In this document: positions 1 through 64,000 of the stretch, one piece after another | How the letters are laid out: every line of letters starts with the position of its first letter | Position numbering within the stretch: the stretch's first letter is position 1 | Assembly (NCBI GenBank): GCA_040766655.1 | Contig: JAXGQB010000020.1 | Location: forward strand, 28,327-92,326 | Source of the DNA: Anaerolineae bacterium | Lineage (GTDB): Bacteria > Chloroflexota > Anaerolineae > CG2-30-64-16 | Direction of reading: 5' to 3' | Length of the DNA: 64,000 bases | Notes under the pieces: generated by a model | Told to the model about the DNA's origin: nothing | Databases searched by the model: none | Seen by the model: only the letters and a program-made list of their open reading frames with translations | Position numbers and translations under genes: made by a program

Positions 1-241
1 CGCTTGAGCCGCCCTGCGCGGCCAGGTCCGCCGCCGCCACCTTGAAGATCTCACCTGCCATGATCAGATCGGACAGGTAGTACTCCCCGGTCTCGAAGCG
101 TTCGCCGATCAGGGTCATCCCCTCCCGGCACTCGTCCAGCAGCCGGCTCGGACTCGCGCCCGCGGCCAGTCCGGCCTTGACCAGGTCCTGGACCTTCATC
201 TCGTCCAGGTCCGCCATCGCCATCGTCAGTTCGCTCGCCAT
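1..241 (-). CDS. Corrinoid (B12-binding) protein, N-terminal part only; the gene runs off the left edge
   Basis: nt 1-241 is a near-copy of nt 3063-3303, the 5' half of the complete corrinoid protein gene at 2686-3303. It has the same ATG context (cat at 239-241), preceded on the minus strand by AAGGAGAAG. Confidence 0.8.
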   Translation of the reverse strand, partial: MASELTMAMADLDEMKVQDLVKAGLAAGASPSRLLDECREGMTLIGERFETGEYYLSDLIMAGEIFKVAAADLAAQGGSS

Positions 242-281
242 TGTGCTTCTCCTTAGGAAATGGGTGGTTCCACTGCCGTCA

Positions 282-332
282 AGACCTCCGAGGTCGCGCC
301 AACCTTCGGTTGGCCTGAGACGTCGGAGGTCT
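282..332. repeat. Nested palindromic intergenic element (AGACCTCCGA ... TCGGAGGTCT enclosing GCCAACC-TTC-GGTTGGC)
   Basis: A 10-bp outer inverted repeat (282-291 / 323-332) encloses a 7-bp inner hairpin (298-314). It lies in the gap between two minus-strand genes. Same sequence family as the tandem units at 46086-46189. Confidence 0.8.
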
Positions 333-350
333 TCTGGTTCGCTGTTTGCC

Positions 351-1487
351 TCAGGCGGCCTTGCCGCATTCGAGCGAGGCCGCGACGAACGCGGCCATAT
401 TCTCCGGCTTGGTGTTGATCGGCGCGTCGCAGCCGGGGCACAGCAGCAGCCCGGTCGCGCCGATATCGCGGACCAGGTCGGCCACGTATTTGTACACCTC
501 GTCGGGAGTGCCGGCCACCAGCAGCGAGGCCGGGACGTCGCCCATCATCGCCATGTTGTCCCGAAGCAGCTCGCGGAACTTGCGCACGTCGGTCATGCCG
601 TCCGGGTTGAGCACGCACTTCTTCGCGGGCAACTCCTGCAGGCGCACGAGGTCGCGCGTCCAGTCCTGGTCCCAGTGCAGCACCGGGGTGATGCCCCGCG
701 CGACCAACGCATCGACGATCTGGACGATGTAAGGCCACACAAAACGGTTCCAGAGCTTGGGCGAGAGCATCGCGCTCGCGGTCCGCCACCCGCCGACCCA
801 CACGCCAGCGCCGCCCTCGTTCGGCTCAGGGGCCGCCTTGATGCCCGCCAGCTCGACCTCGAGGATCGCCTGCATCGCGGCCTCGACCCGGTCGGGGATG
901 CGGTGCAAGTCGAAAATGAACTGCTGGAAGGAACGCCCGCCGCACAGCGGCTCGAAGGGCACGAGGGTGGGCGCCACCGCGCTGCACACGACCGCATAGC
1001 CGTGCTCGGCGCACTCCCGGAACATGCGCTCCCGGTTGGCGCCGTTCCAGGCCGCGATTGAGGCGAGCTCCGCCGGGTCCGCGATCCTCGGGATGAACGC
1101 CTTCTGCCAGGCCGGCCAACCCTGGGCCACGATGGCCTCGTAGTCGTCCTGGGTCATCAACTCCGCTTCCTGCACCTGCCACAGGCTGTCCTCAGGCAGC
1201 TCGCGGCCGGGAATGTTGACGTGCGACAGCCACCAGGGTGCAAGGTAGACCCCGCCCACGCCGCCGACGTTCATGATCGCGTCGAAACCGGGGAACCGGT
1301 CCATCGCGTCCATCTTGACCTGCCACGCGGCCTCGTTGTCCCTGCAGTAGTTGGACATCTTCATGCCCATGACGCGCGGGGCGAAGCCCTGGCCCATGAA
1401 TACGACCGGCGCCCGGTCCACCGGCTCGCAGGCCATCGCTTTCTTCACCCGAGCCAGGCGCTCCTGGTACGTTGCTTCGGCTTCCAT
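351..1487 (-). CDS. URO-D-fold (MtaA/CmuA-type) corrinoid methyltransferase, paralog B
   Basis: 378-aa ORF that aligns along its full length with the ORF at 1541-2677. Shared blocks include HWDQDWTRDL, NPDGMTD-RKF and LCPGCDAPINTKPENM-AFV. GGAG lies about 8 nt upstream of the ATG at 1487. Confidence 0.85.
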   Translation of the reverse strand: MEAEATYQERLARVKKAMACEPVDRAPVVFMGQGFAPRVMGMKMSNYCRDNEAAWQVKMDAMDRFPGFDAIMNVGGVGGVYLAPWWLSHVNIPGRELPEDSLWQVQEAELMTQDDYEAIVAQGWPAWQKAFIPRIADPAELASIAAWNGANRERMFRECAEHGYAVVCSAVAPTLVPFEPLCGGRSFQQFIFDLHRIPDRVEAAMQAILEVELAGIKAAPEPNEGGAGVWVGGWRTASAMLSPKLWNRFVWPYIVQIVDALVARGITPVLHWDQDWTRDLVRLQELPAKKCVLNPDGMTDVRKFRELLRDNMAMMGDVPASLLVAGTPDEVYKYVADLVRDIGATGLLLCPGCDAPINTKPENMAAFVAASLECGKAA

Positions 1488-1511
1488 TTGCGTGCTCCGT
1501 GACTGAAAACG

Positions 1512-1532
1512 GGGGCGGGGTGACCCCGCCCC
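1512..1532. other. Perfect 9-bp G+C stem-loop between the two methyltransferase genes
   Basis: GGGGCGGGG-tga-CCCCGCCCC sits in the 53-nt intercistronic gap. No U-tract follows, so it is more likely an RNA processing or stability element than a terminator. Confidence 0.6.
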
Positions 1533-1540
1533 TACCCATG

Positions 1541-2677
1541 TTATGCCATCTTGCCGAACTCGCGCGCGGCCGCGACGAAGGCCTCCATGTTCTCCGGTTT
1601 CGTGTTGATCGGCGCGTCACAGCCGGGGCAGAGGATCAGCCCGCGGCCCTCGAACAGCGCGACCTGGTCCTTCACGTAGGCGTACACGTCATCGGGCGTG
1701 CCCGCGGCAAGCACCGACGCGGGTATGTCGCCCAGCATCGCCATGTGGTCGCCGGCCAGTTCCTTGAACTTGCGCATGTCGGTCATGCCGTCCGGGTTCA
1801 TGATGCATTGCTTCGCCGGCAGATCCTTGAGCAGCCCGAGGTCGCGCGTCCAGTCCTGGTCCCAGTGCAGCACCGGCGTGACGCCTACGGAGAGGAGCGC
1901 TTCGACCTGCTCCACGATGTAGGGCCAGACGAACTTGTTCCACTGCCTCGGCGCCACCATGGCACTGGCCGAGCGCCACCCGCCGACCCATGTGCCGCGG
2001 ATGCCGCCGAACGGGGGCATGGCCTTGATCTTCGCGATCTCCGCTTCCTGGATCACGTCCATCACGGCCTTGATCTTGTCCGGCATGCGATACAGGTCGA
2101 GGAAGAACTTCTGCATCGATCGGCCGCCGCAGAGATACTCGAACGGGATGTTCACGGAGACCGGTGCGTCGCAGATGATGACGATGCCGGCGTCGCGGTA
2201 CGCCTGCTGGACGCCCGGCGTGATCTGCATCATCCAACCCATCGACTGGCCGAACTCCTCCGGGTCGATGACGCGGGGCAGGTAGCTGCCGAAGAAGGCG
2301 TTCCAGCCCATGCTGAGGATGGCGTCGTAGTCATCGACGGTCATGACCTCGGCCTCGCGCACCTGCCACAGGCTGTCCTCTGGGAGGTCGCGACCGGGCA
2401 CGCCGAGCCTGGACAGCCACATGGTCGTGAGGAGGGCGGTGATGCGGCCGGCCGGCGCGAGGTTGACGGCGTCTACGTCCAGGCGCTTCGACACCTCGAG
2501 GTTCACCCGCGCGGCGGACTCCGGGTTGGCGCAGTACTCAGCAATCGTCATGCCCGTCCAGCGCGGGGCAAAGGCCGTGCCCATGAATGCGACCGGCACC
2601 TGGTCGACCGGTTCGAGTGCGATGGCTTTCTTGATACGGTCATAGCGTTGCTGATACAGGGCTTCGTTGCTCATCAT
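1541..2677 (-). CDS. URO-D-fold (MtaA/CmuA-type) corrinoid methyltransferase, paralog A
   Basis: The ORF track gives 1541-2701. Alignment with the paralog and the GGGAGG RBS favour the tandem ATGs at 2677/2674 (MMSNEALYQQRYDRIKKAIALEPVD). C-terminal LCPGCDAPINTKPENMEAFV block. Confidence 0.85.
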   Translation of the reverse strand: MMSNEALYQQRYDRIKKAIALEPVDQVPVAFMGTAFAPRWTGMTIAEYCANPESAARVNLEVSKRLDVDAVNLAPAGRITALLTTMWLSRLGVPGRDLPEDSLWQVREAEVMTVDDYDAILSMGWNAFFGSYLPRVIDPEEFGQSMGWMMQITPGVQQAYRDAGIVIICDAPVSVNIPFEYLCGGRSMQKFFLDLYRMPDKIKAVMDVIQEAEIAKIKAMPPFGGIRGTWVGGWRSASAMVAPRQWNKFVWPYIVEQVEALLSVGVTPVLHWDQDWTRDLGLLKDLPAKQCIMNPDGMTDMRKFKELAGDHMAMLGDIPASVLAAGTPDDVYAYVKDQVALFEGRGLILCPGCDAPINTKPENMEAFVAAAREFGKMA

Positions 2678-2685
2678 GATCCTCC

Positions 2686-3303
2686 CTATGCCGCCAGCCA
2701 CTGGCCGGCCAAAGCCACCGCTGACTGTGCGTCCACGCCCAGTGCATCCGCGCCCACGTACTCCCGCACCTGCTCGCTCACCGGCCCCCCGCCGATCATC
2801 ACCTTGACCGGCAGCCCGGCGGCCTTCAGCGCATCCACCGTCTCCTTCATCGGGTCGAACGAGATCGTCAGCAGGCCCGACATGCCCACCACCGCCGCCC
2901 CCGTCTCCTTGACCGCCGCCACGAACTTCGCCGGCTCCACGTCCACGCCCAGATCCGTCACCTCGTAGTTCGCCCCGCGCAGCATCGTCACCACGATGTC
3001 CTTGCCGATGTCGTGGATGTCGCCCTTCACCGTGCCCATCACGACCTTGCCCTTCGTCGGGCCGCTTGAGCCGCCCTGCGCAGCCAGATCCGCGGCCGCA
3101 ACCTTGAAGATCTCACCCGCCATGATCAGGTCGGACAGGTAGTACTCCCCGGTTTCGAAGCGTTCGCCGATCAGGGTCATCCCCTCCCGGCACTCGTCCA
3201 GCAGCCGGCTCGGGCTCACGCCCGCAGCCAGTCCGGCCTTGACCAGGTCCTGGACCTTCATCTCGTCCAGGTCCGCCATCGCCATCGTCAGTTCGCTCGC
3301 CAT
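2686..3303 (-). CDS. Corrinoid protein (B12-binding_2 helical bundle plus Rossmann B12-binding domain)
   Basis: 205 aa with the DxHxxG motif as GDIHDIGKDIV, then GMSGLL and MIGGG. AAGGAGAAG RBS before the ATG at 3303. Confidence 0.9.
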   Translation of the reverse strand: MASELTMAMADLDEMKVQDLVKAGLAAGVSPSRLLDECREGMTLIGERFETGEYYLSDLIMAGEIFKVAAADLAAQGGSSGPTKGKVVMGTVKGDIHDIGKDIVVTMLRGANYEVTDLGVDVEPAKFVAAVKETGAAVVGMSGLLTISFDPMKETVDALKAAGLPVKVMIGGGPVSEQVREYVGADALGVDAQSAVALAGQWLAA

Positions 3304-3337
3304 TGTGCTTCTCCTTGGGAAGTGGGTTGGGTTGATG

Positions 3338-4033
3338 CTAGAGACTGCCGTGCTTGCCGTGGAACGGGCAGCGATCGGCCATGGTGCAATAGTCGCAGTG
3401 GGTGGCGCCGGGCACGCCCATGGGGCGGCGCCCGATACCGGCCATCAGCGAGAGGGACTTGATCGGCTTCATGAGGAGCGATTCCGTCAGCGACACGCCG
3501 ATCTGCGTCGCATCCAGCAGGTCGAAGATCACGGCCTGGTCCTTGACCGACCATTCGGATTCGCCGGGCGACAGGTAGGTGCTGATGTGCAGGCCCTGCG
3601 CTGCCGCGTCCATCTCCAGCTGGCGGTAGAACAGCTGGCTGAGTTGCCCCACGGCCAGGGAGCCCAGTTGGTCGAGCAGCATGCCCCGCACCGCCTCCCC
3701 GCGATCCCGGTACTCGTGGCTGCGCGCTGGGAGCTTCGGCCCGATCGTGCACACGCCGATGGCCAGCTGGTCCGCGCCGCCCATCACCGTGGTGACCGGC
3801 CCGTTGCCGATGCGCCGGCCGCCGGCCACGATCACCTGCTCGTGGCGCATCTCCTGCACGGGGAAGTAATTCCAGGCAACGGCCGGCTCGACCAGGTCTG
3901 CGGCCTCGCGGAAGGTTGCGTCGAAAATCTCGGCCATCCCCGGCCGGCGCAGCACCCGGGCGTAGGTGTGCCCGTAGTCCTGCATGAATCCGGCCTGGTC
4001 CAGGATGACGTGCCAATCACGGCTGGTCTGCAT
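3338..4033 (-). CDS. Stand-alone homolog of the methionine synthase (MetH) reactivation/AdoMet-binding domain, with a C-terminal Cys/His cluster
   Basis: 231 aa. Blocks VEPAVAWNYFPV, QLAIGVCTIGPKL and SPGESEWSVKDQAVIFDLL...GVSLTESLLMKPIKSLS follow the MetH activation-domain pattern. The tail is HCDYCTMADRCPFHGKH. GAGGGGA RBS. Confidence 0.75.
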   Translation of the reverse strand: MQTSRDWHVILDQAGFMQDYGHTYARVLRRPGMAEIFDATFREAADLVEPAVAWNYFPVQEMRHEQVIVAGGRRIGNGPVTTVMGGADQLAIGVCTIGPKLPARSHEYRDRGEAVRGMLLDQLGSLAVGQLSQLFYRQLEMDAAAQGLHISTYLSPGESEWSVKDQAVIFDLLDATQIGVSLTESLLMKPIKSLSLMAGIGRRPMGVPGATHCDYCTMADRCPFHGKHGSL

Positions 4034-4505
4034 GTTGTGTCCCCTCGTGATGATGGTGATGATGTGGGAGCGGCACGTCCTCGACGGTCGCGCCCCAACG
4101 TTCAGCGACCTTAGCGGCCGCGGCCGCGGTCAGCGCGGCCAGGCGTTCGGTCGGGAGGCCATAGACAAGGACGTTCAGCGTGATCGGCATCTCGGACAGG
4201 CCCGCCGGCGCCGCGCCGGTCACGGTCGCAGCATGCCGCGGGCTGACGACGCTCACGCGCAGGTATTCACCTTCATCGAACAACGCCAGCAGCTTGATAT
4301 GGCCGATCACGACATGGGCGGCGCGGCTGCGGCCGGCGCGGCTCTCATCTGCGCCGGCCTCCGCGCACATGCGGGCCACATCGGCAAGGTACTCGGAGAA
4401 CAAGGCGGACCACTCCCCGGGCGAGAGCGGCCGGGGCGCGGACCAGTGCTGTTGGCGCGCGTACGGCTCGAGGCCGGGCAGGCCCGCGTCGAGCTTGAGG
4501 CTCAT
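4017..4505 (-). CDS. CobW_C-like domain protein with a natural His6 stretch (detached C-terminal half of a COG0523 protein)
   Basis: Start taken at MSLKLD (ATG 4505), which overlaps the upstream stop as ATGA. IGHIKLLALFDEGEYLRVSVV resembles the CobW C-terminal domain. Ends in PLPHHHHHHEGTQH. Its last 17 nt overlap the next gene. Confidence 0.55.
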   Translation of the reverse strand: MSLKLDAGLPGLEPYARQQHWSAPRPLSPGEWSALFSEYLADVARMCAEAGADESRAGRSRAAHVVIGHIKLLALFDEGEYLRVSVVSPRHAATVTGAAPAGLSEMPITLNVLVYGLPTERLAALTAAAAAKVAERWGATVEDVPLPHHHHHHEGTQHADQP

Positions 4506-5092
4506 GGCAGCAGCCCCGCGACGAGGTCCGGCGGCAGCTCGCCGCCCAGCGCCAGGCAAAAGAGCGGCGCACGGTCGTTGATGGCCCGCGTGGCGGCTGT
4601 CGCCTCCGCCAGTTCCTCCGCAGTCGCGAGGTCAGCCTTGCTGATCACCAGGCAATCGCCCTGCCGGATCCCGGCGGCGATAAGCGGCTCCAGCACTTCC
4701 AGGAGCATTGGCAGCCGAAGGGGATCGAGCACCGTCACCCAGCGCACGCTTTCGAGCGGCCGGCCCCGATAGTACGGGAGTGCGGTGAGCACGTTCCTGG
4801 GGTCCGCCGCGCCGGACGGCTCAACGACGACCAGGTCAACGGCATACTCCGCGTCCAGCGTCTGCAGCGTGGAGACCAGGTCGGCCGTCAGGGTGCAGCA
4901 GATGCAGCCGTTGAACAGCTCCCAGACGTTGAGGTCGAGCTGCCGCATGAGTTGGTTGTCGATGCCGATCTCGCCGATCTCGTTGACGATCATGGCGGCC
5001 CTGCGCCCCCGCTCCTGCGCGGCGTGCGCCAGGCTGAGGATCAGCGTGGTCTTTCCCGACCCCAGGAATCCGTTGACTAGCAGCAAGTGCAT
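4502..5092 (-). CDS. COG0523 (CobW/YjiA-type) G3E GTPase, N-terminal GTPase domain only
   Basis: Contains the P-loop GFLGSGKTT, the CxCC metal motif GCICC, VVVEPSG and ISKADL. 196 aa, so it lacks the usual C-terminal domain. GAGGAA RBS. Confidence 0.85.
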   Translation of the reverse strand: MHLLLVNGFLGSGKTTLILSLAHAAQERGRRAAMIVNEIGEIGIDNQLMRQLDLNVWELFNGCICCTLTADLVSTLQTLDAEYAVDLVVVEPSGAADPRNVLTALPYYRGRPLESVRWVTVLDPLRLPMLLEVLEPLIAAGIRQGDCLVISKADLATAEELAEATAATRAINDRAPLFCLALGGELPPDLVAGLLP

Positions 5093-5123
5093 GAAGGTTT
5101 CCTCAAATGTGTTGCCGGGGGTA

Positions 5124-5152
5124 TTGACAACCCGATGTTGATACTATACACT
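5124..5152 (+). promoter_or_regulatory. Candidate sigma70-type promoter for the GntR/B12-binding operon
   Basis: TTGACA at 5124-5129, a 17-nt spacer, then TACACT at 5147-5152 (alternatively TATACA with a 15-nt spacer). About 110 nt upstream of the GTG at 5266. Confidence 0.45.
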
Positions 5153-5171
5153 TATATATATAAGATGTCAA
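5143..5171 (-). promoter_or_regulatory. Candidate sigma70-type promoter for the corrinoid methyltransferase operon
   Basis: On the minus strand: TTGACA (5171-5166), a 17-nt spacer, then TATAGT (5148-5143). It lies about 50 nt upstream of the ATG at 5092. Its -10 overlaps the -10 of the plus-strand promoter. Confidence 0.55.
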
Positions 5172-5265
5172 GTGTCATTTGGCACGAATCGCCCGTGAGT
5201 TTGACGGGCAAGGCGCTCGAGGGTAGACTTTTATCGGCCCTTCTTCCACACCGCCGAGGCACGCC

Positions 5266-6048
5266 GTGAGCACCGTTCGCGTTGAGGAACATCAAAGCAC
5301 GACCCGCCTGGACCGTGACTCGTACGAGCCGGCCTACGCGCAGATCGTGCGCATCCTGAGCGAGGAGATCGCTTCGGGGCGCTACCGCCCCGGCGATCAA
5401 CTGCCCTCGGAATCGCAGCTGTGCGCCCGCTTCGACGTCAGTTCCATGACCATCCGCCGCGCCATGAACATCATGGTGGACCGGGGGACGGTGATCGCAT
5501 CGCAGGGCAAGGGCGTGTTCGTGCGCGGCCTCGACATGGGCGAGGCCGCCTTCAAGCTGCGGGAGCGGAACGACGCGGGCGTGCGCGCGGCGTTTGCGGC
5601 CGCCCAGCGGGAGGTGCGCCTGCTTCAGGCCGCGATTTTGCCGGCAGACGACCGGGTGGCGCGCAAGCTGGACATTGAGCCGGACGGCAGAGTCATCTAT
5701 CTCCGCCGGCTGGTGCACATCGCGGGCGACCCGGTCATGTATCACCGCGAGTACCTCCGCTATGACCCACGCCAGCCGTCCGTCGAGGCCGAGTTGCAGA
5801 TCACCTCGCTGGAAGGGCTGTTCCGCGGGCAGGACGGGCAAGGGCTGCGCCGGGGCGATCTGACCGTCGAGGCGGTCGTGCTCACCGAAGAAGAGGCCGA
5901 GATCCTGCAGTGCCCCGCCGGCTCTCCCGCCTTCTGCCTGGAGCACATCTTCTACGATTTCGAGAACCGGCCGGTCGCCTGGGGCCGGTTCATCTGCCGC
6001 GCGGACCGCTACAGCCTGGTTGGCCGCATCGGCGCCGACATTTCGTGA
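5266..6048 (+). CDS. GntR-family transcriptional regulator, HutC subfamily (winged HTH plus UTRA domain)
   Basis: 260 aa. N-terminus YAQIVRILSEEIASGRYRPGDQLPSESQLCARFDVSSMTIRRAMNIMVDRGTVIASQGKGVFV. GTG start with GAGG upstream. Confidence 0.9.
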   Translation: MSTVRVEEHQSTTRLDRDSYEPAYAQIVRILSEEIASGRYRPGDQLPSESQLCARFDVSSMTIRRAMNIMVDRGTVIASQGKGVFVRGLDMGEAAFKLRERNDAGVRAAFAAAQREVRLLQAAILPADDRVARKLDIEPDGRVIYLRRLVHIAGDPVMYHREYLRYDPRQPSVEAELQITSLEGLFRGQDGQGLRRGDLTVEAVVLTEEEAEILQCPAGSPAFCLEHIFYDFENRPVAWGRFICRADRYSLVGRIGADIS

Positions 6049-6063
6049 ATGTGGAGCTGAAAG

Positions 6064-6741
6064 ATGCGCGATGAAGTGAGGAGGAAGCTCCGCGACGCGG
6101 TCGCCGATCTCGAGGAGAACGAGGTGCTGGCGACCGTGCGCGCCTGCATCGATGCGGGCGACGACCCGGCCGCGGCCATCGCGGCCTGCGAGGAAGGCAT
6201 GCGCCTGGTCGGCGAGCGCTACGAGCAGCACGAGTACTACCTGTCCGGCCTGATCATGGCAGGCGAGATCTTCCGCGAGGTGCTGGAGTTGGCCCAGCCC
6301 GCGCTGCAGGCGAGCCTGGCCGGTCACTCGAGCGGCAAGGTGTTGATCGGTACGGTCCAGGGCGACATCCACGACATCGGCAAGGCCATCTTGCAGATCG
6401 CGCTGCGCTCCTACGGCTTCGAGGTGGAGGACCTCGGCGTCGACGTGCCGCCGCAGGTCTTCGCCAGGCGGGCCGCCGAGTGGCAGCCCGACATCGTCGG
6501 ACTCTCCGGCCTTCTCTCCACGGCCTACGACACGATGCGCGAGACCGTCCAGCTCCTGCGCGCCACGGCTGGGGGCGGCGCGGCCGTGCCCATCCTCATC
6601 GGCGGCGGGCTGATCGACGAACGGGTGCGCGGCTACGTCGGCGCGGACTACGCGTGCAGCAACGCGCTGGAAGGCGTGCGCCTGTGCCAGCAACTCATGG
6701 ACGCGCGGCGCGCGGGTGACGCGGACGGCGCCGGCGAGTGA
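6064..6741 (+). CDS. Stand-alone B12-binding protein (corrinoid-protein architecture) co-transcribed with the GntR regulator
   Basis: 225 aa with a helical N-domain (GERYEQHEYYLSGLIMAGEIF), GDIHDIGKAIL (DxHxxG), GLSGLL and LIGGG. Starts 16 nt after the GntR stop and has a GGAG RBS. Confidence 0.85.
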   Translation: MRDEVRRKLRDAVADLEENEVLATVRACIDAGDDPAAAIAACEEGMRLVGERYEQHEYYLSGLIMAGEIFREVLELAQPALQASLAGHSSGKVLIGTVQGDIHDIGKAILQIALRSYGFEVEDLGVDVPPQVFARRAAEWQPDIVGLSGLLSTAYDTMRETVQLLRATAGGGAAVPILIGGGLIDERVRGYVGADYACSNALEGVRLCQQLMDARRAGDADGAGE

Positions 6742-6873
6742 ACGACACGGCAGAACTGACGATCCATGGTACGATAGGGCCGGACCGAGATGGCCGGTGG
6801 GCCCTCGCGCGCTGTGCGCGACGGACCGCGCGCCAGCCACCCATCCTCAGGGCGAACCCCAGGGTGAGACACC

Positions 6874-7737
6874 ATGCGCAGCGAACAGACCATGCTCGAC
6901 CTGATCCTGGACACGGCCCGGGGCGATGACCGCATCCGGGCCGCGATCATGAACGGCTCGCGCACAAACCCAAACGCGCCGCGCGACCCCTTCCAGGATT
7001 TCGACATCGTCTATCTCGTCACCGACGTCGCGCCGTTCAGGCATAACCTCGCCTGGATCGGGCGTTTTGGGGAATTGATGATCCTGCAGATGCCCGACGA
7101 GATGGGGAGCCCGCCGCCCCTCCACGAGCACCGCTTCTGCTATCTCATGCAGTTCACCGACGGCAACCGCATCGACCTGAGCGTCGTCGAGGCCGCCGTG
7201 CTGCCCGAGCTACCGCGCGACAGCCTCAGCGTGCTCCTGCTGGACAAGGACGGGATCGTCCCACCCTTCCCCCCGCCGCACGAGGGTGATTACCTGCCCG
7301 AGCCGCCCACGATGAAGGCGTTCGCGGACTGCTGCAACGAGTTCTGGTGGGTGTGCCCTTACGTGGCCAAGGGGCTGTGGCGCGGCGAGCTCACCTATGC
7401 CCGCCACATGCTTGACGAAGCCGTGCGCGCGGAGCTCATGCAGATGCTGGAGTGGCACGTGGGCGCGCAGACCGGGTTCTCACGCAGCCCAGGCAAGCTC
7501 GGGAAGTACCTCCAGCGCTACCTGGCGCCGGAGTTGTGGGATCTGCTGCGCGCGACCTATACCGACGCAGAACACACCTGGGACGCGCTGTTCGCCATGG
7601 GCGAGCTATTTCGTAGCGCGGCACGGGGTGTCGCAGATCACTTCGGCTTCGACTACCCGCAGGGCGACGACGACCGCGTGACCGCACACCTGCGGCACGT
7701 GCGGTCGCTCCCTCGCGACGCACAGGAGATCTACTGA
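6874..7737 (+). CDS. aadK: Aminoglycoside 6-adenylyltransferase, ANT(6)/AadK family
   Basis: 287 aa. MRSEQTMLDLILDTA..DDRIRAAIMNGSRTNPNAPRDPFQDFDIVYLVTDV and CCNEFWWV..YVAKGLWRGEL match the B. subtilis AadK pattern over the whole length. Confidence 0.85.
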   Translation: MRSEQTMLDLILDTARGDDRIRAAIMNGSRTNPNAPRDPFQDFDIVYLVTDVAPFRHNLAWIGRFGELMILQMPDEMGSPPPLHEHRFCYLMQFTDGNRIDLSVVEAAVLPELPRDSLSVLLLDKDGIVPPFPPPHEGDYLPEPPTMKAFADCCNEFWWVCPYVAKGLWRGELTYARHMLDEAVRAELMQMLEWHVGAQTGFSRSPGKLGKYLQRYLAPELWDLLRATYTDAEHTWDALFAMGELFRSAARGVADHFGFDYPQGDDDRVTAHLRHVRSLPRDAQEIY

Positions 7738-8018
7738 GGATCGCTCGCTACTCCGCCTCGATACGATCGTAGCACAGGGGCAACGGCAGGACAACCGGTC
7801 TGCGCCGGCTGCGCGACCGCGCATTTGCAGGAGCTCATTGCGTCGAATGGGAACCAATGGCACTTAAAGCACAGTCGTGATTCCCTACAATGCGCTGCAG
7901 CACCTGGGACGCGCTCACTCCCACGCCACTCTCTCCGTGGCTGCTGCCAGGTCTGCGAATTCCTCGTCCCGGGCGTCCTGATCGCAGGCCGCGATCAGGA
8001 GAAGTAGGTACACGGGAC

Positions 8019-10058
8019 ATGTTGCGCGATCATCCGAAGCAGCGACCATGGTGGTCTTGGACCCTGGCAGCCATTGCGGTGCTGGCCTTGGCGCACCTTG
8101 CCGGTGGACCGGCACATGCCTCCACGATCACCGTGGCGCCAGGGGCTGCGGACATCAACGCGGGGGACGGGCTTTGCTCGCTCGGTGAAGCCGTTGCCAA
8201 CGCTAACGACGATGCCGCCACCCATGCGGATTGTGCTGCAGGGAACGGCGCGGACACCATCGAACTGGGCGCGTCGTCAGACTACGAGTTCACCACCGGC
8301 ACGGCGAGCGCGCTGGTGATCAGCGACGAGTTGGTCATCAACGGCAACGCTGCCACCGTCCGCCAGACCGGCAGCGCAAACCGGCGCTTGATCACCAACC
8401 TCTCGGGCACCATCCTTGTACTGCGCCACCTGACGCTGCAGGATGGTTACACCTTCGAGAATGGCGGCGCCATCGCCAACAGCGGTGATCTGACGGTCAC
8501 GAACGTCACGTTCGACGGCAACTCCGCACTCATGAATGGCGGCGCCATCTTCCTCTCCGCCAGCAGTCCCGGCGCCGCACTACGCGTCCAGAACGCCACG
8601 TTCACCGGCAACGCAGCGATCGGCACCGGGAGCGGAGGCGCCATCTATGCCAGTGGCAGCAACTTCAGCTTCCTGGTCCGCGACAGCACCTTCGATGACA
8701 ACCGCGCGCTGAACGGTGGCGCGATCTACCTCTCCCAATCCCCGGCTACCGGCCTGATCGCGTACTCGACGTTCACCGGCAACCGTGCCTACTCCAACGG
8801 GGGTGCGATCTACCTGAGTTCCTCCCTGTCGAACGCCATGCGGCTGGATCACCTCACATTGACGGGCAACCAGGCTGACTCGGCCGGAGGCGGCCTCTAT
8901 CTCAGTGTCTCGGCCGAGATTGCCTCCAGCGACCTATCGCTGAACACGGCAGGCACATCGGGCGGAGGGATTGCAACGTCCAGCGCGTTAACCCTCACGC
9001 AGGTGTCGCTGCGTGACAACAGCGCAGCCGTCAATGGAGCCGGGCTAAACGTCATTCTTGTCAGCACCAGTCCGAGGGTCATCCGCTACAGCGAGATCAG
9101 CGGCAACAGCGCGGGCAACAACGGCGGCGGCATGGCAGTTATCGAGGGCGGTGCGGTCAACCTGTCGCACAGCACGATCAGCGGCAACGATGCAGCCAAC
9201 GATGGCGGCGGCCTCTTTTTGGAGCGCGCGACGGCCCAGCTCAGCTTCAGCACCCTGATGAACAACACGGCAGGCAGCGACGGCGGCGGGTTCCACGCCA
9301 TGGCCACCTTCGACGCCGCCGAAGTCTTGCTGCGCAACACCATCAACCTGAACAACAGCACGCCCGCCACGGGCTTCTATGACTGTTCGGCGTTCGGGGC
9401 TGGCGTCACCGTCACCACGCAGGGCTACAACCGCTATTCCGGCAGTGCGCTCAGCGGCTGCGCCGCCTACCTCACGGATCCGACCGACGACTTCGTAAGC
9501 ACGCCCAGCGTTTATGTCGATCTTGCTCTCATTGACAACGGCGGGCCGACGCTGACCCACGAGATCTTCGCCGTGCAGGGCGATCCCAAGAGCTTCCACA
9601 ACCAGGTCCCGGATGGCGCCAACGGCTGCCAGGCGGGAGCCACGCTCGACCAGCGCGGCTACACCCGAGCGGGCGGGCCGGGAGCCGGAGGCAGCCGGTG
9701 TGACATCGGCGCGTATGAAGTGAGCGATTTCTGTGCCACCCCATCGGCGCCGGATGTGGCCATCGAACTCGCCGGCAGCGCCGTCACCCTCTCGTGGACG
9801 CAACCGGCCGGCAACTTCAGCACCGAGATCTGGCGCGCGCCAGATCCCTACTTCGATCCTAATACGCCTGGTGGCCGCCTGCCCTACAATACGGTGGACA
9901 CGACGTACGAGTTCGACGCCGCTGCGGGCTTCCAGGAACCGGCCAATCCGGCCCTGAACCAGTTTTACGTCGTGCGGGGGGTTTCTGGGTGCGGCTTTGT
10001 GTCGTCTGGCGTGGACCGGGTAGGCGAATTCGACTTCGCACTCACCCCAGGCAGCTGA
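8019..10058 (+). CDS. Secreted right-handed beta-helix repeat protein (GGAIY/PMP-like repeats) with a C-terminal FN3-like domain ending in GEFDFALTPGS
   Basis: The ORF track starts at 7890. The ATG at 8019 gives a signal-peptide-like WWSWTLAAIAVLALAHLAGGPAHA. CSLGEAVANANDD...DTIEL head, then more than 12 repeats of the N-GGAI/GGG-x type. Confidence 0.8.
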   Translation: MLRDHPKQRPWWSWTLAAIAVLALAHLAGGPAHASTITVAPGAADINAGDGLCSLGEAVANANDDAATHADCAAGNGADTIELGASSDYEFTTGTASALVISDELVINGNAATVRQTGSANRRLITNLSGTILVLRHLTLQDGYTFENGGAIANSGDLTVTNVTFDGNSALMNGGAIFLSASSPGAALRVQNATFTGNAAIGTGSGGAIYASGSNFSFLVRDSTFDDNRALNGGAIYLSQSPATGLIAYSTFTGNRAYSNGGAIYLSSSLSNAMRLDHLTLTGNQADSAGGGLYLSVSAEIASSDLSLNTAGTSGGGIATSSALTLTQVSLRDNSAAVNGAGLNVILVSTSPRVIRYSEISGNSAGNNGGGMAVIEGGAVNLSHSTISGNDAANDGGGLFLERATAQLSFSTLMNNTAGSDGGGFHAMATFDAAEVLLRNTINLNNSTPATGFYDCSAFGAGVTVTTQGYNRYSGSALSGCAAYLTDPTDDFVSTPSVYVDLALIDNGGPTLTHEIFAVQGDPKSFHNQVPDGANGCQAGATLDQRGYTRAGGPGAGGSRCDIGAYEVSDFCATPSAPDVAIELAGSAVTLSWTQPAGNFSTEIWRAPDPYFDPNTPGGRLPYNTVDTTYEFDAAAGFQEPANPALNQFYVVRGVSGCGFVSSGVDRVGEFDFALTPGS

Positions 10059-10194
10059 CGCCCAAATCGCGGGTGCGGTGGCACCGGCGCGCCCACGAGC
10101 GCCGGGGCGGATTTCCTCTTTCGCTGAGCCGTGCTACACTGGTTGTGCTCAGCAGAACAAGGAGAGGTGGGCGCCTGGCCCACGCGCGAGAACC

Positions 10195-10830
10195 ATGGCG
10201 ACGACATTCATCCTGGTGCGTCACGGCCAGACCGAGTGGAACCGTGTGGAGCGGTTTCGCGGTCGCGCCGACGTGCCGCTCAATGAGACCGGCCTGGCCC
10301 AGGCCGCGGCCACCGGCCGCCGCGTGGCTGGGCAGTGGCGGCCGGATGCGATCTATGCCAGCCCGCTCAGCCGCGCGGTGGTCACCGCAGAGGCGATCGC
10401 CGCGCCGGTCGACCTGCCCGTGCTGCGCCTGCCGGGCCTGGTCGACATCGACTACGGCGACTGGCAGGGCCTGACGCCAGACGAGGCGCGCGCGGCCTGG
10501 CCCGACCTGGTCCACGCGTGGTACACGGCCCCCGAAACCGTGCAGATCCCGCACGGCGAATCACTGGATGCGCTGCGCGAGCGCGCCATAGCCGCGATCC
10601 ACGCGCTGGCGGACCGCCACGCGGGCCAGACGATCGCGCTGGTCAGCCACACGGTTGTCAACCGGGTCATCCTGCTCGCGATCCTGGGCCTGGGCAACGA
10701 GCGCTTCTGGCGCGTCCGTCAGGACAACTGCGCGCTCAACGTATTCGAGGCCGAGCGAGGCGACTTCACGTTGGTGTCGCTGAACGACACGTGTCACCTG
10801 CGAGAGGGTCTGCCGCCTTTGGAATCCTGA
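10195..10830 (+). CDS. Histidine phosphatase family protein (phosphoglycerate mutase / alpha-ribazole phosphatase-like)
   Basis: The internal ATG at 10195 gives MATTFILVRHGQTEWN with the RHG catalytic motif, and VSH later. The upstream extension in the ORF track is Arg/Pro-rich and non-genic in appearance. Confidence 0.85.
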   Translation: MATTFILVRHGQTEWNRVERFRGRADVPLNETGLAQAAATGRRVAGQWRPDAIYASPLSRAVVTAEAIAAPVDLPVLRLPGLVDIDYGDWQGLTPDEARAAWPDLVHAWYTAPETVQIPHGESLDALRERAIAAIHALADRHAGQTIALVSHTVVNRVILLAILGLGNERFWRVRQDNCALNVFEAERGDFTLVSLNDTCHLREGLPPLES

Positions 10831-10922
10831 CAAGCGGCCGGGGCACGTTGCGGAACAGGCAGGTTGGCGCGAGAATAGTGCCGCATCGCACAACACCAAC
10901 CATTCCACGGGAGGGTACACTC

Positions 10923-11723
10923 ATGACGATGATTTCGTCCTTCGACGGCGCCCAGCTCTACCTGAACCGAGAGGTGGCCGACGACAACCGCTGCGTCGCG
11001 GTCATCGTGCACGGGCTGGCCGAGCACCAGGGGCGCTACGACTACCTGGCCGGCCTGTTCCACCAGGCCGGCATCGGCACGTATCGCTTCGACCATCGCG
11101 GGCACGGGCGCTCGGAAGGGGAGAATGCGTACTACGCGGACTACAACGAGATGCTCGGCGACGTAAACGTGGTGGTCGACATGGCCATCGCGGAGAACCC
11201 GGGGAAACCGGTCTTCCTGGTAGGGCACAGCATGGGCGGCTTCGCGGTGTCGCTCTACGGGGTCAAGTATCCCGACAAGGGGCTGCGCGGCATCGTCACG
11301 AGCGGCGCGCTGACCGCCGACAACAAGCGCCTGATCTCAGACATCCCGCGCGTGCTCGATCCGCACATGCAGCTTCCCAACGAGCTGGGCAGCGGGGTAT
11401 GTTCCGTGCCCGAGGTGGTGGAATGGTACGGCCTGGACCCGCTCAACCGCAAATCCTTCTCCGCGGGGCTGGTCTATGCGTTGCTCGAGGGCGTTGCATG
11501 GTTCGGCGAGCGGGCGAAGAGCTTCGCGTACCCGGTGCTGATGATGCACGGCGAGGATGACGGACTCGTCTCCGTGCAGGACACCTATGGGTTCTTCGCG
11601 GCCGCCTCATCGAAGGACCGGCAGATGAAGATCTATGGCGGCCTGTACCACGAGATCTTCAACGAATACTGCCGCGATGAGGTCATCGGCGACGCGATTC
11701 GCTGGATCATGGCAAGGACTTAG
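10923..11723 (+). CDS. Alpha/beta hydrolase (lysophospholipase / monoacylglycerol lipase-like)
   Basis: MTMISSFDG... with HGLAEHQGRY and the nucleophile elbow GHSMGG. GGGAGGG RBS before the ATG at 10923. The long ORF starting at 10335 is an in-frame artefact. Confidence 0.85.
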   Translation: MTMISSFDGAQLYLNREVADDNRCVAVIVHGLAEHQGRYDYLAGLFHQAGIGTYRFDHRGHGRSEGENAYYADYNEMLGDVNVVVDMAIAENPGKPVFLVGHSMGGFAVSLYGVKYPDKGLRGIVTSGALTADNKRLISDIPRVLDPHMQLPNELGSGVCSVPEVVEWYGLDPLNRKSFSAGLVYALLEGVAWFGERAKSFAYPVLMMHGEDDGLVSVQDTYGFFAAASSKDRQMKIYGGLYHEIFNEYCRDEVIGDAIRWIMART

Positions 11724-12313
11724 GGTTGCCCCGGGACATGGCTGAGCCGCTCGGCCACGCGCTTCGGGAGCGCGCGGCCGAGTTCGCACAGGATGACGCC
11801 GAGCGCAGGGATGATGTGATTGGTGCGGTAGAACGGATCGCTGCCCGCGCTGGCGTCCGCTCCGCCCGCAACCAGGCCGGCAAGGTAGCAGGCTGGTGCG
11901 ACGAAGCCGCCGCTTGTGTCGCCCAGCCGATGTGATAGACGGATCAGGTCCTGCGCGGTCGGTACGGGCAGGTCGTTGACCGTGGGATTGGTGCGCGGTC
12001 CCCACGCGGTGAGCAGCAGGATGGCACAATCTGCGAGCGCGTCCTTGTACGCCGGTCCATGCGCTGCAGCGGATTCGCCATTACCGTTGCCCTGCAGGAC
12101 GGTGTCCCGCGCCTCGTCCGCCTCGCCCGCAGCCAGGCGCAGTGCCTGGTCGGGGCGCAACGAAGGCGGCAGGTCGGTGCTACGCTGGCGATAGTCCCAG
12201 ACCGAGCGATGCGACCGCTCGATCACGTCGAGGATCCACCGATAAGTGAACTCGGTGGGCGCGCGCTCGACGCGGATCATCTCGGCCCCCTCACAGGTCT
12301 GGCAGACGGCCAC
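11720..12313 (-). CDS. Hypothetical protein
   Basis: 197-aa ORF with plausible amino-acid composition but no motif I recognise. The start is uncertain (GTG 12313 or ATG 12280). Confidence 0.45.
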   Translation of the reverse strand: MAVCQTCEGAEMIRVERAPTEFTYRWILDVIERSHRSVWDYRQRSTDLPPSLRPDQALRLAAGEADEARDTVLQGNGNGESAAAHGPAYKDALADCAILLLTAWGPRTNPTVNDLPVPTAQDLIRLSHRLGDTSGGFVAPACYLAGLVAGGADASAGSDPFYRTNHIIPALGVILCELGRALPKRVAERLSHVPGQP

Positions 12314-12317
12314 AGGG

Positions 12318-12491
12318 TTACTCGCCTTCAGGCGACGCCGCAGTTCCGCGCCGACTCAGCTCAGCCCGCAGCCGCTCCACCTCGCCCAGCAGCAGCCTGA
12401 CGTCGTCGCGGTCAAAGACCTGCCACTGGGTCAAATCGATCGCCTCACGAATCTCCGCCAACCGTTCATCGATCCGGTACCTGCTCATCAT
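12318..12491 (-). CDS. Small hypothetical protein (57 aa, helical-looking)
   Basis: MMSRYRIDERLAEIREAIDLTQWQVFDRDDVRLLLGEVERLRAEL. Only the 3' part of the 204-aa track ORF looks genic; the rest runs through the 39-bp repeats. Confidence 0.3.
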   Translation of the reverse strand: MMSRYRIDERLAEIREAIDLTQWQVFDRDDVRLLLGEVERLRAELSRRGTAASPEGE

Positions 12492-12700
12492 GGTCGCTGC
12501 TCCCCCACCCTGTGATCGGTGCACGTGAAGAGTAGGCCCGTCGCTTTCCGCCGGATGGATTCCGCCGCGCGGATGCCACTGCCTGGCCACGCGCACCCTT
12601 CTGCCCACGGATGATAGCAGGCGCGCGTGACGGGTGCATGATGTCAGGATGACAGATCGATGAACTTGTGTGTGTCTCTGAAGGAAATGTGCGGCCCATG

Positions 12701-12908
12701 GCGATCCGCGCGTCTTGAGGTGCCCGGCACCTCGGAGGTGCCGGACACCTGGATCAAGCCAGGCGCGCGTCCTGAGGTGCCGGGCACCTGGATCAAGCCA
12801 GGCGCGCGTCCTGAGGTGCCGGGCACCTGGATCAAGCCAGGCGCGCGTCCTGAGGTGCCGGGCACCTGGATTATCGAGATCATACGCCTCTGGGTGCCCG
12901 GCACCTGG
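12701..12908. repeat. Tandem 39-bp palindrome-containing repeat array (three exact-register units plus degenerate flanking units)
   Basis: The unit GGATCAAGCCAGGCGCGCGTCCTGAGGTGCCGGGCACCT starts at 12751, 12790 and 12829. A degenerate fourth unit lies at 12868-12906 and partial units lie upstream. Each unit carries the palindrome AGGTGCC-G-GGCACCT. Confidence 0.9.
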
Positions 12909-12928
12909 AAGGCAGTAGCCGCCGGCCG

Positions 12929-14326
12929 TCAACCCCCGGCCGGCGGTGAAAACTCGAAGCCCGAGACGATGCGACCGTCCGGATCGTAGCGCGCCTTGAC
13001 GGCCTGCAGCCGCCCCAACGCCTGCTCGCTGTACCCATCACGCGTGCGCCCGCGCAGCTCGTCGCCCTCGATGAAGTTCATGTAAATCTTACCCGTTCGA
13101 GCCGGTCCCAGGGCCGCGCGCAGTTGCCCGAGATGCTGGCGATACTGGCTGGCCGCCTCATCGCTCGGCGCCACGCCGACCGCGTAACAGATGAACCGCT
13201 CGTCGCGGTGCGAGAAGGCGTTGGCATCCGCGGCCACCCGCGAGATCGCCCCGCCTGCAAGGCGCACCTCGCAGAAGATGAGGCTCGGAGGCCCGCCCTG
13301 CGGGAAGGCATGACGGATCAGGACGTCTGCAGTCTCGTCCGAGAGATCGCGGATCCATTCGCACGAGGCCATCGCAGGCAGCGGATCGACCGGGTCCTGG
13401 CTGATCTGGTCTGACTCGCGGAACGAGCGCTCCCGGAAGTCGTCGATGAGGGGCGCCCGCCACTCACGCCAGTGGCTCAGCAACTCCTCCCCCAGTGCGG
13501 TAGACCCCACGTAGCACCCGCGAACGATCACGAAGGATTGCCCGCGCATCTCGGGCGGCAGCTCTGGCAGAGGCGGGACGTTCATCAGCACGATCGAGCA
13601 GGTCAGCTCGTCCGGCGCATCGGCCACCCACTCCCGATAGCGCCGGAACACGTCCTTCGCCATCGCGGCCCCGTAGAACAGGTTGCCCGCGTAGACCCGG
13701 TCCACCGGGTGGAGGCGGATCTCCATGCCTGTGACCACGCCGAACCCGCCCCCGCCGCCGCATAGCGCCCAGAACAGATCTGTGTTCTCCTCCGGGCTCG
13801 CGTTGCGAATCATGGCATCCGCGGTGACCACCTCGAAGCGCAGCACGCTGTCGACGGCCATGCCATACTTGCGCGCGAGCCAGCCCATGCCGCCGCCGAG
13901 CGTGTAGCCCACCGCGCCGACGTCGCTTGATGAGCCGAGCAGAGGTGCGAGGCCGTGCGCCTGGGCCTGGTCGAGCACCGCGCCCCACTTCGCGCCCGCA
14001 GCCACCCACGCCGTCCGCGCCCGCGGGTCGATGGCGACGTCCTGCATGCGCGCCGTGTTGATCAGGATGCACCCCCGGCCATCCACGTTTTCGCGGTGCC
14101 CGGTTGCCTGGACAACCACGCCCAGATCGTGCCGCCGCGCAAAGTCCATCACTTCGCGCACATCCTGGGCACTCTCGGGGAAGACGATGGCGTCGGGCGT
14201 CTTGTGCGCCCGCAGATTCCAGGCCAAGCGCCCGGTCTCGTAGGCCCCGTCATCCGGGAGCACCACCTTCCCGTGCAGTCGACTGGCGAGCTCGCGGTAC
14301 TCGCCCGCATTCGTGTGTTGATTCAT
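12929..14326 (-). CDS. FAD-linked oxidase (FAD_binding_4 plus BBE-like C-terminal domain)
   Basis: 465 aa. VVQATGH, GYTLGGGMGWLARKYG and a C-terminal YDPDGRI-type BBE tail. GGAGG RBS before the ATG at 14326. Confidence 0.88.
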   Translation of the reverse strand: MNQHTNAGEYRELASRLHGKVVLPDDGAYETGRLAWNLRAHKTPDAIVFPESAQDVREVMDFARRHDLGVVVQATGHRENVDGRGCILINTARMQDVAIDPRARTAWVAAGAKWGAVLDQAQAHGLAPLLGSSSDVGAVGYTLGGGMGWLARKYGMAVDSVLRFEVVTADAMIRNASPEENTDLFWALCGGGGGFGVVTGMEIRLHPVDRVYAGNLFYGAAMAKDVFRRYREWVADAPDELTCSIVLMNVPPLPELPPEMRGQSFVIVRGCYVGSTALGEELLSHWREWRAPLIDDFRERSFRESDQISQDPVDPLPAMASCEWIRDLSDETADVLIRHAFPQGGPPSLIFCEVRLAGGAISRVAADANAFSHRDERFICYAVGVAPSDEAASQYRQHLGQLRAALGPARTGKIYMNFIEGDELRGRTRDGYSEQALGRLQAVKARYDPDGRIVSGFEFSPPAGG

Positions 14327-14488
14327 GCCGTACCTCCTGGCAAGTATTATACGAATGCCATACTAATACTAAATAAACGATCATGTCAAGCGAAGAGTGA
14401 GCTCGCATGATCGAAGGCGCGCATAGCGGCTGTGGGAAGCCAGGAGGTTGGTCTGTGAAGAAGTCGGGGGCGTTAGTCTCGCGGCTTC

Positions 14489-14563
14489 AGGTGCCGGGCA
14501 CTTCGGAAGTGCCCGGCACCTGGATCAAGTTCGTTGCGCCGCGTTGGGTGCCGGGTGCCTGGG
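14489..14563. repeat. Second locus of the AGGTGCCGGGCACCT / GGATCAAG repeat family
   Basis: CAGGTGCCGGGCACTTCGGAAGTGCCCGGCACCTGGATCAAG followed by one degenerate 39-nt unit. Same orientation as the array at 12701-12908. Confidence 0.85.
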
Positions 14564-14574
14564 GCACGCGCCCC

Positions 14575-15735
14575 TCAGTGCTTCCGCATCGATGCGATCT
14601 CGCGCACCGCGTCGATCGCCTTTGCGATGTGCTCCTCGGTGTTGAACGGCCCGATGCCGAACCGGACTGCGCCGCGGCGCTTCATCGTTCCCAACTGCTC
14701 GTGCACCAGCGGCGCGCAGTGGAGGCCGGTGCGACACGCGATGTCGTGGTCGACGTCGAGCATGGTGCCGACGTCGGCAGCATCCATGCCCTCCACATTG
14801 AACGCGAGCACCGCGATGTGGTTGGCCAGGTCGTCCTGGCAGTAGAGCACGACGCCGGGAATGCTCGCCAGCCCGTCGCGCAGGGTGCGCGCCAGGCCCA
14901 TCTCGTACTCATGGACCGCGTCGAGCCCTCGCGCCAGGATCCACTTCACCCCTGCATTCAGGCCCGCGATGCCGACGGTGTTGTGCGTGCCGTATTCCAG
15001 CCGGAAGGGATACTCCTCCAGGTGGGTGCGGATGGCCGAACGGACGCCGGTGCCCCCCGCGCGCGTCTGGCGGATGTCGATCCCCTCGCGCACGTACAGC
15101 CCGCCGATGCCGGTAGGCCCGAGAAGCGATTTGTGCCCCGTGAACGCGACCACGTCCACGAACTGCTCCTCTATGTCGATCGGGATCTTGCCCGCGGACT
15201 GGGACGCGTCGATGGCGAAGGGGATGCCGGCCTCGCGGCAGTAGCGTCCGATCTCGCGGATGGGCTGGATGGTCCCGATCACGTTGGAGGCATGGTTGAC
15301 GATGACGAGGCGTGTGTTGGGCCGGAATCGGCGGCGGATCTCATCCGGATCCACGAACCCCGCGCCGTCGAAGGGGACCAGATCGACATCGACCCCGTCA
15401 AGCGACAGATGGTAGAGCGGCCGCAGGACCGAGTTGTGGTCCAGAACCGTCGAGATAGCGTGGTCGCCCGGCTTGAGCATGCCGAAGATGATCAGGTTCA
15501 GGGCGTCCGTCGAGTTGTGCGAGAAGCAGAGCCGGTTCGGATCCGTGCCGTTGAAGAGCGACATCAGCATCTTGCGCGTGCCGTCAACGATGGAGCCCGC
15601 CTCCAGGCACAGGTCGTACCCCGACCGGCCGGGGTTGACACCGTAGCAGCGGTAGAAGTGGTCCATGTAGGCGTACACTTCTTCGGGCTTGGGGAACGAC
15701 GTCGCCCCGTTGTCGATGTAGATCAGGTCACCCAT
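14575..15735 (-). CDS. Class V aminotransferase / cysteine desulfurase-like PLP enzyme
   Basis: The internal ATG at 15735 (GGAGG RBS) gives MGDLIYIDNGATSFPKP. SNVIGTIQPI and the PLP-lysine context FTGHKSLLGPTGIGGLY are present. Confidence 0.85.
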   Translation of the reverse strand: MGDLIYIDNGATSFPKPEEVYAYMDHFYRCYGVNPGRSGYDLCLEAGSIVDGTRKMLMSLFNGTDPNRLCFSHNSTDALNLIIFGMLKPGDHAISTVLDHNSVLRPLYHLSLDGVDVDLVPFDGAGFVDPDEIRRRFRPNTRLVIVNHASNVIGTIQPIREIGRYCREAGIPFAIDASQSAGKIPIDIEEQFVDVVAFTGHKSLLGPTGIGGLYVREGIDIRQTRAGGTGVRSAIRTHLEEYPFRLEYGTHNTVGIAGLNAGVKWILARGLDAVHEYEMGLARTLRDGLASIPGVVLYCQDDLANHIAVLAFNVEGMDAADVGTMLDVDHDIACRTGLHCAPLVHEQLGTMKRRGAVRFGIGPFNTEEHIAKAIDAVREIASMRKH

Positions 15736-15868
15736 GCGTGCCTCCTTGCAGTGATGTGGCGAAATAGGCTTGCGTAGGACCGGGTGTCCGCCTGGCGGGC
15801 TGGCACCCGGCATGATCGGCGGGCGAGTGAGACGCGACGATATCCATTCCTCGCCGCGCGTCGATACG

Positions 15869-16564
15869 TCAACCCGAGATAACGATGCTCTGCTGGAACT
15901 GGTCCGTAACCAGCGGAGAAGTCCGGCGCATCAGGGCGTCCAGGACACGCGTCTGCGAGCGCTCGATCTGGGCGCGCATTGTCTCCTCGGCCACGCCTGC
16001 GTTGTGATCGCGCAGCGCAGCGGCCAGCGCGAGATGCTCGGCGCGCATCTCCTCTGCGCTGTCCCGCACGTCGAGGCCGAGGTGAAAGACACGGTTCAGT
16101 TCGTCCAGCGTGCGCGAGACGAGGTCCACCAGGCGCTGGTTGCCCGACGCAGAGGCAATCAGCACGTGAAAGGCTGCGTTGATGGCCAGAAATTCAGAGT
16201 AGCTCCAGCGATCGTTGTGAACGTAGGTGAAGTCGGCCTTGCGGCAGATCTCGTCGATAACCGCGGACGGCGCGCGGATGGCGGCCAGCCGCGCGGCTGC
16301 GCACTCGGCGATCAGCCGCAGCTCGTAGATCTCATGGATGTCGGAGATGGTCACGGGGCTCACGATGTACCCGAGCCGGGGAACCGGGGAGATGAAGCCC
16401 TCCTGCACGAGCCGCTGCGCAGCCTCGCGAACGGGGGTCAGTCCTGCCCCGTACTTCTCGACCAGTTGGGACTGGACGATCTGCTGTCCCGGCTCGAGAA
16501 CGCAGGAGATGATATCTGCCTTGAGCAGTTCGTAAACGCGGTCGGTCATCGAGAGCGACGCCAC
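15869..16564 (-). CDS. GntR-family transcriptional regulator, FadR subfamily (FCD domain)
   Basis: 231 aa. LLKADIISCVLEPGQQIVQSQLVEKYGAGLTPVREAAQRLVQEGFI, followed by an all-helical C-domain. GTG start with GGAGAGGGGAG upstream. Confidence 0.85.
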   Translation of the reverse strand: MASLSMTDRVYELLKADIISCVLEPGQQIVQSQLVEKYGAGLTPVREAAQRLVQEGFISPVPRLGYIVSPVTISDIHEIYELRLIAECAAARLAAIRAPSAVIDEICRKADFTYVHNDRWSYSEFLAINAAFHVLIASASGNQRLVDLVSRTLDELNRVFHLGLDVRDSAEEMRAEHLALAAALRDHNAGVAEETMRAQIERSQTRVLDALMRRTSPLVTDQFQQSIVISG

Positions 16565-16611
16565 TGTCTATCTCCCCTCTCCGCATGGTAGCAGGCTGAC
16601 ATCATGCTGAT

Positions 16612-16640
16612 ATATTACGCACACATCAGACGCTTGTCAA
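16612..16640 (-). promoter_or_regulatory. Candidate promoter of the FadR-type GntR gene, with an overlapping inverted repeat
   Basis: On the minus strand: TTGACA (16640-16635), a 17-nt spacer, then TAATAT (16617-16612). The imperfect inverted repeat CTGATATAT / ACACATCAG overlaps the spacer and the -10. Confidence 0.5.
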
Positions 16641-16726
16641 GGAGCGATCGCGACGAAATGCCTGGAGAGGGCCACTTTGGGGCACACTTCGCCAAAACTG
16701 GCCCCTTTTTTGGCCATTTTGGGGAC

Positions 16727-16755
16727 TTGTATTTTCAGAGAATATAGCATATAAT
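16727..16755 (+). promoter_or_regulatory. Candidate promoter of the META-domain lipoprotein gene
   Basis: TTGTAT (16727-16732), a 17-nt spacer, then TATAAT (16750-16755), in an AT-rich stretch about 50 nt upstream of the ATG at 16809. Confidence 0.5.
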
Positions 16756-16808
16756 TGCATAGGTGATTTATTTGACGACTTTGTAACTCACGGAGGGGGT
16801 GTTACACC

Positions 16809-17900
16809 ATGAAGACGATGCGTCTGATCGTTCTGCTGGGCCTGGTCCTGTCGTTGGCCAGCTGCGCGGGGCTGCCGCCGGTGTTCCCGGGGACAGGACC
16901 CAAGATAGCCGATGAAGTCGCACCCGAGGCGGTTGTTGAGGTTGCGCCCGCTGCCGACGCGCCTGCCGAGGCGACCACCGAGGCGACTACCGAGGCGACT
17001 ACCGAGGCTGCCGAAGAACCCGCTGCGCCGGCCGAGGAGCCTGCCGCACCTGCGGAGGAACCCGCCGCACCCGCGGAAGAGCCTGCCGCACCGGCCGAGG
17101 AACCCGCCGCACCGGAACAGGTCATGCTCGACAATCCGCTGGCCGGCGTCGTGTGGGAGTGGGCCGCGCAGTTGAAGATGTCGCCCAAATCACAGGTGGT
17201 CGTTCCCAATCCTGCTGCGTACACGCTCACGTTCGGCGCCGAGGGAGCCCTGTTCATCCAGGCCGACTGCAACAATGCGCGGGCAACCTATGAGCTGGTG
17301 GACCAGGCGCTGGCCATCGAGATCGGACCGGTGACGCGCGCACAGTGCATGCCCGGCTCGATGTCGGGCAGCTTTCTCACCGTGCTGAGCCAGGTGGAGT
17401 CGTACCAGATCGACGATGACGACCTGATCCTCCGCCTTGCAGACACGGGCGACACCCTGATCTTCCGCAACGGCGGCCCCGCGCCTGAGGCAGAGGCGCC
17501 CGCGGTCGAGGAGCCTGCGGGCAGCACCGCACCGGCCGAGGAGGCCGCGCCTGCGCTGGCCGGCGTCACCTGGCAGTGGGAGGCCGTTCAGGAAGGTGAC
17601 CAGGACAGCCTGACCGAGATCGCCAACCCCGAGGCCTACACCGTGACGTTCAACGAGGATGGCACCGTATCCATGAAGGCGGACTGCAACGTGGCCGCAG
17701 GCACCTACACGGCCGAGGGTGAGTCCATCGCGATCGTCGTGGGCCCAGTCACGCTGGCCGCGTGTGGGCCGGAATCGCTCGGCGCGGACTTCCTGATCAA
17801 CCTGACGATGGCCGGCACGTACCTCTTCGACGATGAGGGCAAGCTGGTGATCAACCTCGTGGCGGATGCCGGCGACCTGATCCTGGTCGCCGCCGAATAA
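16809..17900 (+). CDS. Lipoprotein with two META (HslJ-like) domains and an acidic Ala/Pro/Glu linker
   Basis: Signal peptide plus lipobox (LVLSLASC). The linker has TEAT x3 and EEPAAPA x5. Two copies of the pattern NP.AYT.TF..DG......DCN...G.Y follow. Confidence 0.85.
   Translation: MKTMRLIVLLGLVLSLASCAGLPPVFPGTGPKIADEVAPEAVVEVAPAADAPAEATTEATTEATTEAAEEPAAPAEEPAAPAEEPAAPAEEPAAPAEEPAAPEQVMLDNPLAGVVWEWAAQLKMSPKSQVVVPNPAAYTLTFGAEGALFIQADCNNARATYELVDQALAIEIGPVTRAQCMPGSMSGSFLTVLSQVESYQIDDDDLILRLADTGDTLIFRNGGPAPEAEAPAVEEPAGSTAPAEEAAPALAGVTWQWEAVQEGDQDSLTEIANPEAYTVTFNEDGTVSMKADCNVAAGTYTAEGESIAIVVGPVTLAACGPESLGADFLINLTMAGTYLFDDEGKLVINLVADAGDLILVAAE
17013..17117 (+). repeat. In-frame 21-bp tandem repeat (5 units) encoding the EEPAAPA linker
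   Basis: Units start at 17013, 17034, 17055, 17076 and 17097. They are preceded by three 12-bp ACCGAGGCGACT units. All lie inside the CDS at 16809-17900. Confidence 0.9.
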
Positions 17901-17975
17901 GCCTCCGCCGTCTCCATCGCGTGTGGCCTGGCCGTGCTCAGGGGCGTCCGTCCTTGGGCACGGCTTGCTCTGCTC

Positions 17976-20138
17976 CTACCGGCCGGCCTCGAACAGGCGA
18001 CCCCGTCCTCCCTGGCTGGGGTGCGCCAGCAGCCACGCCTGGCTGTCGATCTCGGGCTCGCCGGGCCGTGGTTCCCGGCAGACGTATGAGCCGTCCGGCT
18101 GCAGTTCCCGCGCGCGCGTGTTGTTGGCCAGGTCGACCGCCAGCACCCCGTGGCGCAGGTACGTGCGCAGCGCCGGGTCCTTGACCGGGAAGATGATCTC
18201 TACCCGCCGGTCCAGGTTGCGCGGCATCAGGTCCGCGCTCCCCAGGTACGCCTCCGGCTGGCCGCCATTTTCGAAGTAGTAGATGCGGCTGTGCTCCAGG
18301 AAGCGCCCCACAATGCTGATCACCCGGATGTTGTCGCTGACCCCCGGCACGCCCGGGCGCAGGCAGCAGATGCCCCGCACGATCATGTCGATCGACACGC
18401 CGGCCTGCGATGCGCGGTAGAGGCGGCGAATCAACCGCTCGTCGACGAGGGAGTTCATCTTGAACACCATGCCCGCGGGCCGGCCGGCCCGCGCGTGCTC
18501 GATCTCGCGTTCGACAAGCGCCTCGAATCGCTCGCGCATCGAGCCCGGTGCAACGAGCAGGCTGCGATAGGATTGCTGGGTGGAATATCCGGTCAGCGTG
18601 TTGAACAACTCAGTGGCATCCGCGCCCATGTCGGGGTCGCACGTCAGCACGCCGATATCGGTGTAAATGCCCGCAGTCACCGCGTTGTAGTTGCCCGTGG
18701 CCAGGTGGAGGTAACGGCGCAGGCCACCGTCCTCCTTGCGCACGACCAACGTGATCTTGCTGTGCGTCTTCAGCCCCAACAAACCGTACACCACGTGCAC
18801 CCCCGCGGCTTCCAGTGCCTTGGCCCACCCGATGTTGCTCTCCTCGTCGAAGCGTGCCTTCAACTCCACCAGCACCGCAACCTGCTTGCCGTTACGCTGC
18901 GCCTCCAACAGCGAACGCACGGCGGGCGAGTTGCGCCCGACGCGGTAGAGGGTCTGCTTGATGGCGAGCACGTTGGGATCCGTCGCCGCGGCATTGATGA
19001 AGTCCAGCACCGATTTGAACGAGTCGTACGGGTGATGGAACAGAATGTCGGCCGACCGGATCGCGGCGAAGATGGCATCGGTCGTCTTCAGATCGCGCAT
19101 CTGGGGAGGCGTGGCGGGCAGCACCGGGGGGTCCTTGAGGTCGGGCCGGTCCAGGCCGGCCAGGGCCCACAGGCTGCCCATCGCCAAGGGCGGCCGGAGC
19201 GAGTAGACGTCCTCCGGGTCGACCTCCAGGTTCTCCATCAGGAGACGCATCATCGACTCGGGCATGTCGTGATCGACATTCAGCCGCACGACCGGCCCGA
19301 ACTGCCTGAGGCGCAGCCCCTCCTCGATCGTCTCCAGCAGGTCGGGCGCCTCGTCCTCCTGGATCTCCAAGTCGGCATCGCGGATCACCTGGAAGCTGTA
19401 GGATTCGATGACGTCGTGGCCGGGGAAAAGCAGGCCCAGGTTCGCCGCGATCACGTCCTCCAGCCAGACGAAACGCTGGCTCGAGGTGACCGGCACCAGC
19501 CTTGGTAGCGAAGTGGGCATCTTGATGCGCGCGAAGCGCTGCTCGCCGGAGGGGCCGCTGACGCTGACGGCAAGGTTCAGGCTCAGGTTGGAGATGTGGG
19601 GGAAGGGCCGGCCCGGGTCGAACGCCAACGGCGTCACGACCGGAAGAACCTCGTCGATGAAGTAGATCCGCAGCTGGTCCTGCTCCTCCAGTGTCAGTTG
19701 GCCGTAGTGAAGCACCTCGATGCCTGCCTCGGCCAGCTCGGGCAGGATGCACTCGTGGTAGTAGCGGCGCTGCTCATGCTGCATGGGCAGCACGCGCTCC
19801 CGAATCGCGGCCAGTTGCTCCGCCGGGTGCATGCCGTCGGCCAGCGTGCTGGTGACGCCGGCAGCCAGCTGGTCTTTGAGCCCGGAGACCCGGATCATGA
19901 AGAACTCGGCGAGGTTCGTGCTGAAGATGGCGAGGAACTTGACGCGCTCGAGCAGGGGATGGCGCATGTCGTGCGCCTCGTCCAGCACGCGGCGGTTGAA
20001 CTCAAGCCAGCTCAGCTCGCGGTTCAGATAGAGGTAAGGATCTCGCAGGTCGTACGCGGGCGCGGCGGCAGGTGCTTCGGCGGCCGTTGTCGCCGCCGCT
20101 GGTGCGGATAGGCTCGTCTGAGCAACTGAACGGGGCAT
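17976..20138 (-). CDS. ppk1: Polyphosphate kinase 1
   Basis: About 720 aa with the canonical N-terminus YLNRELSWLEFNRRVLDEA, and two PLD-like HKD regions (KTHSKITLV, and later the RFLEHSRIYYF region). Start chosen at ATG 20138 with GAGGTGA directly upstream. Confidence 0.92.
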   Translation of the reverse strand: MPRSVAQTSLSAPAAATTAAEAPAAAPAYDLRDPYLYLNRELSWLEFNRRVLDEAHDMRHPLLERVKFLAIFSTNLAEFFMIRVSGLKDQLAAGVTSTLADGMHPAEQLAAIRERVLPMQHEQRRYYHECILPELAEAGIEVLHYGQLTLEEQDQLRIYFIDEVLPVVTPLAFDPGRPFPHISNLSLNLAVSVSGPSGEQRFARIKMPTSLPRLVPVTSSQRFVWLEDVIAANLGLLFPGHDVIESYSFQVIRDADLEIQEDEAPDLLETIEEGLRLRQFGPVVRLNVDHDMPESMMRLLMENLEVDPEDVYSLRPPLAMGSLWALAGLDRPDLKDPPVLPATPPQMRDLKTTDAIFAAIRSADILFHHPYDSFKSVLDFINAAATDPNVLAIKQTLYRVGRNSPAVRSLLEAQRNGKQVAVLVELKARFDEESNIGWAKALEAAGVHVVYGLLGLKTHSKITLVVRKEDGGLRRYLHLATGNYNAVTAGIYTDIGVLTCDPDMGADATELFNTLTGYSTQQSYRSLLVAPGSMRERFEALVEREIEHARAGRPAGMVFKMNSLVDERLIRRLYRASQAGVSIDMIVRGICCLRPGVPGVSDNIRVISIVGRFLEHSRIYYFENGGQPEAYLGSADLMPRNLDRRVEIIFPVKDPALRTYLRHGVLAVDLANNTRARELQPDGSYVCREPRPGEPEIDSQAWLLAHPSQGGRGRLFEAGR

Positions 20139-20247
20139 GATCACCTCAACAATCGCGGGGCGGCCCGCCGGGCGCAATGGCACAGGTCAACTCGGCTTGA
20201 AACATTGTAACTGACGCACGGAGCAAGCGCAAACGCTTGCGCGTTGT

Positions 20248-20277
20248 TTGCGCACGGGTATCTGCGCAGCGTATAAT
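20248..20277 (+). promoter_or_regulatory. Candidate promoter for the gene at 20309, embedded in overlapping palindromes
   Basis: TTGCGC (20248-20253), an 18-nt spacer, then TATAAT (20272-20277). The palindromes GCAAGCG-caaa-CGCTTGC (20223-20240) and GCGCAAAC...GTTTGCGC (20227-20253) cover the -35. Confidence 0.4.
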
Positions 20278-20308
20278 CGCAGGAAAGGCCGCACGCTAAG
20301 GAGGTCGC

Positions 20309-22024
20309 ATGATCCGAACCGTCCCCGAAACCACGAGCGAAGGCATCGAGCTCTACATCCGCACCTACTACTCACTGCTGCGCAGCTCGGGCGATGTGCG
20401 TATCCGCTCGCTGGAAGAGACCCACGAGGGGATGCGATCCAGCCTCCACCTGGGCGCAGAGACCGAGGCCTTCGATGCGTCCGCCTTCACGTACGCGGCA
20501 CTGCGCCTCCCGGACTGCATCTACAAGGCGCGGCGCGTGGTGATGGGTCAATCGGAGGAAGTGTTCATGCGCGGCGGCCTGCGCGACATCCACCAATGGC
20601 GCCGGGTCGATGCGCCCGCACGCCGGCGGCGCATGCTCTTCGACGATGTGGAGACCATCGCGGCCTTCGTCTCCAGCGTCTCCGACATCGACGACCTGAT
20701 CCCGAGCCTGGTGGCGTACCAGATCGAGTGGAACAAGCTACACCGGCGATTAGGGGGCACCCAACTCGGCGTCGACATGGCCGCAGGCGCGATCCGGCCA
20801 TCTGATGTCGATGAGGCGTTGCGCACTGCCGCAAGCCTGTCGACGGAGGACCTGGCGCGGCTGCGCGGCGCGTGGGGCGCGGGCTACGATGCTTGCTGGG
20901 CCGCGGTGGCCGGCCAACTTCTCGACATCAAGATCAACTCGCTGGCCAGCGGCTTCAACGACTACCGCACCGCGGTGGAGAAGTGGTGGGACGCGCTGGC
21001 CGAGCAGGCTGCGCACACCGGCCTCACGTCGCGTCCGATCTACTTCGTTTCCTCGAATCCGCACAGCATCACCAATCCGCTGACCGGATTTGCGCCGGCA
21101 CACCGGAAGGAGATCCTCGACCTGGTGCAGGACTCCGATCCCGAGGGCCTGACGAACGAGTGGCGCCGCCTGGAGGGAGAGCCAAACGAGGGTGCGCGCA
21201 CCAACTTCCTCTACTACGTCCAGCGGCTGTACCTCCGCGGGAGCAAGGAACGGCAGGCCGCGTGGGCGCGCGCGGAGCAGGAGGCCGGCATCACCCGGCT
21301 GGAAGAGCCCGTCACGCTGGACATCAGCGCGCAGGTCATCGAGCTCGATAGGCTTGCGCCCGAGCGGCTCGATCCCCGGCTGCGCATGGCGGGCATGGAG
21401 GCACTCTCCGCCTCCAACGCGCTGATCGTGAACATCGACTATCCCCTGGGCTTCGCGGCCTATCACCTTCTCTCACAGGTGGCCTCCAGCGCGGCGGAGC
21501 TGCTTGGGCTGTATTTCATGGGCAAGGCCGCGACCCTCAGCGGCCGCGTGGGCGACGTCATGATTCCCAACGTGGTGTACGACGAGCATTCGCGCAACAC
21601 CTTCCTCTTCAAGAACTGCTTCCTCGCGCAGGACGTCGGACATCACCTGGTCTACGGCACGGTGTTCGACAATCAGAAGGCCGTCACGGTGCGCGGCACC
21701 TTCCTCCAGAACCGGGATTTCATGAGCGTCTTCTACAAGGAGGGCTACACGGACCTGGAGATGGAGGCGGGACCGTACCTGAGCGCGGTGTACGAGGACA
21801 TCTACCCGCAGCGCTACCCGATGAACGAGATCGTCAACCTGTTCATCAATGCGCCGTACGATCTCGGGCTGCTGCACTACGCATCTGACACGCCCTACAG
21901 CCGGCGGCAGAGCCTGCTCAGCCGGAGCCTCAGCTACTTCGGCATGGACGCGACCTACGCGTGCTCCATCGCCATCCTGCGGCGCATCCTGCAGCAGGAA
22001 ATCGCGCGCCTGGGTCGCGGGTAA
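20309..22024 (+). CDS. Hypothetical protein with a C-terminal nucleoside phosphorylase-like (PNP_UDP_1-type) domain
   Basis: 571 aa with an AAGGAGG RBS. The C-terminal ~200 aa (LIVNIDYPLG...FMGKAATLSGRVGDVMIPN...VRGTFLQNR...YTDLEMEAGPY) follow the phosphorylase/nucleosidase pattern. I do not recognise the N-terminal ~370 aa. Confidence 0.6.
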   Translation: MIRTVPETTSEGIELYIRTYYSLLRSSGDVRIRSLEETHEGMRSSLHLGAETEAFDASAFTYAALRLPDCIYKARRVVMGQSEEVFMRGGLRDIHQWRRVDAPARRRRMLFDDVETIAAFVSSVSDIDDLIPSLVAYQIEWNKLHRRLGGTQLGVDMAAGAIRPSDVDEALRTAASLSTEDLARLRGAWGAGYDACWAAVAGQLLDIKINSLASGFNDYRTAVEKWWDALAEQAAHTGLTSRPIYFVSSNPHSITNPLTGFAPAHRKEILDLVQDSDPEGLTNEWRRLEGEPNEGARTNFLYYVQRLYLRGSKERQAAWARAEQEAGITRLEEPVTLDISAQVIELDRLAPERLDPRLRMAGMEALSASNALIVNIDYPLGFAAYHLLSQVASSAAELLGLYFMGKAATLSGRVGDVMIPNVVYDEHSRNTFLFKNCFLAQDVGHHLVYGTVFDNQKAVTVRGTFLQNRDFMSVFYKEGYTDLEMEAGPYLSAVYEDIYPQRYPMNEIVNLFINAPYDLGLLHYASDTPYSRRQSLLSRSLSYFGMDATYACSIAILRRILQQEIARLGRG

Positions 22025-22028
22025 CGAC

Positions 22029-22096
22029 GCCAGCCTGCGGTTGAAATCACAGGCTGGCACCCGCACAACCCGCTGAAGCGGGTTACACCACACCCC
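22029..22096. repeat. ~69-nt double-hairpin repeat element, copy 1
   Basis: GCCAGCCTGCGGTTGAAATCACAGGCTGG (8-bp stem) followed by AACCCGC-tgaa-GCGGGTT. It starts 5 nt after the stop codon of the gene at 20309-22024. A second copy lies at 24685-24753. Confidence 0.85.
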
Positions 22097-22357
22097 TGGG
22101 TCCACCAAGGCACTTCAGCAACTTCAGCCTGCTGCCGCCGATCCTCAATCAGCGGCGGCACTTGTATTGTGCGATACTTATTTCTGCATTGAAACCTGAT
22201 TGAATTGTCACCAGTGACCTCTGATCTCACCCCACCCGATCAGAACCGCTAAACAACATCTGAAGGTGCACTTGAGACGCCCTTTTCCCTCAACGGGCGA
22301 AACGGCCGAGCAGTCGCCTCGCTGACAGCGGCATGACTGACTGACTGGAGGTAACCT

Positions 22358-22927
22358 ATGAGACGACTCTACCTGCCGGCGGCACTGTTGCTCGCCCTGC
22401 TGCTGACCGGCACGGCCCTGGCGCAGACCAGCGAGCCTTATGACCTGAGTTGGTGGACGCTGGACGGCGGCGGCGCGCTCAGCGAAGGCGGCAACTACGC
22501 GTTGAGCGGCGCCATCGGGCAGCCGGACGCCGGCGGACCACTGAGCGGCGACGCCTACGAGGTTACTGGCGGCTTCTGGCTGGCCGACCGGGCTTCGCCC
22601 CTGGCAGTTGTGGACCTGCGTGGCTCGGAGGACGGTGGCCTGCTGCGCCTGGACTGGAGCCCCGTGACACTGGATACCGCAGGCGACAGCATCGCCGGCG
22701 TGAGTTACAGCGTCTATCGCTCTGCCAGCCAGCCATACTTCACGGCGGATTTAGCCTACAAGAGCGAACTGACGGAACCAAAGTTCCAGGACCCGGATCC
22801 AACCGTCATCGATAACTTCGCAGCCAGCCACTACTACCTGGTCCGCGCCGTCCACGGCGCTTCGATGTCGACCGACTCGAACCGGATCGGCGTCTTTGCC
22901 TTCGGCCTCACGCCCGGCGCCCAATGA
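22358..22927 (+). CDS. Small secreted protein: Gly-rich N-domain plus FN3-like domain ending in IGVFAFGLTPGAQ (cassette 1, gene 1)
   Basis: Signal peptide MRRLYLPAALLLALLLTGTALAQ. YDLSWWTLDGGG...NYALSGAIGQPDAG...YEVTGGFW. GGAGG RBS. Paralog of 50051-50575. Confidence 0.8.
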   Translation: MRRLYLPAALLLALLLTGTALAQTSEPYDLSWWTLDGGGALSEGGNYALSGAIGQPDAGGPLSGDAYEVTGGFWLADRASPLAVVDLRGSEDGGLLRLDWSPVTLDTAGDSIAGVSYSVYRSASQPYFTADLAYKSELTEPKFQDPDPTVIDNFAASHYYLVRAVHGASMSTDSNRIGVFAFGLTPGAQ

Positions 22928-22947
22928 GAAGGATAGGAGCATTCATC

Positions 22948-24672
22948 GTGACAAAGAGAAACCTGCTGCACTTGTTGGCAGTCGTCGTATTAGTGTTGAC
23001 CTTCAGCGGCACATCCCAGGCCCAGGAGGGGTCAGCGCAGGCCGAGGCGAGTGCACTCGCCACCGCGGCGGGCACGAACTTCACCTACCAGGGTCGACTC
23101 ACGGTCGGCGGAATCCCGGCCAACGGCAGGTACGACTTCGAGTTTCAGCTCTTCACTGCGCCGGGCTCCGGCGGCACGGCGAGCGATGTCGTAGCCATCA
23201 TGGGCCAGACGGTCACAGGTGGCCTGTTCACGGTCGAACTCGATTTCGGCGAGGTGTTTCGCGGGAACGCCATCTACCTGGAGGTGCGCGTGCGGGCATC
23301 CGGCAGCGGCGAGGCCTTCACGCCGCTCACGCCGCGCCAGGCGATAACGGCTGCACCCTACGCGCAATTCGCGCTCAAGACAGCCGCACACGATCACTTC
23401 GGCGACACGTGGACAGGATCAAGCGGCGCGGATGGTCTCCGGTTGCAGCACACGGCTGCGAGCGGCGCCAGAAGCGGCGTCTCTGCGAGCAGCGCCAGCA
23501 CCCAGGGCACGGGCGTCCTCGGGGAGGCCACCGCGACCGATGGAACCACATACGGCGTGCGGGGTGTGAACAGCAGCCCTCAAGGCGCAGGCGTGTTCGG
23601 AGAATCCACGGATGGCGTGGGCACCGCACCAGGGGTCAGGGGCAGGACGACCAGCCAGAATGCAAGTGGTGTCCGCGGCGACAATGACGATACCATAGGC
23701 TACGGTTTCGGCGTGTGGGGACGCAGCAGCAGTCCCTATGGCGGGGGCGTCGCTGGCACGGGGAACATGTACGGGGTCTATGGCGAAACCCAGACGACCT
23801 ACGGCAGGGGCGTGCATGGCGTCAACATTGCCGAAACCGGCATCAATTTTGGGGTGTACGGAGAGAGCCTGAGCACCAGCGGCACAGGGGTGTACGGCGT
23901 TGCGTTTAACTCCAACGGCTCCAACTACGGCGTGAGGGGCGAGTCCAACAGCGAGAGCGGAGTTGGCGTCCACGGCAAGGTCCCCATGGACAGCCTCGGT
24001 GCAGGCGTCGTCGGCGAAGGGAGCACGGGCGTCCGCGGGACTTCCGATGGTCCTCAGGGCATCGGTGTCGTAGGTTTCGCTACCAGCAGCACCGGCGTCA
24101 ATTACGGCGTTTGGGGGGTGACCAATAGCGCCACGGGCTATGCGGGCTATTTTGGCGGCCAGGTGCAGATCGACGGCACGCTCAGCAAGGCGGGCGGCTC
24201 GTTCAAGATCGATCATCCCCTGGACCCGGAGAACAAATACCTGTCCCATTCCTTCGTCGAGTCGCCAGATATGATGAATGTCTACAACGGCAACGTCACC
24301 CTGGATGGGAACGGCGAGGCGCAGGTGGCGCTGCCTGACTACTTCGAGGCGCTGAACCGCGACTTCCGCTACCAGCTCACCCCCATCGGTGGCTGGGCGC
24401 CGATCTACATCGCGCAGGAGATCGAGGGCAATGCTTTCCGAATCGCCGGCGGCGAACCCGGGCTGAAGGTCTCGTGGCAGGTGACGGGCATCCGCCAGGA
24501 CGCCTGGGCGGAGGCGAACCGCATCGTCGTGGAAGAAGCGAAGACGGCCGAGGAGCAGGGCCGCTACCTCCACCCAGAGGCGCTGGGTCAACCGAAGAGC
24601 CTGGACGTGGACTACGAGCGTGAGCGCCAACTTTTGGAGCGGTCCGAGGCCAGCAGGGCCACCGACCGCTGA
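22948..24672 (+). CDS. Secreted fibre-like protein: FTYQGRL head, 13-residue GV-G-S-S--G repeats and a conserved C-terminal FKIDHPLDP domain (cassette 1, gene 2)
   Basis: The track ORF starts at ATG 22924 (ATGA overlap). GTG 22948 has an AGGAG RBS and gives a start (V/M)TKRNLLHLLAVVVLVLTFSGTSQA that parallels the paralog at 50678. The C-terminal ~160 aa are highly similar to the paralog. Confidence 0.8.
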   Translation: MTKRNLLHLLAVVVLVLTFSGTSQAQEGSAQAEASALATAAGTNFTYQGRLTVGGIPANGRYDFEFQLFTAPGSGGTASDVVAIMGQTVTGGLFTVELDFGEVFRGNAIYLEVRVRASGSGEAFTPLTPRQAITAAPYAQFALKTAAHDHFGDTWTGSSGADGLRLQHTAASGARSGVSASSASTQGTGVLGEATATDGTTYGVRGVNSSPQGAGVFGESTDGVGTAPGVRGRTTSQNASGVRGDNDDTIGYGFGVWGRSSSPYGGGVAGTGNMYGVYGETQTTYGRGVHGVNIAETGINFGVYGESLSTSGTGVYGVAFNSNGSNYGVRGESNSESGVGVHGKVPMDSLGAGVVGEGSTGVRGTSDGPQGIGVVGFATSSTGVNYGVWGVTNSATGYAGYFGGQVQIDGTLSKAGGSFKIDHPLDPENKYLSHSFVESPDMMNVYNGNVTLDGNGEAQVALPDYFEALNRDFRYQLTPIGGWAPIYIAQEIEGNAFRIAGGEPGLKVSWQVTGIRQDAWAEANRIVVEEAKTAEEQGRYLHPEALGQPKSLDVDYERERQLLERSEASRATDR

Positions 24673-24684
24673 GCCGGCCAAGGT

Positions 24685-24753
24685 GCCAGCCTGCGGTTGA
24701 AATCGCAGGCTGGTATCTGCAAAACACGCTGAGGCGGGTTGCATCACATCCCC
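24685..24753. repeat. ~69-nt double-hairpin repeat element, copy 2
   Basis: GCCAGCCTGCGGTTGAAATCGCAGGCTGG followed by AACACGC-tgag-GCGGGTT. Same orientation as copy 1. It starts 13 nt after the stop codon of the gene at 22948-24672. Confidence 0.85.
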
Positions 24754-24853
24754 AGATCCGCGAGTGCGCCTCAGCGTCCTTCGCCCTGCCAGCCGCTGGT
24801 TTTGGGTCGGTGGCGTCGCCTGCGGCATGGCGCGCGCCGGCGCCGGCGGCACG

Positions 24854-26137
24854 TCAGACGGATAGAATGGACCGCAGGATGGCCCCCACGGAAGCGGGGC
24901 GAAACATATCGCCGAAGACGGTGCGGTAGGGCAGGTGGCCCGACACGGCCCCGAAGAGCGCCTCCTGGAGGGCCGCGTTGTGCCGCGCGGCGCGCACCAC
25001 CGGGTCCACCAGGCCAAGCCGGGTCGCGAGGCTCACCAGCCGGCGCATGCCGAGGCCGTAGATCATGTCACCGGTGATGTCGCGATTGGCGCGCTCATAA
25101 TGCTCCGCGAACGCGCCCTCGGTGACCCCAGCGCTGAAGATGGCCTCCGCGGCGCGCATACCCGTCAGCACAGCGGATGAGACCCCCTTACCCTTGAAGG
25201 CCCGCACGAGACCCGCCGCATCGCCCACCAGGACGTAGCGGTTGCCGTAGTAGCGACCCGCAAGCGAGCACGGAAAGCGGCCCTTGAAGACACGGAGCGG
25301 GCCCGGCTCAGAAACAGTGGCTTGGTTGACGCCGGGCAGGACGGACCTGACCTCCGGCCGTGCCAGGAACGCGGCCATCTGCTCGTCGGTGACCGTGTTT
25401 CCCGCGATGTTGATCGTCAGGTGGGTGTCCTTGGGTGTCACCGCGCCGAATTCGATCGTCCCGTAGTTCCCCAGGTAGGCATGGATGCGGTTGCCGAAAG
25501 CGGCCATGCCCTCCGGCCCCGGGTGAAACCGGGTGACGACGCTGGTCAGCGCGTTAGGCGGACGGTAGCCGGTGGCCCGCGTGAAGACCGCGGCGGTGCC
25601 CTCGTCCATGCCGAACGCGCCCACGACAACGTCCGCCTCCAGCGGGCTGCTCTCCGAGTAGACTACCACCCGGTCGAGGTGAAAGTCCAGATCAACCACG
25701 CGCGCGCGGATGACGTTCACCCCGCGCGCCCGGGCACACTCCAGCATGTAATCGTCGAACTGAACGCGGCGCAGCGCAACGGAAGGCTCCTGCTCGTCCA
25801 GCACCAGTTGCTCGCGCGGGGTGTGCAGGATGTAGCCCACGATGCTGCGATTCGTCAGGTGCGTCGGAAAGTCGATGCCCAGATGGTCGGAGAGCAGCGC
25901 AGGCAGGGATACGGTCAGCACGCCGGAGCACAGGTTGTGATGAAAGGCTCCAGAGAACTGCTTGCCCTCCAGGATCGTGAGATGAATGCGGCGGCTGGCT
26001 GCCGCGGCCAATCGCTGCAACATGAGAGCACACGCGACCCCGCCCGGTCCGCCACCGACGATGACGACCCGGCTGTCATCCTCGAGCGCGCACGTGCGCG
26101 GCGCGGGCCGCGGCGCTCCGGTTTGGGCGCAGTTCAT
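24854..26137 (-). CDS. FAD-dependent oxidoreductase, geranylgeranyl reductase-like, paralog 1
   Basis: Dinucleotide-binding motif VVIVGGGPGGVACA and a GDAAG-type motif (LVGDAAGLV). Start set at ATG 26137, which has AGGAGGG upstream (track ORF 26173). Confidence 0.8.
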   Translation of the reverse strand: MNCAQTGAPRPAPRTCALEDDSRVVIVGGGPGGVACALMLQRLAAAASRRIHLTILEGKQFSGAFHHNLCSGVLTVSLPALLSDHLGIDFPTHLTNRSIVGYILHTPREQLVLDEQEPSVALRRVQFDDYMLECARARGVNVIRARVVDLDFHLDRVVVYSESSPLEADVVVGAFGMDEGTAAVFTRATGYRPPNALTSVVTRFHPGPEGMAAFGNRIHAYLGNYGTIEFGAVTPKDTHLTINIAGNTVTDEQMAAFLARPEVRSVLPGVNQATVSEPGPLRVFKGRFPCSLAGRYYGNRYVLVGDAAGLVRAFKGKGVSSAVLTGMRAAEAIFSAGVTEGAFAEHYERANRDITGDMIYGLGMRRLVSLATRLGLVDPVVRAARHNAALQEALFGAVSGHLPYRTVFGDMFRPASVGAILRSILSV

Positions 26138-26190
26138 GGTCTGGCAGCCCTCCTGTGCAGAGAGGTCCATCAACAGAGTGTGCTGCGTCG

Positions 26191-27477
26191 CTACGCGGTG
26201 CGCAGCAGGTGGCGGGCAAAAGATGCGACCCCGCGCGGCGCCAGGGCCAGCCGGAAGAGCCGGGCGTAAGCCTCATCCCCCGTCAGCATCCCCCACAGCA
26301 GTCGGGCATGGATGCGTCGCTCTGAGGCAAGCTCCGACTCGGCCTCCACCGCTCGTATGAAGGCCCCCGCGAATCGCGGCAGGCTCATGAGCCGGCCCGT
26401 CATCGAGTATAGCAGAGCGCCGTAACGATTGTCGACTGCGACCCTGCGGCACGAAGGCCGGTACGCCCGATGGAAGTCCTCCCGCCCGATGCCATCCTGG
26501 ACAGCTGCGGTCATGGCCGCGCGCGTCGTGAGAAAAGCCGAGTTGATGCCGTCCTTGAAGAGATGGGAGGCAGCGGCGTCGCCCACCGCAACCCAACGGT
26601 CGCCGTAATACACGGTGGCGGGCGTGGTTACGATGCGCGGGCTGCAACCACACATGCTCGACGGCGGGCCGTGGAAGTAGTTGTCCAGCAGATGCGCGTG
26701 CGCCTGATAGAACTGCACCAGCGCACCGGCCGCAGGACCCCGCCACAGCAACGACACGTTGAGGTACTCGCCCTTCGGGACGAGAGCGCCGAAGAGCAAT
26801 CCGGGTGGTTGGCCAAAGAAACCCACCACTGTATCGGCAGCCCAGGCATCGGGCCTGATGATCTCATCGTGAATCATGACCGCGCTATCGGGAGCCTGGT
26901 AACCGAAGCCCGCGTCGAGGGGTGAACGGCTGTTGACGCCCGTTGCCAGCACGAGCAGGTCGGCCGGCTCGGCGTCGTGGTCCGTGTGGATCACCGGCCG
27001 GTCCTCCCAGGTAACCTTGCGCACCCGGGTGCGGATGTATTGCGCGCCGGCAGCCACGGCCTGAGACATCAGAAAGCCATCGAAGCTGGCCGAGGGCGGG
27101 CCGGTGCGCCGACGTGGGCCCGAGCCGCGGTAGACGCTGATGATCCTGCGCCCTGCCACAGGTTGCTCGATGGTCGTCGTTTCGCCCGCGACGTGGACCT
27201 GGTAGACGCGCAACTCGGCTTGGACGACCTCGCGGGGGATCGTGAGACCCAGGAATTCCATGTGCCGCAGCGCATTCGCGGAGATGATGCCGGCACACCC
27301 TTTGCAGTTGCGTTGCGCACCAGGAGTGACGAGGTCGCGCGCCTCGTAGATAACGACGCGAGGTTCAACCCCCGCCTGCCGGGCCAAGGCCAGCAGGTGC
27401 AGGGCGGAAAAGGTGCCGGCCGGACCGCCGCCCACGATGGCGACGCGATCTCCGTCTCGCAGGCGTAAACTACTCAT
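26191..27477 (-). CDS. FAD-dependent oxidoreductase, geranylgeranyl reductase-like, paralog 2
   Basis: The internal ATG at 27477 gives MSSLRLRDGDRVAIVGGGPAGTFSA. VAVGDAAASHLFKDG is present. Lies 18 nt upstream of the paralog. Confidence 0.8.
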   Translation of the reverse strand: MSSLRLRDGDRVAIVGGGPAGTFSALHLLALARQAGVEPRVVIYEARDLVTPGAQRNCKGCAGIISANALRHMEFLGLTIPREVVQAELRVYQVHVAGETTTIEQPVAGRRIISVYRGSGPRRRTGPPSASFDGFLMSQAVAAGAQYIRTRVRKVTWEDRPVIHTDHDAEPADLLVLATGVNSRSPLDAGFGYQAPDSAVMIHDEIIRPDAWAADTVVGFFGQPPGLLFGALVPKGEYLNVSLLWRGPAAGALVQFYQAHAHLLDNYFHGPPSSMCGCSPRIVTTPATVYYGDRWVAVGDAAASHLFKDGINSAFLTTRAAMTAAVQDGIGREDFHRAYRPSCRRVAVDNRYGALLYSMTGRLMSLPRFAGAFIRAVEAESELASERRIHARLLWGMLTGDEAYARLFRLALAPRGVASFARHLLRTA

Positions 27478-27584
27478 CGCTCTGCCTCCGCGCGCACGTG
27501 TCGATATGACTGTATCACAGGGACAAGGAAAGGGCAAGCGATGAACAAACGATTGAAGACTGAAGATTAAGGATTGAAGATGAG

Positions 27585-27613
27585 TTGACGCACGGCCGAG
27601 GCGATGCTAGACT
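27585..27613 (+). promoter_or_regulatory. Candidate promoter of the ABC importer operon
   Basis: TTGACG (27585-27590), a 17-nt spacer, then TAGACT (27608-27613). Preceded by GATTGAAGA direct repeats at 27551 and 27572. Confidence 0.5.
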
Positions 27614-27662
27614 ACCGTGGCCATTGTGCAAGTCAGATACATCGACAAGGAGGAGAAGCGTT

Positions 27663-29324
27663 ATGTCACGGAAAATGGCGACCCTTGCTGTTCTCGTGCT
27701 CGTCATGGCTGTCGCGATCGCGTGCGCACCCGCCGCGCCGGCCCCGGCAACCCAGCCTACCGCTGCACCTGCTGCCGAACAGCCGGCCGCCCCCGCGGCG
27801 CCGGCCGAACAGCCCGCAGGTCCCGTAAAGGGCGGCACCATCGTCGTCGGCCTCCAGGCCGAACCCACCACTCTCGACTCCCAACAGATCAGCGACTACA
27901 ACTCGCACCGCGCCGCGTACGGCATCTACGACATGCTCCTCCGCTTCGAAGACGAGGGCACGAACGTTGAACCCGGTCTCGCAGAGCGATGGGAGATCTC
28001 CGATGACGGCCTGGAATATACGCTGTATCTGCGCCAGGGCGTCAAGTTCCACGACGGCACTGACTTCAACGCGGACGCGGTGAAGTTCAACATCGACCGG
28101 CAGATCGACGTGGACCATCCCTTCCACAACACCGGCCAGTTTGCCTACGCAGAGTTTACGTGGGGCATGGTGGACCGCGTCGAGGTCGTGGATCCGTACA
28201 CCGTCAAGTTCGTGCTGAAGGACAAGTTCGCGCCGTTCCTCAACCATCTTGCGATGCATCCGGCCGCCATGGCCAGCCCGGCTGCCGTCGAGAAGTACGG
28301 GATGGACTTCTCCATCAACCCGGTCGGCACCGGCCCGTTCAAATTCGTGCGCTGGACGCCCGGCGTCGAGGTCGTGCTGGAAAAGAACCCGGACTACTGG
28401 CGCGGCGAGCCGCTGCTGGACCAGATCATCTACCGCCCCATCATCGAGGATCAGTCACGCCTGACCGAGCTCGAATCCGGTGGGGTGAACTTCATGGTCA
28501 ACGTGCCGCCCGACGACCTGGCGCGCATCAAGGGCGACAGCCAGTACACCGTGGTCGAACAGGCCGGCATGCACACATGGTGGGTGGCCTTCAACCACGC
28601 GAAGGAGCCGTTCAACAACAAGCTGGTGCGCCAGGCCATGAACTACGCGATCAACAAGCAGGCGATCGTCGACAACATCCTGAAGGGCACGGGACAGCTC
28701 GCGGTCAGCCCGCTCCCGCCCGTCGTGTGGAGCTACACGGACGACATCCAGACCTACGAGTATAACCCGGAGAAGGCGAAGGAACTGCTGGCCGAGGCCG
28801 GCTATCCGGACGGGTTCACCTGTGACTTCTGGCTCCCCGAATCCGGCTCGGGCATGCAGCAGCCGGTCGTGATGGGAACCGCGATGCAGGCCGATCTCAA
28901 GGCCGTGGGCATCGACTGCACCATCCAGACGTTCGAGTGGGGCAGCTACCTGGAAAAGGTCATCGTGCCGCCCGACCAGGCCGAGTTCGACCTGATGGAG
29001 ATGTCGTGGATCGGCGACAACGGCGATCCCGACAACTTCCTGTACATCCTGCTGAGCGGCGAGCAGTTCCCGCCCAACGGCTACAACATGGGCTTCTACA
29101 ACAACGAAGAAGTCAACAAGCTCCTGGCCGAGGCGCGTGTCACGCTGGACAAGGCCCAGCGAACCGAGCTGTACGTGCAGGCGCAGAAGCTGATTGCCGA
29201 GGATCCGCCGTGGATGGTCATCGACCACGAATCGCAGATCGTGGCGATGAGCAACAAGATCAAGAACTTCAAGCTCCATCCCACCGGACCGTTCCGCTTC
29301 GACGAGGTGTGGATCGAGCCCTAG
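27663..29324 (+). CDS. ABC transporter substrate-binding lipoprotein, family 5 (peptide/nickel, DppA/OppA-like)
   Basis: AAGGAGGAG RBS. MSRKMATLAVLVLVMAVAIAC lipobox-type signal, an Ala/Pro linker, then the family-5 pattern (GGTIVVG..EP..LD, NPDYWRGEP). Confidence 0.88.
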   Translation: MSRKMATLAVLVLVMAVAIACAPAAPAPATQPTAAPAAEQPAAPAAPAEQPAGPVKGGTIVVGLQAEPTTLDSQQISDYNSHRAAYGIYDMLLRFEDEGTNVEPGLAERWEISDDGLEYTLYLRQGVKFHDGTDFNADAVKFNIDRQIDVDHPFHNTGQFAYAEFTWGMVDRVEVVDPYTVKFVLKDKFAPFLNHLAMHPAAMASPAAVEKYGMDFSINPVGTGPFKFVRWTPGVEVVLEKNPDYWRGEPLLDQIIYRPIIEDQSRLTELESGGVNFMVNVPPDDLARIKGDSQYTVVEQAGMHTWWVAFNHAKEPFNNKLVRQAMNYAINKQAIVDNILKGTGQLAVSPLPPVVWSYTDDIQTYEYNPEKAKELLAEAGYPDGFTCDFWLPESGSGMQQPVVMGTAMQADLKAVGIDCTIQTFEWGSYLEKVIVPPDQAEFDLMEMSWIGDNGDPDNFLYILLSGEQFPPNGYNMGFYNNEEVNKLLAEARVTLDKAQRTELYVQAQKLIAEDPPWMVIDHESQIVAMSNKIKNFKLHPTGPFRFDEVWIEP

Positions 29325-29358
29325 CCCGAGGCCCGAATTCCGCCTCCCGGTACTGACG

Positions 29359-29387
29359 GTTGGGGGCCCCCGACGGGGGCCCCCAAC
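29359..29387 (+). other. Perfect 13-bp stem / 3-nt loop hairpin between the binding-protein and permease genes
   Basis: GTTGGGGGCCCCC-gac-GGGGGCCCCCAAC. No U-tract. Its position is typical of an intra-operon mRNA stabiliser or partial terminator that raises binding-protein stoichiometry. Confidence 0.6.
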
Positions 29388-29453
29388 ACTCTCCCAAGCC
29401 GTTTCGGGGGCGACACCTGCGCCCCGGAACGCGTACAAGTCGTTCAGAGCGCC

Positions 29454-30401
29454 ATGACAACCTACTTCATCAAACGCGTTCTTGCCTTGATCCCGGTGCT
29501 GATCGGCGTCACGCTGCTGGTCTTCCTGATCATGCAGCTCGCGCCTGGCGACCCGGCGAAGATCATGCTGGGCACAAAGGCCACCGAAACGTCGCTGACG
29601 CAGCTGCGCCACGAACTGGGCCTGGACCAGCCGCTGCACGTGCAGTACCTGCGCTGGATCGGCCGCGTCCTCCAGGGGAACTTCGGCCGCTCGATCCAGC
29701 TCAAGCGCGAGGTGCTGCCGTTTCTGCTGGATCGCTTCAGAAATTCGCTCTATCTGACGGCCTTCGCGGCGCTCCTGGCCGCAGGCGTCGGCATACCCAT
29801 CGGCATCTACTCTGCGGCCCGGCAGCACTCCTTGGCTGACCGGGCGTCGGTGGTCATGGTGCTGGTGGGCTTTTCCGTGCCCATCTTCTGGTTGGGCATC
29901 ATCCTGCAGATCATCTTCGGCCTCCGGCTGGGGCTATTGCCCGTATCGGGCATCCACTCCACCGGGCGGACCGACTTCGTCGACCTGTTCCGGCACCTGA
30001 TCCTGCCCGGGCTGACGCTGGCCACCGGGCCGGCCGCGATCATCGCGCGCATGACGCGTTCGACCATGCTCGAAGTGATCCGGCAGGATTACATCCGGAC
30101 CGCGCGCAGCAAGGGCCTGCAGGAGCGCACGATCATCGGCCGGCACGCGGTGCGGAACGCGCTGATCCCCGTGATCACGGTCGTCGGGCTGCAGGTGGGA
30201 TACCTGCTGGGCGGCGACGTCCTCGTCGAGATCGTCTTCTCCTATCCCGGCATCGGCCTGGCCATGGTGAACGGGATCCTCGCGCGCGACTTTCCGCTGG
30301 TCCAGGGTGCGATCCTCCTCGTCGCGACGTCCTACGTGGTAGTGAACCTGGCCGTCGACCTGCTCTACGCCTACGTCGATCCCCGCATCCGGTACGGATG
30401 A
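29454..30401 (+). CDS. ABC transporter permease (DppB/OppB-like)
   Basis: 315 aa. N-terminus YFIKRVLALIPVLIGVTLLVFLIMQLAPGDP and the EAA-loop region YIRTARSKGL. Confidence 0.88.
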   Translation: MTTYFIKRVLALIPVLIGVTLLVFLIMQLAPGDPAKIMLGTKATETSLTQLRHELGLDQPLHVQYLRWIGRVLQGNFGRSIQLKREVLPFLLDRFRNSLYLTAFAALLAAGVGIPIGIYSAARQHSLADRASVVMVLVGFSVPIFWLGIILQIIFGLRLGLLPVSGIHSTGRTDFVDLFRHLILPGLTLATGPAAIIARMTRSTMLEVIRQDYIRTARSKGLQERTIIGRHAVRNALIPVITVVGLQVGYLLGGDVLVEIVFSYPGIGLAMVNGILARDFPLVQGAILLVATSYVVVNLAVDLLYAYVDPRIRYG

Positions 30402-31336
30402 CGGCCACGAGGTACGATGTGAACTCACCAACTGCCAGCGCCGCGGACGGTGCGGTGCAACTTGAACTGGCCGAGGGGCGGGCGCCCGTTTCGAAGAGCC
30501 CCGGCCAGCAGGCGCTTCGCCGCCTGCTGCGTGACCGCACCGCCATCGCCGCGGCCTTCCTCCTGCTGCTGCTCATCGCGATCAGCATCCTGGCCCCGCT
30601 CATCGCGCCCCGGGACCCGATCGCCACGAACCTGGCCCAACGGCTGGTACCGCCGGGCACGCCGGGCTACCCCCTCGGCGCAGACGACCTGGGCCGCGAC
30701 ATCCTGAGCCGGCTCATCTGGGGGGGCCGCATCTCGCTGCTGGTCGGCTTCAGCGCGGTGTTGGTCGCCATGGTGCTGGGCGTCTTCCTGGGCCTCATCG
30801 CCGGATACTTCGGCGGCTGGCTCGATAGCGTCATCATGCGGGGCATCGAGATGCTGATGGCCTTTCCGGCCATCCTGCTGGCCATCGCGATCGTCGCTGC
30901 GCTGGGACCCGGCCTGCGCAACGCGATGTTGGCGATCGCCATCGTCGGCATCCCCTATTACACGCGCATCTCGCGCGGCAGCGTCCTGACCGTGCGCGAG
31001 CAGGAATTCGTCACTGCGGCACGCTCGGTCGGCGGGAGAAGCTCGCATATCCTCGCGCGGCACGTCCTCCCGAACATTGTCGGGCCCCTGATCATCGCGG
31101 CCACGCTGGACGTCGGCTGGATGATCATGGCCGCGGCGGGGCTCAGCTTCCTGGGCCTCGGCGCACAGCCGCCCACGGCCGAGTGGGGCGTCATGCTCAG
31201 CCAGGGCCGCAATTTCGTCCGCAACGCGCCGCACGTCTCGATCGTGCCGGGCGCGGTGATCTTCCTCGTCGTGCTCGCGCTGAACCTGTTCGGTGACGGG
31301 CTGCGCGATGCGCTCGACCCGCGCGCACAGGAATAA
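30398..31336 (+). CDS. ABC transporter permease (DppC/OppC-like)
   Basis: 312 aa. ATGA overlap with the upstream permease gene. PLGADDLGRDILSRLIWG and EFVTAARSVG motifs. Confidence 0.88.
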   Translation: MTATRYDVNSPTASAADGAVQLELAEGRAPVSKSPGQQALRRLLRDRTAIAAAFLLLLLIAISILAPLIAPRDPIATNLAQRLVPPGTPGYPLGADDLGRDILSRLIWGGRISLLVGFSAVLVAMVLGVFLGLIAGYFGGWLDSVIMRGIEMLMAFPAILLAIAIVAALGPGLRNAMLAIAIVGIPYYTRISRGSVLTVREQEFVTAARSVGGRSSHILARHVLPNIVGPLIIAATLDVGWMIMAAAGLSFLGLGAQPPTAEWGVMLSQGRNFVRNAPHVSIVPGAVIFLVVLALNLFGDGLRDALDPRAQE

Positions 31337-31355
31337 ACTCAAAGGAGCCTGCTTC

Positions 31356-32234
31356 ATGACCTTACCGCATCCATCGACCTTCTCCATCGTCGCCCACGAT
31401 CCCGAGGCACAGGAATGGGGCGTCGCCGTGCAGTCGAAGTTCCTCTGCGTGGGCGCACTCGTCCCCTGGGCCAAGGCCGGCGTAGGTGCGATTGCCACCC
31501 AGTCGTTCTGCAACACATCCTTCGGGCCCGACGGCCTGACCCTGATGGCGAGCGGACTCAGCGCGCAGGAAGCGCTGGATCGCGTCCTTGCCGAGGATGA
31601 GGGCCGGTCCCGGCGCCAGGTGGGCTTCATCGACGCACTGGGCCGGGGCGCCACGTACACCGGCTCAGAGTGCAGCGCCTGGGCTGGCGGCCTGACGGGC
31701 CAGAACTATGCCGCGCAGGGCAACATCCTCGTCGGGGCCGAGACGGTGGAGGCCCTGGCCCGCTCCTTCGAGACATCGAAGGGCGAGCTCGCAGACCGCC
31801 TCGTGGCCGCGCTGGCCGCGGGCCAGGCCGCGGGCGGCGACCGCCGCGGGCAGCAATCGGCCGCCGTGCTGGTGGTGCGCGAGGGCGGCGGCTACGGCGG
31901 CTTCAACGACCGCTACCTGGACCTGCGCGTCGACGACGACGTCGCGCCCATCGAGCGGCTGGCCGCGCTCGTCGACCTGCATCATCTCTACTTCAAGCCG
32001 GCTGCGCCCGGCGAGCTGGTCGTCATCGAGGGCGAGACCGCTCGGGACGTGCAGCAGATCCTCAGGTGGGCGGGCTACTACGACGGCCCCATCTCGGGCG
32101 ACTACGACGAGGTCACGGCAAAGGCGCTGCGCGACCTGATCGGGACCGAGAACTACGAAGAGCGGTTCGACGAGCCGGGCGGGCGGATCAGCAGCCAGGT
32201 GCTGTCCCTGCTCCGCGACAAGTTCAAGGCCTAG
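31356..32234 (+). CDS. DUF1028-family (Ntn-hydrolase fold) protein with a C-terminal peptidoglycan-binding-like domain
   Basis: The AAAGGAG RBS and ATG 31356 give MTLPHPSTFSIVAHDPEAQEWGVAVQSKF. The C-terminus VQQILRWAGYYDGPISGDYDEVTAKALRDL resembles PG_binding_1. Confidence 0.75.
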   Translation: MTLPHPSTFSIVAHDPEAQEWGVAVQSKFLCVGALVPWAKAGVGAIATQSFCNTSFGPDGLTLMASGLSAQEALDRVLAEDEGRSRRQVGFIDALGRGATYTGSECSAWAGGLTGQNYAAQGNILVGAETVEALARSFETSKGELADRLVAALAAGQAAGGDRRGQQSAAVLVVREGGGYGGFNDRYLDLRVDDDVAPIERLAALVDLHHLYFKPAAPGELVVIEGETARDVQQILRWAGYYDGPISGDYDEVTAKALRDLIGTENYEERFDEPGGRISSQVLSLLRDKFKA

Positions 32235-32320
32235 CCGGCGAACCAGGGGGACCGCACCGATCGTGCCTTGAGCGTCCTGAGCGGAACGCAGCCGCCCGGC
32301 GATACGGGCGGCGGAGTGCA

Positions 32321-32366
32321 GTCGAAGGAGGCGGCCTTGACCAGTGTCCGCTCCGCCTCCTTCGAC
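32321..32366 (+). terminator. 14-bp perfect stem-loop downstream of the DUF1028 gene
   Basis: GTCGAAGGAGGCGG, an 18-nt loop, then CCGCCTCCTTCGAC. No U-tract. Followed by an extended -10-like TGgTATACT at 32429-32437. Confidence 0.5.
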
Positions 32367-32469
32367 TCCGGGCTATCGCCCGCCGCTCAGGATGCTCCGC
32401 TTCTCAAGACCTCAACGGACCGGGCCAATGGTATACTGCAACCGGCAACCGGAGCCCGACAGACACGCC

Positions 32470-34239
32470 ATGCCCACCGATGACCTTTACGAGCGCGTCC
32501 GGACCTTGCTGGACGTCGACCTGCCCGACCACCGCGCGGTGATCGCGGAGGGCCGCGCCGTCGCGGCCGGCCTCGCGCTGGGGCGCTCCGCGTTCTGCGA
32601 GGAGCTGGGCGTCGCGTCCGAGGCCGAATACAAGGCGCAGTGCAAGGCCAGCGGGACGATCATGTACCATGCCCACATCGGCATGGACTCGTGGCCGGAC
32701 ACCGCCGACGCGCTGCGCCACATCCACCGGGTGGCCCAGGCCGAAGGGTATCGCATCGACCGCGCAGGCATCTGCCTCGACCGGCGCATGGCCGTACCCG
32801 AGTCACTGCGCCGCGGCATCCCGGCCGAGACCGGGCCCCTCATCACCTCCCCCGCAGAGTGGCGCGAGATCGGCCAGGTCGTGCCCATCCAGCCGCACAT
32901 GGGCGACTTCATGATCGGCTTCCCCGCCGCGACGGCCAACACGGTCCACGCGCTCCGCGCGGGCGTGACCACCATCGGCAACCTCTCGCAGTACTTCAGC
33001 CACGAGGCGCCGGGCTGGAAGGATCCCGTGACCACCGCGGTTGAGACCGTGCGCGCGATCGCGATCCTCGGCGCGCGGCGCGAGGCCGGGCTGCTGCTCC
33101 ACTCCTACCTGGAGGACGGGTACGCCGCGCTCTTCTTCGACTGCGCGACCGTGGCCGGCTGGGCGCTCCTGGAGCGCCACATCGTGGAGACGCTGCTCGG
33201 CGCGCGGCTCAGCCACTGCATCGGCGGCCTGACCACCGACCCCCTCAAGCGCGCGGGCTGGGTGTTCGCGCTGGACGAGCTCCACGACCACGACTGCCTG
33301 GGCTCGATGATCTACGGCGACACCATCTCGCTCACGCGCGACTTTCCGCGCAACTGGGCCGTGATCGGCGAGTACCTGCTGTGGGACATCCTGGCCCAGC
33401 TCGCGTGTCCGACCGGCCACGCAGTGCACCCGCTGCCCATCACGGAGGCGCTCCGCATCCCCTCCGCGGAGGAGATCGCGGAGGCGCAGACGTTCGGCCG
33501 CCAGGTGGAACGGACCGCGCGGCGCCTGCACGGTTCGGTCGACCTGGGGCCGGCCCGCCTGTTCGCGCGGCAGATGGTCGACGCCGGCCGCCGCGTGGCC
33601 GCGGCCGCGCTGGACGGCCTGGCGGACGCGGGAGTGGATGTCCACAATCCCCTCCAGCTGCTTTACGTGCTCAAGGGGCTGGGCTCGGTGGCGTTCGAGC
33701 GCTGCTTCGGCGCGGGCGCGCTGGACGAGGCCACCGGCCGCCGGCAGCCGCTCGTGCCGACCGACATGTGCGCGCGGTCTCTGGCGCTCATCGACGAGCA
33801 TCTGCCCATGTTCACGGCAGAGAGGATGCGCGGGCTGATGGGGGGACGCAGGCTCCTGCTCGCCTCGACCGACGTGCACCAGCACGCGCTCTTCGTGCTG
33901 GACGCGCTGCTGCGCGAGGCGGGCGCTGAGGTGGTGAACCTGGGTCCGGAGCAGGACGCGGCCGACGTGGCGCAGGGTGCGGCAGCGCACGGCGTCGAGG
34001 CCATCCTGCTCAGCACGCACAACGGCATGGCGCTCGAGTACGCGCAGCAGCTGCGAGCGGCACTGGCACGGCTCGCGGTGGACGCGCCGGTGCTGATGGG
34101 CGGGGTGCTGAACCAGAAGGTGGCCGGCCTGCCGCTGCCCGCGGACGTGACGCAGGAGCTCCGGCGGCTGGGCATCCGCACCGGCTCGCTCACGGACGGC
34201 GGCTGGCCGGGCCTGTTGGCGGAGAGGGGGGAGACATGA
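32470..34239 (+). CDS. Mutase-like protein: large N-terminal domain (distant GlmE-like impression) fused to a C-terminal B12-binding-like Rossmann domain
   Basis: Start at ATG 32470 (MPTDDLYERV). The C-terminal ~130 aa (LLLASTDVHQHALFVLDALLREAGAEVVNLG...ILLSTHNG...VLMGGVL) have B12-binding-domain spacing, but the motif reads DxHxxA. The N-domain family is not securely recognised. Confidence 0.5.
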   Translation: MPTDDLYERVRTLLDVDLPDHRAVIAEGRAVAAGLALGRSAFCEELGVASEAEYKAQCKASGTIMYHAHIGMDSWPDTADALRHIHRVAQAEGYRIDRAGICLDRRMAVPESLRRGIPAETGPLITSPAEWREIGQVVPIQPHMGDFMIGFPAATANTVHALRAGVTTIGNLSQYFSHEAPGWKDPVTTAVETVRAIAILGARREAGLLLHSYLEDGYAALFFDCATVAGWALLERHIVETLLGARLSHCIGGLTTDPLKRAGWVFALDELHDHDCLGSMIYGDTISLTRDFPRNWAVIGEYLLWDILAQLACPTGHAVHPLPITEALRIPSAEEIAEAQTFGRQVERTARRLHGSVDLGPARLFARQMVDAGRRVAAAALDGLADAGVDVHNPLQLLYVLKGLGSVAFERCFGAGALDEATGRRQPLVPTDMCARSLALIDEHLPMFTAERMRGLMGGRRLLLASTDVHQHALFVLDALLREAGAEVVNLGPEQDAADVAQGAAAHGVEAILLSTHNGMALEYAQQLRAALARLAVDAPVLMGGVLNQKVAGLPLPADVTQELRRLGIRTGSLTDGGWPGLLAERGET

Positions 34240-35051
34240 TCGGGGATCGACGGATCGCGTTCATCGGCTGCGGCCACATCACGGAGATCATCCTGCACAA
34301 CCTGGTGGACCGGCAGGTCGCTCGGGCGGAGAACATCGTCGTCAGCGATCCGCTTGCGGCGCGGCTGCGCCACCTCGAGGATCAGTTCGGCGTGGCCACC
34401 ACGCACGACAACGTGGCGGCAGCCCGCCGCGGGGACCTCATCTTCATCAACCTGCGGCCGGAGGTGGTGGCGTCCGTCCTGCCCGAGCTGCAGGCCGCGG
34501 CCTTGCGGCCCGACCAGGTGCTCATCTCGCTGGCCGCGGGCATCCCCCTGAGCCGCTACGCCGGCCTCGGCGCGGGGCAGCCCTTGGTGCGCGGGTTGCC
34601 CAATCCGCCCAGCCGCATCGGGCAGGGCGTCGCCGCGCTCGTCTTCACGCCGCAGGTCAGCCCGGCGCAGCGGGAGGAGGTGCGCCTCCTGTTCGCCAGC
34701 CTGGGCCAGGTGGTCGAGGTAGACGAGCCCGCCCTGGACGTGATCACCTCGCTGAGCAGCCCGGTGGCCACCCACCTCTTCTTCCAGTCGCTGATCGATG
34801 CGGGCGTGCGCTGCGGGCTGTCCCGCGCGGTGGCGACGGCGGTGGCGGGGCAGACCATCATCGGGTCGATGGCGCTGTGGCAGGCGCGCGGCGCGTCACC
34901 CGCGGAGCTGATCGCGGAGGCCAGCACCCCCGGCGGCATCTCGGTGGAGGTCCTGTTCGCGCTGGAGCAGCACGCGTTCAAGGCCGCGGTGATGGACGCG
35001 ATCGCGCGCGGCGCGGACCGCGCCACCGCCCTGGGCCGCGCGGGAGCGTAA
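34236..35051 (+). CDS. Pyrroline-5-carboxylate reductase family protein
   Basis: ATGA overlap with the upstream gene and a GGGGGAGA RBS. RIAFIGCGHITEIIL dinucleotide fold and the C-terminal STPGGISVEVL signature of the ProC family. Confidence 0.8.
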   Translation: MIGDRRIAFIGCGHITEIILHNLVDRQVARAENIVVSDPLAARLRHLEDQFGVATTHDNVAAARRGDLIFINLRPEVVASVLPELQAAALRPDQVLISLAAGIPLSRYAGLGAGQPLVRGLPNPPSRIGQGVAALVFTPQVSPAQREEVRLLFASLGQVVEVDEPALDVITSLSSPVATHLFFQSLIDAGVRCGLSRAVATAVAGQTIIGSMALWQARGASPAELIAEASTPGGISVEVLFALEQHAFKAAVMDAIARGADRATALGRAGA

Positions 35052-35202
35052 GTCTCTCCGCCAGGTTACTGAAAGTTGCGGCCGCGGCGAAGCGGAGAGA
35101 CGCTTACAGCAGCCCTGTGCTATAGTTGAAAGGTGCGCGGCACGTGCGTGGCTGCGCGTTATGTGAAGCGTATCGGTGTAACGGTGTGGGAGGAAGTATA
35201 CG

Positions 35203-36366
35203 ATGGCCATTGTGCAGACCATCCTCGCCGCCCTGGCGCGGCAGACCGGCAAGCTGCTCAACACGGTGTTCGGGTGGGCGACCACCACCCTCTTCGGCAA
35301 GGTCCCGCAGGCACGGCAGACGTGGCTGTCGGTGCTGTCGCTCGCCTCGGTAGCCTGGATGATCGTCGTCGTCGGCGTCATCTTTCCCAAGGCCGCCGTC
35401 TTTCTGCTCTCGTTCGTGACGCTGCCCCCATGGGTCGACGACCGGATGATCCGGCTGGCCATGCTGGCCGCGGCGCTCGTGCTGCCCCTGGTCGTGGGCT
35501 TCGTCTCGCTCAAGCTGTTGGATCCCGCAGATCGCCCCAAGGGCGCCGGGGCCACGCTCAAGGCGATCCTGCGCGGCTACCCCTCCACGGTGGCCATTGC
35601 CGTCGCACTGATCATGATGATCGTCTTCGTCCCCGTGATGAAGGCGCGCACGATGCTCAAGCGGTGGACCTCCGAGCACCTGCCCATGGTGGTCGAGGAG
35701 CAGGACTACCTGCGCACCGTGGCCGACATCGAGGCCGCGCTGGACCAGGCGGGCTTCGAGGTCGACCGGAAGCGGGCCGGCTTCATGCTGCGCCTGCCCC
35801 TGAAGGTGATCACCGCGCTCGGACGCGGCGGCGCGCGTAACCTCATCTCGGACAACCTCACGACCCTCGTCTCGCCCCGGCTCGAGCTGATCCTGCACCC
35901 CTCCGACCTGGTGATCAACGGGAGCAAGTACGACGCCGCGCGCGTGCGCGCGATCGTCGCAGAGCAGCTTTCCTTCTCCGAGGCCTACCTCACCTGGACG
36001 AAGGAGGGCAACGAGATGGAGGACCGGCTGCGCGAGGCGTGGCACGAGGTGCGCGGCCAGTCTGCGGGCAAGGCGCCGGCCGAGGCGACGCGGAAGCTGC
36101 AGGCCATCGAGGCCGACCTCCGCGAGGCGAAGATCGAACACGAAGAGTGGGAGATCCTCTTCCGCAGCAAGCTGCTGGTCGAGCGCGGCCTGCTGCAGGT
36201 GGCCGCAGGGCTGACGGACCGGCCGAAGGAGCCCAGCGAGGCAGACGCGGCCACCCTGGGTGCAGACCAGATCGCGGCCGGCCAGCCGGCGGGCGCGAAG
36301 GTCGTGCGGGGGCTGTCGCTGCTGTCCGCCGCGGCGCTTGCCTGGGCCCTCATCCGCCGCCGCTGA
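35203..36366 (+). CDS. Hypothetical membrane protein (3-4 N-terminal TM helices plus a soluble helical C-domain)
   Basis: 387 aa with a GGGAGGA RBS. Hydrophobic segments WLSVLSLASVAWMIVVVGVIF, LAMLAAALVLPLVVGFV and TVAIAVALIMMIVFV. No recognised motif. Confidence 0.6.
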   Translation: MAIVQTILAALARQTGKLLNTVFGWATTTLFGKVPQARQTWLSVLSLASVAWMIVVVGVIFPKAAVFLLSFVTLPPWVDDRMIRLAMLAAALVLPLVVGFVSLKLLDPADRPKGAGATLKAILRGYPSTVAIAVALIMMIVFVPVMKARTMLKRWTSEHLPMVVEEQDYLRTVADIEAALDQAGFEVDRKRAGFMLRLPLKVITALGRGGARNLISDNLTTLVSPRLELILHPSDLVINGSKYDAARVRAIVAEQLSFSEAYLTWTKEGNEMEDRLREAWHEVRGQSAGKAPAEATRKLQAIEADLREAKIEHEEWEILFRSKLLVERGLLQVAAGLTDRPKEPSEADAATLGADQIAAGQPAGAKVVRGLSLLSAAALAWALIRRR

Positions 36367-36516
36367 GCGCGGCATGGGCCCGGCAACGCCAAGTTTGGCT
36401 GTTGCTTAGCCGCAGAGACCGCAGAGCACACAGAGAGAGGGTGGAGTGGAACCTACGGTGCTGGCGGTGCGTCTCCGATGTAGAGACGGCCGTCAGCTAC
36501 TCTAAGGGAGGTCGTT

Positions 36517-37311
36517 ATGAGCCGCCACCTGTCTCTCACCCTCGGACTGATCGCCTTGCTTACGGTGAGCTGCGCTCCGCTGCCCGCACCGATCCCTGCT
36601 CCCGCCACAGCCACATCTTCCGCCGCGCTTCCTAACCCCGCGTCCGTGTACTGCGAACAACAGGGCGGCCGTCTCGTGATCCATTCCGATGCGACGGGCG
36701 CCCAGTCGGGCATCTGCCGCTTCGCCGATGGCAGCGAGTGCGACGAGTGGGCGTTCTACCGCGGCGAATGCGGCCCGGGGGTGACGTTCGAGGCTGCGCC
36801 CGGCGCAGCAACGTACACCTCGACCGCGCTCGGCGTCAGCTTCAGCTACCTGCCCGTCCAGAACGGGCAGACGATCGGGGTGCTGGAGCAGGGCGATCGG
36901 ATCTACGTCTACCCCGCGCACATGGAACCGGCCGCGGGCCAGTGGGTGCAGGTGTTCCCCAAGCAGCCCGAGGAGAGCCTGGCGGACGCGATCAGAAGGG
37001 TCCTTATGCCGGGGCACCCCGAGGCGGACTGCCTGGTGACCGCGATGGCGGAAGTGCCCGGTGCGTCCGGGGGCCGGCCGGCCGGCTTCGAGTATGCGGC
37101 GATCACGGTGCGGCGCGCGGCAGGCGAGGATGAGGCGGCCGTGCTGCCCAGGTGGCGGACCTGTCCGCAGCCCTACACGGTCGTCGGCGGCATCGGCTAC
37201 TTCCAGGCCGACGCCGCGCATCCCGACAGGTTCGTCTTCTTCAGCATCGGCCAGTACGCCATCCTGGCCGGCCCGGACTTGCCCTGGCAGGAGACGATCC
37301 GGTTCGAGTGA
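36517..37311 (+). CDS. Lipoprotein with an N-terminal DUF333-like domain
   Basis: AAGGGAGG RBS and lipobox LLTVSC. NPASVYCEQQGGRL......GICRFADGSECDEWAFYRGEC matches the DUF333 Cys pattern. Confidence 0.7.
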   Translation: MSRHLSLTLGLIALLTVSCAPLPAPIPAPATATSSAALPNPASVYCEQQGGRLVIHSDATGAQSGICRFADGSECDEWAFYRGECGPGVTFEAAPGAATYTSTALGVSFSYLPVQNGQTIGVLEQGDRIYVYPAHMEPAAGQWVQVFPKQPEESLADAIRRVLMPGHPEADCLVTAMAEVPGASGGRPAGFEYAAITVRRAAGEDEAAVLPRWRTCPQPYTVVGGIGYFQADAAHPDRFVFFSIGQYAILAGPDLPWQETIRFE

Positions 37312-37388
37312 GGCGCGAGGAGGCTCATTTCTTGACCTGCTCCTTCCGCTCTAGCACCTGCTCACTGTCCTAACACTCCATGTACGAT

Positions 37389-37417
37389 TTGACATATGCT
37401 GATGGCATTGGTAAGGT
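37389..37417 (+). promoter_or_regulatory. Candidate promoter of the RHS toxin gene
   Basis: TTGACA (37389-37394), a 17-nt spacer, then TAAGGT (37412-37417). This implies a ~150-nt 5' leader that contains the repeat at 37481-37580. Confidence 0.4.
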
Positions 37418-37480
37418 ATTGCCAGTTGTCGTTCGCAGCGCAGAGATTCTTGTGAACCGGCTCTTCGGGTTACGCGCCTC

Positions 37481-37580
37481 TCGTCCGTCCCGCTTGGTTG
37501 CCACAGATTTCCGGTTGCGCCCACATCCCACCCTGCCGCGATGTTGCGGCAGCAACACCAAGGAAGGTGTTCCGTGAAAT
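37481..37580 (+). repeat. RHS leader repeat, copy A (covers the 5' UTR, RBS and start codon)
   Basis: Aligns by eye with 44589-44684 at roughly three-quarters identity. The core CCAAGGAAGGTGTTCCGTGAAAT (37558-37580) matches 44662-44684 at 22 of 23 positions. Confidence 0.8.
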
Positions 37581-40500
37581 CCCGCCCCTACGCTCAACTG
37601 CTGTATCTGCTGGTCATTTGCGCGCTCGTCTTCGGCCAGCCGGTGGCTGCAGGTAGCCTGAAATCGTACCGCCAGGCACCTGCCGGAACCAGCTCGGTTA
37701 CCCCTTCCACCTTCGATTCGCCCTTGCCGCCGCCGACGCCGGAGCCCACGGCTGTTGGTTCGCCGCCACCCAGTGCAACGCCCGTCCCAACTGACGTCCC
37801 TCGGGGTACGGTTACGCCGCCTGCCACGACCCCGCCCCCTTCGGCCACGCCAATTCCTACGCGGGCATCTGTGGGCCTCAGCTTCCTGGCCGAGCCGGCC
37901 TTCGTAACGCCCGGACAGATCATCACCTACACCGTGGCCCTCGCCAACGACTCCAGTGCCACAGTTCCAGGGATTGAACTTAGCAATACTCTGCCGGCCG
38001 CCCTGGACTTTGTACGCGGGAGCGATTGGACGTACGACAGGCCGACGAGACGTCTGTCCCGCCTCGTCCCGCCGCTCCAAGCCGGCGTTGCCATCACCTT
38101 CACCTTTCAAGCCCGGCTGAACGATCTGCCACTCGGGAGCGTGGTCACCAACACCGTCGCGGCCGTCGCTCCTATCATGCGCCAACCCCTGACGGCTGAG
38201 AGCGCCGTAGACGTGGCCGGTCCTGCGGCCGACGCCGCCTGGTTCGACACGCCGGGTGGCTGGCTCCGCTCCCGAGATGGCCAGGTCGCGCTCAAGCTTG
38301 CGCCGGGCAGCGTTACGGGAGCGACGCATATTGGCTACAAGGCCCGTCCTGACTTGATGGGCCTCGAGGGCGGCTTGCGCTATGCGTTCAGCCTCGACGC
38401 CCACGATGCCGCGGGCCAGCCGCAACATCGCTTCGCCGCGCCGCTCGAGCTCGTGCTTTCTTACCAACCCGGCGAGTTTCCGGCTGATCCCGCGTTGGCG
38501 CTCCGATTAGTCTATTACAACGAGGCGACCCAGACCTGGGAGCACCTGCCGACAAAGGTGGATGCGCGCCGCCGCCAACTGCGCACCCAGATCAACCACC
38601 TCAGCTTGTTTGGCGCGCTGGTTACTTCGACCGAGCCGCCCACCTTCACGACTGAGCGCATGAGCCAGGTGCGGGGCGCGCAAGGTAATCTATTTAACCT
38701 TAGCATCGCCTATGATTATGACTTCCGGTTGCCGGCCGGGTCGGGCGGGCTTACGCCGCGTTTGGGCCTGCACTACGACAGCACCAACCATTACAGCCAG
38801 CAGAGCCACCTGTCGCTGGTCGGCGGCGGCTGGGGCGTGACCGGAGCCGATTTCGTTTACAGCACTCCCGGTGGGGTCGAGACGACGCTCTTCCTCCAGG
38901 GCCACACGTACACCCTGGTGAACTATCAAGGTGGCTGGTTTGCCAGGGAAGATCCGCTCTTGCGCATCCAGCACACCGCCGTGGACGACCCGTACTTCGG
39001 CTCTGCGAACTACTCCGATTGGCGCGTCACGACGCGCGACGGCGCCGTTTACCATTTTCGAGCTGAAGCCACGCACAACTTCAACAGCTTTAACCTGCCT
39101 TATCCCGGCGAATTCTACTGGGGTTGCACCCCGCAAGGCATCCCCGATGTATGGCGAAACCTGAAGTGGGTGCGTGTCCCGCTGGTTGACGTGACCGACG
39201 CGCACGGTAACACGATCAGCTACACCTGGCTTAGTGAGGAAAAGGGCAGCGACGGGACTCCCTACGGCTGCGCGCCCATGATACCGGAAATGGACAAGTT
39301 CGTGCGCGCGTTGCGGTTAAGCCAGGTCACGTATGGGAACGGTCACCTGCGGGTCCGGCTGGACTACACGGGACGGAACGATATCGCCTGGGACCATGAC
39401 AAAAGCAACAGCTGGAATTTCTACCCCACCGTGAAGCTAAGCACCATCACGGTCGAGGCGCAACTGCCCAGCCTGGCCTGGACCGGCGTCCGCACTTACA
39501 CCCTCGGCCACAGCAATATCCCGACAGAGTATGACGAGCAGACGCTGCTGAATCTGATCAGCGTTACCGAGGACGGCGGCGGGTTGAGCGAGACCACGAC
39601 GTTCGGCAAAGGCGACGACTCCGACTTTGCCTACAACCCCTGCACGTTCGACCACCTGCGCTGGATCCAAAACGCCTACGGCGGGAAGGTCTCGTTCACC
39701 ACTGCGGAACCCGGCTACTGCAATGCAGACAGCTTGCGCGGCCAGGTGTTAGCGACGCGCACGGAGACCGACCTGGTGACCAACCAGAGCGCAACCTGGA
39801 CCTACCACCACGGTAACGACTGGGATGCTAAAGCGCATGGTTACGGGTCGGTTTGGGTGGATCGTCCTGAGGGCGCCGAGGTGCATCACTTCTGGACCAC
39901 CGCCTACGTCAACGGTCAGCCCATCACTCACCTTGCTGGGAAAGAGAAGGAGCGCTGGGACTGCGCGAGCCAGACGAACGGCGCCTGCTCGAACTGGCTC
40001 ACTTTCACGGCCACCGATTGGATCAGCACCACCCAATCCCTACCCCTGGCCAACTACTCCGCGATGCCTTTGCAGGTCCAGCCCCGCTTCGTCCACGCCA
40101 GTGAAGTACGGGAGCACCAGCAGAACACCACGGTGAAGCGGACAGTCTACCGTTACGATCCGGCTGCCCAAGTGTCACCTAACGGCAACGGCGCGGCGCA
40201 ATACGGCAACCTAACCGAGGTGCAGGAGTATGCAGGGGCGGCCAACGGCTGGGCAGCGCAGCCCTACCGCACGTCGCGCACCCGTTACTATCCCAACCAT
40301 GCGGAATGGATCATCGACAGACCGGCCGTGCAACAGGTTTACGCCGGGACGGCGACGCTGGTGGCGGAAACGCGCTCCTACTACGACCACCATGCCAACC
40401 TCGGCGATGCGCCCGATCCGGGCGACCTGACGCGCCAGGAGCAAGTTGCGGTGCGCGGCGGGCAGTACGAGGACGCGAGCCGGTGGACGCACCGCGACTA

Positions 40501-43500
40501 CAGCTACGACACCTACGGCAACCGGACGCTGGTTCAAGATGAACTGCAGCATCCGACGACCACCTGTTACGACGGGTGGTTCCATGCCTTTCCGCTCAAG
40601 ACGACCAATGCGTTGCAGCAGTCCAGCAGCGCGTACTACTACGGCGTGCCGGGCGGCAGTTGTGCGGTGGCGGACGGTCCGCTGAGCTTCGGCCCGGGGC
40701 GCTTCGGACTACTTGAGCGTAGCCAGGATGCCAACGGTGTCAGCACGACGTACACGTATGATGACTTGGGACGGGTCACCAGCGTGGTGGAGCCGCCGAA
40801 CGACGGCGCCAATCCCACGCGGACCTTCACCTACCGCGCGTCGGCCGGAATCGGGCCGAACCAGCCCTTCTGGGTGCAGGAAGCGGTGCGCGACGATGGC
40901 GGTGAGACGAATTACCGCGCCACCTACACCTTTTACGACGGATTCGGCCGCATCCTGCAGCGTTCGACTGAAGCACCCCGCGCTGTAGGCGGCCAAGTCC
41001 AATACATCGAGAGCCGCAACGCGTACAACTGGCGCGATGCCAAGCGTTACGCGAGCGTACCGGCCTACGTCTTGGCCGAAAGCGACGGCTCGACAGTCTA
41101 TCATCCCGTGACAAACTGGACCACGCTCCCGCACACCGGCTACGAATACGACGCGCATGGCCGCCTTTCCAAGACCATCGGCCCAGACCTGACAGCCGAG
41201 CGCACGTACTACTCAGTGACCGCCACCTCGGAAACCCGTCTGCTCACCGCCGCCATCGACGCCAAGGACCACATGACCATTCATGAAAGCGACCCCTTCG
41301 GTCGCCTGGTCACGGCGAAGCAGTTCGCGGGCGAGTTCACCGGCGAGCCTGGCTGGGGCGCGCCCGCTTACGCGACCGCGATCTATGCCTACGACGTGGC
41401 CGATCGCCTGGAGAGTGTCACCGGCCCGGCTACCCCCGCTACGCGCATCTACTACGACGGGCTTGGCCGCAAGGAACGCATGGAAGATGTCGACCTGGGC
41501 CTGTGGCGCTACAGCTACACGGCCACGGGCGCGCTGGAAACCCAGACCAACGCCGAGGCCTGCGTAACCACCTTTGGCTATGATGACGTGGGGCGCTTGA
41601 CCGGCAAGAGCTACAGCGGCCCACAAAAGTGCGCCACCGCGGCCGTCAGCTATACCTACGACGAGGGGCTGAACGGCATCGGCCGGCGCACCGCCATGCG
41701 CGACGGCTCGGGTAGTACGACCTGGCAATACGACGTGCGGGGCCGCGCAATCGCCGAGACGCGCACCATCGCCGACACCGCTTTCACCACCTATCGCACC
41801 TACCGCTCCGACAACTCACTGGCGACGCTTGCGTATCCGGATGGCGAGGAAGTCACATACGGCTACGACGCCACGGGGCGCGTGACCTCGCTAAATGGCA
41901 CGGCGTATGAAGGAAGCGGCCAGCCCGGCAACTACCTCTCCGGCGCCGCGTACACGGCGCTCGGTCAACCCGCCAACCTGCAGTATGGCAATGGCGCCGT
42001 CGTCGGATACACCTATCACCCTGATGACTACCGCCTGGCGGCCATCACGGCGCCCGGGGTGAGCCTCTGGTACGACTACGATCCGGCCGGCAACGTCCGG
42101 ACCATCACAGACACCTTGCAGACAACGCCGGTCACCACGTTCGGTTACGATGAACTCGACCGCCTTAAGTCGGCCCGGGGCGCGTACTCGGCCGACTACA
42201 CTTACTCGGCCAACGGCAACCTGTTGACGAAGGGCGAGGGTGGGAGCAGCGTGAGCCTGACCTACCCGGCGCCCGACCACGCGCACGCGCCGGCCTCGGT
42301 GAACGGCGTCAGCTATTCGTACGACAATAACGGCAACGTGACGTCGGACGGCCGCCGCACGATGACCTACGATGCAGAGAACCGGCTGAGCCAGGTGATC
42401 AGCGGGACGCTGACGACGACCTTCGCTTACGATGGTGATGGGAACCTCGTGGTGCGCGTCGCGCCGGACGGAACCAAGACGTTGTATGTCAGCCCAGCCT
42501 TCGAGGTGACGGTCTCCACCGCCGCACCGCCGCCCCCGCCGACGCCGTCGCCGCGGCCCGGGTACATGGTCTATCTCCCCTGGGTGTCCAGCCGTGCGCT
42601 CTCGTGCAGCACGCTGATCGAGGGCCACCCCATTCAGATCCGCAAGCACTACCTGCTCGGGCAACAGCGTATCGCCCAGCGCGATGCCTGCAACGGCGCA
42701 ACAACCGTCTTCTTCTACCACGATCTCCTCGGCAGCACAGCAGCGACCAGCGCGGGCGAAAGCGCCCGCTACTGGCCATATGGTAATATGAGGTCCGGTA
42801 ACCTGAACAGCACGGACTATCGCTTCACCGGGCAGCGCAACGATAGCTCTATTGAGCTGTACCTGATGGGCGCCAGGTGGTATGATCCGTCACTCGGCCG
42901 GTTCATCTCTCCGGACAGCATTATCCCGGATCCCGGAAATCCGCAAGACCTGAACAGGTACGCCTATGCTCTGGGCAACCCTGTCAAATATCGCGATCCG
43001 ACAGGGCATTGGGTAGAAACGGCCTTCGATGTCGTCAGTGTTGGCTTCGACATTGCTACGGTTAAGCAGGATCCGTCTTTCTGGAATGTTGCAGCGCTGA
43101 TAGTTGATGTCGGCGCTGTCATAGTGCCGTTTGTTCCATCGGGTGCTGGTTGGCTTGCTCGTGGTCGAAAAGCTGCAACGGTATTGACACACATTGATTT
43201 GGGAATTGACGCGCTAAGGGCTGCAAGAGGGATCGATCAAGCGGCAGATGCCGTCGCGGCTGCAAACAAACTGAGAGAGGTTGCATCGCGAGGTGATGAC
43301 GTAAGTGACTTTGCTCGAATTCTAGCCGAGGCGTCCACTCATGGTAGCGGTGAGCGCGTTGTATTGGGTCAGTGGGTCGAGGGCGCCGGCTATATCGCTG
43401 AGGCACAGAAAAACGGCGGCAGGTACTACGAGACGGCGTCGGGCGTTTGGGATGCCCTCGGTCGAAATGAGAAATTGGCCTGGGCTGCGAATGAGCAGTT

Positions 43501-43681
43501 TCTGCGGCTACAGCTAGAGTCTGGAGTGAAGCGTATCGACTTCGTTGGCGAATCGATCGACGATGTCCTCACGAAGGCGATCGGAAGCTTCAGATGGAAA
43601 GAGGTTAACTGGTTACTTGACAATGCTGGAAGATATGGGTACGAGTTAGTGGGCAACAGCTGGGTAAAGGTCGCACCTTGA
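37574..43681 (+). CDS. RHS/YD-repeat polymorphic toxin with an N-terminal signal, Pro/Thr linker, DUF11-like domain and a variable C-terminal toxin domain
   Basis: GTG 37574 follows AAGGAAGG (track ORF ATG 37541). Dozens of YD-type repeats (Y.YD..GR). The core ends in RYAYALGNPVKYRDPTGHW (DPTGHW = 42995-43012), followed by a 222-aa tail. Confidence 0.9.
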   Translation: MKSRPYAQLLYLLVICALVFGQPVAAGSLKSYRQAPAGTSSVTPSTFDSPLPPPTPEPTAVGSPPPSATPVPTDVPRGTVTPPATTPPPSATPIPTRASVGLSFLAEPAFVTPGQIITYTVALANDSSATVPGIELSNTLPAALDFVRGSDWTYDRPTRRLSRLVPPLQAGVAITFTFQARLNDLPLGSVVTNTVAAVAPIMRQPLTAESAVDVAGPAADAAWFDTPGGWLRSRDGQVALKLAPGSVTGATHIGYKARPDLMGLEGGLRYAFSLDAHDAAGQPQHRFAAPLELVLSYQPGEFPADPALALRLVYYNEATQTWEHLPTKVDARRRQLRTQINHLSLFGALVTSTEPPTFTTERMSQVRGAQGNLFNLSIAYDYDFRLPAGSGGLTPRLGLHYDSTNHYSQQSHLSLVGGGWGVTGADFVYSTPGGVETTLFLQGHTYTLVNYQGGWFAREDPLLRIQHTAVDDPYFGSANYSDWRVTTRDGAVYHFRAEATHNFNSFNLPYPGEFYWGCTPQGIPDVWRNLKWVRVPLVDVTDAHGNTISYTWLSEEKGSDGTPYGCAPMIPEMDKFVRALRLSQVTYGNGHLRVRLDYTGRNDIAWDHDKSNSWNFYPTVKLSTITVEAQLPSLAWTGVRTYTLGHSNIPTEYDEQTLLNLISVTEDGGGLSETTTFGKGDDSDFAYNPCTFDHLRWIQNAYGGKVSFTTAEPGYCNADSLRGQVLATRTETDLVTNQSATWTYHHGNDWDAKAHGYGSVWVDRPEGAEVHHFWTTAYVNGQPITHLAGKEKERWDCASQTNGACSNWLTFTATDWISTTQSLPLANYSAMPLQVQPRFVHASEVREHQQNTTVKRTVYRYDPAAQVSPNGNGAAQYGNLTEVQEYAGAANGWAAQPYRTSRTRYYPNHAEWIIDRPAVQQVYAGTATLVAETRSYYDHHANLGDAPDPGDLTRQEQVAVRGGQYEDASRWTHRDYSYDTYGNRTLVQDELQHPTTTCYDGWFHAFPLKTTNALQQSSSAYYYGVPGGSCAVADGPLSFGPGRFGLLERSQDANGVSTTYTYDDLGRVTSVVEPPNDGANPTRTFTYRASAGIGPNQPFWVQEAVRDDGGETNYRATYTFYDGFGRILQRSTEAPRAVGGQVQYIESRNAYNWRDAKRYASVPAYVLAESDGSTVYHPVTNWTTLPHTGYEYDAHGRLSKTIGPDLTAERTYYSVTATSETRLLTAAIDAKDHMTIHESDPFGRLVTAKQFAGEFTGEPGWGAPAYATAIYAYDVADRLESVTGPATPATRIYYDGLGRKERMEDVDLGLWRYSYTATGALETQTNAEACVTTFGYDDVGRLTGKSYSGPQKCATAAVSYTYDEGLNGIGRRTAMRDGSGSTTWQYDVRGRAIAETRTIADTAFTTYRTYRSDNSLATLAYPDGEEVTYGYDATGRVTSLNGTAYEGSGQPGNYLSGAAYTALGQPANLQYGNGAVVGYTYHPDDYRLAAITAPGVSLWYDYDPAGNVRTITDTLQTTPVTTFGYDELDRLKSARGAYSADYTYSANGNLLTKGEGGSSVSLTYPAPDHAHAPASVNGVSYSYDNNGNVTSDGRRTMTYDAENRLSQVISGTLTTTFAYDGDGNLVVRVAPDGTKTLYVSPAFEVTVSTAAPPPPPTPSPRPGYMVYLPWVSSRALSCSTLIEGHPIQIRKHYLLGQQRIAQRDACNGATTVFFYHDLLGSTAATSAGESARYWPYGNMRSGNLNSTDYRFTGQRNDSSIELYLMGARWYDPSLGRFISPDSIIPDPGNPQDLNRYAYALGNPVKYRDPTGHWVETAFDVVSVGFDIATVKQDPSFWNVAALIVDVGAVIVPFVPSGAGWLARGRKAATVLTHIDLGIDALRAARGIDQAADAVAAANKLREVASRGDDVSDFARILAEASTHGSGERVVLGQWVEGAGYIAEAQKNGGRYYETASGVWDALGRNEKLAWAANEQFLRLQLESGVKRIDFVGESIDDVLTKAIGSFRWKEVNWLLDNAGRYGYELVGNSWVKVAP

Positions 43682-43692
43682 AAGGAGAGTTT

Positions 43693-44229
43693 ATGCAAAC
43701 CGACACCTGTAGCCAAGTTCTCGAATCCATCAAGCAGGCGCTAGGCTACTTGTTCGACGATTTCAGCTTCTCCATAACGACGGTCAAGCCAGCCACATCA
43801 GACGGGCGGTGTATGATTGTGTTGTCGTCCGATCAGTGCCGATTTCGAGTCATTTACAACCGAGGGGATCTGGAGGTGGCAGTCGGACCGCTTTCTGCTC
43901 CGATTTCGTGGGAAGCCATCCGTGTGGGAGAAACGCAGTGGTATCACCTCAAGAGTGCGCTTGACTACGTCCGAGATAACAAGTTCCCGAATCTGGGCGA
44001 TTTGCGCAGGCCGGTACCGTTCATGACGCTGGAGCAAAAGATCGCGCAAGTTTCATTGAACTTAAGGCCGGATTGCTGGAAAGTAGTACAACTCTTCAGC
44101 GACAAATCCTTTGTCACCGAGCAGCATGAATTGGATCAGTTCCTCCGCGAGCAGAGTGAGCATGTACGAAAACAGTTGGTTGAATGGCAAAGCGAGCAAA
44201 GGAGCCAACTGGGTCGCCAAGATGCGTGA
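43693..44229 (+). CDS. Putative cognate immunity protein of the RHS toxin
   Basis: 178 aa, starting 12 nt after the RHS stop codon with an AAAGGAGAG RBS. It shares the low G+C of the toxin tip. No recognised motif; the call rests on position alone. Confidence 0.6.
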   Translation: MQTDTCSQVLESIKQALGYLFDDFSFSITTVKPATSDGRCMIVLSSDQCRFRVIYNRGDLEVAVGPLSAPISWEAIRVGETQWYHLKSALDYVRDNKFPNLGDLRRPVPFMTLEQKIAQVSLNLRPDCWKVVQLFSDKSFVTEQHELDQFLREQSEHVRKQLVEWQSEQRSQLGRQDA

Positions 44230-44588
44230 TGCGATGAATCCGCCATCGGGATGATGCCTACTGCCTCAGCATTGTGCGCCGTCCTTGAATCGGAGGGCCG
44301 GGCTGGAGGATAGGGCAACTGCTGGAGAGCAACCCGAGCGCCAGCCAGGGGGAACTGGGGCGGGCAGGGCCACCTGTCCGCCGGCTTCCCCAGTCAGTTC
44401 TCGTGATGGTCTCCGAAGTCTTGAACGCGAAATGACAGGTCAAGGGGAGGATCGACCTCACGGCTCTCGCTGAACAAGGGGAGATGGTGCGAATAGTGGC
44501 TGACGGATCCGCCGCGTTTGTGGAGCACACTGGCAAGAAGCGGTTGCGGGTCGAAAGCGTGAGCAAGAGCTGAAGTAAATGACTTACC

Positions 44589-44684
44589 TTCCGTCCGACA
44601 TGGTTTCCACAGACCCGGTTGCACGCACATCTCACCCGGCAGCGCGGGTGCGGCGGCAGCGCCAAGGAAGGTGTTCCGTAAAAT
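44589..44684 (+). repeat. RHS leader repeat, copy B (start codon position reads GTA; no ORF follows)
   Basis: Direct repeat of 37481-37580. It lies between the immunity gene and the convergent larA-like gene. GTG is replaced by GTA at 44678-44680. Confidence 0.8.
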
Positions 44685-44708
44685 TGCGCATGGCGCGCTC
44701 ATATACAC

Positions 44709-45980
44709 CTACTCCGGGATAAACGGCACGGTCTGCGGGCCCTCGGGCAGCACGCAGATGCGCGTATCAGGTCCATAACGTGCCGCGAGCTCGCGAACCG
44801 TCCGCCCGATGTCGCGGCACGGCCTGAGCAGCGCGGCGGTAATGTCGCCATCCGACAGGTGATCGCTGTACACGTACACCTCGGCCACCTGCTGGATCTG
44901 GGCCTGAATCTGCGCCTGCCACTGGTCCTGCGCCAGGAAGCCGGGCGCCATGATCCGGTCGAGCAGCGCGGCCGGGTCGGGGGCGCTGCGCAATAACTGC
45001 CCGAACATCCCGTGTTCCGGGATGCCGTCCCAACACTCCGCGGCGACGATGATCGCACCTCCCGGCTTGACTACCTGCGCGGCCGCGGCCATCCCCTTGA
45101 CGGCCTGGTACAGGTTCAGGTCCAGCGGATAGCCGGAGTTGGAGGTGACGACGATGTCGAACCGCCCGTCGACCGGCTGCATGGCGGTGTCGCGCACGAA
45201 ATCGCACCCGCAGGCATGCGCCTCGGCCAGGTCGCCCGCGAACACCCCGGTGATCTCCTTGTGCTTGTTGAGCGTCACGTTGCAGAGGAAGCTGCTGCCG
45301 GCCCGCGCGGCAACTTCCCGGATCTCGTCGAGGATCGGGTTGCCGTCGGTGACGCCGTAGGTGGCCCGGGGGTGGGCGATCATCCCCGCATCGTGGTTGC
45401 CCAGCACCGTCTCCTGCCCCGCCATCCCGGGCATCAGCGCCTTGCCCCCGCCCGAAAAGCCCGCGAAGAAGTGCGGCTCGATGAAACCGGTAAGGATCCG
45501 CGCGTCGCACGCCAGCACCTCCCGGTTCAGCCAGATGTCGTGGCCGCGCGCGCTGCGCCCGAGATGGGCCTGGGTGCTCCGGTCGAAGGCGTCGTTCTGC
45601 ACGATGCGATATGAGCCGACCACCTCGTCGCCGAGCATGGTCCGCAGCTCCGCGTTCGTGTTGGGCCTGTGCGTGCCCAACGCGTTGAAGAGGACGATCT
45701 CCGCGGCGGAGCAGGCACGCAGGGCCTCGAGCACGGGGGGGATCAACACGTGGTTGGGCGTCGGCCGGGTGATGTCGCTGAACACGACGCCGATGCGCTG
45801 CACGCCGGCCACGTACTCCGCCAGGGTCGGGCCGCCGATGGGCGCCGCGAGCGCCTCTCGGATGGCTTCGGCCGGCCAGACCAGGCCCGGAACGAAGCGC
45901 GGCTCCACCACGGTGACCGCCAGATCTTCCGGCAGTTCGACGTCCAGCCCCCGCTTCCCGTATGCCAGCGTGACGATCAT
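44709..45980 (-). CDS. larA: Lactate racemase-like (LarA / DUF2088 family) nickel-pincer-cofactor enzyme homolog
   Basis: ATG 45980 (GGAGAGGAG RBS) gives MIVTLAYGKRGLDVELPE. Contains NALGTHR, GFIEPHFFAGFSGGGKAL and the TSNSGYPLDLNLYQAVKG motif typical of LarA. Confidence 0.8.
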   Translation of the reverse strand: MIVTLAYGKRGLDVELPEDLAVTVVEPRFVPGLVWPAEAIREALAAPIGGPTLAEYVAGVQRIGVVFSDITRPTPNHVLIPPVLEALRACSAAEIVLFNALGTHRPNTNAELRTMLGDEVVGSYRIVQNDAFDRSTQAHLGRSARGHDIWLNREVLACDARILTGFIEPHFFAGFSGGGKALMPGMAGQETVLGNHDAGMIAHPRATYGVTDGNPILDEIREVAARAGSSFLCNVTLNKHKEITGVFAGDLAEAHACGCDFVRDTAMQPVDGRFDIVVTSNSGYPLDLNLYQAVKGMAAAAQVVKPGGAIIVAAECWDGIPEHGMFGQLLRSAPDPAALLDRIMAPGFLAQDQWQAQIQAQIQQVAEVYVYSDHLSDGDITAALLRPCRDIGRTVRELAARYGPDTRICVLPEGPQTVPFIPE

Positions 45981-46085
45981 CGGTGTCTCCTCTCCGCCGC
46001 GCGCTGCAGCGGCGCGCGTTGTCGCGTGGATTGTAGCAGTGAGGGTGTCTTGCCGCAAAGCAGCGTCGCCGCTCTACACCATAAA

Positions 46086-46189
46086 GACCTCCGAGGTCGC
46101 GCCGACCTAAGGTTGGCGCGAGACCTCCCAGGTCGCGCAAACCAAAGGTTGGCGCGAGACCTCCGAGGTCTCGGAGACCTCGGAGGTCT
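46086..46189. repeat. Tandem 36-bp palindromic units plus a GACCTCCGAGGTC palindrome cluster
   Basis: The units are GACCTCCGAGGTCGCGCCGACCTAAGGTTGGCGCGA (46086-46121) and GACCTCCCAGGTCGCGCAAACCAAAGGTTGGCGCGA (46122-46157), followed by GACCTCCGAGGTCTCGGAGACCTCGGAGGTCT. Located in the divergent larA/pirin intergenic region. Confidence 0.88.
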
Positions 46190-46269
46190 GCCGTATGCCG
46201 CCCGCCCCATTGCGCGGCATCCGATTCCGGGCTATACTGCGGCTACCATCGACGAGGGAGGCGCACATC

Positions 46270-47184
46270 ATGGCCCGGATCAGGCACATTCGCAAGGTCA
46301 TCAAGGCCCGGCCGACGATCGAGGGCGCGGGTGTTCATCTCAACAGGGTCATCGGTTTCGGAGATCCCGAGCTGACGGACCCCTTCCTGCTACTGGACGA
46401 CTTCCGCTCCGACACGCCGGAGCACTACCGCAAGGGCTTCCCCTGGCATCCCCATCGCGGCATCGAGACGATCACGTACGTGACGGCCGGCGAAGTGGAG
46501 CACCGCGACAGCACGGGCAACCGGGGCGTCATCGCGGCCGGCGACGTGCAGTGGATGACCGCGGGCAACGGCATCCAGCACCAGGAGATGCCCGCGGGCG
46601 ACAGCCGGGGACGGATGTACGGCTTCCAGCTCTGGGCGAACCTGCCCGCCTCACACAAGATGATGGACCCGCGCTACCAGGGCATCACCGCGGCCGAGAT
46701 CCCGGAGGTGACCGACGCCGGAGGCAGCCGGATCAAGATCATCTGCGGCGAGGTCAACGGCGTGCTCGGCCCGGTGCGGGACATCGTCACCGATCCCGAA
46801 TACCTGGACGTGACCGTTCCGGCGGGCGCGACCTTCACGCGGTCCACCCCGGCCGGCCACACCGTCTTCGCGTACGTGATCGACGGCCGAGGCGTCTTCA
46901 GCGACCAGAAGGACCCGTACAGCTACGAGGCCGAGGGCGCGAACTACTTCGACATGGAGCGCGATCCGCTGATCGGCAACCGCCACCTCGTGCTCTTCGG
47001 CGACGGCGACCAGGTCGTGGTCCGGGCGGAGCAGGAACCCGTGCGCTTCCTGCTGATCTCGGGCAGGCCGATCCGGGAGCCGGTGGCCTGGTACGGCCCG
47101 ATCGTGATGAACACGCGCGAGGAGCTGCAGACCGCGTTCGAGGAGCTGCGGGCCGGCACGTTCATCAAGAGTCGCGGCCGGTAA
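46270..47184 (+). CDS. Pirin family protein (bicupin)
   Basis: GGGAGG RBS. MARIRHIRKVIKARPTIEGAGVHLNRV...FPWHPHRGIETITYV...VQWMTAGNGIQHQEMP is the canonical pirin N-cupin signature. Confidence 0.9.
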   Translation: MARIRHIRKVIKARPTIEGAGVHLNRVIGFGDPELTDPFLLLDDFRSDTPEHYRKGFPWHPHRGIETITYVTAGEVEHRDSTGNRGVIAAGDVQWMTAGNGIQHQEMPAGDSRGRMYGFQLWANLPASHKMMDPRYQGITAAEIPEVTDAGGSRIKIICGEVNGVLGPVRDIVTDPEYLDVTVPAGATFTRSTPAGHTVFAYVIDGRGVFSDQKDPYSYEAEGANYFDMERDPLIGNRHLVLFGDGDQVVVRAEQEPVRFLLISGRPIREPVAWYGPIVMNTREELQTAFEELRAGTFIKSRGR

Positions 47185-47221
47185 CGGCAAGCCCAAGCCA
47201 CATAACCATCCATGAGCCCGG

Positions 47222-47244
47222 GGCCGGCGTGTCATGCGCCGGCC
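47222..47244. terminator. Stem-loop between the convergent pirin and MFS genes
   Basis: GGCCGGCG-tgtcatg-CGCCGGCC, an 8-bp G+C stem in the 69-nt convergent gap. No clear U-tract. Confidence 0.45.
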
Positions 47245-47253
47245 TTGTCGCGC

Positions 47254-48432
47254 TCAGTCCTCGTCGCCTCCCATCCGCCGGGGCCGGGCGACCACGGCAG
47301 CGCCGGCCAGGCCCAGCACCAGCGCCAGCACAGCCGTGATCCAGAACATCGTCGTGATGCCCAGGTGCTCCGCGAGCATGCCGGAGAACCAAGGACCCAC
47401 GAAGGTGCCGACCGCGTAGGTGGACTGGTGCAGCCCCACGGCAGACGAACGCTCCGATTCCTGCACGCGCGCCAGGGCGACGCCCATCAGCACGGGATAA
47501 CCCAGCCCGATGCCCACCCCGACCAGCATCGACGATGCCATGAGCCAGGGCAACCCGGGACCGAGCGCAGCGCATGCCGCACCTGCGGCCAGCGCTGCAA
47601 CCTCCCCGAAGATGAGCGGCTGGATGCGGAAGCGCCGCACCAGCCGCGTGTTCGCGAGCAGCGTGGCCGTGTAGACGAGGAGGTGCAGCGACGTGATCAG
47701 GCTGATGGCATGGTCGTCGATGCCCGCGCGCACGGCTGCGACCGGAATGAACCCCACCACGATCCCCTGGTAGATGTACTGCCCCAGGCCGTTGAGCAGC
47801 GCGGGCACGAGGAGGTCGCGCCGGACCGCCAGCCGCCAGAGAGCAGGGAGGCTGGGGGCCTTGCGCGGCAGGCGCTCCTCGGGGATCAGGAGGGCGATCA
47901 GGAGCGCGAGCCCTGCACTCCCTGCGGAGACCACGAACGCCAGCGGGTAGCCGCCGATGCTGTTAAGAACGCCGGTGACGCTGGTGGCTGCGATGCCGGC
48001 GACGGCAGTTGCCAGGGTGAGGATCGTCGTCGCGCGGATGGCCTCACCGCGCGGGAAGAATGAATTGAAGAAGACAACCAGCGGCACCCACACGCCCGCG
48101 GCCACCCCGGTCAGCGCGCGACCGGCCAGCAATGCGCTCGCGGAGCGCGCCGAGGCCATCACCAGCGCGCCGGTGGCCGCCAGGGCCAACCCGGCGACGA
48201 TGAACGGCTTGCGGCGCCCCAGCCAATCCGCGGCCAGGCCGGTCGAAAGCCGCGAGAACGTCTGCCACAGGCCGTACATGGAGAGGATCACCCCGACGAC
48301 GGCCAGGTTTGCGGTCAGGGTGCCCGCGTAGGCCGGAAGGGTCGGTACGTAGACGTACACCGCCGTGTAGAACAGCAGCGTCACCGCCACGATCATGGTG
48401 GGCGCGAGTCGTTGTCGTCGTGATGGAGTCAT
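47254..48432 (-). CDS. MFS transporter
   Basis: About 392 aa with 12 hydrophobic segments and the MFS loop motif GLAADWLGRRKP. Start taken at ATG 48432 and is uncertain. Confidence 0.85.
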   Translation of the reverse strand: MTPSRRQRLAPTMIVAVTLLFYTAVYVYVPTLPAYAGTLTANLAVVGVILSMYGLWQTFSRLSTGLAADWLGRRKPFIVAGLALAATGALVMASARSASALLAGRALTGVAAGVWVPLVVFFNSFFPRGEAIRATTILTLATAVAGIAATSVTGVLNSIGGYPLAFVVSAGSAGLALLIALLIPEERLPRKAPSLPALWRLAVRRDLLVPALLNGLGQYIYQGIVVGFIPVAAVRAGIDDHAISLITSLHLLVYTATLLANTRLVRRFRIQPLIFGEVAALAAGAACAALGPGLPWLMASSMLVGVGIGLGYPVLMGVALARVQESERSSAVGLHQSTYAVGTFVGPWFSGMLAEHLGITTMFWITAVLALVLGLAGAAVVARPRRMGGDED

Positions 48433-48621
48433 GGTCCGGCACACCGGTGTGGTTCAGGGATGGCGGGGCGGCGTCATGGGGACGGGAGCTACAGGGTCCT
48501 CACCGGCCCCCTGCGTTGGGAAGTGTCGCGCTCGCAGCCGACAATGCTGCTTGCGGCCCGGCCTTCCCCATGCTATGCTTGCCATCCAGATGGCATCCGC
48601 GACGCCCAGGAGGATGATAGC

Positions 48622-49434
48622 ATGAAAGTCCAGAACAAGATTATTGTGGTCACAGGCGGTGGCAACGGCATCGGCCGCGAGCTGGTCCTGGCCCTGTTGG
48701 CGAGGGGCGCCAGTGTCGCTGCGGCCGACATGAACGAGACGGCGCTGCAGGAGACCGTGCAGCTCGCCGGACCGAACAGCGCGCGGCTATCGACGCACGT
48801 CGTGAACGTCACGAACCGGGAGGTCGTCGAAGCGCTCCCGGCCGAGGTGATCGCGGCCCACGGCGCGGTCGACGGCCTGATCAACAATGCCGGCATCATC
48901 CAGCCGTTCGTCAGGGTCAAGGATCTTGATTATGCTGCGATCGAGCGGGTGATGAACGTCAACTTCTACGGCACGCTGTACATGACGAAGACGTTCCTGC
49001 CCCACCTGCTGGCCAGACCCGAGGCGCACATCGCCAACGTCTCCAGCATGGGCGGGTTCCTGCCCGTGCCCGGGCAGACCATCTACGGGGCCGCGAAGGC
49101 CGCGGTCAAGCTCTTCACCGAGGGCCTGCACTCCGAGCTCTCGAACACGAACGTCAAGGTGACGGTCATCTTTCCCGGCGCGGTCGGCACCAACATCGCC
49201 GCGCACTCCGGCGTCACCGCCAGCCATGCCGCGCAGCAGAACAACGGCAAGCAGGCCATCAAGCCGCTGGCGCCCAGCGAGGCCGCCCGGATCATGCTCG
49301 ACGGGATCGAACGGAACCACTACCGCGTGATGGTTGGGCCGGACTCCACGATGTTGGACCTCGTGTACCGGTTCAACGCGCCGTTCGCGGCCCGGTTCAT
49401 CTCGAAGCAGATGGCCGCGCTGCTGGCGGAATAG
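48622..49434 (+). CDS. SDR-family oxidoreductase
   Basis: AGGAGGA RBS. MKVQNKIIVVTGGGNGIGREL (TGxxxGIG), NNAG, and the YGAAK catalytic YxxxK motif. Confidence 0.9.
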   Translation: MKVQNKIIVVTGGGNGIGRELVLALLARGASVAAADMNETALQETVQLAGPNSARLSTHVVNVTNREVVEALPAEVIAAHGAVDGLINNAGIIQPFVRVKDLDYAAIERVMNVNFYGTLYMTKTFLPHLLARPEAHIANVSSMGGFLPVPGQTIYGAAKAAVKLFTEGLHSELSNTNVKVTVIFPGAVGTNIAAHSGVTASHAAQQNNGKQAIKPLAPSEAARIMLDGIERNHYRVMVGPDSTMLDLVYRFNAPFAARFISKQMAALLAE

Positions 49435-49444
49435 GGCCGCACCT

Positions 49445-49487
49445 GAACGTGCGGCTTGGCACGTTCCGTGCGGCTTGGCACGGAACG
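49445..49487 (+). terminator. Two overlapping hairpins formed by a tandem ~21-nt duplication downstream of the SDR gene
   Basis: GAACGTGC-ggcttg-GCACGTTC (49445-49466) and CGTTCCGTGC-ggcttg-GCACGGAACG (49462-49487) share 5 nt. No U-tract. Confidence 0.4.
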
Positions 49488-50050
49488 TGAGGCGCCCCAC
49501 GGAACCAAGGGAACCCACCGTGGCAGCGGCGGATCACCCAACCGCTGCCATCTCCCGGACCTCGTGCCTGCAATCCAGCGCCACCACAACATCCAATTCG
49601 AACTGGCGGCCCTGCCGCGGGGCGACCCCGCGGTGGGGGTCGGTCACCTTCACGGGCGATCCGTCAATGGGAGCGACGCGGGCGGCCAAGGCATGCGGGG
49701 CAGGACGAACGACATGCAATGCCTCCCACAGCGCCTCTGCGCCGCCACCCAGCAGCAGGCCGCGAGGCACGTCACGATCGGGCGCCGGGGCGTCGAGGTG
49801 CAGACAAACACCTGCTTGCATTCTATCGCCTGGTCAGTCCCTGTCAAGAGTCAAGACGGCCGGACGAGCGGATCGTCCAACGCTACCGGCCGTGGCGGAC
49901 ATTGTGATTTCTCGCATCAAACGCTAACGAAACGGTACGTCTGCTACGCTGGCCCCCGAAGTCGGCCCTCGATATCGGAGAGCGACATCCGTCCCTGACA
50001 TCACTACGTCGCGCTGGGCGACAGCTTCACTGAGAGGATCGGTGATCAAG

Positions 50051-50575
50051 ATGAACAGGCTACCTCGAGTCTTGCCCTTGGCCCTCCTGTTCCTCGTGCT
50101 CGTGCCAGCCCTGGCCCTGGCACAGTCGGGCGGGCCATATGACCTCTCCTGGAGCACGATCGACGGCGGCGGCCACACCTTCAGCGCGGGCGGGTCGTAC
50201 GAATTGGGCGGCACGGCCGGACAGGCGGACGCCGGGTTGATGAGCGGCGGCAACTACGAGCTCAGCGCCGGCTTCTGGCTGTGCGTCACCGCGGAGGTGG
50301 CCGCCGCAGGTATCGCAACCAGCGGCGCAACCGTCACCCTGACCTGGACCGCCGGCGAGCCGACGGCCAACATCTACCGCGGCCAGGACGATCCCTACTT
50401 CACGCCGGGTGCGGTCTATGCCGGCGGGGTAAGCAGCGGTTGGACCGATACCGGTGCGGCCGGCAACCCCGCGCACAACGACACCTACATCATCCGCGCC
50501 CAGGGCGGCTGCGGCGAGTCGGCCGACAGCCGGCGGCTGGGCGAGTTCGATTTCGCCCTGACCCCCGGGACTTGA
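50051..50575 (+). CDS. Small secreted protein: Gly-rich N-domain plus FN3-like domain ending in LGEFDFALTPGT (cassette 2, gene 1)
   Basis: MNRLPRVLPLALLFLVLVPALALAQ signal (the track ORF begins at GTG 50042). YDLSWSTIDGGG...SYELGGTAGQADAG...YELSAGFW. Paralog of 22358-22927. Confidence 0.8.
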   Translation: MNRLPRVLPLALLFLVLVPALALAQSGGPYDLSWSTIDGGGHTFSAGGSYELGGTAGQADAGLMSGGNYELSAGFWLCVTAEVAAAGIATSGATVTLTWTAGEPTANIYRGQDDPYFTPGAVYAGGVSSGWTDTGAAGNPAHNDTYIIRAQGGCGESADSRRLGEFDFALTPGT

Positions 50576-50677
50576 CGCTCGCGTCACAGCCGGAGCTGGC
50601 AGATTCGGGCGGAGAGGCAGCGCCTCTGATTTGCGCCGCGGGCGCACCTGACCGAGTCGGGACTGGAGGAGACGGAC

Positions 50678-52666
50678 ATGCATACACGAAAAACACTGGC
50701 GTTGATGCTGGCGCTGCTGATGGCATTAAGCGCGCTGGCTGGCGGCGTGGCTGCCGCACAGGCGCCGGCGGAGGCGGGGCCGGCTGGCATCGGGCCCGAA
50801 GCGGCTCTCGCCGCCGTGAGCACCGGCTTCACGTACCAGGGACGGCTGACCGACGCCGGCAACCCAGCCGCCGGTCCCTATGACTTCGTGTTCCGGCTGT
50901 ACGATGCGCTGACCGGCGGCAGCCAGGTGGGCGGGATCGTCACCCAGGGCGACGTGGCCGTCAGCAACGGCCTGTTCACGGTCAGCCTGGATTTCGGTGT
51001 GGTCTTCGACGGCGCCGCGCGCTGGCTGGAGATCGCCGTGCGGCCAGGGGCCAGCAATGACGCCTACGCAATCCTCAGCCCGCGGCAGGCGCTGGCGGCC
51101 ACGCCCTATGCCCTTCACTCGTTGAGCACGGCAGCCCACGACCACTTCGGCGAGACGTGGACCGGCGCGACGGTTGGCGATGGCCTGCGGGTGGAAAACA
51201 CGGCCGCAAGTGGCTACGCCTACGGCGTCACCGGCCAGAGCGCCAGCACCAGCGGCCGCGGCGTCTACGGCTATGCCAGCGCGGCCAGTGGTACGACCTA
51301 TGGGGTGCAAGGCCAGTCTGCCAGCACAGATGGCCGTGGGGTGTATGGTCTGGTCACGACCAGCAGCGGGCCAGCCTCAGGCGTCTTCGGGGAGAGCACC
51401 AGCACCGGCGGCCGCGGCGTCTACGGCAGAGCGACGGCCACCAGCGGCCAGGCCTTCGGGGTGCACGGCGTGTCGGCGAGCAGCAACGGCCGCGGCCTGT
51501 ACGGGCACGCCACGTCCGCCAGCGGCTCGACGTACGGTGTGGTCGGCGAGACCGAGAGCACGACCGGCGCCGGCGTGCAAGGCATTGCCTCCTCCTTCAC
51601 CGGCATCAACTATGGCGTGTGGGGTCTGTCCCCCAGCACCGCTGGCACCGGGGTGCTGGGCCAGGCTTCAGCCGCCACCGGCACCACCTTCGGCGTTTAT
51701 GGCCAGTCCTCCAGCGACCAGGGTTACGGAGTGTACGGCGTGACCTGGGCGAACACGGGCGTCACCTATGGCGTGTACGGCAGGGCCCTGAGCACCAGCG
51801 GCTACGCCGGCTATTTCACGGGCAAGGGACCCGATGCCGTGGTCGTCACAAACACCGGCGCCGGCCGAGGGATCTCCGTCGAAACCTCCACCGACACGGC
51901 GATCTGGGCCATAACCGACGCCGGCCTTGCCGCCGTCGACGGCCGCGCGGCCGGTGCAACCGGGCGGGGCCTGTACGGCTTCGCTACAGCCGCAGCCGGT
52001 GCGAACTCAGGGGTGTACGGCCGCACCGCCAGCACCGACGGCCGCGGGGTCTACGGCTGGGCTGAAGCCACCAGCGGCACCAACTACGGGGTGTACGGGC
52101 GCACCAGCAGCGCCTCCGGCTATGCCGGATACTTCCAGGGCAACCTTCGCACGACCGCCACGCTGACCAAGGCGGCCGGCTCGTTCAAGATCGACCACCC
52201 ACTCGATCCGGCAAACCAGTATCTCTCCCACTCGTTCGTCGAGTCGCCCGACATGATGAACCTCTACAACGGTAACGCCGTTCTGGATGCCCAAGGCGAG
52301 GCCACGGTAATCCTGCCCGAGTGGTTCGAGGCGCTGAACCAGGACTTCCGCTACCAGTTGACGCCCGTCGGCGCGGCCATGCCCAACCTGTACGTCGCGC
52401 AGAAGGTTCAAGACAACACGTTCCGGATCGCGGGCGGCGTGCCCGGCATGGAGGTCTCCTGGATGGTGACCGGCATCCGTCACGATGCCTACGCCAACGC
52501 TCACCGCATCCCAGTGGAAGAGCAGAAGCCGGCAGAGGAGAGGGGTCTCTACCTGCACCCCACCGAACTGGGCCAGCCGGCAGAACTGGGGCTGGATCAT
52601 CAGCGGGACACTGACCAGTCGCAGCAGAACGGACCAGGCATACCGGGGCAAGCCGCAACGAAGTGA
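50678..52666 (+). CDS. Secreted fibre-like protein with 13-residue repeats and a conserved C-terminal FKIDHPLDP domain (cassette 2, gene 2)
   Basis: GGAGGAG RBS. Signal MHTRKTLALMLALLMALSALAGGVAAAQA. FTYQGRLTDAGNPAAGPYDF head and more than 20 GV-G-S-S--G repeats. The C-terminal domain aligns with 24190-24672 at high DNA identity by eye. Confidence 0.85.
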   Translation: MHTRKTLALMLALLMALSALAGGVAAAQAPAEAGPAGIGPEAALAAVSTGFTYQGRLTDAGNPAAGPYDFVFRLYDALTGGSQVGGIVTQGDVAVSNGLFTVSLDFGVVFDGAARWLEIAVRPGASNDAYAILSPRQALAATPYALHSLSTAAHDHFGETWTGATVGDGLRVENTAASGYAYGVTGQSASTSGRGVYGYASAASGTTYGVQGQSASTDGRGVYGLVTTSSGPASGVFGESTSTGGRGVYGRATATSGQAFGVHGVSASSNGRGLYGHATSASGSTYGVVGETESTTGAGVQGIASSFTGINYGVWGLSPSTAGTGVLGQASAATGTTFGVYGQSSSDQGYGVYGVTWANTGVTYGVYGRALSTSGYAGYFTGKGPDAVVVTNTGAGRGISVETSTDTAIWAITDAGLAAVDGRAAGATGRGLYGFATAAAGANSGVYGRTASTDGRGVYGWAEATSGTNYGVYGRTSSASGYAGYFQGNLRTTATLTKAAGSFKIDHPLDPANQYLSHSFVESPDMMNLYNGNAVLDAQGEATVILPEWFEALNQDFRYQLTPVGAAMPNLYVAQKVQDNTFRIAGGVPGMEVSWMVTGIRHDAYANAHRIPVEEQKPAEERGLYLHPTELGQPAELGLDHQRDTDQSQQNGPGIPGQAATK

Positions 52667-52835
52667 ACGTGTCCCAGGCAACAGCACCCGCCGCCTGTTC
52701 GTTGCTTGGCAGGGTCATCTTGCGGCGATCCGAGTGAGGCGACGGACGACGCAGAGGAAACGTTCGTGAAACGGCACTTGTGATATGGTAATTATCAACT
52801 TGTACTATACCGTGGACGACAGGAGATGCCTGGAC

Positions 52836-53735
52836 ATGACAACCACCTCATCAGCGTGGACCGCCACCCTCATCCACCTTCTCGCGCTGGCCACCAGGCT
52901 CGAAGATGAGGGCCAGTACAACCTAGCCAAGCTGGCGCGCGCTGCCGCGGACTCGCTGAGCCGCGGCGCTGCGTATAACGTCGCCATGCCGGCCGAGAAA
53001 GATGCGCTCGCCGCGGACATCAAGCAGACCGCAAGGGATCTGTCCCGGCTCGGCGCCAGCCCGGAGCTGCTGTCTGCGCTCAGCGAGGGCGCCGACGTGA
53101 TGGCCGGCGGCGGCGTGCCTCTCATTTCGGTCACGCCGCATCCCTACGTGTGCCGCACGTGCGGCCACCTGCTGCTCGGCGAACCAGAGATCAACTGCCC
53201 GACCTGCGGCGCGTGGCCCGGCACGTACCAGCGCTTCATGCCGAACTACTGGTTCGATGCGCTGGAGCCGCCGGCCGCGCTGTCACGGCTGCGCCAGACG
53301 CCCGTTGACGTGGCGGCGCTGATGGAAGGGCTTTCGGAAGCGCAGCTGAGCCAGACACCGGCGGATGGCGGATGGGCGATTCGCAACGCGCTGATGCACC
53401 TGCGCGATGCGCAGGACGTGCTTGCGTTCAGGATCGAGCTGTTCCTTCAGAATGAGCTTCCTGTGCTCGAGTCCAAGGCCGTTTGGACGTGGGCGGCCAA
53501 CGAGCCGGAGCGACCGCCCACCGCACGCGAGATCTTCGAGGCATACAGGTCCTCGCGCGCGCAAACGTTGGACACTTTGGCGCAACTGCCCCTCGCCCGA
53601 TGGTGGCGCACGGGCCGGCACGAGGAGTTCGGCGCCATCACGCTGCGCCAGCAGGTCAGCTATTCTGCCGCACACGAGATGACGCACCTCTCGCAGATCG
53701 CGTCGCTGCGCCGGCAGTGGGCGGTAGGTGGGTGA
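52836..53735 (+). CDS. DinB-family (DinB_2-like) protein fused to an N-terminal helical segment and a CxxC...CxxC zinc-ribbon
   Basis: ATG 52836 with an AGGAGA RBS. YVCRTCGHLLLGEPEINCPTCG ribbon. The C-terminal half has the His pattern of DinB-like four-helix bundles (MHLRD...AAHEMTHLSQI). Confidence 0.65.
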   Translation: MTTTSSAWTATLIHLLALATRLEDEGQYNLAKLARAAADSLSRGAAYNVAMPAEKDALAADIKQTARDLSRLGASPELLSALSEGADVMAGGGVPLISVTPHPYVCRTCGHLLLGEPEINCPTCGAWPGTYQRFMPNYWFDALEPPAALSRLRQTPVDVAALMEGLSEAQLSQTPADGGWAIRNALMHLRDAQDVLAFRIELFLQNELPVLESKAVWTWAANEPERPPTAREIFEAYRSSRAQTLDTLAQLPLARWWRTGRHEEFGAITLRQQVSYSAAHEMTHLSQIASLRRQWAVGG

Positions 53736-53881
53736 CCCGGGCCGAACCTGTCCGGCGGAGGTGTGGGTCCGCCATCTGGACATGCGCACTGCCGGATGGA
53801 TGCCAACGCAACAAAGGTGTCGTGGGTGGTGCGTCAGGGCTCCCGGCCGGGTCGCGGCCGGCGTCTGTGCAGGAGGTTATC

Positions 53882-56800
53882 ATGCGACAACACCAGTTTG
53901 AGCTCGGATCGGCCAGGCAACCGTGGCAAGCCCTCGCCGTCCTCTGCGCCGCCATCCTGCTGGTGCTCGCCGTGGCGGGCCCCGTGCTGGCCGGGCAAGA
54001 CCCGGCCAGCGTCCACGCGCCCGCCGCCTGCGTGCCGCTGACCGGCCCGAACCAGATCGCCTCGCCCATGGTCGTCACCTTCGATGACCTGCCGGCCGGT
54101 TCGAGCATCGGCAGCTTCTACCAACGCACCCACGGCATCCGGTTTGAGGACAGCCGCACCGCACGCGTGATCGCTTACGATCATCCGTCGCCTCGCTCCG
54201 CGCCCATGACCGCGATGAGCCAGACCGACGGAGATCCCGCTGCCAGGGCTCTCAACTTCTACTTCGACTCACCTCAAGCCTCCGTTGGCCTGTTCGCGGG
54301 CAACGGCGGCGGCGCGTCCGCGGCCCGGCTGGAGGGCTTCGACGCGGACGGCAACCTGGTCTGTGCGGCCAACGCAACCAACGTGTCGGACGCCCACACC
54401 GCGTTCATCGGCTTCCGCGATGACACCCGGAGCATCGTCAGCGTATCGCTGACCTACACCACCGGGCAGGCTGAATCGCTGGACGACCTGAGCTTCAGCA
54501 GTGTTGTCCAACCGCACGCCACACCGACGCCGTCGGCGACACCTACGCCGTCACCGACTCGCCCCGCGGCCGCGACAGCGGCTCTCTTCATCTTCCCAGC
54601 CGCGGCCGCGCCCGGCGGTGCACCTGCCGTCAGCGGCTACGGCTTCCCCGCGCTCGCTGATCTCAGGTTGATACTGGCCTGTCCCGGCCAGGCGGAGCTC
54701 GACCTGAGAGCGGCGGGCACGGACGCGGGGGGCCGCCTGCGGACCGTGATCGAGTTGCCGGCCTACCCGCCCAACCCATGCATGCTGGCCGCACGCCTGG
54801 ACCGGGCCAACCTCGCCGAGACCGCACTGGCGCTGTTGCCGGCGCTGGAGCTCTCCACCTCGCCCCAGGCCGGACCGCCGGGCACGACCGTCAGCTTCAC
54901 CGTGCGCAACCTCAGCGCGGGCGAGCTACGGCTCGACTACGCGGGGCGCGCGGTCTTCGGCCCGACGCCGGTCGCAGCCGGCGCCTTCTCTGGCACGTTC
55001 ACTGTCCCGCGCGACCGGCCCGATCCCCTGGGCAGCACGGCTGACCTCCGCGCCACGAACCTGATCCTGGGCCGGGCCATCGGCGCGGTCACCGGCGCCT
55101 TCCGCTCCCAGACCGCTCCGCCGCCGCCCACCTACCGCGTGGCAGACCTGCAACTGCCGCCGGGGACTCTGCCGCCGGGCAGTGATTTCGCCATCACCGG
55201 ACGCATCAGCCCTGCGCCGCAGGGGGCGCCGAGCCAGCTCAGGGTGTTGCCGGTGTGGCGAAAGGCCGATGGCCGCACCTTCCCCATCGGCCGCGGCCCG
55301 GCCCAGATCGCCGCGGACGGCAGTTTCAGCGTACCTATACGTGTGCCGAGCCTGCTCACCGGCGATCCGACCTGGCCACAGAGCGGCGATCAGGTAGGCG
55401 TGATGCTGGTGACCGGCGCGAACCAGCCGCGGCCCTTCCTGCAGGCCATCGCGGGCGTGCCCATCTTCCCCACCTTCAACGTCAAGGTGGTCGACGCGGC
55501 GACGGGGCAACTCATCCCGTCGGCCAAGGTCAGCTTCGAGGCCTGGCAGGGTTATCAGGTCAGTGCGAACTCGCTGCCGCTGGGCGAAGTTTCCGCCGAG
55601 GCTGCCATCGGCATCACCAACCAGATCGCCCAGGCCGGTGGCGCGATCGATCTGACGGATGACGAAAAGGCCTGGATCGCCTTGACGAAAGCCGTCTGCC
55701 AGCCGCTCACCATCCCTGTGAACGGCGATAAGTGGCAGCTGATCAACCCCACCCTGGACCAGACCCTCAGCGAGCCTTCGGTGCAGGGGCTGCTCCTGGC
55801 AAACAGCGTCCTTGGGGAGGCCGCGGTGACTGCGGGCCAGTCGGTAGGAAACGGGGCGACGCTGGCGCCGGCCGTTAGTGCTGCCGGCGACGTCATCCCC
55901 TACCTGCTCACCGTGGACGCACTCGACGCGGGCTACGGCCTGAAAGTTGCAGACGCTGACGGCACCTTCACGTTGAAAAACCTCAGCCTGCACGTCAATT
56001 TCCACCTGGCCGATCTCACCTACCGCGATCTGAAGGGCAACATCCTGGCCAACCCGTACACCGTGAAGCTGGGCAAGCTCTCCTCCGGCGAACAGTCAGC
56101 CCTGGGACCAATCAAGGTCTTCCTGGCCGGCATCGGCGCGCCCGAGCTGCCAGGGCCGGCCGCGCTGCCCCGCTTCACCCGCTACTACTCGGTGAAGGAC
56201 GTACCGCCCGGCGTGCAGGTGACGAAGCAAGCCGATGGCAGCGTTCAGATCACCCTGTCGTACGCCCAGTTCCACAAGCTGGGCGCCGGGGGTATACAGC
56301 TCTACGTGGACGGCGCCTGGAAGGCCAACTTCACGACCAAGTTCAACCCCGGCCTGGCCTGCAAGAACGGAACCATCACCTGGACGAGCGAGCCGTTCTA
56401 CGAGGGCAAGGCCGTGATCCCCAACGCCCACCTGCTGGCACCCGGTTCGCGCGCCCTGCAGGTGCGGGCACAACTCCTGGACGGCCAGTGGTTTAACTAC
56501 AACTACGTCCTGCAAGTGGATGCAGTGCCTGCCTCCTGGTTTGCCGTGAAGGCCAAAGGGACGCGCACCCTAACCTGGCGTCCTGGCGAGGTCAAGCTCT
56601 TCACCACCTGGCTCCAGGCGGGGACGGACGGCCAACTGCTGCACTCTGATCCAGTCAAGACTGACGAGACCGGCCAGTTGGACAACCGCACGATCCCGAC
56701 CAACAACATCAGCCAACAGGCCCAGGCCAACGGCCACAAGGGCGGGCAGACAACGGGCCAACTCTCGGGTCAGGCCCTGAACCGTTACGGACAGGGCTGC

Positions 56801-59335
56801 AATCTCAGCAACTGCCCGGCAAAAACGTCTGCTGTTGCCGCAGAGACGTTGCGTGCAACGTCTCTGGAATCACCGGCCGCCGGCCCTGCCGCCAACTACT
56901 CCTATGGCCCCTACAAAGAGAACGTCGTGCCGGAGGTCACCTTTGATTTGCCCGAAGTCAAATACGGCATCCCGTTCGTGGCCGAGATCGCGGCCGGCGG
57001 CAGCATGTCGTACTCGGGCAGCGTCACTTACGCAGGCTCCGCCACGCTCATGGACGACGGCGCGGTGCAGAGCATACTGTCAATCGATCCGGAGGCCAAT
57101 GTCAGCGGCACGGTCTACGTGGAGGGACGGCTGTTGGCGGGGCTGATCGGCAAGGCCGGCGCCTCGCTCACCGCCAATTTCGACGTGCACATGCCCGTCA
57201 CCTACGACACGGCCAAGAGCGACCCGCTCACTGCTAGCGCTTACTTCGAGTACGGCGCCGATTTTAAGGCGTGGCACAAGTGGGGCTGCGTGCCCTACGC
57301 CGGCTGCGCGTACAGCAAGACCTACCCCAAGCATCTCTTCGACGGCTGCGAAGTGCTAACCGGCTCCGGCGGTTGTCCTGCAGCGACGAGCGCGCAGGCG
57401 GCGGGAAGCATCGCCGCAGCTGACCCGCCCCAGTTCGACCTACAGCTCGCGGCCAACGGCCAGGGCACGGTGATGGCCATCTGGCAGCAGACTCCCACCA
57501 GCCTGGCAGCCGCAATCTTCAATGGCGTCGCCTGGACTCCGGCAGGGGACATCGCCACCGGTCTCGGCAGCTCGCAGCCCCAGGTCGCGTTCCTTGGTCC
57601 GAATCGCGCCATCGCCGTCTGGACCGAGACGAACCTGACCGAGGCGCAGTTGCCCGGCCTGACCGGCGAAGAGTTGTTGCAGGCGCAGCGCATCGCCTAC
57701 GCCATCTGGAACGGCACGTCCTGGTCTGCCGGCCAACCCCTGACCACACCCGGCCTGGGTGAGGGGGGCCCCGCGCTGGCCGCCTGCCCTGCGGGGCAGC
57801 CAGGCTGTCCGGCCGGCGGCGCGGCCGTGGCCGTCTGGGAACGCAATCTCTCGCCCAACCTGGAGGCGCGCGCTATCCGCCTGGTCCACGCTCGCTACCA
57901 GGACGGCGCCTGGAGCGCACCGCAGCCGGTGGACGGCGCCAGCGCGTTCACCGACATCCTGCCCCAGGTCGCGTTCATCAACGGTGCACCGCTGGTTGCC
58001 TGGGTGCGCGACAGCGATGCCGAGCTCGCCGACGCCAGCTCCCGCCGCGTCGCCCTAAGTTTTCTGAACGGGGCTGAAACCTTCACGCCCGCCGAACTGC
58101 CCGCAGGCATCGGCGAGGTGGCGCTGGGCATGGATGGCGCGGGCCAGCCAGTGCTGGCCTTCACCCAACTGGAGAACCCGCAGCAACTGCTGAGCAACCG
58201 GCGCCCCCTGTGGGCGGCAGCAGTGACGTGCTCGGGACCGACGGCCTGCACCTGGCATCCGGTCAAGCTGACGGACGCGGCCGGCCGCACTCTCTACGCA
58301 GAGCAGCCCTTGCTGGCCACCGATGCGGCAGGACAGGTCAGCGTGACCTTCCGGGGGACGGGCTTCGGCGGGCCGGCGAACGTCCAGCCGGGCGATTCGC
58401 CCGGAATGACCAGCGGTCAGGGCGACCTCGCCCAGGCCGTGGTCAACTTCGCCACGGGCCAGGTCGCGCCGAAATACCTGACCCAGGACGGCGCGGTCAA
58501 CTGGCTGCCCGCCGCGGCTTACGACCCGCTGCTGGGCGTCTCGCTGGCAACAGCGGTCAAGGGCAGCGCCGTGGCCGGCGCAACGGGTGCGGCGCAGACG
58601 GACGGCGCCCAGTACAGCCCTGCGCCCGACCTGCCCATCGCAGCAGCGGTCGCGCCGGCCCTGCCCGACTTCGTCCTGGTGGCTGCGACGGTGAGCGGCG
58701 GTCCTGCGACCGGCGACCCGCTGAGGGCGATCGTGCAGATTGCCAACCGCGGCGCGGCGTGGCCTGGCTCGGACGAGCAACCATTGGAGATCGTTGCAGG
58801 CTGGGACGGTGCGCCGGGCATCGGCGTCCCTGCGGGGCAAGCCGCCCTGACCAGCCTGGGCGCGTCCCCGTTCGTCACGGTGACGCTCGACCTGGCGCCG
58901 CCGCCTGGGGGACTGGACCTGGCTCACGAACTGCATCTGGCAGTCAACCCAGGCCTGCCCATCGCAGAGAGGGACGCGGCGAACAACAGCGTGATCCACA
59001 CGGCAGGCCGCCTTCCTGCTCCCTTGCTCCCGTGGGTGCAGATGGAGCCCGGCAGCCCCCTGGTCTTCCTGGGCTGGGACCCGGTGGCAGATCGGCGGGT
59101 CGCGGGCTACCGCATCTACCGCTCGGAGGCGGGCGGCGCCTGGGCGCCGATCGGCGGCAGCTTCGCGCCGGGCTACGTGGATCTGTCAGCGACCTCGGGC
59201 CGCACCTACAGCTACGCGATCACTGCGTATGCCGAGAGCGGCATCGAGTCGCCCTTGAGCCAGGAAGCCAAGGTGACAGTTCCGCCCCTGCGCGTCTACC
59301 TGCCGTTGGTCATGCGAAGCACAGGGAGACAATAG
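53882..59335 (+). CDS. Giant secreted adhesin-like protein (1817 aa) with Pro/Thr linker, repeated beta-rich modules, CARDB-like and FN3 domains, and a C-terminal PPLRVYLPLVMRSTGRQ tail
   Basis: AGGAGG RBS plus ATG 53882 gives a signal-anchor WQALAVLCAAILLVLAVAGPVLAG. The track ORF start (53483) overlaps the DinB gene and is rejected. CARDB-like LPDFVLVAATVSG...IANRG region, then FN3 (GYRIYRSEAGG...YSYAITAY). Confidence 0.85.
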   Translation: MRQHQFELGSARQPWQALAVLCAAILLVLAVAGPVLAGQDPASVHAPAACVPLTGPNQIASPMVVTFDDLPAGSSIGSFYQRTHGIRFEDSRTARVIAYDHPSPRSAPMTAMSQTDGDPAARALNFYFDSPQASVGLFAGNGGGASAARLEGFDADGNLVCAANATNVSDAHTAFIGFRDDTRSIVSVSLTYTTGQAESLDDLSFSSVVQPHATPTPSATPTPSPTRPAAATAALFIFPAAAAPGGAPAVSGYGFPALADLRLILACPGQAELDLRAAGTDAGGRLRTVIELPAYPPNPCMLAARLDRANLAETALALLPALELSTSPQAGPPGTTVSFTVRNLSAGELRLDYAGRAVFGPTPVAAGAFSGTFTVPRDRPDPLGSTADLRATNLILGRAIGAVTGAFRSQTAPPPPTYRVADLQLPPGTLPPGSDFAITGRISPAPQGAPSQLRVLPVWRKADGRTFPIGRGPAQIAADGSFSVPIRVPSLLTGDPTWPQSGDQVGVMLVTGANQPRPFLQAIAGVPIFPTFNVKVVDAATGQLIPSAKVSFEAWQGYQVSANSLPLGEVSAEAAIGITNQIAQAGGAIDLTDDEKAWIALTKAVCQPLTIPVNGDKWQLINPTLDQTLSEPSVQGLLLANSVLGEAAVTAGQSVGNGATLAPAVSAAGDVIPYLLTVDALDAGYGLKVADADGTFTLKNLSLHVNFHLADLTYRDLKGNILANPYTVKLGKLSSGEQSALGPIKVFLAGIGAPELPGPAALPRFTRYYSVKDVPPGVQVTKQADGSVQITLSYAQFHKLGAGGIQLYVDGAWKANFTTKFNPGLACKNGTITWTSEPFYEGKAVIPNAHLLAPGSRALQVRAQLLDGQWFNYNYVLQVDAVPASWFAVKAKGTRTLTWRPGEVKLFTTWLQAGTDGQLLHSDPVKTDETGQLDNRTIPTNNISQQAQANGHKGGQTTGQLSGQALNRYGQGCNLSNCPAKTSAVAAETLRATSLESPAAGPAANYSYGPYKENVVPEVTFDLPEVKYGIPFVAEIAAGGSMSYSGSVTYAGSATLMDDGAVQSILSIDPEANVSGTVYVEGRLLAGLIGKAGASLTANFDVHMPVTYDTAKSDPLTASAYFEYGADFKAWHKWGCVPYAGCAYSKTYPKHLFDGCEVLTGSGGCPAATSAQAAGSIAAADPPQFDLQLAANGQGTVMAIWQQTPTSLAAAIFNGVAWTPAGDIATGLGSSQPQVAFLGPNRAIAVWTETNLTEAQLPGLTGEELLQAQRIAYAIWNGTSWSAGQPLTTPGLGEGGPALAACPAGQPGCPAGGAAVAVWERNLSPNLEARAIRLVHARYQDGAWSAPQPVDGASAFTDILPQVAFINGAPLVAWVRDSDAELADASSRRVALSFLNGAETFTPAELPAGIGEVALGMDGAGQPVLAFTQLENPQQLLSNRRPLWAAAVTCSGPTACTWHPVKLTDAAGRTLYAEQPLLATDAAGQVSVTFRGTGFGGPANVQPGDSPGMTSGQGDLAQAVVNFATGQVAPKYLTQDGAVNWLPAAAYDPLLGVSLATAVKGSAVAGATGAAQTDGAQYSPAPDLPIAAAVAPALPDFVLVAATVSGGPATGDPLRAIVQIANRGAAWPGSDEQPLEIVAGWDGAPGIGVPAGQAALTSLGASPFVTVTLDLAPPPGGLDLAHELHLAVNPGLPIAERDAANNSVIHTAGRLPAPLLPWVQMEPGSPLVFLGWDPVADRRVAGYRIYRSEAGGAWAPIGGSFAPGYVDLSATSGRTYSYAITAYAESGIESPLSQEAKVTVPPLRVYLPLVMRSTGRQ

Positions 59336-59363
59336 CCTGGCCGGGAGGCAGACGTCCGCGCGT

Positions 59364-59411
59364 CTTGTGTGACAAAAGTCAAAGACAAGCTCCTCGCGTG
59401 GTTGGTACAAT
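59364..59411 (+). promoter_or_regulatory. Candidate promoter and operator upstream of ric
   Basis: The imperfect palindrome CTTGTGTGAC-aaaa-GTCAAAGACAAG (59364-59389) overlaps a weak -35 AAGACA (59382-59387). An 18-nt spacer precedes TACAAT (59406-59411). Confidence 0.35.
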
Positions 59412-59493
59412 GTACGCATGACCGGGTGCCCGCCTCCAGGGAGGGAAAGGACCGGGATCCGTCACACAAGTATCACAGCATGAGGAGCAACCA

Positions 59494-60243
59494 GTGACCA
59501 TCAATCTGCCTCTGGGACTCAGTGAGAGCAAGAGCGTCGGCGAGTGGGTCGCAGCCGACTATCGCCTGGCCAATGTGTTTGCCAGGCACGGCATCGACTT
59601 TTGTTGCGGCGGCAGCAGACCTGTTGCGGAGGCCTGCGCCGAGAAGGGGATCAGCGTCGAAACGCTGCTGAGCGAAGCACAAGGGACACGTGAGACATCA
59701 GGCGTCGGGGAGCAGTACAACCAGTGGTCTCTGGACTTCCTGGCCGACTACATCGTCAATCAGTTTCACGTCTACACGCGGGAGATGCTGGGCCAAGTCG
59801 ATCAGTACGCCGGCGCCGTCGCGCATGCGCACGGCGCAGCGCACCCGGAGACGTTGACGATCGCGGCGCTGTGGCGGTCGCTAGCCGCGCAGATGACGGC
59901 TCATCTGCGGGATGAAGAGGAGCTGCTCTTCCCCTCCATCAAGCAGCTGGTGCAGCGCCGGGCAGCAGGCGACCTGCTTCCTTCCCCCGCCCCGGGTTCG
60001 GTCCAGGCGCTCATCGCGCAGATGGGGGATGAACACGTGGAAGTGGGCGACACGCTGGCCGAGTTGGCACGTCTGAGCGGAGGCTATGCGGTGCCGGCCG
60101 ACGGCTGCAACACCTATCGGGCGCTCTACGGCTCCATGGCTGAGTTCGAGGCGACCACCAAGAAGCATATCCACCTGGAAAACAACATCCTCTTCCCCAA
60201 GGCGCTGAGGCTGGAACAGGAACGGGCCGGCGCAGCGGCCTGA
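59494..60243 (+). CDS. ric: Iron-sulfur cluster repair di-iron protein (RIC/ScdA/YtfE family)
   Basis: GTG start after GAGGAG. ScdA_N motif FARHGIDFCCGG followed by hemerythrin-like His/Glu helices (HL.DEEE.LFP, H...EN..LFP). Confidence 0.88.
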   Translation: MTINLPLGLSESKSVGEWVAADYRLANVFARHGIDFCCGGSRPVAEACAEKGISVETLLSEAQGTRETSGVGEQYNQWSLDFLADYIVNQFHVYTREMLGQVDQYAGAVAHAHGAAHPETLTIAALWRSLAAQMTAHLRDEEELLFPSIKQLVQRRAAGDLLPSPAPGSVQALIAQMGDEHVEVGDTLAELARLSGGYAVPADGCNTYRALYGSMAEFEATTKKHIHLENNILFPKALRLEQERAGAAA

Positions 60244-60277
60244 GGTTGCCGGTCATCGGCGGGGGAGGGCGTGCGAG

Positions 60278-61543
60278 ATGTCGTCGCAAGGGCAGCCGCG
60301 GGTTGTGATCGCCGGCGCCGGCTTCGGCGGGCTGTGGGCCGCCCGCGCGCTGGCCGGCGCCGGGGTGAACGTGCGCCTGCTGGACAGGAACAACTATCAC
60401 ACCTTCCTGCCCCTGCTTTACCAGGTCGCTGCGGCCGAGCTCGATCCAAGCCTGATCGCCCGTCCGGTGCGCGGCCTGGTGCGCCGCTACACCAACGTTC
60501 GCTTCGCCATGACCGAGGTAAAGGGCATCGATCTGGATGCGAAAGTCGTGGCGAGCGCGGAACGGACCTACCCCTACGACTACCTGATCCTGGCGTTGGG
60601 CAGCGTCAATCACTACTTCGACACGCCGGGTGCGCAGACGAACTGCTTCACGCTGAAGAGCGTTGCGGAAGGGATCGCGCTGCGCAATCATATCCTGGCG
60701 TGCGTCGAGAGGGCCTCGCAACTGCCGCCGGAGGCCGATGAGGAGCGCCGCCACTTGCTGACCTTCGTCATCATCGGTGGTGGCCCGACAGGCGTGGAAT
60801 ATGCCGGCGCGCTGGCTGAGCTTCTCAACCATCCTCTGGCCCAGGATTACCCCGAGCTGGACCTCCGCGAGCAAGGTCGGGTGGTGCTGGTGGAGGCAGG
60901 AGCCCAGCTGATCGCCGGAATCGGCGGTGGGGACTATGCATACCGCCGGCTTTCAGAGATGGGCGTCGATATCCGGCTCAATAGCCCTGTCTCTGAGGTC
61001 ACAGACCGCGCCGTGATACTTGCCGGCGGCGCTGCGATCGCAACCGCATCGCCCGTGTGGACTGCCGGTGTACGCGGGGCCCAGCTCGCGGAGGATCTGC
61101 CCCTCACGCGCGTGCGGGGCGGCCGGATTCCCGTGCGGCCCACGTTGCAGACCCTCGAGCACGACGACGTATTCGTCATCGGCGATCTGGCCTACCTGGA
61201 GCAGGACGGCCAGATGCTGCCGGGAGTGGCGCAGGTCGCGATGCAGCAGGGCGTCCACGCGGCGCAAAACATCGTTCTTCTGACACAGCAAGCCCCGGCG
61301 CAGCCCTTTCGTTATCGCGACAAGGGCGCCATGGCGACCATCGGCCGCAATGCTGCCGTCGCCAGGCTTGGCGGCCGGCTCCACACCGGCTTCATCGCAT
61401 GGCTGATCTGGCTGGTCATCCACATCTTCTTCCTGATCGGTTTCCGCAACCGCCTGGGCGTGCTTCTGAACTGGGCCTGGAACTACGTCTTCTTCGAGCG
61501 AGCCGTCCGGCTGATCCTGCCCCTGACGCGTGGCCCAAGATAA
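60278..61543 (+). CDS. ndh: Type II NADH dehydrogenase (NDH-2)-like FAD-dependent oxidoreductase
   Basis: VVIAGAGFGGLWAA...NYHTFLPLLYQVA, a second dinucleotide fold FVIIGGGPTGVEYAG, GD motif VFVIGDLA, and a C-terminal amphipathic/TM tail. Confidence 0.88.
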   Translation: MSSQGQPRVVIAGAGFGGLWAARALAGAGVNVRLLDRNNYHTFLPLLYQVAAAELDPSLIARPVRGLVRRYTNVRFAMTEVKGIDLDAKVVASAERTYPYDYLILALGSVNHYFDTPGAQTNCFTLKSVAEGIALRNHILACVERASQLPPEADEERRHLLTFVIIGGGPTGVEYAGALAELLNHPLAQDYPELDLREQGRVVLVEAGAQLIAGIGGGDYAYRRLSEMGVDIRLNSPVSEVTDRAVILAGGAAIATASPVWTAGVRGAQLAEDLPLTRVRGGRIPVRPTLQTLEHDDVFVIGDLAYLEQDGQMLPGVAQVAMQQGVHAAQNIVLLTQQAPAQPFRYRDKGAMATIGRNAAVARLGGRLHTGFIAWLIWLVIHIFFLIGFRNRLGVLLNWAWNYVFFERAVRLILPLTRGPR

Positions 61544-61566
61544 TGCTCGCTTCAAAGAACGACACG

Positions 61567-62793
61567 CTAGCCGCCGGCGCCTGATGTTGGCACGACGCCT
61601 GCTGCGCCGGCCTGCACTGACCCGATTTGCAGTATCTCGATGACCCCACTCGACCGAATTACGGCTATCGTCTTGCCGCCCGGGGAGAAGCCGAGGGCAA
61701 CTAACTGGCCCAGCTCCAGCGTCGCCGTGAGCGTCTGGGTGTCCGGGTCGAGAAGTCGTACCGTCCCCTTGCGGTCGGCCTGGTAGAGGCGCCCGTCGGG
61801 TGCGAAGCCGACCAGGGGCGCGCTGCCAGGGTTGAAATCAGAGAACCAGCGGCGATCCCAGTCGGACGCCCGATGCAGGCTCATCTTCTCGCCGGTGTGA
61901 TACATCAGCCAGCTTCCATCGTTCGAAAAGGCAGCCAGGTAGCAGTGTGTGCTGCCCTGAGACAAGGTTCCGACCGCCTCTCCCTCCGTCGTCCAGGCAA
62001 TGACTCTCCTGTCGGGGAAGATGGACCCCGTCACGATGTGACCGCCATCCGCCGCCACTGCCAGGCACATCACGGCGCCGTCGTGCGCCTTGAAGCTAAA
62101 CCTCTGCTTGCCATCCGACGTATCGAACAACCTGACGGTGCCGTCCGACAGGCCAGCGACCAGCGTCGTTCCGTCCGGACTGAACCGCAGCCTGATACCT
62201 TCCGACGCGACCGCGAGCGTGTACAGGAGCGCACCGCTCGACATCTCGTACATGGTGACGTCCGCCGTGTCCTGATCACTCGTGACGACTGCGGCCACCA
62301 GCGCACCGTCAGGCGACAGCTCGAAAGCTGAGACCTTGCCCGGCACGGTGAATTCCGAGATCAGGCTGCCATCTGCCGCCCGCACCATCGCGAAGCGCTG
62401 GTCCCTGGAAAGCAGGATGGCCTCGCCATCGGCCGAGTAAGCCATCCCGATCGGCTTGAAGGCGAGTCTGAAAGTCAGCACGGCGCCGGGGTGAGACGTA
62501 GCCGTGGCCGCAGGTGTCGGCGTTGGCGAGGGAGCCGGCGTGTCCGTCGGCATGGCGGTGGCCGTTTCCGTGGGCACGGGAGACGGCGTATCCGTGGGAA
62601 CGGCCGTCGGCGTCGAGGACGGCAACGTGGTCGGCGTGACAGTCGGGGCTGGCGGAGCAGTCACCACGGCCGCAAGTGGAGCCGGCGCGTTCACCGGCTG
62701 CCCCCCGCCCGCAGCGCAGCCGCTAAGCAGCGCCATCGCGATGGCGGCAACCATGACTTTGTGCGACAGGGATACATTTCGAGTGTCTGTCAT
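61567..62793 (-). CDS. Lipoprotein with a Thr/Pro linker and a WD40/beta-propeller-like repeat domain
   Basis: Lipobox ALLSGC and a TPTP-rich linker. Repeated FSPDG..L/V and SDG.....D blocks are typical of propeller blades. Confidence 0.7.
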   Translation of the reverse strand: MTDTRNVSLSHKVMVAAIAMALLSGCAAGGGQPVNAPAPLAAVVTAPPAPTVTPTTLPSSTPTAVPTDTPSPVPTETATAMPTDTPAPSPTPTPAATATSHPGAVLTFRLAFKPIGMAYSADGEAILLSRDQRFAMVRAADGSLISEFTVPGKVSAFELSPDGALVAAVVTSDQDTADVTMYEMSSGALLYTLAVASEGIRLRFSPDGTTLVAGLSDGTVRLFDTSDGKQRFSFKAHDGAVMCLAVAADGGHIVTGSIFPDRRVIAWTTEGEAVGTLSQGSTHCYLAAFSNDGSWLMYHTGEKMSLHRASDWDRRWFSDFNPGSAPLVGFAPDGRLYQADRKGTVRLLDPDTQTLTATLELGQLVALGFSPGGKTIAVIRSSGVIEILQIGSVQAGAAGVVPTSGAGG

Positions 62794-62802
62794 GCGAATC
62801 CC

Positions 62803-63657
62803 CTATTCGTTCTTCTCCTGGAAGAAATCCAGCAGCAGCGCGTTGAACGCGTCCGTCTTCTCCAGCATGGGGACATGCCCGCACGCATCGAGGATCTGCA
62901 CGCGTGCATTCGGGAGCGCCTGCGCGGCGACTTCGGCATGGGCCACAGGCAGGATGGGGTCTTGCCGGCCCCAAATCACCAGCACGGGTGCAGTGATATA
63001 GGGCAGCCGGCCGGTATTGACGCCCCAGAGGCTCTTCTTCTGCCCCAACAGATTGAGGCCCGAGCGCGCGGTGCGCAGCACCGCCTCCAGCGCACCTGGC
63101 TGCGCCGCCAGTTCGTAGTCGCAGTCGATCTTCTCCTCGATGATCACGAGGGGATCGTATACCGTCATCCTGGCGAAGCTGGCTATGCCCGAGCGGCTGA
63201 GGCGCATCAACCGCTCCCCGAGCAACGGTACGCTGGCCAGGCGCAGGCTCAGGTGGACCTGCGGGCCCAGGCCGGCCGGTGCGACCAGCACCAGCCTGTC
63301 CACCAGTCCCCCATGCGTGAAGGCGAGCCGGGTGGCCACCGCGCCGCCCATGGAATGGCCCACCACGTGAGCGCGCGGGATCTGCAGGGCCACCATGAAG
63401 TCCCGGACGAATTCCGTCAGGTACGTCGCTCCGTAGGTCGCACGGGCAGGCTTATCCGTCCGCCCGTGGCCGGGCAGGTCGACGGCGTAGACGCGGTGGT
63501 GCTCGGCCAGGGCGTTGAAGTTAGGCAGCCAGTCCTCGACATGGCAGCTCAAGCCGTGGATCAGCACGACGGGCGAGCCATGGCTGCCCCCGGCCCAATA
63601 GCGCGTCTTGATCTCCCCGATCCGGATGGTGCGATCCTGTGGAGCACCCGGCATCAT
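62803..63657 (-). CDS. Alpha/beta hydrolase
   Basis: GGAGG RBS. VVLIHGLSCH, nucleophile elbow VGHSMGG, and a C-terminal CGHVPMLE His motif. Confidence 0.88.
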   Translation of the reverse strand: MMPGAPQDRTIRIGEIKTRYWAGGSHGSPVVLIHGLSCHVEDWLPNFNALAEHHRVYAVDLPGHGRTDKPARATYGATYLTEFVRDFMVALQIPRAHVVGHSMGGAVATRLAFTHGGLVDRLVLVAPAGLGPQVHLSLRLASVPLLGERLMRLSRSGIASFARMTVYDPLVIIEEKIDCDYELAAQPGALEAVLRTARSGLNLLGQKKSLWGVNTGRLPYITAPVLVIWGRQDPILPVAHAEVAAQALPNARVQILDACGHVPMLEKTDAFNALLLDFFQEKNE

Positions 63658-63669
63658 GCTTTGCCTCCA

Positions 63670-64000
63670 TCAAGGTAACGGAAATCCGTGATTTCTACGT
63701 TTCAGGTCGCCAGCCGAGTCTGTTGAATAGCCACGGTTGCCTTGCGGAGACAGACACCCGGCCATGTCGGCCTTGCCCCGGACGAAATCCTCTGCACGGG
63801 TCAACTCCACACCCAGTGTCGCCGCGGCCTTCTGGCCATCGTAATGCGTGCTGTAGGAGACCAGCCAGTTCAACCCCATGATGTCTGACGCTGCCTCAGA
63901 GAAGGGGCTCATCATTGCGCGCATGACGCGGAAGACGCCGCCGGGTGCGTAGACCGGTCGCACTTTGCGCCCCAGCGTCTCGGCGTACATGTCCGCGACC
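63670..64000 (-). CDS. C-terminal part of an NmrA/SDR-like NAD(P)-binding protein; the gene continues past the right edge
   Basis: The open frame reaches the window end. The family impression comes only from the ...YAPGGVFRVMRAMM...YDGQKAAATLGVELT tail. Confidence 0.35.
   Translation of the reverse strand, partial: VADMYAETLGRKVRPVYAPGGVFRVMRAMMSPFSEAASDIMGLNWLVSYSTHYDGQKAAATLGVELTRAEDFVRGKADMAGCLSPQGNRGYSTDSAGDLKRRNHGFPLP

Follow-up and report, generated by a model that had tools for sequence, protein, structure and literature searches.

Corrinoid methyltransferase systems drive the demethylation of lignin-derived aromatics, methylamines and halomethanes, and the installation and repair of their cofactors and metal sites are known in outline only. 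The O-demethylase-type systems of Acetobacterium dehalogenans (Odm/Cdm), Desulfitobacterium hafniense and Moorella (MtvABC) are composed of an MT I, a corrinoid protein, an MT II and an activating enzyme, and several MT I paralogues with one MT II is an arrangement known from multi-substrate demethylases. Activases that are encoded elsewhere and act in trans are normal, as in A. dehalogenans (PMC13222342). DUF1638 has been tied genetically and phylogenetically to RamA-like repair; the RACE/DUF1638 studies found no activation-domain partner, and P. inhibens is without a PF02965 member (Price et al., 2018; PMC5764234). The linkage of COG0523 proteins to corrinoid methyltransferases was already published in 2009: in Methanosarcina, genes of subfamily 13 adjoin the Zn-dependent mtaA/mtaB, mtaC and ramM, and Clostridium botulinum and D. 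hafniense have COG0523 genes next to those for corrinoid methyltransferases (Haas et al., 2009; PMC2770081). In the activation domain of MetH, AdoMet is bound through an RxxxGY motif (PMC9508554).

Gene content and boundaries of the operon

The DNA analysed here (the window, 64,000 nucleotides) comes from an uncultured Anaerolineales bacterium and carries on its minus strand a B12-dependent demethylase-type operon of ten genes. These encode a short COG0523 GTPase, its split-off C-domain partner, a TM0269-like protein, two corrinoid proteins, three URO-D-fold MT I, a DUF1638 protein and a pterin-binding MT II. The operon extends beyond the left edge of the window, where the remainder of CP2, the third URO-D gene, the DUF1638 gene and the Pterin_bind gene are found (positions prefixed L009). 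The features are as follows.

5143..5171, minus strand: sigma-70-type promoter, TTGACA-17-TATAGT, 11 of 12 consensus matches, in an AT-rich island
4502..5092, minus strand: COG0523/G3E GTPase, 196 aa, GTPase domain only (PF02492, cobW, 135 bits)
4017..4505, minus strand: GTPase partner, variant C-terminal domain, 162 aa from the ATG at 4505, with an ATGA start/stop overlap with the GTPase gene
3338..4033, minus strand: TM0269-like MetH-activation-fold protein, 231 aa, profile and fold match to 1J6R
2686..3303, minus strand: corrinoid protein CP1, 205 aa (PF02607, B12-binding_2; PF02310, B12-binding)
1541..2701, minus strand: MT I a, URO-D fold (PF01208), candidate metal triad H279-x-D281...C361
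1512..1532, minus strand: GC-rich hairpin with 9 GC pairs and a weak T tract, a terminator-like site between MT I a and b
351..1487, minus strand: MT I b, URO-D fold (PF01208), same H-x-D...C triad, 54% identical to MT I a
280..333, minus strand: stable intergenic hairpin between MT I b and CP2 (-38.7 kcal/mol, z = -3.8)
1..241, minus strand: 5' part of corrinoid protein CP2, B12-binding_2 match (complete gene L009:17950-18567)
L009:16808-17965, minus strand, left of the window: MT I c, URO-D gene
L009:16033-16746, minus strand, left of the window: DUF1638
L009:15215-16033, minus strand, left of the window: pterin-binding MT II (PF00809)
5266-6048, plus strand: GntR/UTRA regulator, divergent from the operon
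6064-6741, plus strand: stand-alone B12-binding protein, behind the GntR/UTRA gene

The original prediction of seven tightly packed or overlapping minus-strand genes in the window was borne out by Pfam matches and by the lengths of the junctions (-4, -17, +34, -16, +53 and +109 nt). Four promoter-like sites were found against 0.7 expected, and the operon promoter stands face to face with that of the divergent GntR gene. Judged from this near-consensus sigma-70 site and the tight junctions, a single predicted promoter serves all ten genes. The hairpin at 1512..1532 has exact 24-nt matches elsewhere in the genome, on contigs C75 and C56, and the one at 280..333 belongs to a genome-wide repeat of about 50 nt, of which the other contigs carry over 20 copies (80-92% identity). 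The GntR/UTRA and B12-binding genes are probably the regulatory pair of the operon; such a pair flanks three corrinoid operons in the same genome and is also found at the operons of relatives. A 562-aa ORF at 5152-6840 on the minus strand was rejected as a high-GC shadow ORF, having no Pfam match and facing the GntR and B12-binding genes on the plus strand.

CP1 carries the DxHxxG-type His-ligand motif DIHDIG at residue 95 and matches MtgC/MtbC-type corrinoid proteins, with every match under the curated cut-offs; CP2 differs from it at 2 of 205 residues (99% identity). All three MT I score 95-103 bits against PF01208, and the solved structure closest to them is that of the MT I CdmB (9RUI, E 6e-20), characterised by its authors as close kin of O-demethylases (PMC13222342). 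MT II matches 4O0Q-type and MeTr structures with E-values from 5e-76 to 1e-48 (4O0Q, 5e-76; MeTr, 3e-52). The locus hence provides (i) MT I of the URO-D superfamily, (ii) a corrinoid protein with a helical cap, a Rossmann B12 domain and the DxHxxG motif, and (iii) outside the window, a pterin-binding MT II. With these domains the O-demethylase-type layout that had been predicted is confirmed. The accompanying statement that no substrate methyltransferase is visible proved incorrect: in systems of this type the role of MT I falls to the URO-D proteins, and MT II lies just outside the window.

The COG0523 GTPase, its partner and the candidate metal site of MT I

The short GTPase, which is present in a single copy in the genome, displays a P-loop (GFLGSGKT), a CICC sequence (CxCC), EPSG (ExSG) and SKAD (NKxD type). 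An even sample of 400 genomes of the phylum yielded only full-length COG0523 proteins with no more than 41% identity and is uninformative for the short subfamily; homologues of the latter were obtained by sampling metagenomic contigs, and six of six (61-80% identity) head the same CP/URO-D operon type.

No CobW_C domain (PF07683) is found on the GTPase polypeptide, the C-terminal part being a separate gene. Its product ends in a His6 tail and has two invariant motifs, GHIK and LNVLVYG, and its family comprises 141 clusters at 50% identity, nearly all stand-alone and four fused behind a cobW domain. The partner has no Pfam match, PF07683 included, and an hhalign comparison with the canonical CobW_C of 28 Chloroflexota COG0523 C-domains gave a probability of 0.3%; canonical CobW_C homology was ruled out by these negatives. 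The AF2 model (pLDDT 90) superposes on the non-GTPase part of cobW proteins of about 350 aa, with TM values of 0.62-0.72 in the Atlas fold search. Foldseek against the PDB returned only weak YjiA matches (E 3-6e-3), and the wide VIA-align search only generic ferredoxin-like folds (Z < 8). Since fusions occur in four relatives and the fold matches the C-part of cobW proteins, the GTPase and its partner are one COG0523 protein split over two genes. The "detached C-domain" of the original prediction therefore stands as to fusions and fold, and falls as to PF07683 membership.

The H-x-D...C triad is present in all nine MT I from GTPase-headed operons and in none of the 14 from operons without the GTPase, a comparison that spans essentially two MT I clades, so that its 23 cases are not independent. 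In MT I a, its residues are aligned with HxC...C of MtaA (4AY7), positions that we take to be the Zn ligands of that enzyme. The GTPase pair correlates with the metal site of MT I and not with the absence of RACE. The metal held by this site is probably zinc, and the CxCC motif and His-rich tails of the pair were counted toward a role in metal-ion handling; the GTPase and its His-tailed partner would act as a GTP-dependent metallochaperone that loads the H-x-D...C site of this MT I clade.

COG0523 proteins can also handle cobalt, as exemplified by CobW. A chaperone of the MeaB/CobW kind, delivering cobamide (or Co) to the corrinoid proteins and not zinc to MT I, would agree with the corrinoid-protein gene always following directly upon the GTPase pair in the sampled sister operons, and such functions are known among G3E relatives, where MeaB serves methylmalonyl-CoA mutase and CobW handles cobalt (PMC7895991). 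We nevertheless regard this role as unlikely, as CxCC and the His-rich tail speak for a free metal ion as cargo, the other corrinoid operons of the genome, with at least 11 further corrinoid-protein genes, are without such a GTPase, and the GTPase tracks the metal triad of MT I.

The TM0269-like protein and corrinoid repair

The product of 3338..4033 scores 22.8 bits against PF02965, under the Pfam cut-off of 25 and over its C-terminal 30 residues only, though some members of its family pass the threshold in precomputed data. Its family profile matches TM0269 (PDB 1J6R, residues 33-200, E=3e-8), and Foldseek with the AF2 model (pLDDT 86) retrieved 1J6R (E=2e-12, TM 0.79) and then the MetH reactivation domains of T. 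thermophilus, E. coli and human, the E-values ranging overall from 2e-12 to 1e-4. At the position of RxxxGY, TM0269 reads R-I-S-P-G-Y and the family x-L-S-P-G-E, with a nearly invariant Glu, and the conserved SPGESEW loop lies where MetH presents AdoMet. Cysteines are invariant at C213, C216 and C222 (a CxxCx5C tail) and nearly invariant at C95. The stand-alone MetH activation-domain homolog predicted earlier is borne out by the fold and profile relationship to 1J6R. A paralogue on contig C2 reads M-N-P-G-S at the RxxxGY position.

Members of the family lie directly behind or adjoining a RACE gene in 16 of 48 related loci, with RACE within 5 kb in 19; as 13 of the 48 are without a corrinoid-system gene within 6 kb, the protein may act more generally. 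An activation-like paralogue beside methylmalonyl-CoA mutase is a hint of a broader role of the clade in the service of B12 domains.

ATP-dependent RACE/RamA-type activation is supplied by the genome, which holds three complete RACE genes (contigs C9, C74 and C15). None is found in the operon or elsewhere on its 94.8-kb contig (C13), including the part left of the window edge, in agreement with the original reading of the locus. The expectation that RACE would be missing from genomes or loci with the accessory genes did not hold: besides the host genome and the 16 RACE-adjoining loci, RACE occurs (2-4 genes each) in five of five tested genomes in which the activation-like gene is not RACE-adjacent, and one GTPase-headed sister operon (L109) includes RACE itself. 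In the near relative L026, RACE directly follows the operon; the closest RACE of our genome is only about 50% identical to it, hence the true partner may be missing from the 88%-complete assembly. Both the activation-like and the COG0523 families recur with corrinoid operons in relatives, as had been anticipated. An operon without an activase gene is thus not evidence for a different repair chemistry.

We propose that Co(II) would be re-reduced by one of the three RACE activases, encoded in trans, with help from DUF1638 and the TM0269-like protein, the latter most likely docking on the B12 domain in the manner of the activation domain of MetH. More tentatively, and as a possibility to which we give somewhat less than even weight, the four-Cys protein may be a third player in ATP-dependent corrinoid repair that has so far escaped notice. 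It would be an adaptor with a metal or an Fe-S cluster and, like the MetH activation domain, would keep the B12 domain cap-off and His-off so that RACE can reduce Co(II). Our literature search found no O-demethylase or corrinoid system for which an activation-domain partner is reported, and a Cys-tailed activation-domain family without the SAM motif, acting as a RACE partner, looks undescribed. Provision of a missing Fe-S domain to RACE by the Cys tail was ruled out, as eight of eight RACE checked carry their own Fer2 domain.

The fold, the SPGESEW loop and the tight order from RACE to the activation-like gene would also suit a methyl-donor enzyme that binds AdoMet, or another donor, in a non-canonical way and traps RACE-made Co(I) as methyl-Co(III), thereby combining ATP-driven reduction with reductive methylation. 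This is doubtful in our opinion: both signature residues of RxxxGY are gone, and in three-component systems such as the O-demethylases it is ordinarily the substrate that, by way of MT I, captures Co(I), which makes an extra donor needless.

Proposed function and comparison with known systems

From gene content, folds, motifs and synteny statistics we infer, with reasonable though far from complete confidence, a single-promoter demethylation operon that feeds tetrahydrofolate, its accessory genes serving maturation and repair alongside RACE. Each of the three URO-D-fold MT I would take a methyl group from a related substrate and place it on the Co(I) of CP1 or CP2, and the pterin-binding MT II would hand it to tetrahydrofolate. 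Methoxylated aromatics are the most likely substrate class, going only by neighbour genes in other genomes, where LigB, Pirin, MFS, CoA-ligase and ABC binding-protein genes adjoin sister operons. FolD follows the MT II gene in one sister operon (L075) and was counted toward flux to folate.

If the URO-D proteins were MtaA-like methylcobamide:thiol methyltransferases, flux would run in reverse, from methyl-tetrahydrofolate to thiol acceptors, and alignment of the triad with HxC...C of the thiol-methylating MtaA would be accounted for. The best NCBIfam matches are indeed MtaA/CmuA-type models, but at 47-53 bits they are far under the cut-offs of 235-244, MT I score 75 bits with CdmB against 23 with MtaA, several MT I paralogues for one MT II fit multi-substrate demethylases, and FolD lies behind MT II in the sister operon; we find this direction quite improbable. 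Very improbable is the proposal of the original prediction that the operon is independent of RACE, with ferredoxin or flavodoxin as the reductant and the activation-domain protein then using AdoMet to re-methylate Co(I) in the style of MetH/TM0269, helped by the GTPase: despite a MetH-type activation fold that matches TM0269 best, the lack of RACE in operon and contig, and three close relatives (L023, L024, L026) that keep GTPase, partner and activation-like gene together, it is unsupported because RACE is found in every genome checked (three genes in our own), the family is syntenic with RACE (16/48), RxxxGY is lost family-wide with Glu replacing Tyr, DUF1638 lies within the operon, RACE is part of the L109 operon and immediately behind that of L026, six sister GTPase operons have no activation-like gene, and the GTPase correlates with the metal site.

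The split COG0523 protein travels only with H-x-D...C MT I, which offers a candidate client for a COG0523 subfamily that has awaited a function since 2009. The widespread activation-domain-like protein, which accompanies RACE and no longer has the AdoMet motif, could be a B12-repair partner that has so far been missed.

The locus resembles the O-demethylase systems in its URO-D-fold MT I, its B12-binding_2/B12-binding protein with DxHxxG and its pterin-binding MT II (E 5e-76 to 4O0Q), and A. dehalogenans in encoding the activase elsewhere in the genome. It differs in combining three MT I with a nearly identical pair of corrinoid proteins in one operon, and in having MT I that are only distant kin of the characterised ones (CdmB, E 6e-20), additional COG0523, TM0269-like and DUF1638 genes, and a Chloroflexota host. 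As in COG0523 subfamily 13, a CxCC G3E GTPase in a corrinoid methyltransferase cluster co-occurs with RamA-type activases, a likeness in genomic context and fold match; here, however, the protein is encoded in two parts by translationally coupled genes, and the C-domain, although similar in fold to that of archaeal cobW proteins of about 350 aa, is not recognised by PF07683. With TM0269 of Thermotoga maritima (1J6R), a stand-alone MetH reactivation protein, the activation-like protein shares fold, size and a stand-alone gene beside B12 methyltransferase genes, but it has x-L-S-P-G-E for RxxxGY, an added CxxCx5C tail and a conserved Cys95, and it is encoded alongside RACE, corrinoid protein and URO-D genes instead of the MetH core. 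Finally, DUF1638 in the operon and complete RACE in the genome follow the co-occurrence pattern of RamA/RACo (RACE) and DUF1638 (Price et al., 2018, PMC5764234; R. pomeroyi MtgBCD, PMC12478193), from which the present system departs in that RACE lies outside the operon and an activation-domain-like partner has been added.

Composition and putative regulation of the operon

The original prediction had described seven genes on the minus strand at the left end of the window, and all seven proved to be real; the gene junctions measure -4, -17, +34, -16, +53 and +109 nt.

Pfam assignments for the operon genes within the window
4502-5092, minus strand: cobW domain (GTPase)
3338-4033, minus strand: activation-like gene (PF02965 sub-threshold, 22.8 vs 25 bits)
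2686-3303, minus strand: B12-binding_2 and B12-binding (corrinoid protein CP1)
1541-2701, minus strand: URO-D (substrate methyltransferase MT I a)
351-1487, minus strand: URO-D (MT I b)
1-241, minus strand: B12-binding_2 (5' part of corrinoid protein CP2)

The remaining gene, a small ORF at 4017-4505(-), is the partner of the GTPase. A single near-consensus sigma-70 promoter (TTGACA-17-TATAGT, 5171-5143) lies ahead of the first gene. The window covers positions 28327-92326 of contig C13, which extends 28 kb further to the left; there the operon goes on with the remainder of CP2, a third URO-D gene, a DUF1638 gene and a Pterin_bind gene, for a total of ten genes. The closest relatives of the window are uncultured Anaerolineales MAGs. 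Two intergenic GC-rich hairpins were observed in the operon, each from a repeat family found across the genome. For the one at 280-333(-), over 20 copies share 80-92% identity; the one at 1512-1535(-) has exact 24-nt copies on contigs C75 and C56. Both hairpins may be REP-like elements that partially terminate transcription or stabilise the mRNA.

A 562-aa ORF at 5152-6840(-) was rejected as a shadow of the plus strand, where genes for a GntR/UTRA regulator and a B12-binding protein run divergently from the operon. This gene pair (5266-6741(+)) recurs at G000:C74:51997-53393 and G000:C53:5622-7018, so that three separate corrinoid methyltransferase operons of the same genome each have it as a divergent neighbor, and it also adjoins operons of relatives (L024, L026, L079 and two JGI contigs). 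The stand-alone B12-binding protein is 47-55% identical to the operon corrinoid proteins and carries DIHDIG; together the two look like a conserved B12-sensing regulatory pair. Adjoining them is a full-length homolog of ANT(6)-type streptomycin adenylyltransferase (6874-7737(+), PF04439 E 5e-111).

The GTPase pair and a candidate metal site in MT I

The 196-aa GTPase, present as a single copy in the genome, contains the motifs GFLGSGKT, CICC, EPSG and SKAD and is a member of a large family of short proteins with a cobW domain alone. All six homologs sampled (61-80% identity) head the same module: after the GTPase come a small ORF that overlaps it and matches no Pfam family, then a corrinoid protein, then one or two URO-D genes. 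DUF1638, Pterin_bind or both are also present in most of the six. The divergent GntR/B12-binding pair accompanies three of them, an ATP-dependent RamA-type activase (RACE) lies inside the operon in one (L109), and the activation-like gene was found in none of the six.

The small-ORF family (141 clusters at 50% identity, nearly all of stand-alone proteins) has invariant GHIK and LNVLVYG motifs and, frequently, His-rich tails; in four members the small ORF is fused behind a cobW domain. Sequence profiles gave no link between the partner and canonical CobW_C, and searches of its model against PDB folds were indecisive. However, in an Atlas fold search the model superposed on the non-GTPase part of cobW proteins of about 350 aa from Methanobacteriota, Bacillota, Planctomycetota and Acidobacteriota (TM 0.62-0.72, rmsd 2.7-3.0, 122-138 residues). 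The two genes thus encode a split COG0523 protein with a variant C-domain, and the fold match and the four fusions bear out the detached C-domain that had been proposed. An association of COG0523 with corrinoid methyltransferases is already known, since Haas et al. (2009, PMC2770081) reported subfamily 13 next to the Zn-dependent mtaA and mtaB, next to mtaC and ramM and, in two Clostridia, next to genes for corrinoid methyltransferases.

A triad, H279-x-D281...C361, is invariant among the MT I proteins of the operon and aligns with the HxC...C positions of MtaA; zinc-free CdmB is without the triad residues. The triad was present in 9/9 URO-D proteins from GTPase-headed operons and in 0/14 from loci without the GTPase, including the C74 operon of the same genome, although these are essentially two clades and the count overstates their independence. 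In the 14, the positions read Y/F-x-E, with V/A/L/T in place of Cys. This distribution suggests that the GTPase pair inserts metal into MT I, a candidate client that is new here.

The activation-like protein and RACE

Some 65 clusters, with proteins of roughly 230 aa, make up the activation-like family. Its profile matched TM0269 (1J6R) over residues 33-200 (E=3e-8), and the AF2 model of the protein (pLDDT 86) had 1J6R as its best match (E=2e-12, TM 0.79), followed by MetH reactivation domains; these matches confirm the MetH-activation fold for the modelled protein. RxxxGY is the AdoMet-binding motif of this enzyme class (PMC9508554). At this site TM0269 reads R-I-S-P-G-Y, whereas the family reads x-L-S-P-G-E with a nearly invariant Glu, and it has additional Cys residues in an invariant CxxCx5C tail and at the nearly invariant Cys95. 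Judged from these motifs, the family probably lacks canonical AdoMet binding.

A paralog (G000:C2:228593-229309, L072:7594-8310; 26% identity, PF02965 25.8 bits) is likewise without RxxxGY and shares the Cys pattern of the family, here as VCT and CxxCx4C. It lies directly upstream of the methylmalonyl-CoA mutase gene in a cluster of propionyl-CoA carboxylase, epimerase and mutase; for the mutase, an AdoCbl enzyme, such a protein is an unexpected partner.

Neighbors of the activation-like gene in 48 related loci from Chloroflexota, Spirochaetota and Gaiellales
Complete RACE gene immediately upstream on the same strand, at most 200 nt away: 16/48
RACE within 5 kb, either orientation: 19/48
Corrinoid protein and URO-D gene within 6 kb: 28/48
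COG0523 GTPase and partner nearby: 3/48, the closest relatives
Corrinoid-system gene absent within 6 kb: 13/48

In L026, the closest of the relatives represented by a long contig, RACE is convergent, right after the MT II gene, and 5/5 genomes in which the activation-like gene does not adjoin RACE have 2-4 RACE genes each. From this synteny, and from the RACE genes in genomes lacking adjacency, it follows that the family accompanies RACE rather than replacing it. A PF14574 search found no RACE on C13, the contig of the window, leftward extension included, in agreement with the original prediction for the operon. The same search located three RACE genes elsewhere in the genome (C9, C74 and C15), all with Fer2, middle and ASKHA domains; with these present, and with the family accompanying RACE, the RACE-independent repair route put forward earlier is not supported. 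DUF1638, also encoded in the operon, has been linked by genetics and phylogeny to RamA-like repair (PMC5764234). In A. dehalogenans, activases are encoded apart from the methyltransferase genes and act in trans (PMC13222342). No description of RACE paired with a Cys-rich activation-domain homolog was found in the literature searched.

Among close relatives (71-79% identity; L025, L027 and L028 versus L026 and the window), the activation-like gene wholly changes its neighborhood: it is variously an orphan among glycosyltransferase or MFS genes, a tail-to-tail neighbor of RACE, or a member of the operon. Such mobility is compatible with a trans-acting general factor. Two related Anaerolineales, the genomes of L025 and L027, each have a single in-frame TAG in one RACE gene (G401:C26:34446-35180 and G402:C60:19482-20240), which may reflect pseudogenization, a sequencing error or codon recoding. 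On C74 (163-168 kb), about 10 kb from the RACE gene, two homologs of the monomethylamine methyltransferase MtmB (L071:1145-2689 and L071:4135-5556) adjoin two corrinoid-protein genes; their frames, uninterrupted by internal stops, suggest that this Chloroflexota genome encodes non-pyrrolysine relatives of MtmB.

The methyltransferase core compared with O-demethylases

The Pterin_bind protein matched PDB 4O0Q/4O1E, the MT II of the D. hafniense O-demethylase, at E 5e-76; its match to MeTr was at about 1e-50. In its combination of MT I, corrinoid protein and MT II the operon has the layout by which methyl groups reach tetrahydrofolate, and the genome contains five or more clusters of this kind along with 13 or more genes for corrinoid proteins. 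CP1 and CP2, both with DIHDIG, differ at 2/205 residues, while pairwise identity among the three URO-D proteins is 51-56%; this contrast with the flanking MT I suggests a recent gene conversion or duplication affecting the corrinoid genes alone. The nearest solved relative of the URO-D proteins is CdmB (E 6e-20), which serves as MT I for chloromethane in Acetobacterium and whose authors consider it a close relative of O-demethylases (PMC13222342). The neighbors of the sister operons, namely FolD, LigB, Pirin, CoA ligase and transporters, would be in keeping with a demethylation of methoxyaromatics that supplies C1 oxidation. The operon is an O-demethylase-type system in which two accessory modules that otherwise travel separately come together: (i) a split COG0523 chaperone with an H-D-C-type MT I, and (ii) the RACE-associated activation-like protein.

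Follow-up and report, generated by a model that had tools for sequence, protein, structure and literature searches.

A C-terminal FN3-fold domain shared by diverse secreted proteins of Chloroflexota, a probable surface-targeting or attachment module

Why do secreted proteins of different build, encoded tens of kilobases apart, end in nearly the same residues? The 64,000-nucleotide stretch of DNA analysed here (the window) encodes three proteins, A, B, and C, with near-identical tails at 10020-10055, 22886-22924, and 50537-50572, exactly where the original prediction had placed them. Filamentous Chloroflexota of the Anaerolineae type are abundant in sludge, sediments, and hot springs, where they act as degraders, and almost nothing has been established about the way in which their hydrolases are displayed or released. 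Most of these bacteria are uncultured, and a recognisable C-terminal tag would allow sequence-based prediction of their surface exoproteome.

Gene A (8019..10058, plus strand) encodes a secreted parallel β-helix protein. Its frame opens at 7890 (a 722-aa ORF, 7890..10058), and the likely start is the ATG at 8019, giving the signal peptide MLRDHPKQRPWWSWTLAAIAVLALAHLAGGPAHA. The protein contains Chlam_PMP repeats (Pfam, E = 2.3e-18) and matches POMP_repeat (NCBIfam, E = 1.2e-10). A choice-of-anchor Q-like motif (...CDIGAYE; 9633..9722, plus strand) lies directly 5′ of the C-terminal domain; here the model NF041518 scores 24.6 bits, just short of its cut-off of 25, at residues 582–611 and over its last 26 positions only. 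The C-terminal FN3-fold domain spans 9729..10055 on the plus strand (HMM domain 617–725 of the frame) and closes with the tail VGEFDFALTPGS at 10020-10055, the stop codon occupying 10056-10058.

Genes B (22358..22927, plus strand; 189 aa) and C (50042..50575, plus strand; 177 aa) encode short proteins. In B a signal peptide and a Gly-rich mini-domain precede the FN3 C-terminal domain (at about 22589-22924), whose tail is the variant IGVFAFGLTPGAQ (GVFAFGLTPG) at 22886-22924. C, a paralogue of B, carries the domain at about 50273-50572 and the tail LGEFDFALTPGT at 50537-50572. B and C align over their full length with 40% identity (BLASTP, E = 1e-28), and A and C share 40% identity across 120 aa (BLASTP, E = 2e-16). 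The description of the three proteins as otherwise unrelated does not hold for B and C; since these are full-length paralogues, the domain is found in the window on two architectures, a β-helix protein and a short cassette protein, and not on three. A six-frame HMM search of the window finds exactly three copies, those of A, B, and C. The window has two matches to a degenerate codon pattern for GEFDF[AG]x[TVAI]PG, where 100 shuffles give an expectation of 0.00. Judged at the sequence level, the likeness of the three domains is far beyond chance.

Both cassettes include a fibre-like repeat protein with a signal peptide. The partner of B (22924..24672, plus strand; 582 aa) shares its first 4 bp with the end of gene B and has no match in Pfam, NCBIfam, or PHROGs; the partner of C lies at 50678..52666 (plus strand; 662 aa), and neither fibre-like protein matches PHROGs or PDB sequences. 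The adjacency of a short domain-bearing protein and a fibre-like neighbour is kept at four further loci in the genomes surveyed. We also considered C as the CPR pilus tip pilin PamT (compared with preprint 10.64898/2026.03.03.709456), which NCBIfam matches at 20.7 bits, far under its cut-off of 240, and only over the signal peptide and Gly-rich region; a Pam-type pilus found no further support and was dropped.

AlphaFold2 models of the A and C domains are seven-stranded β-sandwiches, and their best Foldseek matches in the PDB are FN3 domains (integrin β4 FnIII-3, FN3con, and the FN3 domain of POMGNT2; TM-scores of about 0.55–0.64), in line with the fold that had been proposed from the letters. 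The pLDDT is 83 for the domain of A, whose tail is less confident (about 73), and 93–97 for the C-terminal domain of C, whose N-terminal mini-domain reaches about 45. In the model of C the tail is placed within its own FN3 fold at a pLDDT of about 93, which identifies it as the last FN3 strand of a specialised subfamily and lends no support to the proposal that it is a strand-donating motif. Cys6 and Cys89 covary (21/22, p = 7e-8); this points to an extracytoplasmic disulfide, and the domain may often be disulfide-bonded.

The domain comprises about 105 aa and ends, in the proteins of the window, with (V/L)GEFDFALTPG-x-stop, apart from the variant of B. The signature of the family reads LxW ... 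YxVxRxxxPYFxP ... GDPxxNYxYxV ... (R)VGEFDF(A/G)(L/I)(T/V)PG, followed by 0–2 residues and the stop codon. That GEFDF hardly varies among the genome matches is due in part to the codon pattern used for the search, and the profile-based matches include the variants GVFSF, GAFVF, GTFNF, and GKFTF. No model in Pfam or NCBIfam recognises the domain of A, B, or C. The Pfam fn3 model (PF00041) has no match to any of the three at E ≤ 1, and matches 1 of 113 domain sequences (E = 0.006). In a reverse search, the family profile matches thousands of FN3-repeat proteins across positions 8–98, so that the FN3 body of the family is ordinary; with a 28-sequence profile searched against representative proteins, the best 150 matches are giant multi-FN3 proteins covering profile positions of about 8–98 only, and they do not represent a census of the family. 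With generic FN3 domains of bacterial extracellular enzymes the domain shares its fold, the Trp of strand B, and the Tyr corner of strand F, whereas the PYFxP loop, GDPxxN, and the terminal strand GEFDFALxPG are specific to the family described here. The domain is a distinct, uncatalogued family despite its FN3 fold, and would provide annotators with a new domain model.

A, B, and C close with ...TPGS, ...TPGAQ, and ...TPGT and have no hydrophobic segment there, and no PEP-CTERM, LPXTG, or other sortase or exosortase model of NCBIfam matches the three proteins, which agrees with the exclusion of such signals in the original prediction. T9SS CTD models (type A, TIGR04183, and type B) likewise match neither the full proteins at E ≤ 1 nor the isolated domains at E ≤ 10 (NCBIfam).

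A survey of genomes with the degenerate codon pattern and HMM support, whose figures refer to the matches listed, yields at least 118 family loci. A stop codon follows 0–5 residues past PG in 117 of the 126 codon-pattern matches listed, and 109 of the 116 HMM-supported copies listed (about 94%) stop no more than 6 residues short of where the reading frame closes. In a separate profile search, all 58 of 58 matches terminate 0–2 residues from the C-terminus. The last strand of a generic FN3 domain, found internally as often as at the end, had been named as the case that would speak against a dedicated tag; the tail is indeed the last FN3 strand, but its position is almost always terminal. Truly internal or tandem copies number 6–7 among the matches listed (about 5%), and a signal strictly needing a free C-terminus would not permit them. 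Carriers in genomes are mostly 400–1500 aa long; two alignment-based protein searches gave only proteins of up to 328 aa, apparently through a word-index effect and not as a real length distribution.

The distribution also bears out the expected lineage restriction. The true matches among those listed come from 33 assemblies, 32 of them Chloroflexota, represented by MAGs of Anaerolineae, Caldilineales, Ardenticatenaceae, and Promineifilaceae, and the FN3 body is absent from the four matches that are off frame or come from other phyla. Three MAGs contain at least 15, 13, and 10 copies, respectively.

As anticipated, the carriers are signal-peptide proteins, and they are of very diverse kinds. 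Among the 63 full-length carriers an N-terminal signal peptide is present in most, and their cargo includes Beta_helix (11) and Peptidase_C25 (7) proteins as well as NosD, S8, M14, M28, α-amylase, PhoD, ExeM nucleases, and LTD. In 8 of the 63 a choice-of-anchor Q segment, a family named by NCBI for adjoining alternative anchors, stands directly 5′ of the domain (NF041518, up to E = 2e-41). Identity between domains on very different cargo families is 30–45%, with a surface-exposed Glu and Asp near-invariant. Most carriers are not beside fibre-like genes.

Region 9729-10055 specifies the closing domain of a Sec-exported β-helix protein. We consider it probable that this domain is a shared, lineage-specific C-terminal surface-targeting or attachment module of Chloroflexota. 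The terminal position, the lineage restriction, and the diversity of carriers suit the predicted sorting or attachment role, while the roughly 5% of internal copies do not suit a strict C-terminal secretion signal. The cargo would leave the cell by Sec and then fold outside the membrane, where a common partner would recognise the invariant edge strand and the C-terminal end (the exposed Glu and Asp and the terminal PG) and retain or place the cargo at the filament surface. B and C could serve as adaptors, the Gly-rich N-terminal part binding the adjacent fibre-like protein and the C-terminal domain providing the anchor. The mechanism may be non-covalent anchoring or PorU-like processing, in which the domain might be cleaved.

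The best candidate for such a partner or processing enzyme, for which a co-distributed gene had been proposed as a search target, would be the PorU-like C25 cysteine peptidases of related genomes. These occur as tandem pairs that are widely conserved in the lineage, and they are found in at least 12 of 36 assemblies among the matches listed; the 64-kb window itself contains neither a C25 gene nor genes of the T9SS translocon (SprA/Sov, PorV, PorK-N). The C25 proteins match NF033707 with E values of 1e-85 to 1e-92 over model positions 8–736 of 1095, at 186–310 bits, under the 420-bit equivalog cut-off. Their His/Cys dyad aligns with that of PorU (6za2), and both paralogues keep it; one of the two bears the domain, as seen in at least 10 assemblies. 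The C25 peptidases may also simply be further cargo. The genes beside the pair encode SdrD_B-repeat proteins, with no other T9SS-like gene seen there. The last ~100 aa of these neighbours (...GVYTYRLEIVRLDGGVERYG...) look like a T9SS CTD, but have no NCBIfam match at E ≤ 10.

The C25 peptidases end in one of two ways, with the domain of the A/B/C family or with the motif that NCBIfam calls the YLP-box putative sorting motif, which has the form [LIV][YF]LP[LIV][LIV]x[RK] at the extreme C-terminus. The domain closes 16 of 120 C25 homologues. Most of the others appear, by inspection, to have a YLP-box-type tail; 3 of 10 tested passed NF053834, and the YLP-box scores of the C25 homologues are 14.6–17.2 bits. 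The box also occurs in the same lineage on choice-of-anchor Q β-helix proteins, and the YLP-box-type tail is an alternative C-terminal ending in the same protein families. It measures 9–11 residues, in contrast to the folded domain of 105 aa, and the A, B, and C tails do not contain it. Ten of 99 proteins furthermore have a YLP-like box where cargo and domain meet, about 25 times the 0.4 expected. In these carriers, about 10%, it does not replace the domain but sits at its N-terminal boundary, at the position of FN3 strand A; elsewhere it stands alone at the C-terminus after an ordinary FN3 domain.

These features recall the type 9 system of Bacteroidota, in which PorU joins cargo covalently to A-LPS, and raise a possible, if doubtful, alternative that is a sub-case of the surface-module reading with a specific mechanism: the domain would be a T9SS-like cleaved signal, the C25 pair cutting at the YLP box of the cargo/domain junction and the cargo being joined covalently to an envelope glycan. 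Like the domain, the T9SS CTD is a C-terminal β-sandwich of 80–100 aa on many Sec-exported hydrolases and adhesins, a family of one lineage with many copies per genome, and the range of cargo is similar. The PorU-like architecture with its intact dyad, the wide conservation of the tandem pair, the enrichment of the box at the junction, and a C25 paralogue that itself bears the domain, as P. gingivalis PorU bears a T9SS CTD, all speak for such cleavage. The domain, however, has FN3 topology and not the Ig-like fold of the T9SS CTD, matches neither TIGR04183 nor another CTD model, and occurs in internal and tandem copies, while the neighbourhood of the C25 pair offers SdrD_B-repeat proteins alone. 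The translocation role of the CTD would also be without a counterpart, since neither an outer membrane nor a T9SS is known from Chloroflexota. We found nothing relevant in the literature on PorU or T9SS in Chloroflexi, on Chloroflexi sorting signals, or on the YLP box. A broader conjecture, which we regard as rather unlikely, is that filamentous Chloroflexota have an undescribed surface-display pathway, dependent on a PorU-like C25 sortase, in which the FN3-GEFDFALxPG domain and the YLP box can stand in for each other as signals and cleavage falls at the YLP-marked junction. Such a pathway would correspond to the attachment step of the T9SS but lie outside Bacteroidota/FCB, in organisms believed to have no outer membrane. 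Should the PorU-like link hold, sorting of the PorU type would extend beyond the phyla that carry a T9SS.

Docking in the manner of a dockerin, with the domain binding scaffold or fibre-like proteins in a surface complex of enzymes and adaptors, seems quite unlikely to us. Dockerins, SLH domains, and other non-covalent anchors of monoderm bacteria are likewise modular C-terminal tags on many secreted enzymes per organism, and tolerate occasional internal or tandem placement, but their fold and sequence are unrelated to those of the domain, for which no cohesin-like or cell-wall polymer receptor, or any other cognate receptor family, has been identified. The short domain-bearing proteins always adjoin fibre-like proteins, as docking would lead one to expect, whereas most carriers do not. 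A variant of docking could involve β-strand exchange, the YLP-box tails acting as orphan A-strands; the strand A position of the box, its occurrence alone after ordinary FN3 domains, and the mini-domain that is not confidently folded alone are compatible with docking, while the model of C packs both strand A and the tail with confidence inside one and the same domain. We regard it as very unlikely that the domain is an ordinary FN3 stabiliser or spacer without any targeting role, its tail reflecting recent common ancestry and folding constraints and its spread domain shuffling. Extracellular hydrolases of bacteria commonly contain FN3 domains, and the fold, the profile matches to generic repeats, and the internal copies are all consistent with a spacer. 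A spacer gives no reason, however, for the last place of the domain in about 94% of copies, with 0–2 residues past PG; it would not persist on very different cargo at 30–45% identity with the exposed Glu and Asp near-invariant, nor would a single peptidase family be expected to end either in it or in a motif already recognised as a putative sorting signal.

The surface-module reading of the domain family also gives a context for NCBI's still-unexplained YLP-box motif, of which the window holds one example. A large secreted protein (53882..59335, plus strand; about 1817 aa from the ATG at 53882) contains an ordinary FN3 domain followed by a tail of the YLP-box type (...RVYLPLVMRSTGRQ, at 59291-59317), which the models NF053834 (ultrashort_CTERM) and NF050076 (sort_motif_YLP) score at 8.6 and 7.0 bits, both under the cut-off (8.6 against 10).

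The three window proteins that share the C-terminal FN3-like domain are encoded on the forward strand: A, the beta-helix protein (7890..10058), and the short cassette proteins B (22358..22927, 189 aa) and C (50042..50575, 177 aa). The 722-aa ORF of A has a likely start at ATG 8019, from which a classical signal peptide is read. The three ORFs and their tails are located as in the original prediction, and the region assigned to the domain in A (9730-10058) coincides exactly with its last domain and the stop codon. A is 40% identical to C over 120 residues (E 2e-16). The proteins had been described as otherwise unrelated, which fails for B and C: they align over their full length with 40% identity (E 1e-28) and are therefore paralogues. 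A six-frame HMM search of the window found no copies beyond these three; the tail codon pattern occurs there twice versus 0.00 expected from shuffles. On sequence comparison, the C-terminal similarity of the three proteins is well above chance.

The last 112 residues of A are modeled by AlphaFold2 as a seven-stranded beta-sandwich (pLDDT 83), for which Foldseek matched FN3 domains in the PDB, supporting the earlier designation as FN3-like. In a second model, of full-length C, the C-terminal domain has a pLDDT of 93-97; most of the tail (residues 161-170) is at 93 and the last four residues at 76. The tail region in A's own model has lower confidence (pLDDT ~73). In the model of C, the tail is predicted to occupy the G-strand position, packed in its own FN3 fold with no free extension. 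Judging from beta-strand periodicity, the tail residues F, F, and L should point to the core, with E and D exposed on the edge strand. A cysteine near the domain start covaries with a cysteine in the F-G loop (21/22, Fisher p 7e-8), and the pair is present in A and C. This covariation indicates a disulfide and, therefore, an extracytoplasmic location.

No relevant Pfam or NCBIfam match was found for A, B, or C at E<=1, nor for the isolated domains in NCBIfam at E<=10; PF00041 is matched by only one of 113 domain sequences (E 0.006). The family profile has >22,000 protein matches, mostly at profile positions ~8-98 and with giant FN3-repeat proteins as the best. Annotated "fibronectin type 3" proteins match at these same positions, with the tail absent. 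On both counts, the domain body is of the ordinary FN3 type. Specific to the family are L26/W28, Y37, R41, P45-Y46-F47-x-P49, G73-D74 ... N78 ... Y81, and the terminal strand G-E-F-D-F-(A/G)-(L/I)-(T/V)-P-G. C-terminal domains for sorting or anchoring are already known in concept, as is the FN3 fold; the FN3-GEFDF family was found neither in Pfam (2025 copy) nor in NCBIfam r20, nor in the literature within reach of our search.

A profile search of a 5.8-billion-protein set gave 58 matches, in all of which the domain ends 0-2 residues from the C-terminus; those with names come from MAGs of Chloroflexota or Anaerolineales. One genome per species was scanned with a degenerate codon pattern (GEFDF[AG]x[TVAI]PG), which yielded at least 118 loci, and a stop codon lies 0-5 residues past PG in 117 of the 126 matches listed. 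With a whole-domain HMM, 109 copies on the ORFs of the loci listed are terminal and 7 internal, bearing out the proposed C-terminal enrichment. Tail invariance in the codon-pattern set is partly by construction, as the pattern imposes GEFDF; the profile-based matches include the natural variants GVFAF, GAFVF, GTFNF, and GKFTF.

Matches in contigs of Planctomicrobium, Phyllobacteriaceae, and Terriglobales, and one off-frame match, have no FN3 body and are chance matches, expected for such a codon pattern. All but one of the true matches listed are from Anaerolineae, Anaerolineales, Caldilineales, Ardenticatenaceae, Promineifilaceae, or unclassified Chloroflexota MAGs. The exception, L088 (JAAENL010000536.1), in a MAG labeled Halieaceae, has the usual layout of a Chloroflexota cassette locus (a short domain-bearing protein between two fibre-like proteins) and is probably a misbinned contig, because the same study yielded a Chloroflexota MAG. 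Three single MAGs carry at least 15, 13, and 10 copies. The window's nearest relative among the loci listed is a Caldilineales MAG, which is ~80% identical at the nucleotide level over gene C and the genes around it.

Genuine internal or tandem copies (L015:1-3690, L061, L018:2157-3623, L023:349-2811, L085:2-574, and L046:1-1800) are followed, after GEFDFxxxPG, by a 150-270-aa domain, in some cases P-domain- or lectin-like, or by a second copy. The profile-based matches also include a subfamily in which GEFD(F/Y) precedes 15-20 further residues. These are short cassette-type proteins (P0354, P0355, P0360, P0361, P0364, P0365, P0367, P0370, P0376, P0378, and P0389), whose extra residues are unrelated, usually end in R, and take the place of ALTPG.

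Carriers, the proteins bearing the domain, are in genomes mostly 400-1500 aa long, and most of 63 full-length ones have an evident N-terminal signal peptide. Their Pfam families comprise Beta_helix (11), Peptidase_C25 (7), NosD (4), Peptidase_S8 (3), PhoD, LTD, exo/endonuclease, alpha-amylase, M14, M28, GSDH, and Sortilin-Vps10: an exoproteome-type repertoire with one C-terminal module in common. In eight of the 63, the NCBIfam choice-of-anchor Q motif lies directly upstream of the FN3 domain; A scores 24.6 bits for this motif, just below the cut-off of 25.

All seven C25 carriers are matched by the NCBIfam model of the T9SS sortase PorU at E 1e-85 to 1e-90, with scores below the equivalog cut-off; the matches span most of the model's N-terminal and catalytic parts. 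When aligned to the solved PorU structure, 6za2, their catalytic region retains His and Cys. In related loci (L045, L051, L068, L001, L065, and L070; e.g. L051:2067-4751 and 4558-7326), PorU-like genes form tandem pairs of a ~895-aa paralogue ending in the FN3 domain and a ~780-aa paralogue without it, both keeping the His/Cys dyad. SdrD_B/SpaA-fold repeat proteins flank the pairs, those downstream having a C-terminal hydrophobic helix and basic tail. At least 12 of 36 assemblies among the matches listed hold a domain-bearing paralogue or a PorU-like gene adjoining a domain-bearing gene. A third recurrent C-terminal module, ...GVYTYRLEIVRLDGGVERYGxARV..., T9SS CTD-like in appearance and matching no NCBIfam model at E<=10, is shared by SdrD_B-repeat neighbors and many C25 homologues, with a YLP box after it in the latter (L051:1635-1934, L045:6370-6669, L068:708-1007; also P0255, P0258, and P0262).

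With one of the C25 peptidases as query, a homology search retrieved 120 Chloroflexota-type C25 proteins; the FN3 domain forms the C-terminus of the 16 closest alone (>=60% identity). Judged by eye from the tails listed, the rest mostly terminate in [LIV][YF]LP[LIV][LIV]x[RK], an ending already modeled in NCBIfam as the "YLP-box putative sorting motif" (NF053834, NF050076); of ten tails tested, three pass the NF053834 cut-off. At one and the same position, members of a single peptidase family therefore carry either the YLP box or the FN3 domain. In addition, 10 of 99 carriers (0.4 expected) have a YLP-like box precisely where the cargo meets the FN3 domain, often directly after a choice-of-anchor Q motif (...DIGAFEYGxxLYLPLV...). 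A second type of C-terminal ending within the window is seen in a ~1817-aa secreted protein (53882-59335, forward strand; tail 59291-59317), where an ordinary FN3 domain is followed by ...PPLRVYLPLVMRSTGRQ, resembling the YLP-box motif (8.6 bits, cut-off 10).

We favor, as the probable reading, that the FN3 domain is a shared C-terminal surface-targeting or attachment domain. Within it, the parallel to PorU and the YLP box at the junction speak for PorU-like cleavage and attachment, a tentative proposal that we consider rather unlikely, the alternative being non-covalent retention. The apparent pairing of the domain with PorU-like peptidases and the YLP box in Chloroflexota is undescribed in the databases named and the searchable literature. 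A dockerin-like or strand-exchange role of the domain in assembly is improbable. Slightly less probable still is a functionless FN3 spacer, which would leave unexplained why the domain is terminal, why its exposed acidic residues are conserved, and why it alternates with the YLP box.

B and C lie beside fibre-like secreted proteins (22924..24672 and 50678..52666, respectively, forward strand), themselves paralogues. Both have an FTYQGRL... domain at the N-terminus, a conserved domain (SFKIDHPLDPxNKYLSHSFVESPDMMN...) at the C-terminus, and G/YGV-rich repeats of ~22 aa; they have no Pfam, NCBIfam, PHROGs, or PDB match. The adjacency of a short domain-bearing protein and a fibre-like protein, with either one first, is conserved in other Chloroflexota loci (L030, L088, L089, and L096). 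B and C may act as adaptors, giving the C-terminal domain to fibre-like proteins without one. In C, the first ~50 residues, which are Gly-rich, have a pLDDT of ~45; this would fit folding only on a partner. The N-terminal halves of C (50042-50272) and B (22358-22588) contain a Gly-rich duplicated motif, GGxYxLxGxxGQxDAG ... GGxYxLxGGFW, the second copy of which is similar to DIGAYE(F/Y)W, the motif at the end of choice-of-anchor Q domains; the only match of the duplicated motif, to the CPR pilus protein PamT, is sub-threshold (20.7 bits, cut-off 240).

Directly upstream of cassette 1 lies a full-length DUF6909 protein (20309-22024, forward strand; Pfam E 6.5e-216), with a polyphosphate-kinase-like ORF (17976-20183) on the opposite strand. 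Elsewhere in the window, a protein of 2046 aa that combines RHS repeats with a DUF11 domain (37541-43681, forward strand) is followed by a small overlapping ORF (43678-44229), which together could be a polymorphic-toxin/immunity arrangement.

Follow-up and report, generated by a model that had tools for sequence, protein, structure and literature searches.

RESULTS

Two copies of a two-gene cassette

The window analysed here, the whole 64,000-nucleotide stretch of DNA, carries two copies (A and B) of a pair in which a small gene (gene 1; g1A and g1B) is followed on the same strand by a long one (gene 2; g2A and g2B), with the features listed below.

22358..22927, + strand: g1A, small secreted module protein, 189 aa (ORF list; a 189-aa gene in public assemblies)
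22439..22579, + strand: N-terminal module of g1A, residues 28-74, YDLSWWTLDGGG...GAIGQPDAG...YEVTGGFW (module HMM, E about 1e-25)
22948..24672, + strand: g2A, tail-fibre-like fibre protein, 574 aa, or 582 aa from an alternative ATG (ORF list, public gene calls)
23080..23367, + strand: N-terminal "head" of g2A, FTYQG...APYA, beta-sandwich (AlphaFold, phmmer)
23389..23418, + strand: HxH motif of g2A, HDHFGDTWTG, at the start of the shaft
23389..24159, + strand: Gly/Ser/Thr-rich shaft of g2A, 26-residue (12+14) repeats with GYAGYFGG at the end (autocorrelation, alignment consensus)
24196..24537, + strand: conserved C-terminal knob of g2A, GSFKIDHPLDP...WQVTGIR...
50051..50575, + strand: g1B, paralog of g1A, 174 aa in public gene calls
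50138-50278, + strand: module of g1B
50678..52666, + strand: g2B, paralog of g2A, fibre, 662 aa
50828-51115, + strand: head of g2B
51137-52141, + strand: shaft of g2B, internally duplicated
52178-52522, + strand: knob of g2B

The open reading frames of the initial annotation were borne out by the ORF lists, and every motif it quoted is found in the proteins. The ATG of g1A follows a GGAGG Shine-Dalgarno sequence 7 nt upstream, and that of g2B is preceded by GGAGGAG. For g2A the annotation had left the start open between an overlap with g1A and a position 21 nt beyond its stop codon; the overlapping alternative exists (ATG at 22924, giving 582 aa and overlapping the g1A stop), but the likelier start is the GTG at 22948, which lies behind an AGGAG Shine-Dalgarno sequence 20 nt past the g1A stop and agrees with the 574 aa of the public gene calls. 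g1B has an alternative GTG at 50042 that would lengthen it to 177 aa. The intergenic gaps are 20 nt in pair A and 102 nt in pair B, and each of the four proteins has, as judged by eye, a hydrophobic N terminus and an AxA-type cleavage site. The second copy had been described as clearly paralogous, and so it proved: g1A and g1B are 40% identical (E 1e-28), and g2A and g2B are 48% identical (E 1e-170). Both gene pairs are real, paralogous and operon-like. Promoter and terminator scans gave nothing informative.

The window neighbours encode polyphosphate kinase, DUF6909, FAD-dependent oxidoreductases, an SDR, an MFS transporter and DinB, and a DDE transposase lies ~3 kb from cassette A. Inspection of the flanks of both copies upheld the earlier remark that no phage genes are nearby: we found no phage, tail or baseplate gene within about 6-10 kb of either copy, and the related loci that we inspected likewise held no phage genes.

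Families without a curated name

None of the four proteins had a significant match in Pfam, NCBIfam or PHROGs, and sequence searches of the PDB, with the single proteins or with a profile of a 78-homolog gene 2 alignment, gave no match; a Pfam scan of all 78 gene 2 homologs returned spurious low-complexity matches only. The initial annotation had been unable to assign either protein to a characterised family; this stood for both genes as far as curated families are concerned, but the fibre has a close published architectural counterpart in the mosaic adhesive trimer (MAT) fibres of Bdellovibrio bacteriovorus (Caulton et al. 2024; PMC10769870). With the g2A model, Foldseek returned nothing from the PDB at E<=1e-3, its weak best matches being fragments of phage tailspikes, of fibres and of receptor-binding proteins, together with Ig domains, whereas 23 structures in BFVD matched at that threshold, with phage minor tail and tail-fibre proteins foremost (best E 3e-10). 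Every homolog cluster bears the name "hypothetical protein" except for one that JGI labels "VgrG". Going by the sequence searches, genes 1 and 2 belong to very large unnamed families that extend across many bacterial phyla.

Gene 2 belongs to a family with a constant head and variable shafts and tips

In the AlphaFold model of g2A, a hydrophobic leader is followed by a beta-sandwich at residues ~44-133, with beta strands at pLDDT >90. This head domain occurs in 23,947 clusters by phmmer (E<=1e-3), a count of about 24,000 that refers to clusters at 50% identity; our overall estimate is about 16,000-24,000 clusters, and the family makes up only ~1e-5 of protein clusters. It lies nearly always directly behind a signal peptide (residues ~20-160 among the 150 relatives listed) and has no match among 50,697 phage records. 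What follows it differs from one relative to the next: we found Peptidase_S74 domains (63.8, 34.4 and 41.4 bits; cut-off 22), collagen (28 bits) and, in one relative, a UspA1-head-like shaft (3pr7, E 2e-23), so that the C-terminal parts of head-bearing proteins include S74, collagen, a UspA1-like head, the gene 2 knob and one or more other domains conserved at that end. The head-bearing family is therefore mosaic, with a constant head and varying shafts and tips. Since the head adjoins the signal peptide, is absent from phages and is constant where shafts and tips vary, we took it as the cell-side end, an order that would place the knob distally.

The shaft had been read as a run of 13-residue repeats. 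This period did not hold up: autocorrelation at lag 13 is at background (0.11-0.12), whereas lag 26 gives 0.32 in g2A and 0.40 in g2B, with side peaks at 12, 14, 38 and 40, so the true period is 26 residues, made up of alternating 12- and 14-residue half-units. g2B carries two GYAGYF shaft-end motifs, from which we deduce its internal duplication. Tandem Repeats Finder detected no DNA-level repeat in the shaft, and the repeats are thus visible at the protein level only. In the monomer AlphaFold model the g2A shaft has pLDDT 45-75 and no regular secondary structure. Phage fibres typically have HxH motifs and shafts that are Gly-rich or resemble collagen, and in their structures HxH forms a metal site on the trimer axis. 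The motif is found in 47 of the 78 gene 2 homologs, and by analogy it is probably a metal site on a three-fold axis here as well.

At the other end of the protein, the g2A knob is beta-rich and modelled at pLDDT >90. The alignment of 78 homologs keeps the whole architecture and has 22 invariant columns in the knob. g2A has >7,900 homologs, and the knob occurs in >7,900 cellular clusters (90% identity). The knob is 32-42% identical to the C termini of phage tail fibres (E down to 3e-13) and is present in 14 of the 50,697 phage records; carriers include Arthrobacter phage Mufasa8 gp19, Prochlorococcus phage P-SSM2 PSSM2_295 and virion proteins of the cyanophage S-TIM5 group. A few phage tail fibres end, at their C-terminal tip, in a homolog of the knob. 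This kinship, together with the trimer-type elements of the head-bearing relatives, substantiates the initial description of gene 2 as a tail-fibre-like fibre.

Gene 1 carries a 48-residue module that elsewhere precedes sorting tails

g1A consists of a signal peptide (residues 1-23), the 48-aa module and a beta-rich C-terminal domain that ends in FAFGLTPGAQ (FDFALTPGT in g1B). Its single Pfam match, to Ig_RIMBP2, is weak (E 0.13), and the AlphaFold monomer has a mean pLDDT of 40.9 with beta strands predicted at pLDDT <50; the C-terminal domain, called FN3-like in the initial annotation, is beta-rich and no more than plausibly Ig/FN3-like. A relative of gene 1 (P0127) has a true PF00041 domain behind the module. 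The low pLDDT of g1A is compatible with folding upon binding, although it carries little weight as evidence.

The module has at least 550-780 relatives and was absent from phage genomes in a search of phage records. Elsewhere it precedes known or putative surface-sorting tails that are specific to the lineage, namely a YLP-box, a T9SS type A sorting domain (TIGR04183; 26.7 bits, cut-off 23) or a GC-type dockerin (NF041540; 62.8 bits, cut-off 29). The common module relatives of 85-102 aa end in (Y/F)LP(L/V)xx(K/R), and on these small proteins the YLP-box HMM scores 10.5 bits, below the NCBIfam cut-off of 15 (NF050076 and NF053834, the families of YLP-box and ultrashort C-terminal sorting-motif proteins). 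Neither g1A nor g1B has a YLP box at its C terminus or any other recognised sorting tail. Literature searches gave nothing relevant on the YLP-box, on the GC-type dockerin or on tail-fibre-like proteins of Chloroflexi.

Module genes adjoin head-bearing genes

Of 36 head-positive loci, 13 had a module gene, as against none of 16 head-negative loci (Fisher p=0.005), and at 21 of 38 module-first metagenome loci a head-bearing ORF ended <600 nt upstream, although the knob was present in only 7 of those 21 ORFs. Module genes and head-bearing genes thus adjoin non-randomly, and the partner gene tracks the N-terminal head of the fibre, not its repeats or its knob, on which the initial annotation had laid stress. 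The neighbouring genes lie on the same strand with gaps of 0 to about 100 nt, often with overlapping stop and start codons, and the adjacency recurs in Chloroflexota, Planctomycetota, Bacteroidota, Verrucomicrobiota, Acidobacteriota and Gammaproteobacteria, where the surrounding genes differ. Some loci, e.g., L066 and L091, carry fibre-module pairs in tandem. A Chloroflexus pair (L003) joins a 508-aa fibre with a YLP-box protein of 97 aa.

The initial annotation had asked whether related genomes always keep the two genes together and in one order. Their adjacency is indeed non-random but it is not universal: co-localisation amounts to 36% of head-bearing loci and 55% of module-first loci, about two thirds of the head-bearing loci have no module gene nearby, and at least one module gene is solitary (L089). 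Nor is the gene order conserved, the rule being fibre then module, with the module downstream; the module-then-fibre order of the window is in the minority. Module genes are also found behind secreted peptidases without the head, which have a C-terminal "RIGAP" domain in common; this pairing implies that the partner of the module may not be the head as such.

DISCUSSION

A fibre with a candidate surface adaptor

That gene 2 encodes a tail-fibre-like surface fibre is well supported, both by the homology that links the knob with the tips of phage fibres and by the occurrence in relatives of elements that are obligate trimers (Peptidase_S74, collagen and the UspA1-like head). By analogy, the gene 2 protein would itself be trimeric. 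Gene 1 would encode an adaptor that docks this fibre to the cell surface, a reading suggested by the constancy of the module while its tails switch by lineage and by the adjacency of module genes to head-bearing genes. The initial annotation had proposed a partner or anchor role for gene 1; the fusion of the module to sorting tails and its position next to fibre genes speak for that role, which has to be modified in that the module also pairs with secreted peptidases. Taken as a whole, the cassette as a trimeric surface adhesin with a cognate anchoring adaptor is a reading to which we give an even chance.

In this model, the gene 2 protein would be exported by Sec and probably assemble as a homotrimeric mosaic fibre, with the head close to the cell, the shaft starting at the HxH metal site and projecting the knob outward, and the knob serving as a trimerising and/or ligand-binding distal end. 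The small adaptor, likewise exported by Sec, would bind the fibre through its 48-residue module, most likely at the head; physical contact between module and head is what the gene neighbourhoods suggest. The C-terminal part of the adaptor would then fix the complex to the envelope, here through the Ig/FN3-like beta domain and in relatives through a YLP-box, a T9SS C-terminal domain or a GC-type dockerin. The function of the cassette, as its architecture suggests, would be adhesion, with surfaces, polymers or other cells as possible targets. More tentatively, and with distinctly less assurance, we consider that the module may be a widespread in-trans adaptor that tethers MAT-like fibres and peptidases alike through whichever sorting tail the lineage uses. 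The cargo of such an adaptor, itself undescribed so far, would be the head of the fibres, found in >16,000 clusters, and, in Planctomycetota-like bacteria, peptidases that have a C-terminal domain in common.

Other explanations of the gene pair

Several alternatives have to be set against the adaptor model. The one to which we give most weight, while still thinking it unlikely, is that the two genes encode independent secreted or surface proteins, which do not assemble into a complex and whose genes are simply regulated together in "surface protein" neighbourhoods. The partial co-localisation (36% and 55%), the module genes behind unrelated peptidases and the lack of a fusion of both proteins in any locus inspected would be accounted for, but tight same-strand adjacency recurs across phyla despite differing surroundings, and with a head family that is ~1e-5 of clusters, adjacency by chance is negligible. 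Next in our ranking, and improbable too, comes the possibility that gene 1 encodes a fibre-assembly chaperone or tip-associated adhesin like phage Tfa/gp38, which would act on or reside at the distal C terminus of the fibre instead of anchoring it. In phage fibre/chaperone pairs, too, the small gene comes right behind the fibre gene, as it usually does here; tandem arrays give each fibre a small gene of its own, so that the pairs look cognate, and the module is Gly-rich and has no confident fold alone. Yet the module stays constant across fibres whose tips differ (knob, S74, collagen and others), an intramolecular chaperone is already built into S74 fibres, the tails of module proteins are surface-sorting or anchoring elements for which a chaperone has no need, and the module is absent from phage genomes. 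The module also correlates with the N-terminal head, and we down-weighted a Tfa-like chaperone because the partner tracks the head, not the tip.

We regard two further readings as much less probable. In the first, which is very unlikely, the module protein would be a pilin-like, donor-strand-type subunit (cf. CPR PamT) that forms or caps a stalk co-assembled with the fibre. According to the Pam pilus paper, a tail-fibre-like protein is consistently encoded alongside pam operons, and module proteins repeatedly gave weak matches to CPR_pilus_PamT (NF058579) in our searches (13-22.5 bits, E 6e-5 to 0.05); these scores lie so far under the cut-off of 240 bits, over an aligned span that takes in the signal peptide, that we rejected PamT membership. 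Moreover, there is no chaperone, usher or other Pam component near either copy, and an Ig-like pilin domain would not fit into the 48 aa of the module. In the second, gene 2 would be the tail fibre of a remnant prophage, tailocin or contractile injection system, with no cellular role. The knob common to gene 2 and phage tail fibres and the transposase near cassette A are what such a remnant might leave, but phage, tail and baseplate genes are missing from the surveyed flanks and from the related loci, gene 2 carries a signal peptide for Sec export, none of the phage records has the head, the knob is in 14 of them as opposed to >7,900 cellular clusters, and tandem arrays stand in chromosomes. 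We rejected the prophage-remnant idea on the non-phage gene context and the absence of the head from phages, and we find a remnant of any of these kinds scarcely credible.

The head, the knob and the 48-aa module are absent from Pfam, NCBIfam and the PDB yet very common, spread over at least a dozen phyla that are mostly uncultured. The adaptor reading would also offer a testable role for the YLP-box and GC-type dockerin elements of NCBI, which are still unpublished.

Comparison with known surface fibres and display systems

Phage tail fibres share with gene 2 a homologous knob in the same C-terminal position, but they are without the N-terminal head, and gene 2 has a Sec signal peptide and lies outside phage gene clusters. 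Trimeric autotransporter adhesins (YadA/UspA1) resemble gene 2 in their short Gly-rich repeats, with ~13-14 residues per turn, and form trimeric surface fibres, as gene 2 would. They differ in having a C-terminal beta-barrel translocator or anchor, whereas Hep_Hag, YadA and the YadA-type beta-barrel had no Pfam or NCBIfam match in g2A, g2B or the 78 homologs; the conserved cell-side domain of gene 2 is N-terminal, so its polarity would be the reverse of theirs. In cohesin-dockerin and T9SS-CTD display, a small modular element supplies attachment to the cell surface, as in the module proteins, but here the tail would come in trans on a separate small protein, and the 48-aa module, unlike the elements of those systems, belongs to no known family.

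The closest resemblance is to the MAT fibres. [quoted passage not shown] The two differ in that the knob matches no solved MAT tip in the PDB, by sequence or by fold, that a 26-residue Gly-rich shaft and a small partner gene have not been described for MATs, and that the MAT host is Bdellovibrio, whereas the cassettes are in a non-predatory-type Chloroflexota-like MAG and their family is in at least 12 phyla. Likened in this way by architecture, gene 2 proteins look like a general counterpart, outside predatory bacteria, of the MAT adhesins, which suggests that bacteria commonly carry mosaic fibres of phage origin as a surface organelle. The N-terminal domain of MAT fibres "would presumably tightly bind a surface element" (PMC10769870), an element still unidentified there, and we found no later work that identifies the MAT anchor. 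The small partner is a candidate answer to the question, posed by that paper, of what holds the N-terminal domain; if this is true and the gene 2 head is homologous to the MAT N-terminal domain, the long-sought class of MAT surface receptor would have been named.

Two paralogous gene pairs at chromosomal sites

The initial annotation had placed two copies of a two-gene cassette, A and B, in the window, each with a gene for a small secreted protein (gene 1) and a gene for a fibre (gene 2), and all of its open reading frames were found as placed.

Features of the window
22358-22927, + strand: gene 1A, open reading frame of 189 aa
22924 (ATG) or 22948 (GTG) to 24672, + strand: gene 2A, open reading frame of 582 or 574 aa
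50051-50575, + strand: gene 1B, 174 aa in public gene calls
50678-52666, + strand: gene 2B, open reading frame of 662 aa
53483-59335, + strand: giant secreted protein, two genes downstream of cassette B, open reading frame of 1,950 aa (1,817 aa in the public gene call)

The paralogy already proposed for both genes is unambiguous at the sequence level (40% identity, E 1e-28, for genes 1A and 1B; 48% identity, E 1e-170, for genes 2A and 2B). Gene 1A has the Shine-Dalgarno sequence GGAGG, and the most likely start of gene 2A is the GTG at 22948, which is preceded by AGGAG and lies 20 nt after the gene 1A stop codon. In copy B the gap is 102 nt and GGAGGAG precedes gene 2B. Because of these short gaps and Shine-Dalgarno sequences, both pairs look like operons.

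The neighbours are ordinary chromosomal genes: polyphosphate kinase, DUF6909 and FAD-dependent oxidoreductases around copy A, and an MFS transporter, an SDR, DinB_2 and the giant secreted protein around copy B. No phage genes are present near either copy, which bears out the chromosomal setting first described. A faint Pfam match to a DDE_Tnp_1-like transposase lies ~3 kb downstream of cassette A (~27600-29300; 10636-12348 of locus L001, minus strand). The giant protein has no Pfam match and an FN3-like segment close to its C terminus; its terminal residues, RVYLPLVMRSTGRQ, match a putative sorting motif of the YLP-box or ultrashort C-terminal kind (NF053834, 11.7 bits, passing the cut-off of 10).

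A large fibre family with a phage-related knob

Searches of Pfam, NCBIfam, PHROGs and PDB sequences gave nothing significant for any of the four proteins, in agreement with the earlier failure to assign a characterised family, and curated-family and PDB sequence searches with 78 gene 2 homologs were likewise negative. The homolog search returned >7,900 clusters, all labelled “hypothetical” and with a Pfam domain in none of the matches listed; a genome scan found at least 589 relatives in species-representative genomes, distributed among Chloroflexota, Planctomycetota, Acidobacteriota, Bacteroidota, Chlorobi/Ignavibacteria, Verrucomicrobiota, Lysobacterales, Gemmatimonadota, Armatimonadota and several candidate phyla.

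The 78 aligned homologs share a fixed plan: a signal peptide, an “FTYQG...PYA” head, the motif HxH(W/F)GExWxG, a shaft of repeats, GYAGYFxG and a C-terminal knob. The repeats, initially read as 13 residues long, have a period of 26 (12+14), with an autocorrelation of 0.32-0.40 at lag 26 and only background at lag 13, and the alignment gives the consensus GxGVxGxAxAxSGxxYGVxGxSxSxx. HxH(W/F)GExWxG stands at the start of the shaft in 47/78 homologs, including those without the N-terminal head (23389-23418 and 51137-51166 in the window). Gene 2B has two GYAGYF shaft-end motifs separated by a ~40-residue nonrepeat insert (51800-52141, residues ~375-488), a pattern that indicates an internal duplication or insertion relative to gene 2A. 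The knob has 22 columns that are invariant over the 78 homologs, including F-x-I-D-H-P-L-x-P, H, E, N-x-Y-x-G, R-Y-x-L, W and R.

AlphaFold modelled the head and knob as confident beta-sandwiches (pLDDT above 90) and the shaft without regular secondary structure (pLDDT 45-75), a result that would fit a trimer of intertwined chains, here modelled as a single chain. Foldseek searches against the PDB gave nothing beyond weak matches to fragments of tailspikes, fibres and receptor-binding proteins of phages. Among predicted viral structures there were 23 matches at E<=1e-3, with a phage minor tail protein and tail-fibre proteins of cyanophages at the top. When 50,697 phage genomes were searched by tblastn, the knob matched 14 records (32-42% identity), and in each one inspected the match falls at the C terminus of a tail-fibre or minor-tail protein; the head had no match in the same collection.

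Tandem arrays of two or three paralogous fibre genes are frequent (L066, L075, L083, L091, L047, L060 and L050), some with a module gene (see below) after each fibre. A DarT-Macro (DarTG-like) toxin-antitoxin pair, probably unrelated, lies ~3 kb upstream of a Fimbriimonadales homolog (L006/L007, 1582-3205).

One head on many shafts and tips

With the head as query, HMMER recovered 23,947 clusters at E<=1e-3 (15,953 at E<=1e-10) from 1.84 billion representative proteins. Head-bearing proteins are 140-1,491 aa long, and among the best 150 of the 23,947 matches the head almost always occupies residues ~20-160. The shafts and tips of the metagenome proteins differ greatly: UspA1/YadA-like GGxxNxASG repeats (PDB 3pr7, E 2e-23), collagen triple-helix repeats (28 bits), repeats of the form “GTGLTGGG...DVTL”, intramolecular chaperones of the Peptidase_S74 type (63.8, 34.4 and 41.4 bits; cut-off 22), another conserved domain at the C terminus, “RFYVSNAGNVYADG...PGHAM”, and the gene 2 knob. 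Two head-bearing S74 fibres (L145, 1841-3913; L169, 225-2264) do not end at the S74 domain: a coiled coil, a hydrophobic helix and an RRR stretch follow, which together look like a sorting or anchor tail. This tail would be split from the mature fibre if S74 self-cleaves. The head-bearing relative P0395 (1,491 aa) is labelled “type VI secretion system secreted protein VgrG” by JGI, probably an annotation artefact of its Gly-rich repeats.

A constant module with lineage-specific tails

Full-length relatives of gene 1 are few. Its first ~48 mature residues are sharply conserved (xYxLxWxTIDGGG-x4-SxGGxYxLxGTIGQPDAG-x3-SGGxYxLxGGFW), and a profile of this module found at least 781 proteins. Phage genomes gave no match to the module. 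Nearly all of the best 120 proteins are 85-102 aa long; in these a signal peptide precedes the module, and a short linker joins the module to a C-terminal (Y/F)LP(L/V)xx(K/R), which corresponds to the NCBIfam “YLP-box putative sorting motif” (matches in the small proteins are subthreshold). Other tails also follow the module.

Further tails behind the module
Bacteroidota/Ignavibacteria-type proteins: T9SS type A sorting domain (26.7 bits; cut-off 23)
Planctomycetota-type proteins: GC-type dockerin (62.8 bits; cut-off 29)
Verrucomicrobiota-type proteins: “...FYRLRKP” beta domain
Acidobacteriota: Ig-like repeats
Lysobacterales: “...NGFE”
Genes 1A and 1B of the window: beta-rich domain ending in FxFxLTPG

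Since such different tails stand behind one module, the module is the constant part and the tail appears to be each lineage's own surface-sorting or anchoring device. The domain behind the module in gene 1 had been called FN3-like; it has no significant Pfam match, and the gene 1A monomer model is unconfident (mean pLDDT 40.9).

Module genes are linked to the fibre head

Among 80 genome loci examined from the fibre side, we found 20 module genes, all in loci with a head-bearing gene. When counting was limited to the 52 loci whose flanks reach at least 1.5 kb on each side, the module was present in 13/36 with a head in the fibre cluster versus 0/16 without (Fisher p=0.005). From the module side, 80 metagenome loci supplied 38 module genes whose upstream sequence extends for at least 2.3 kb; a head-bearing open reading frame ended <600 nt upstream on the same strand in 21, and a head occurred anywhere in the locus for 28. 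Only 7 of those 21 adjacent fibres have the gene 2 knob. Module genes go with the N-terminal head and not with the repeats or knob. Four further look-ups from module proteins gave the same pattern, including three tandem fibre-module pairs at L091.

Taken together, the counts from both sides describe an association that is real, tight and phylogenetically broad but partial. The initial idea of a fibre with a partner or anchor protein is partly supported, by module-head linkage and sorting-type tails. The genes do not always occur together or in one order: the module accompanies only 13 of those 36 head-bearing loci, L089 has a module gene alone, and fibre-then-module predominates over module-first (12 versus 5 in genome loci, 32 versus 6 in metagenome loci), so that the window shows the minority arrangement.

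In Planctomycetota-like loci, the gene directly upstream of a module-dockerin gene often encodes a secreted peptidase instead of a fibre (trypsin-like, reprolysin-like M12B or astacin M12A; S8-like and C10-like types were assigned from motifs alone). A ~65-aa domain without annotation, “NPFNTVxEG...G.Y.E...VRIGAP”, is common to these peptidases; it occurs in 16 open reading frames and is C-terminal in all but that of L016, where it is internal. Fourteen of the 16 lie directly upstream of a module gene (L126, L143, L146, L152, L163, L117, L133, L121, L130, L166, L114, L142, L148 and L171), and proteins with this domain stand ahead of a fibre gene plus a module gene at L016 (4000-5658) and L036 (3197-5911). 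The peptidases are an apparent second cargo class, and the adaptor role of the module may therefore extend beyond fibres.

A model for fibre attachment

We take as established the anatomy of both proteins, that the knob is homologous to the tips of phage fibres, that the head family is mosaic, that module genes and head-bearing genes are linked, and that module proteins have sorting-type tails. In the proposed model, gene 2 protein would be exported by Sec and then trimerise, with its constant head at the cell-proximal end and its knob at the distal end, serving in trimerisation, ligand binding or both. Phage fibres and spikes have HxH metal sites on their three-fold axis, and by analogy HxH(W/F)GExWxG may hold a metal on the trimer axis, at the shaft base. 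The gene 1 module would bind the head, and its tail would fix the complex to the envelope.

Gene 1 and gene 2 might instead encode independent, co-regulated surface proteins, which we consider unlikely. A Tfa/gp38-like chaperone role for gene 1 is likewise unlikely, because the partner occurs whatever the type of tip and S74 fibres bring a chaperone of their own. A PamT-like pilin role is improbable, the NCBIfam matches reaching only 13-22 bits against a cut-off of 240, and we give hardly any weight to gene 2 being a prophage remnant.

Relation to known fibres

The system is not categorically new, but it offers a testable answer to how fibres like the mosaic adhesive trimer (MAT) fibres of Bdellovibrio bacteriovorus stay on cells. 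It also brings to light three abundant domains without a description in any database. The small partner and its 48-aa module appear to be undescribed; we found no paper on the module, the YLP-box or the GC-type dockerin. The fibre, which no curated family matches, has a published analogue. In MAT fibres, a signal peptide is followed by an invariant, beta-rich N-terminal domain of ~130 aa and then by a trimeric fibre whose tips are of the S74 or non-S74 type (PMC10769870). The head-bearing family has the same architecture and may belong with the MAT fibres, and the functional analogy is strong. The fibre appears to be a new, very large and unannotated form of the phage-derived mosaic adhesive fibres of the MAT type.
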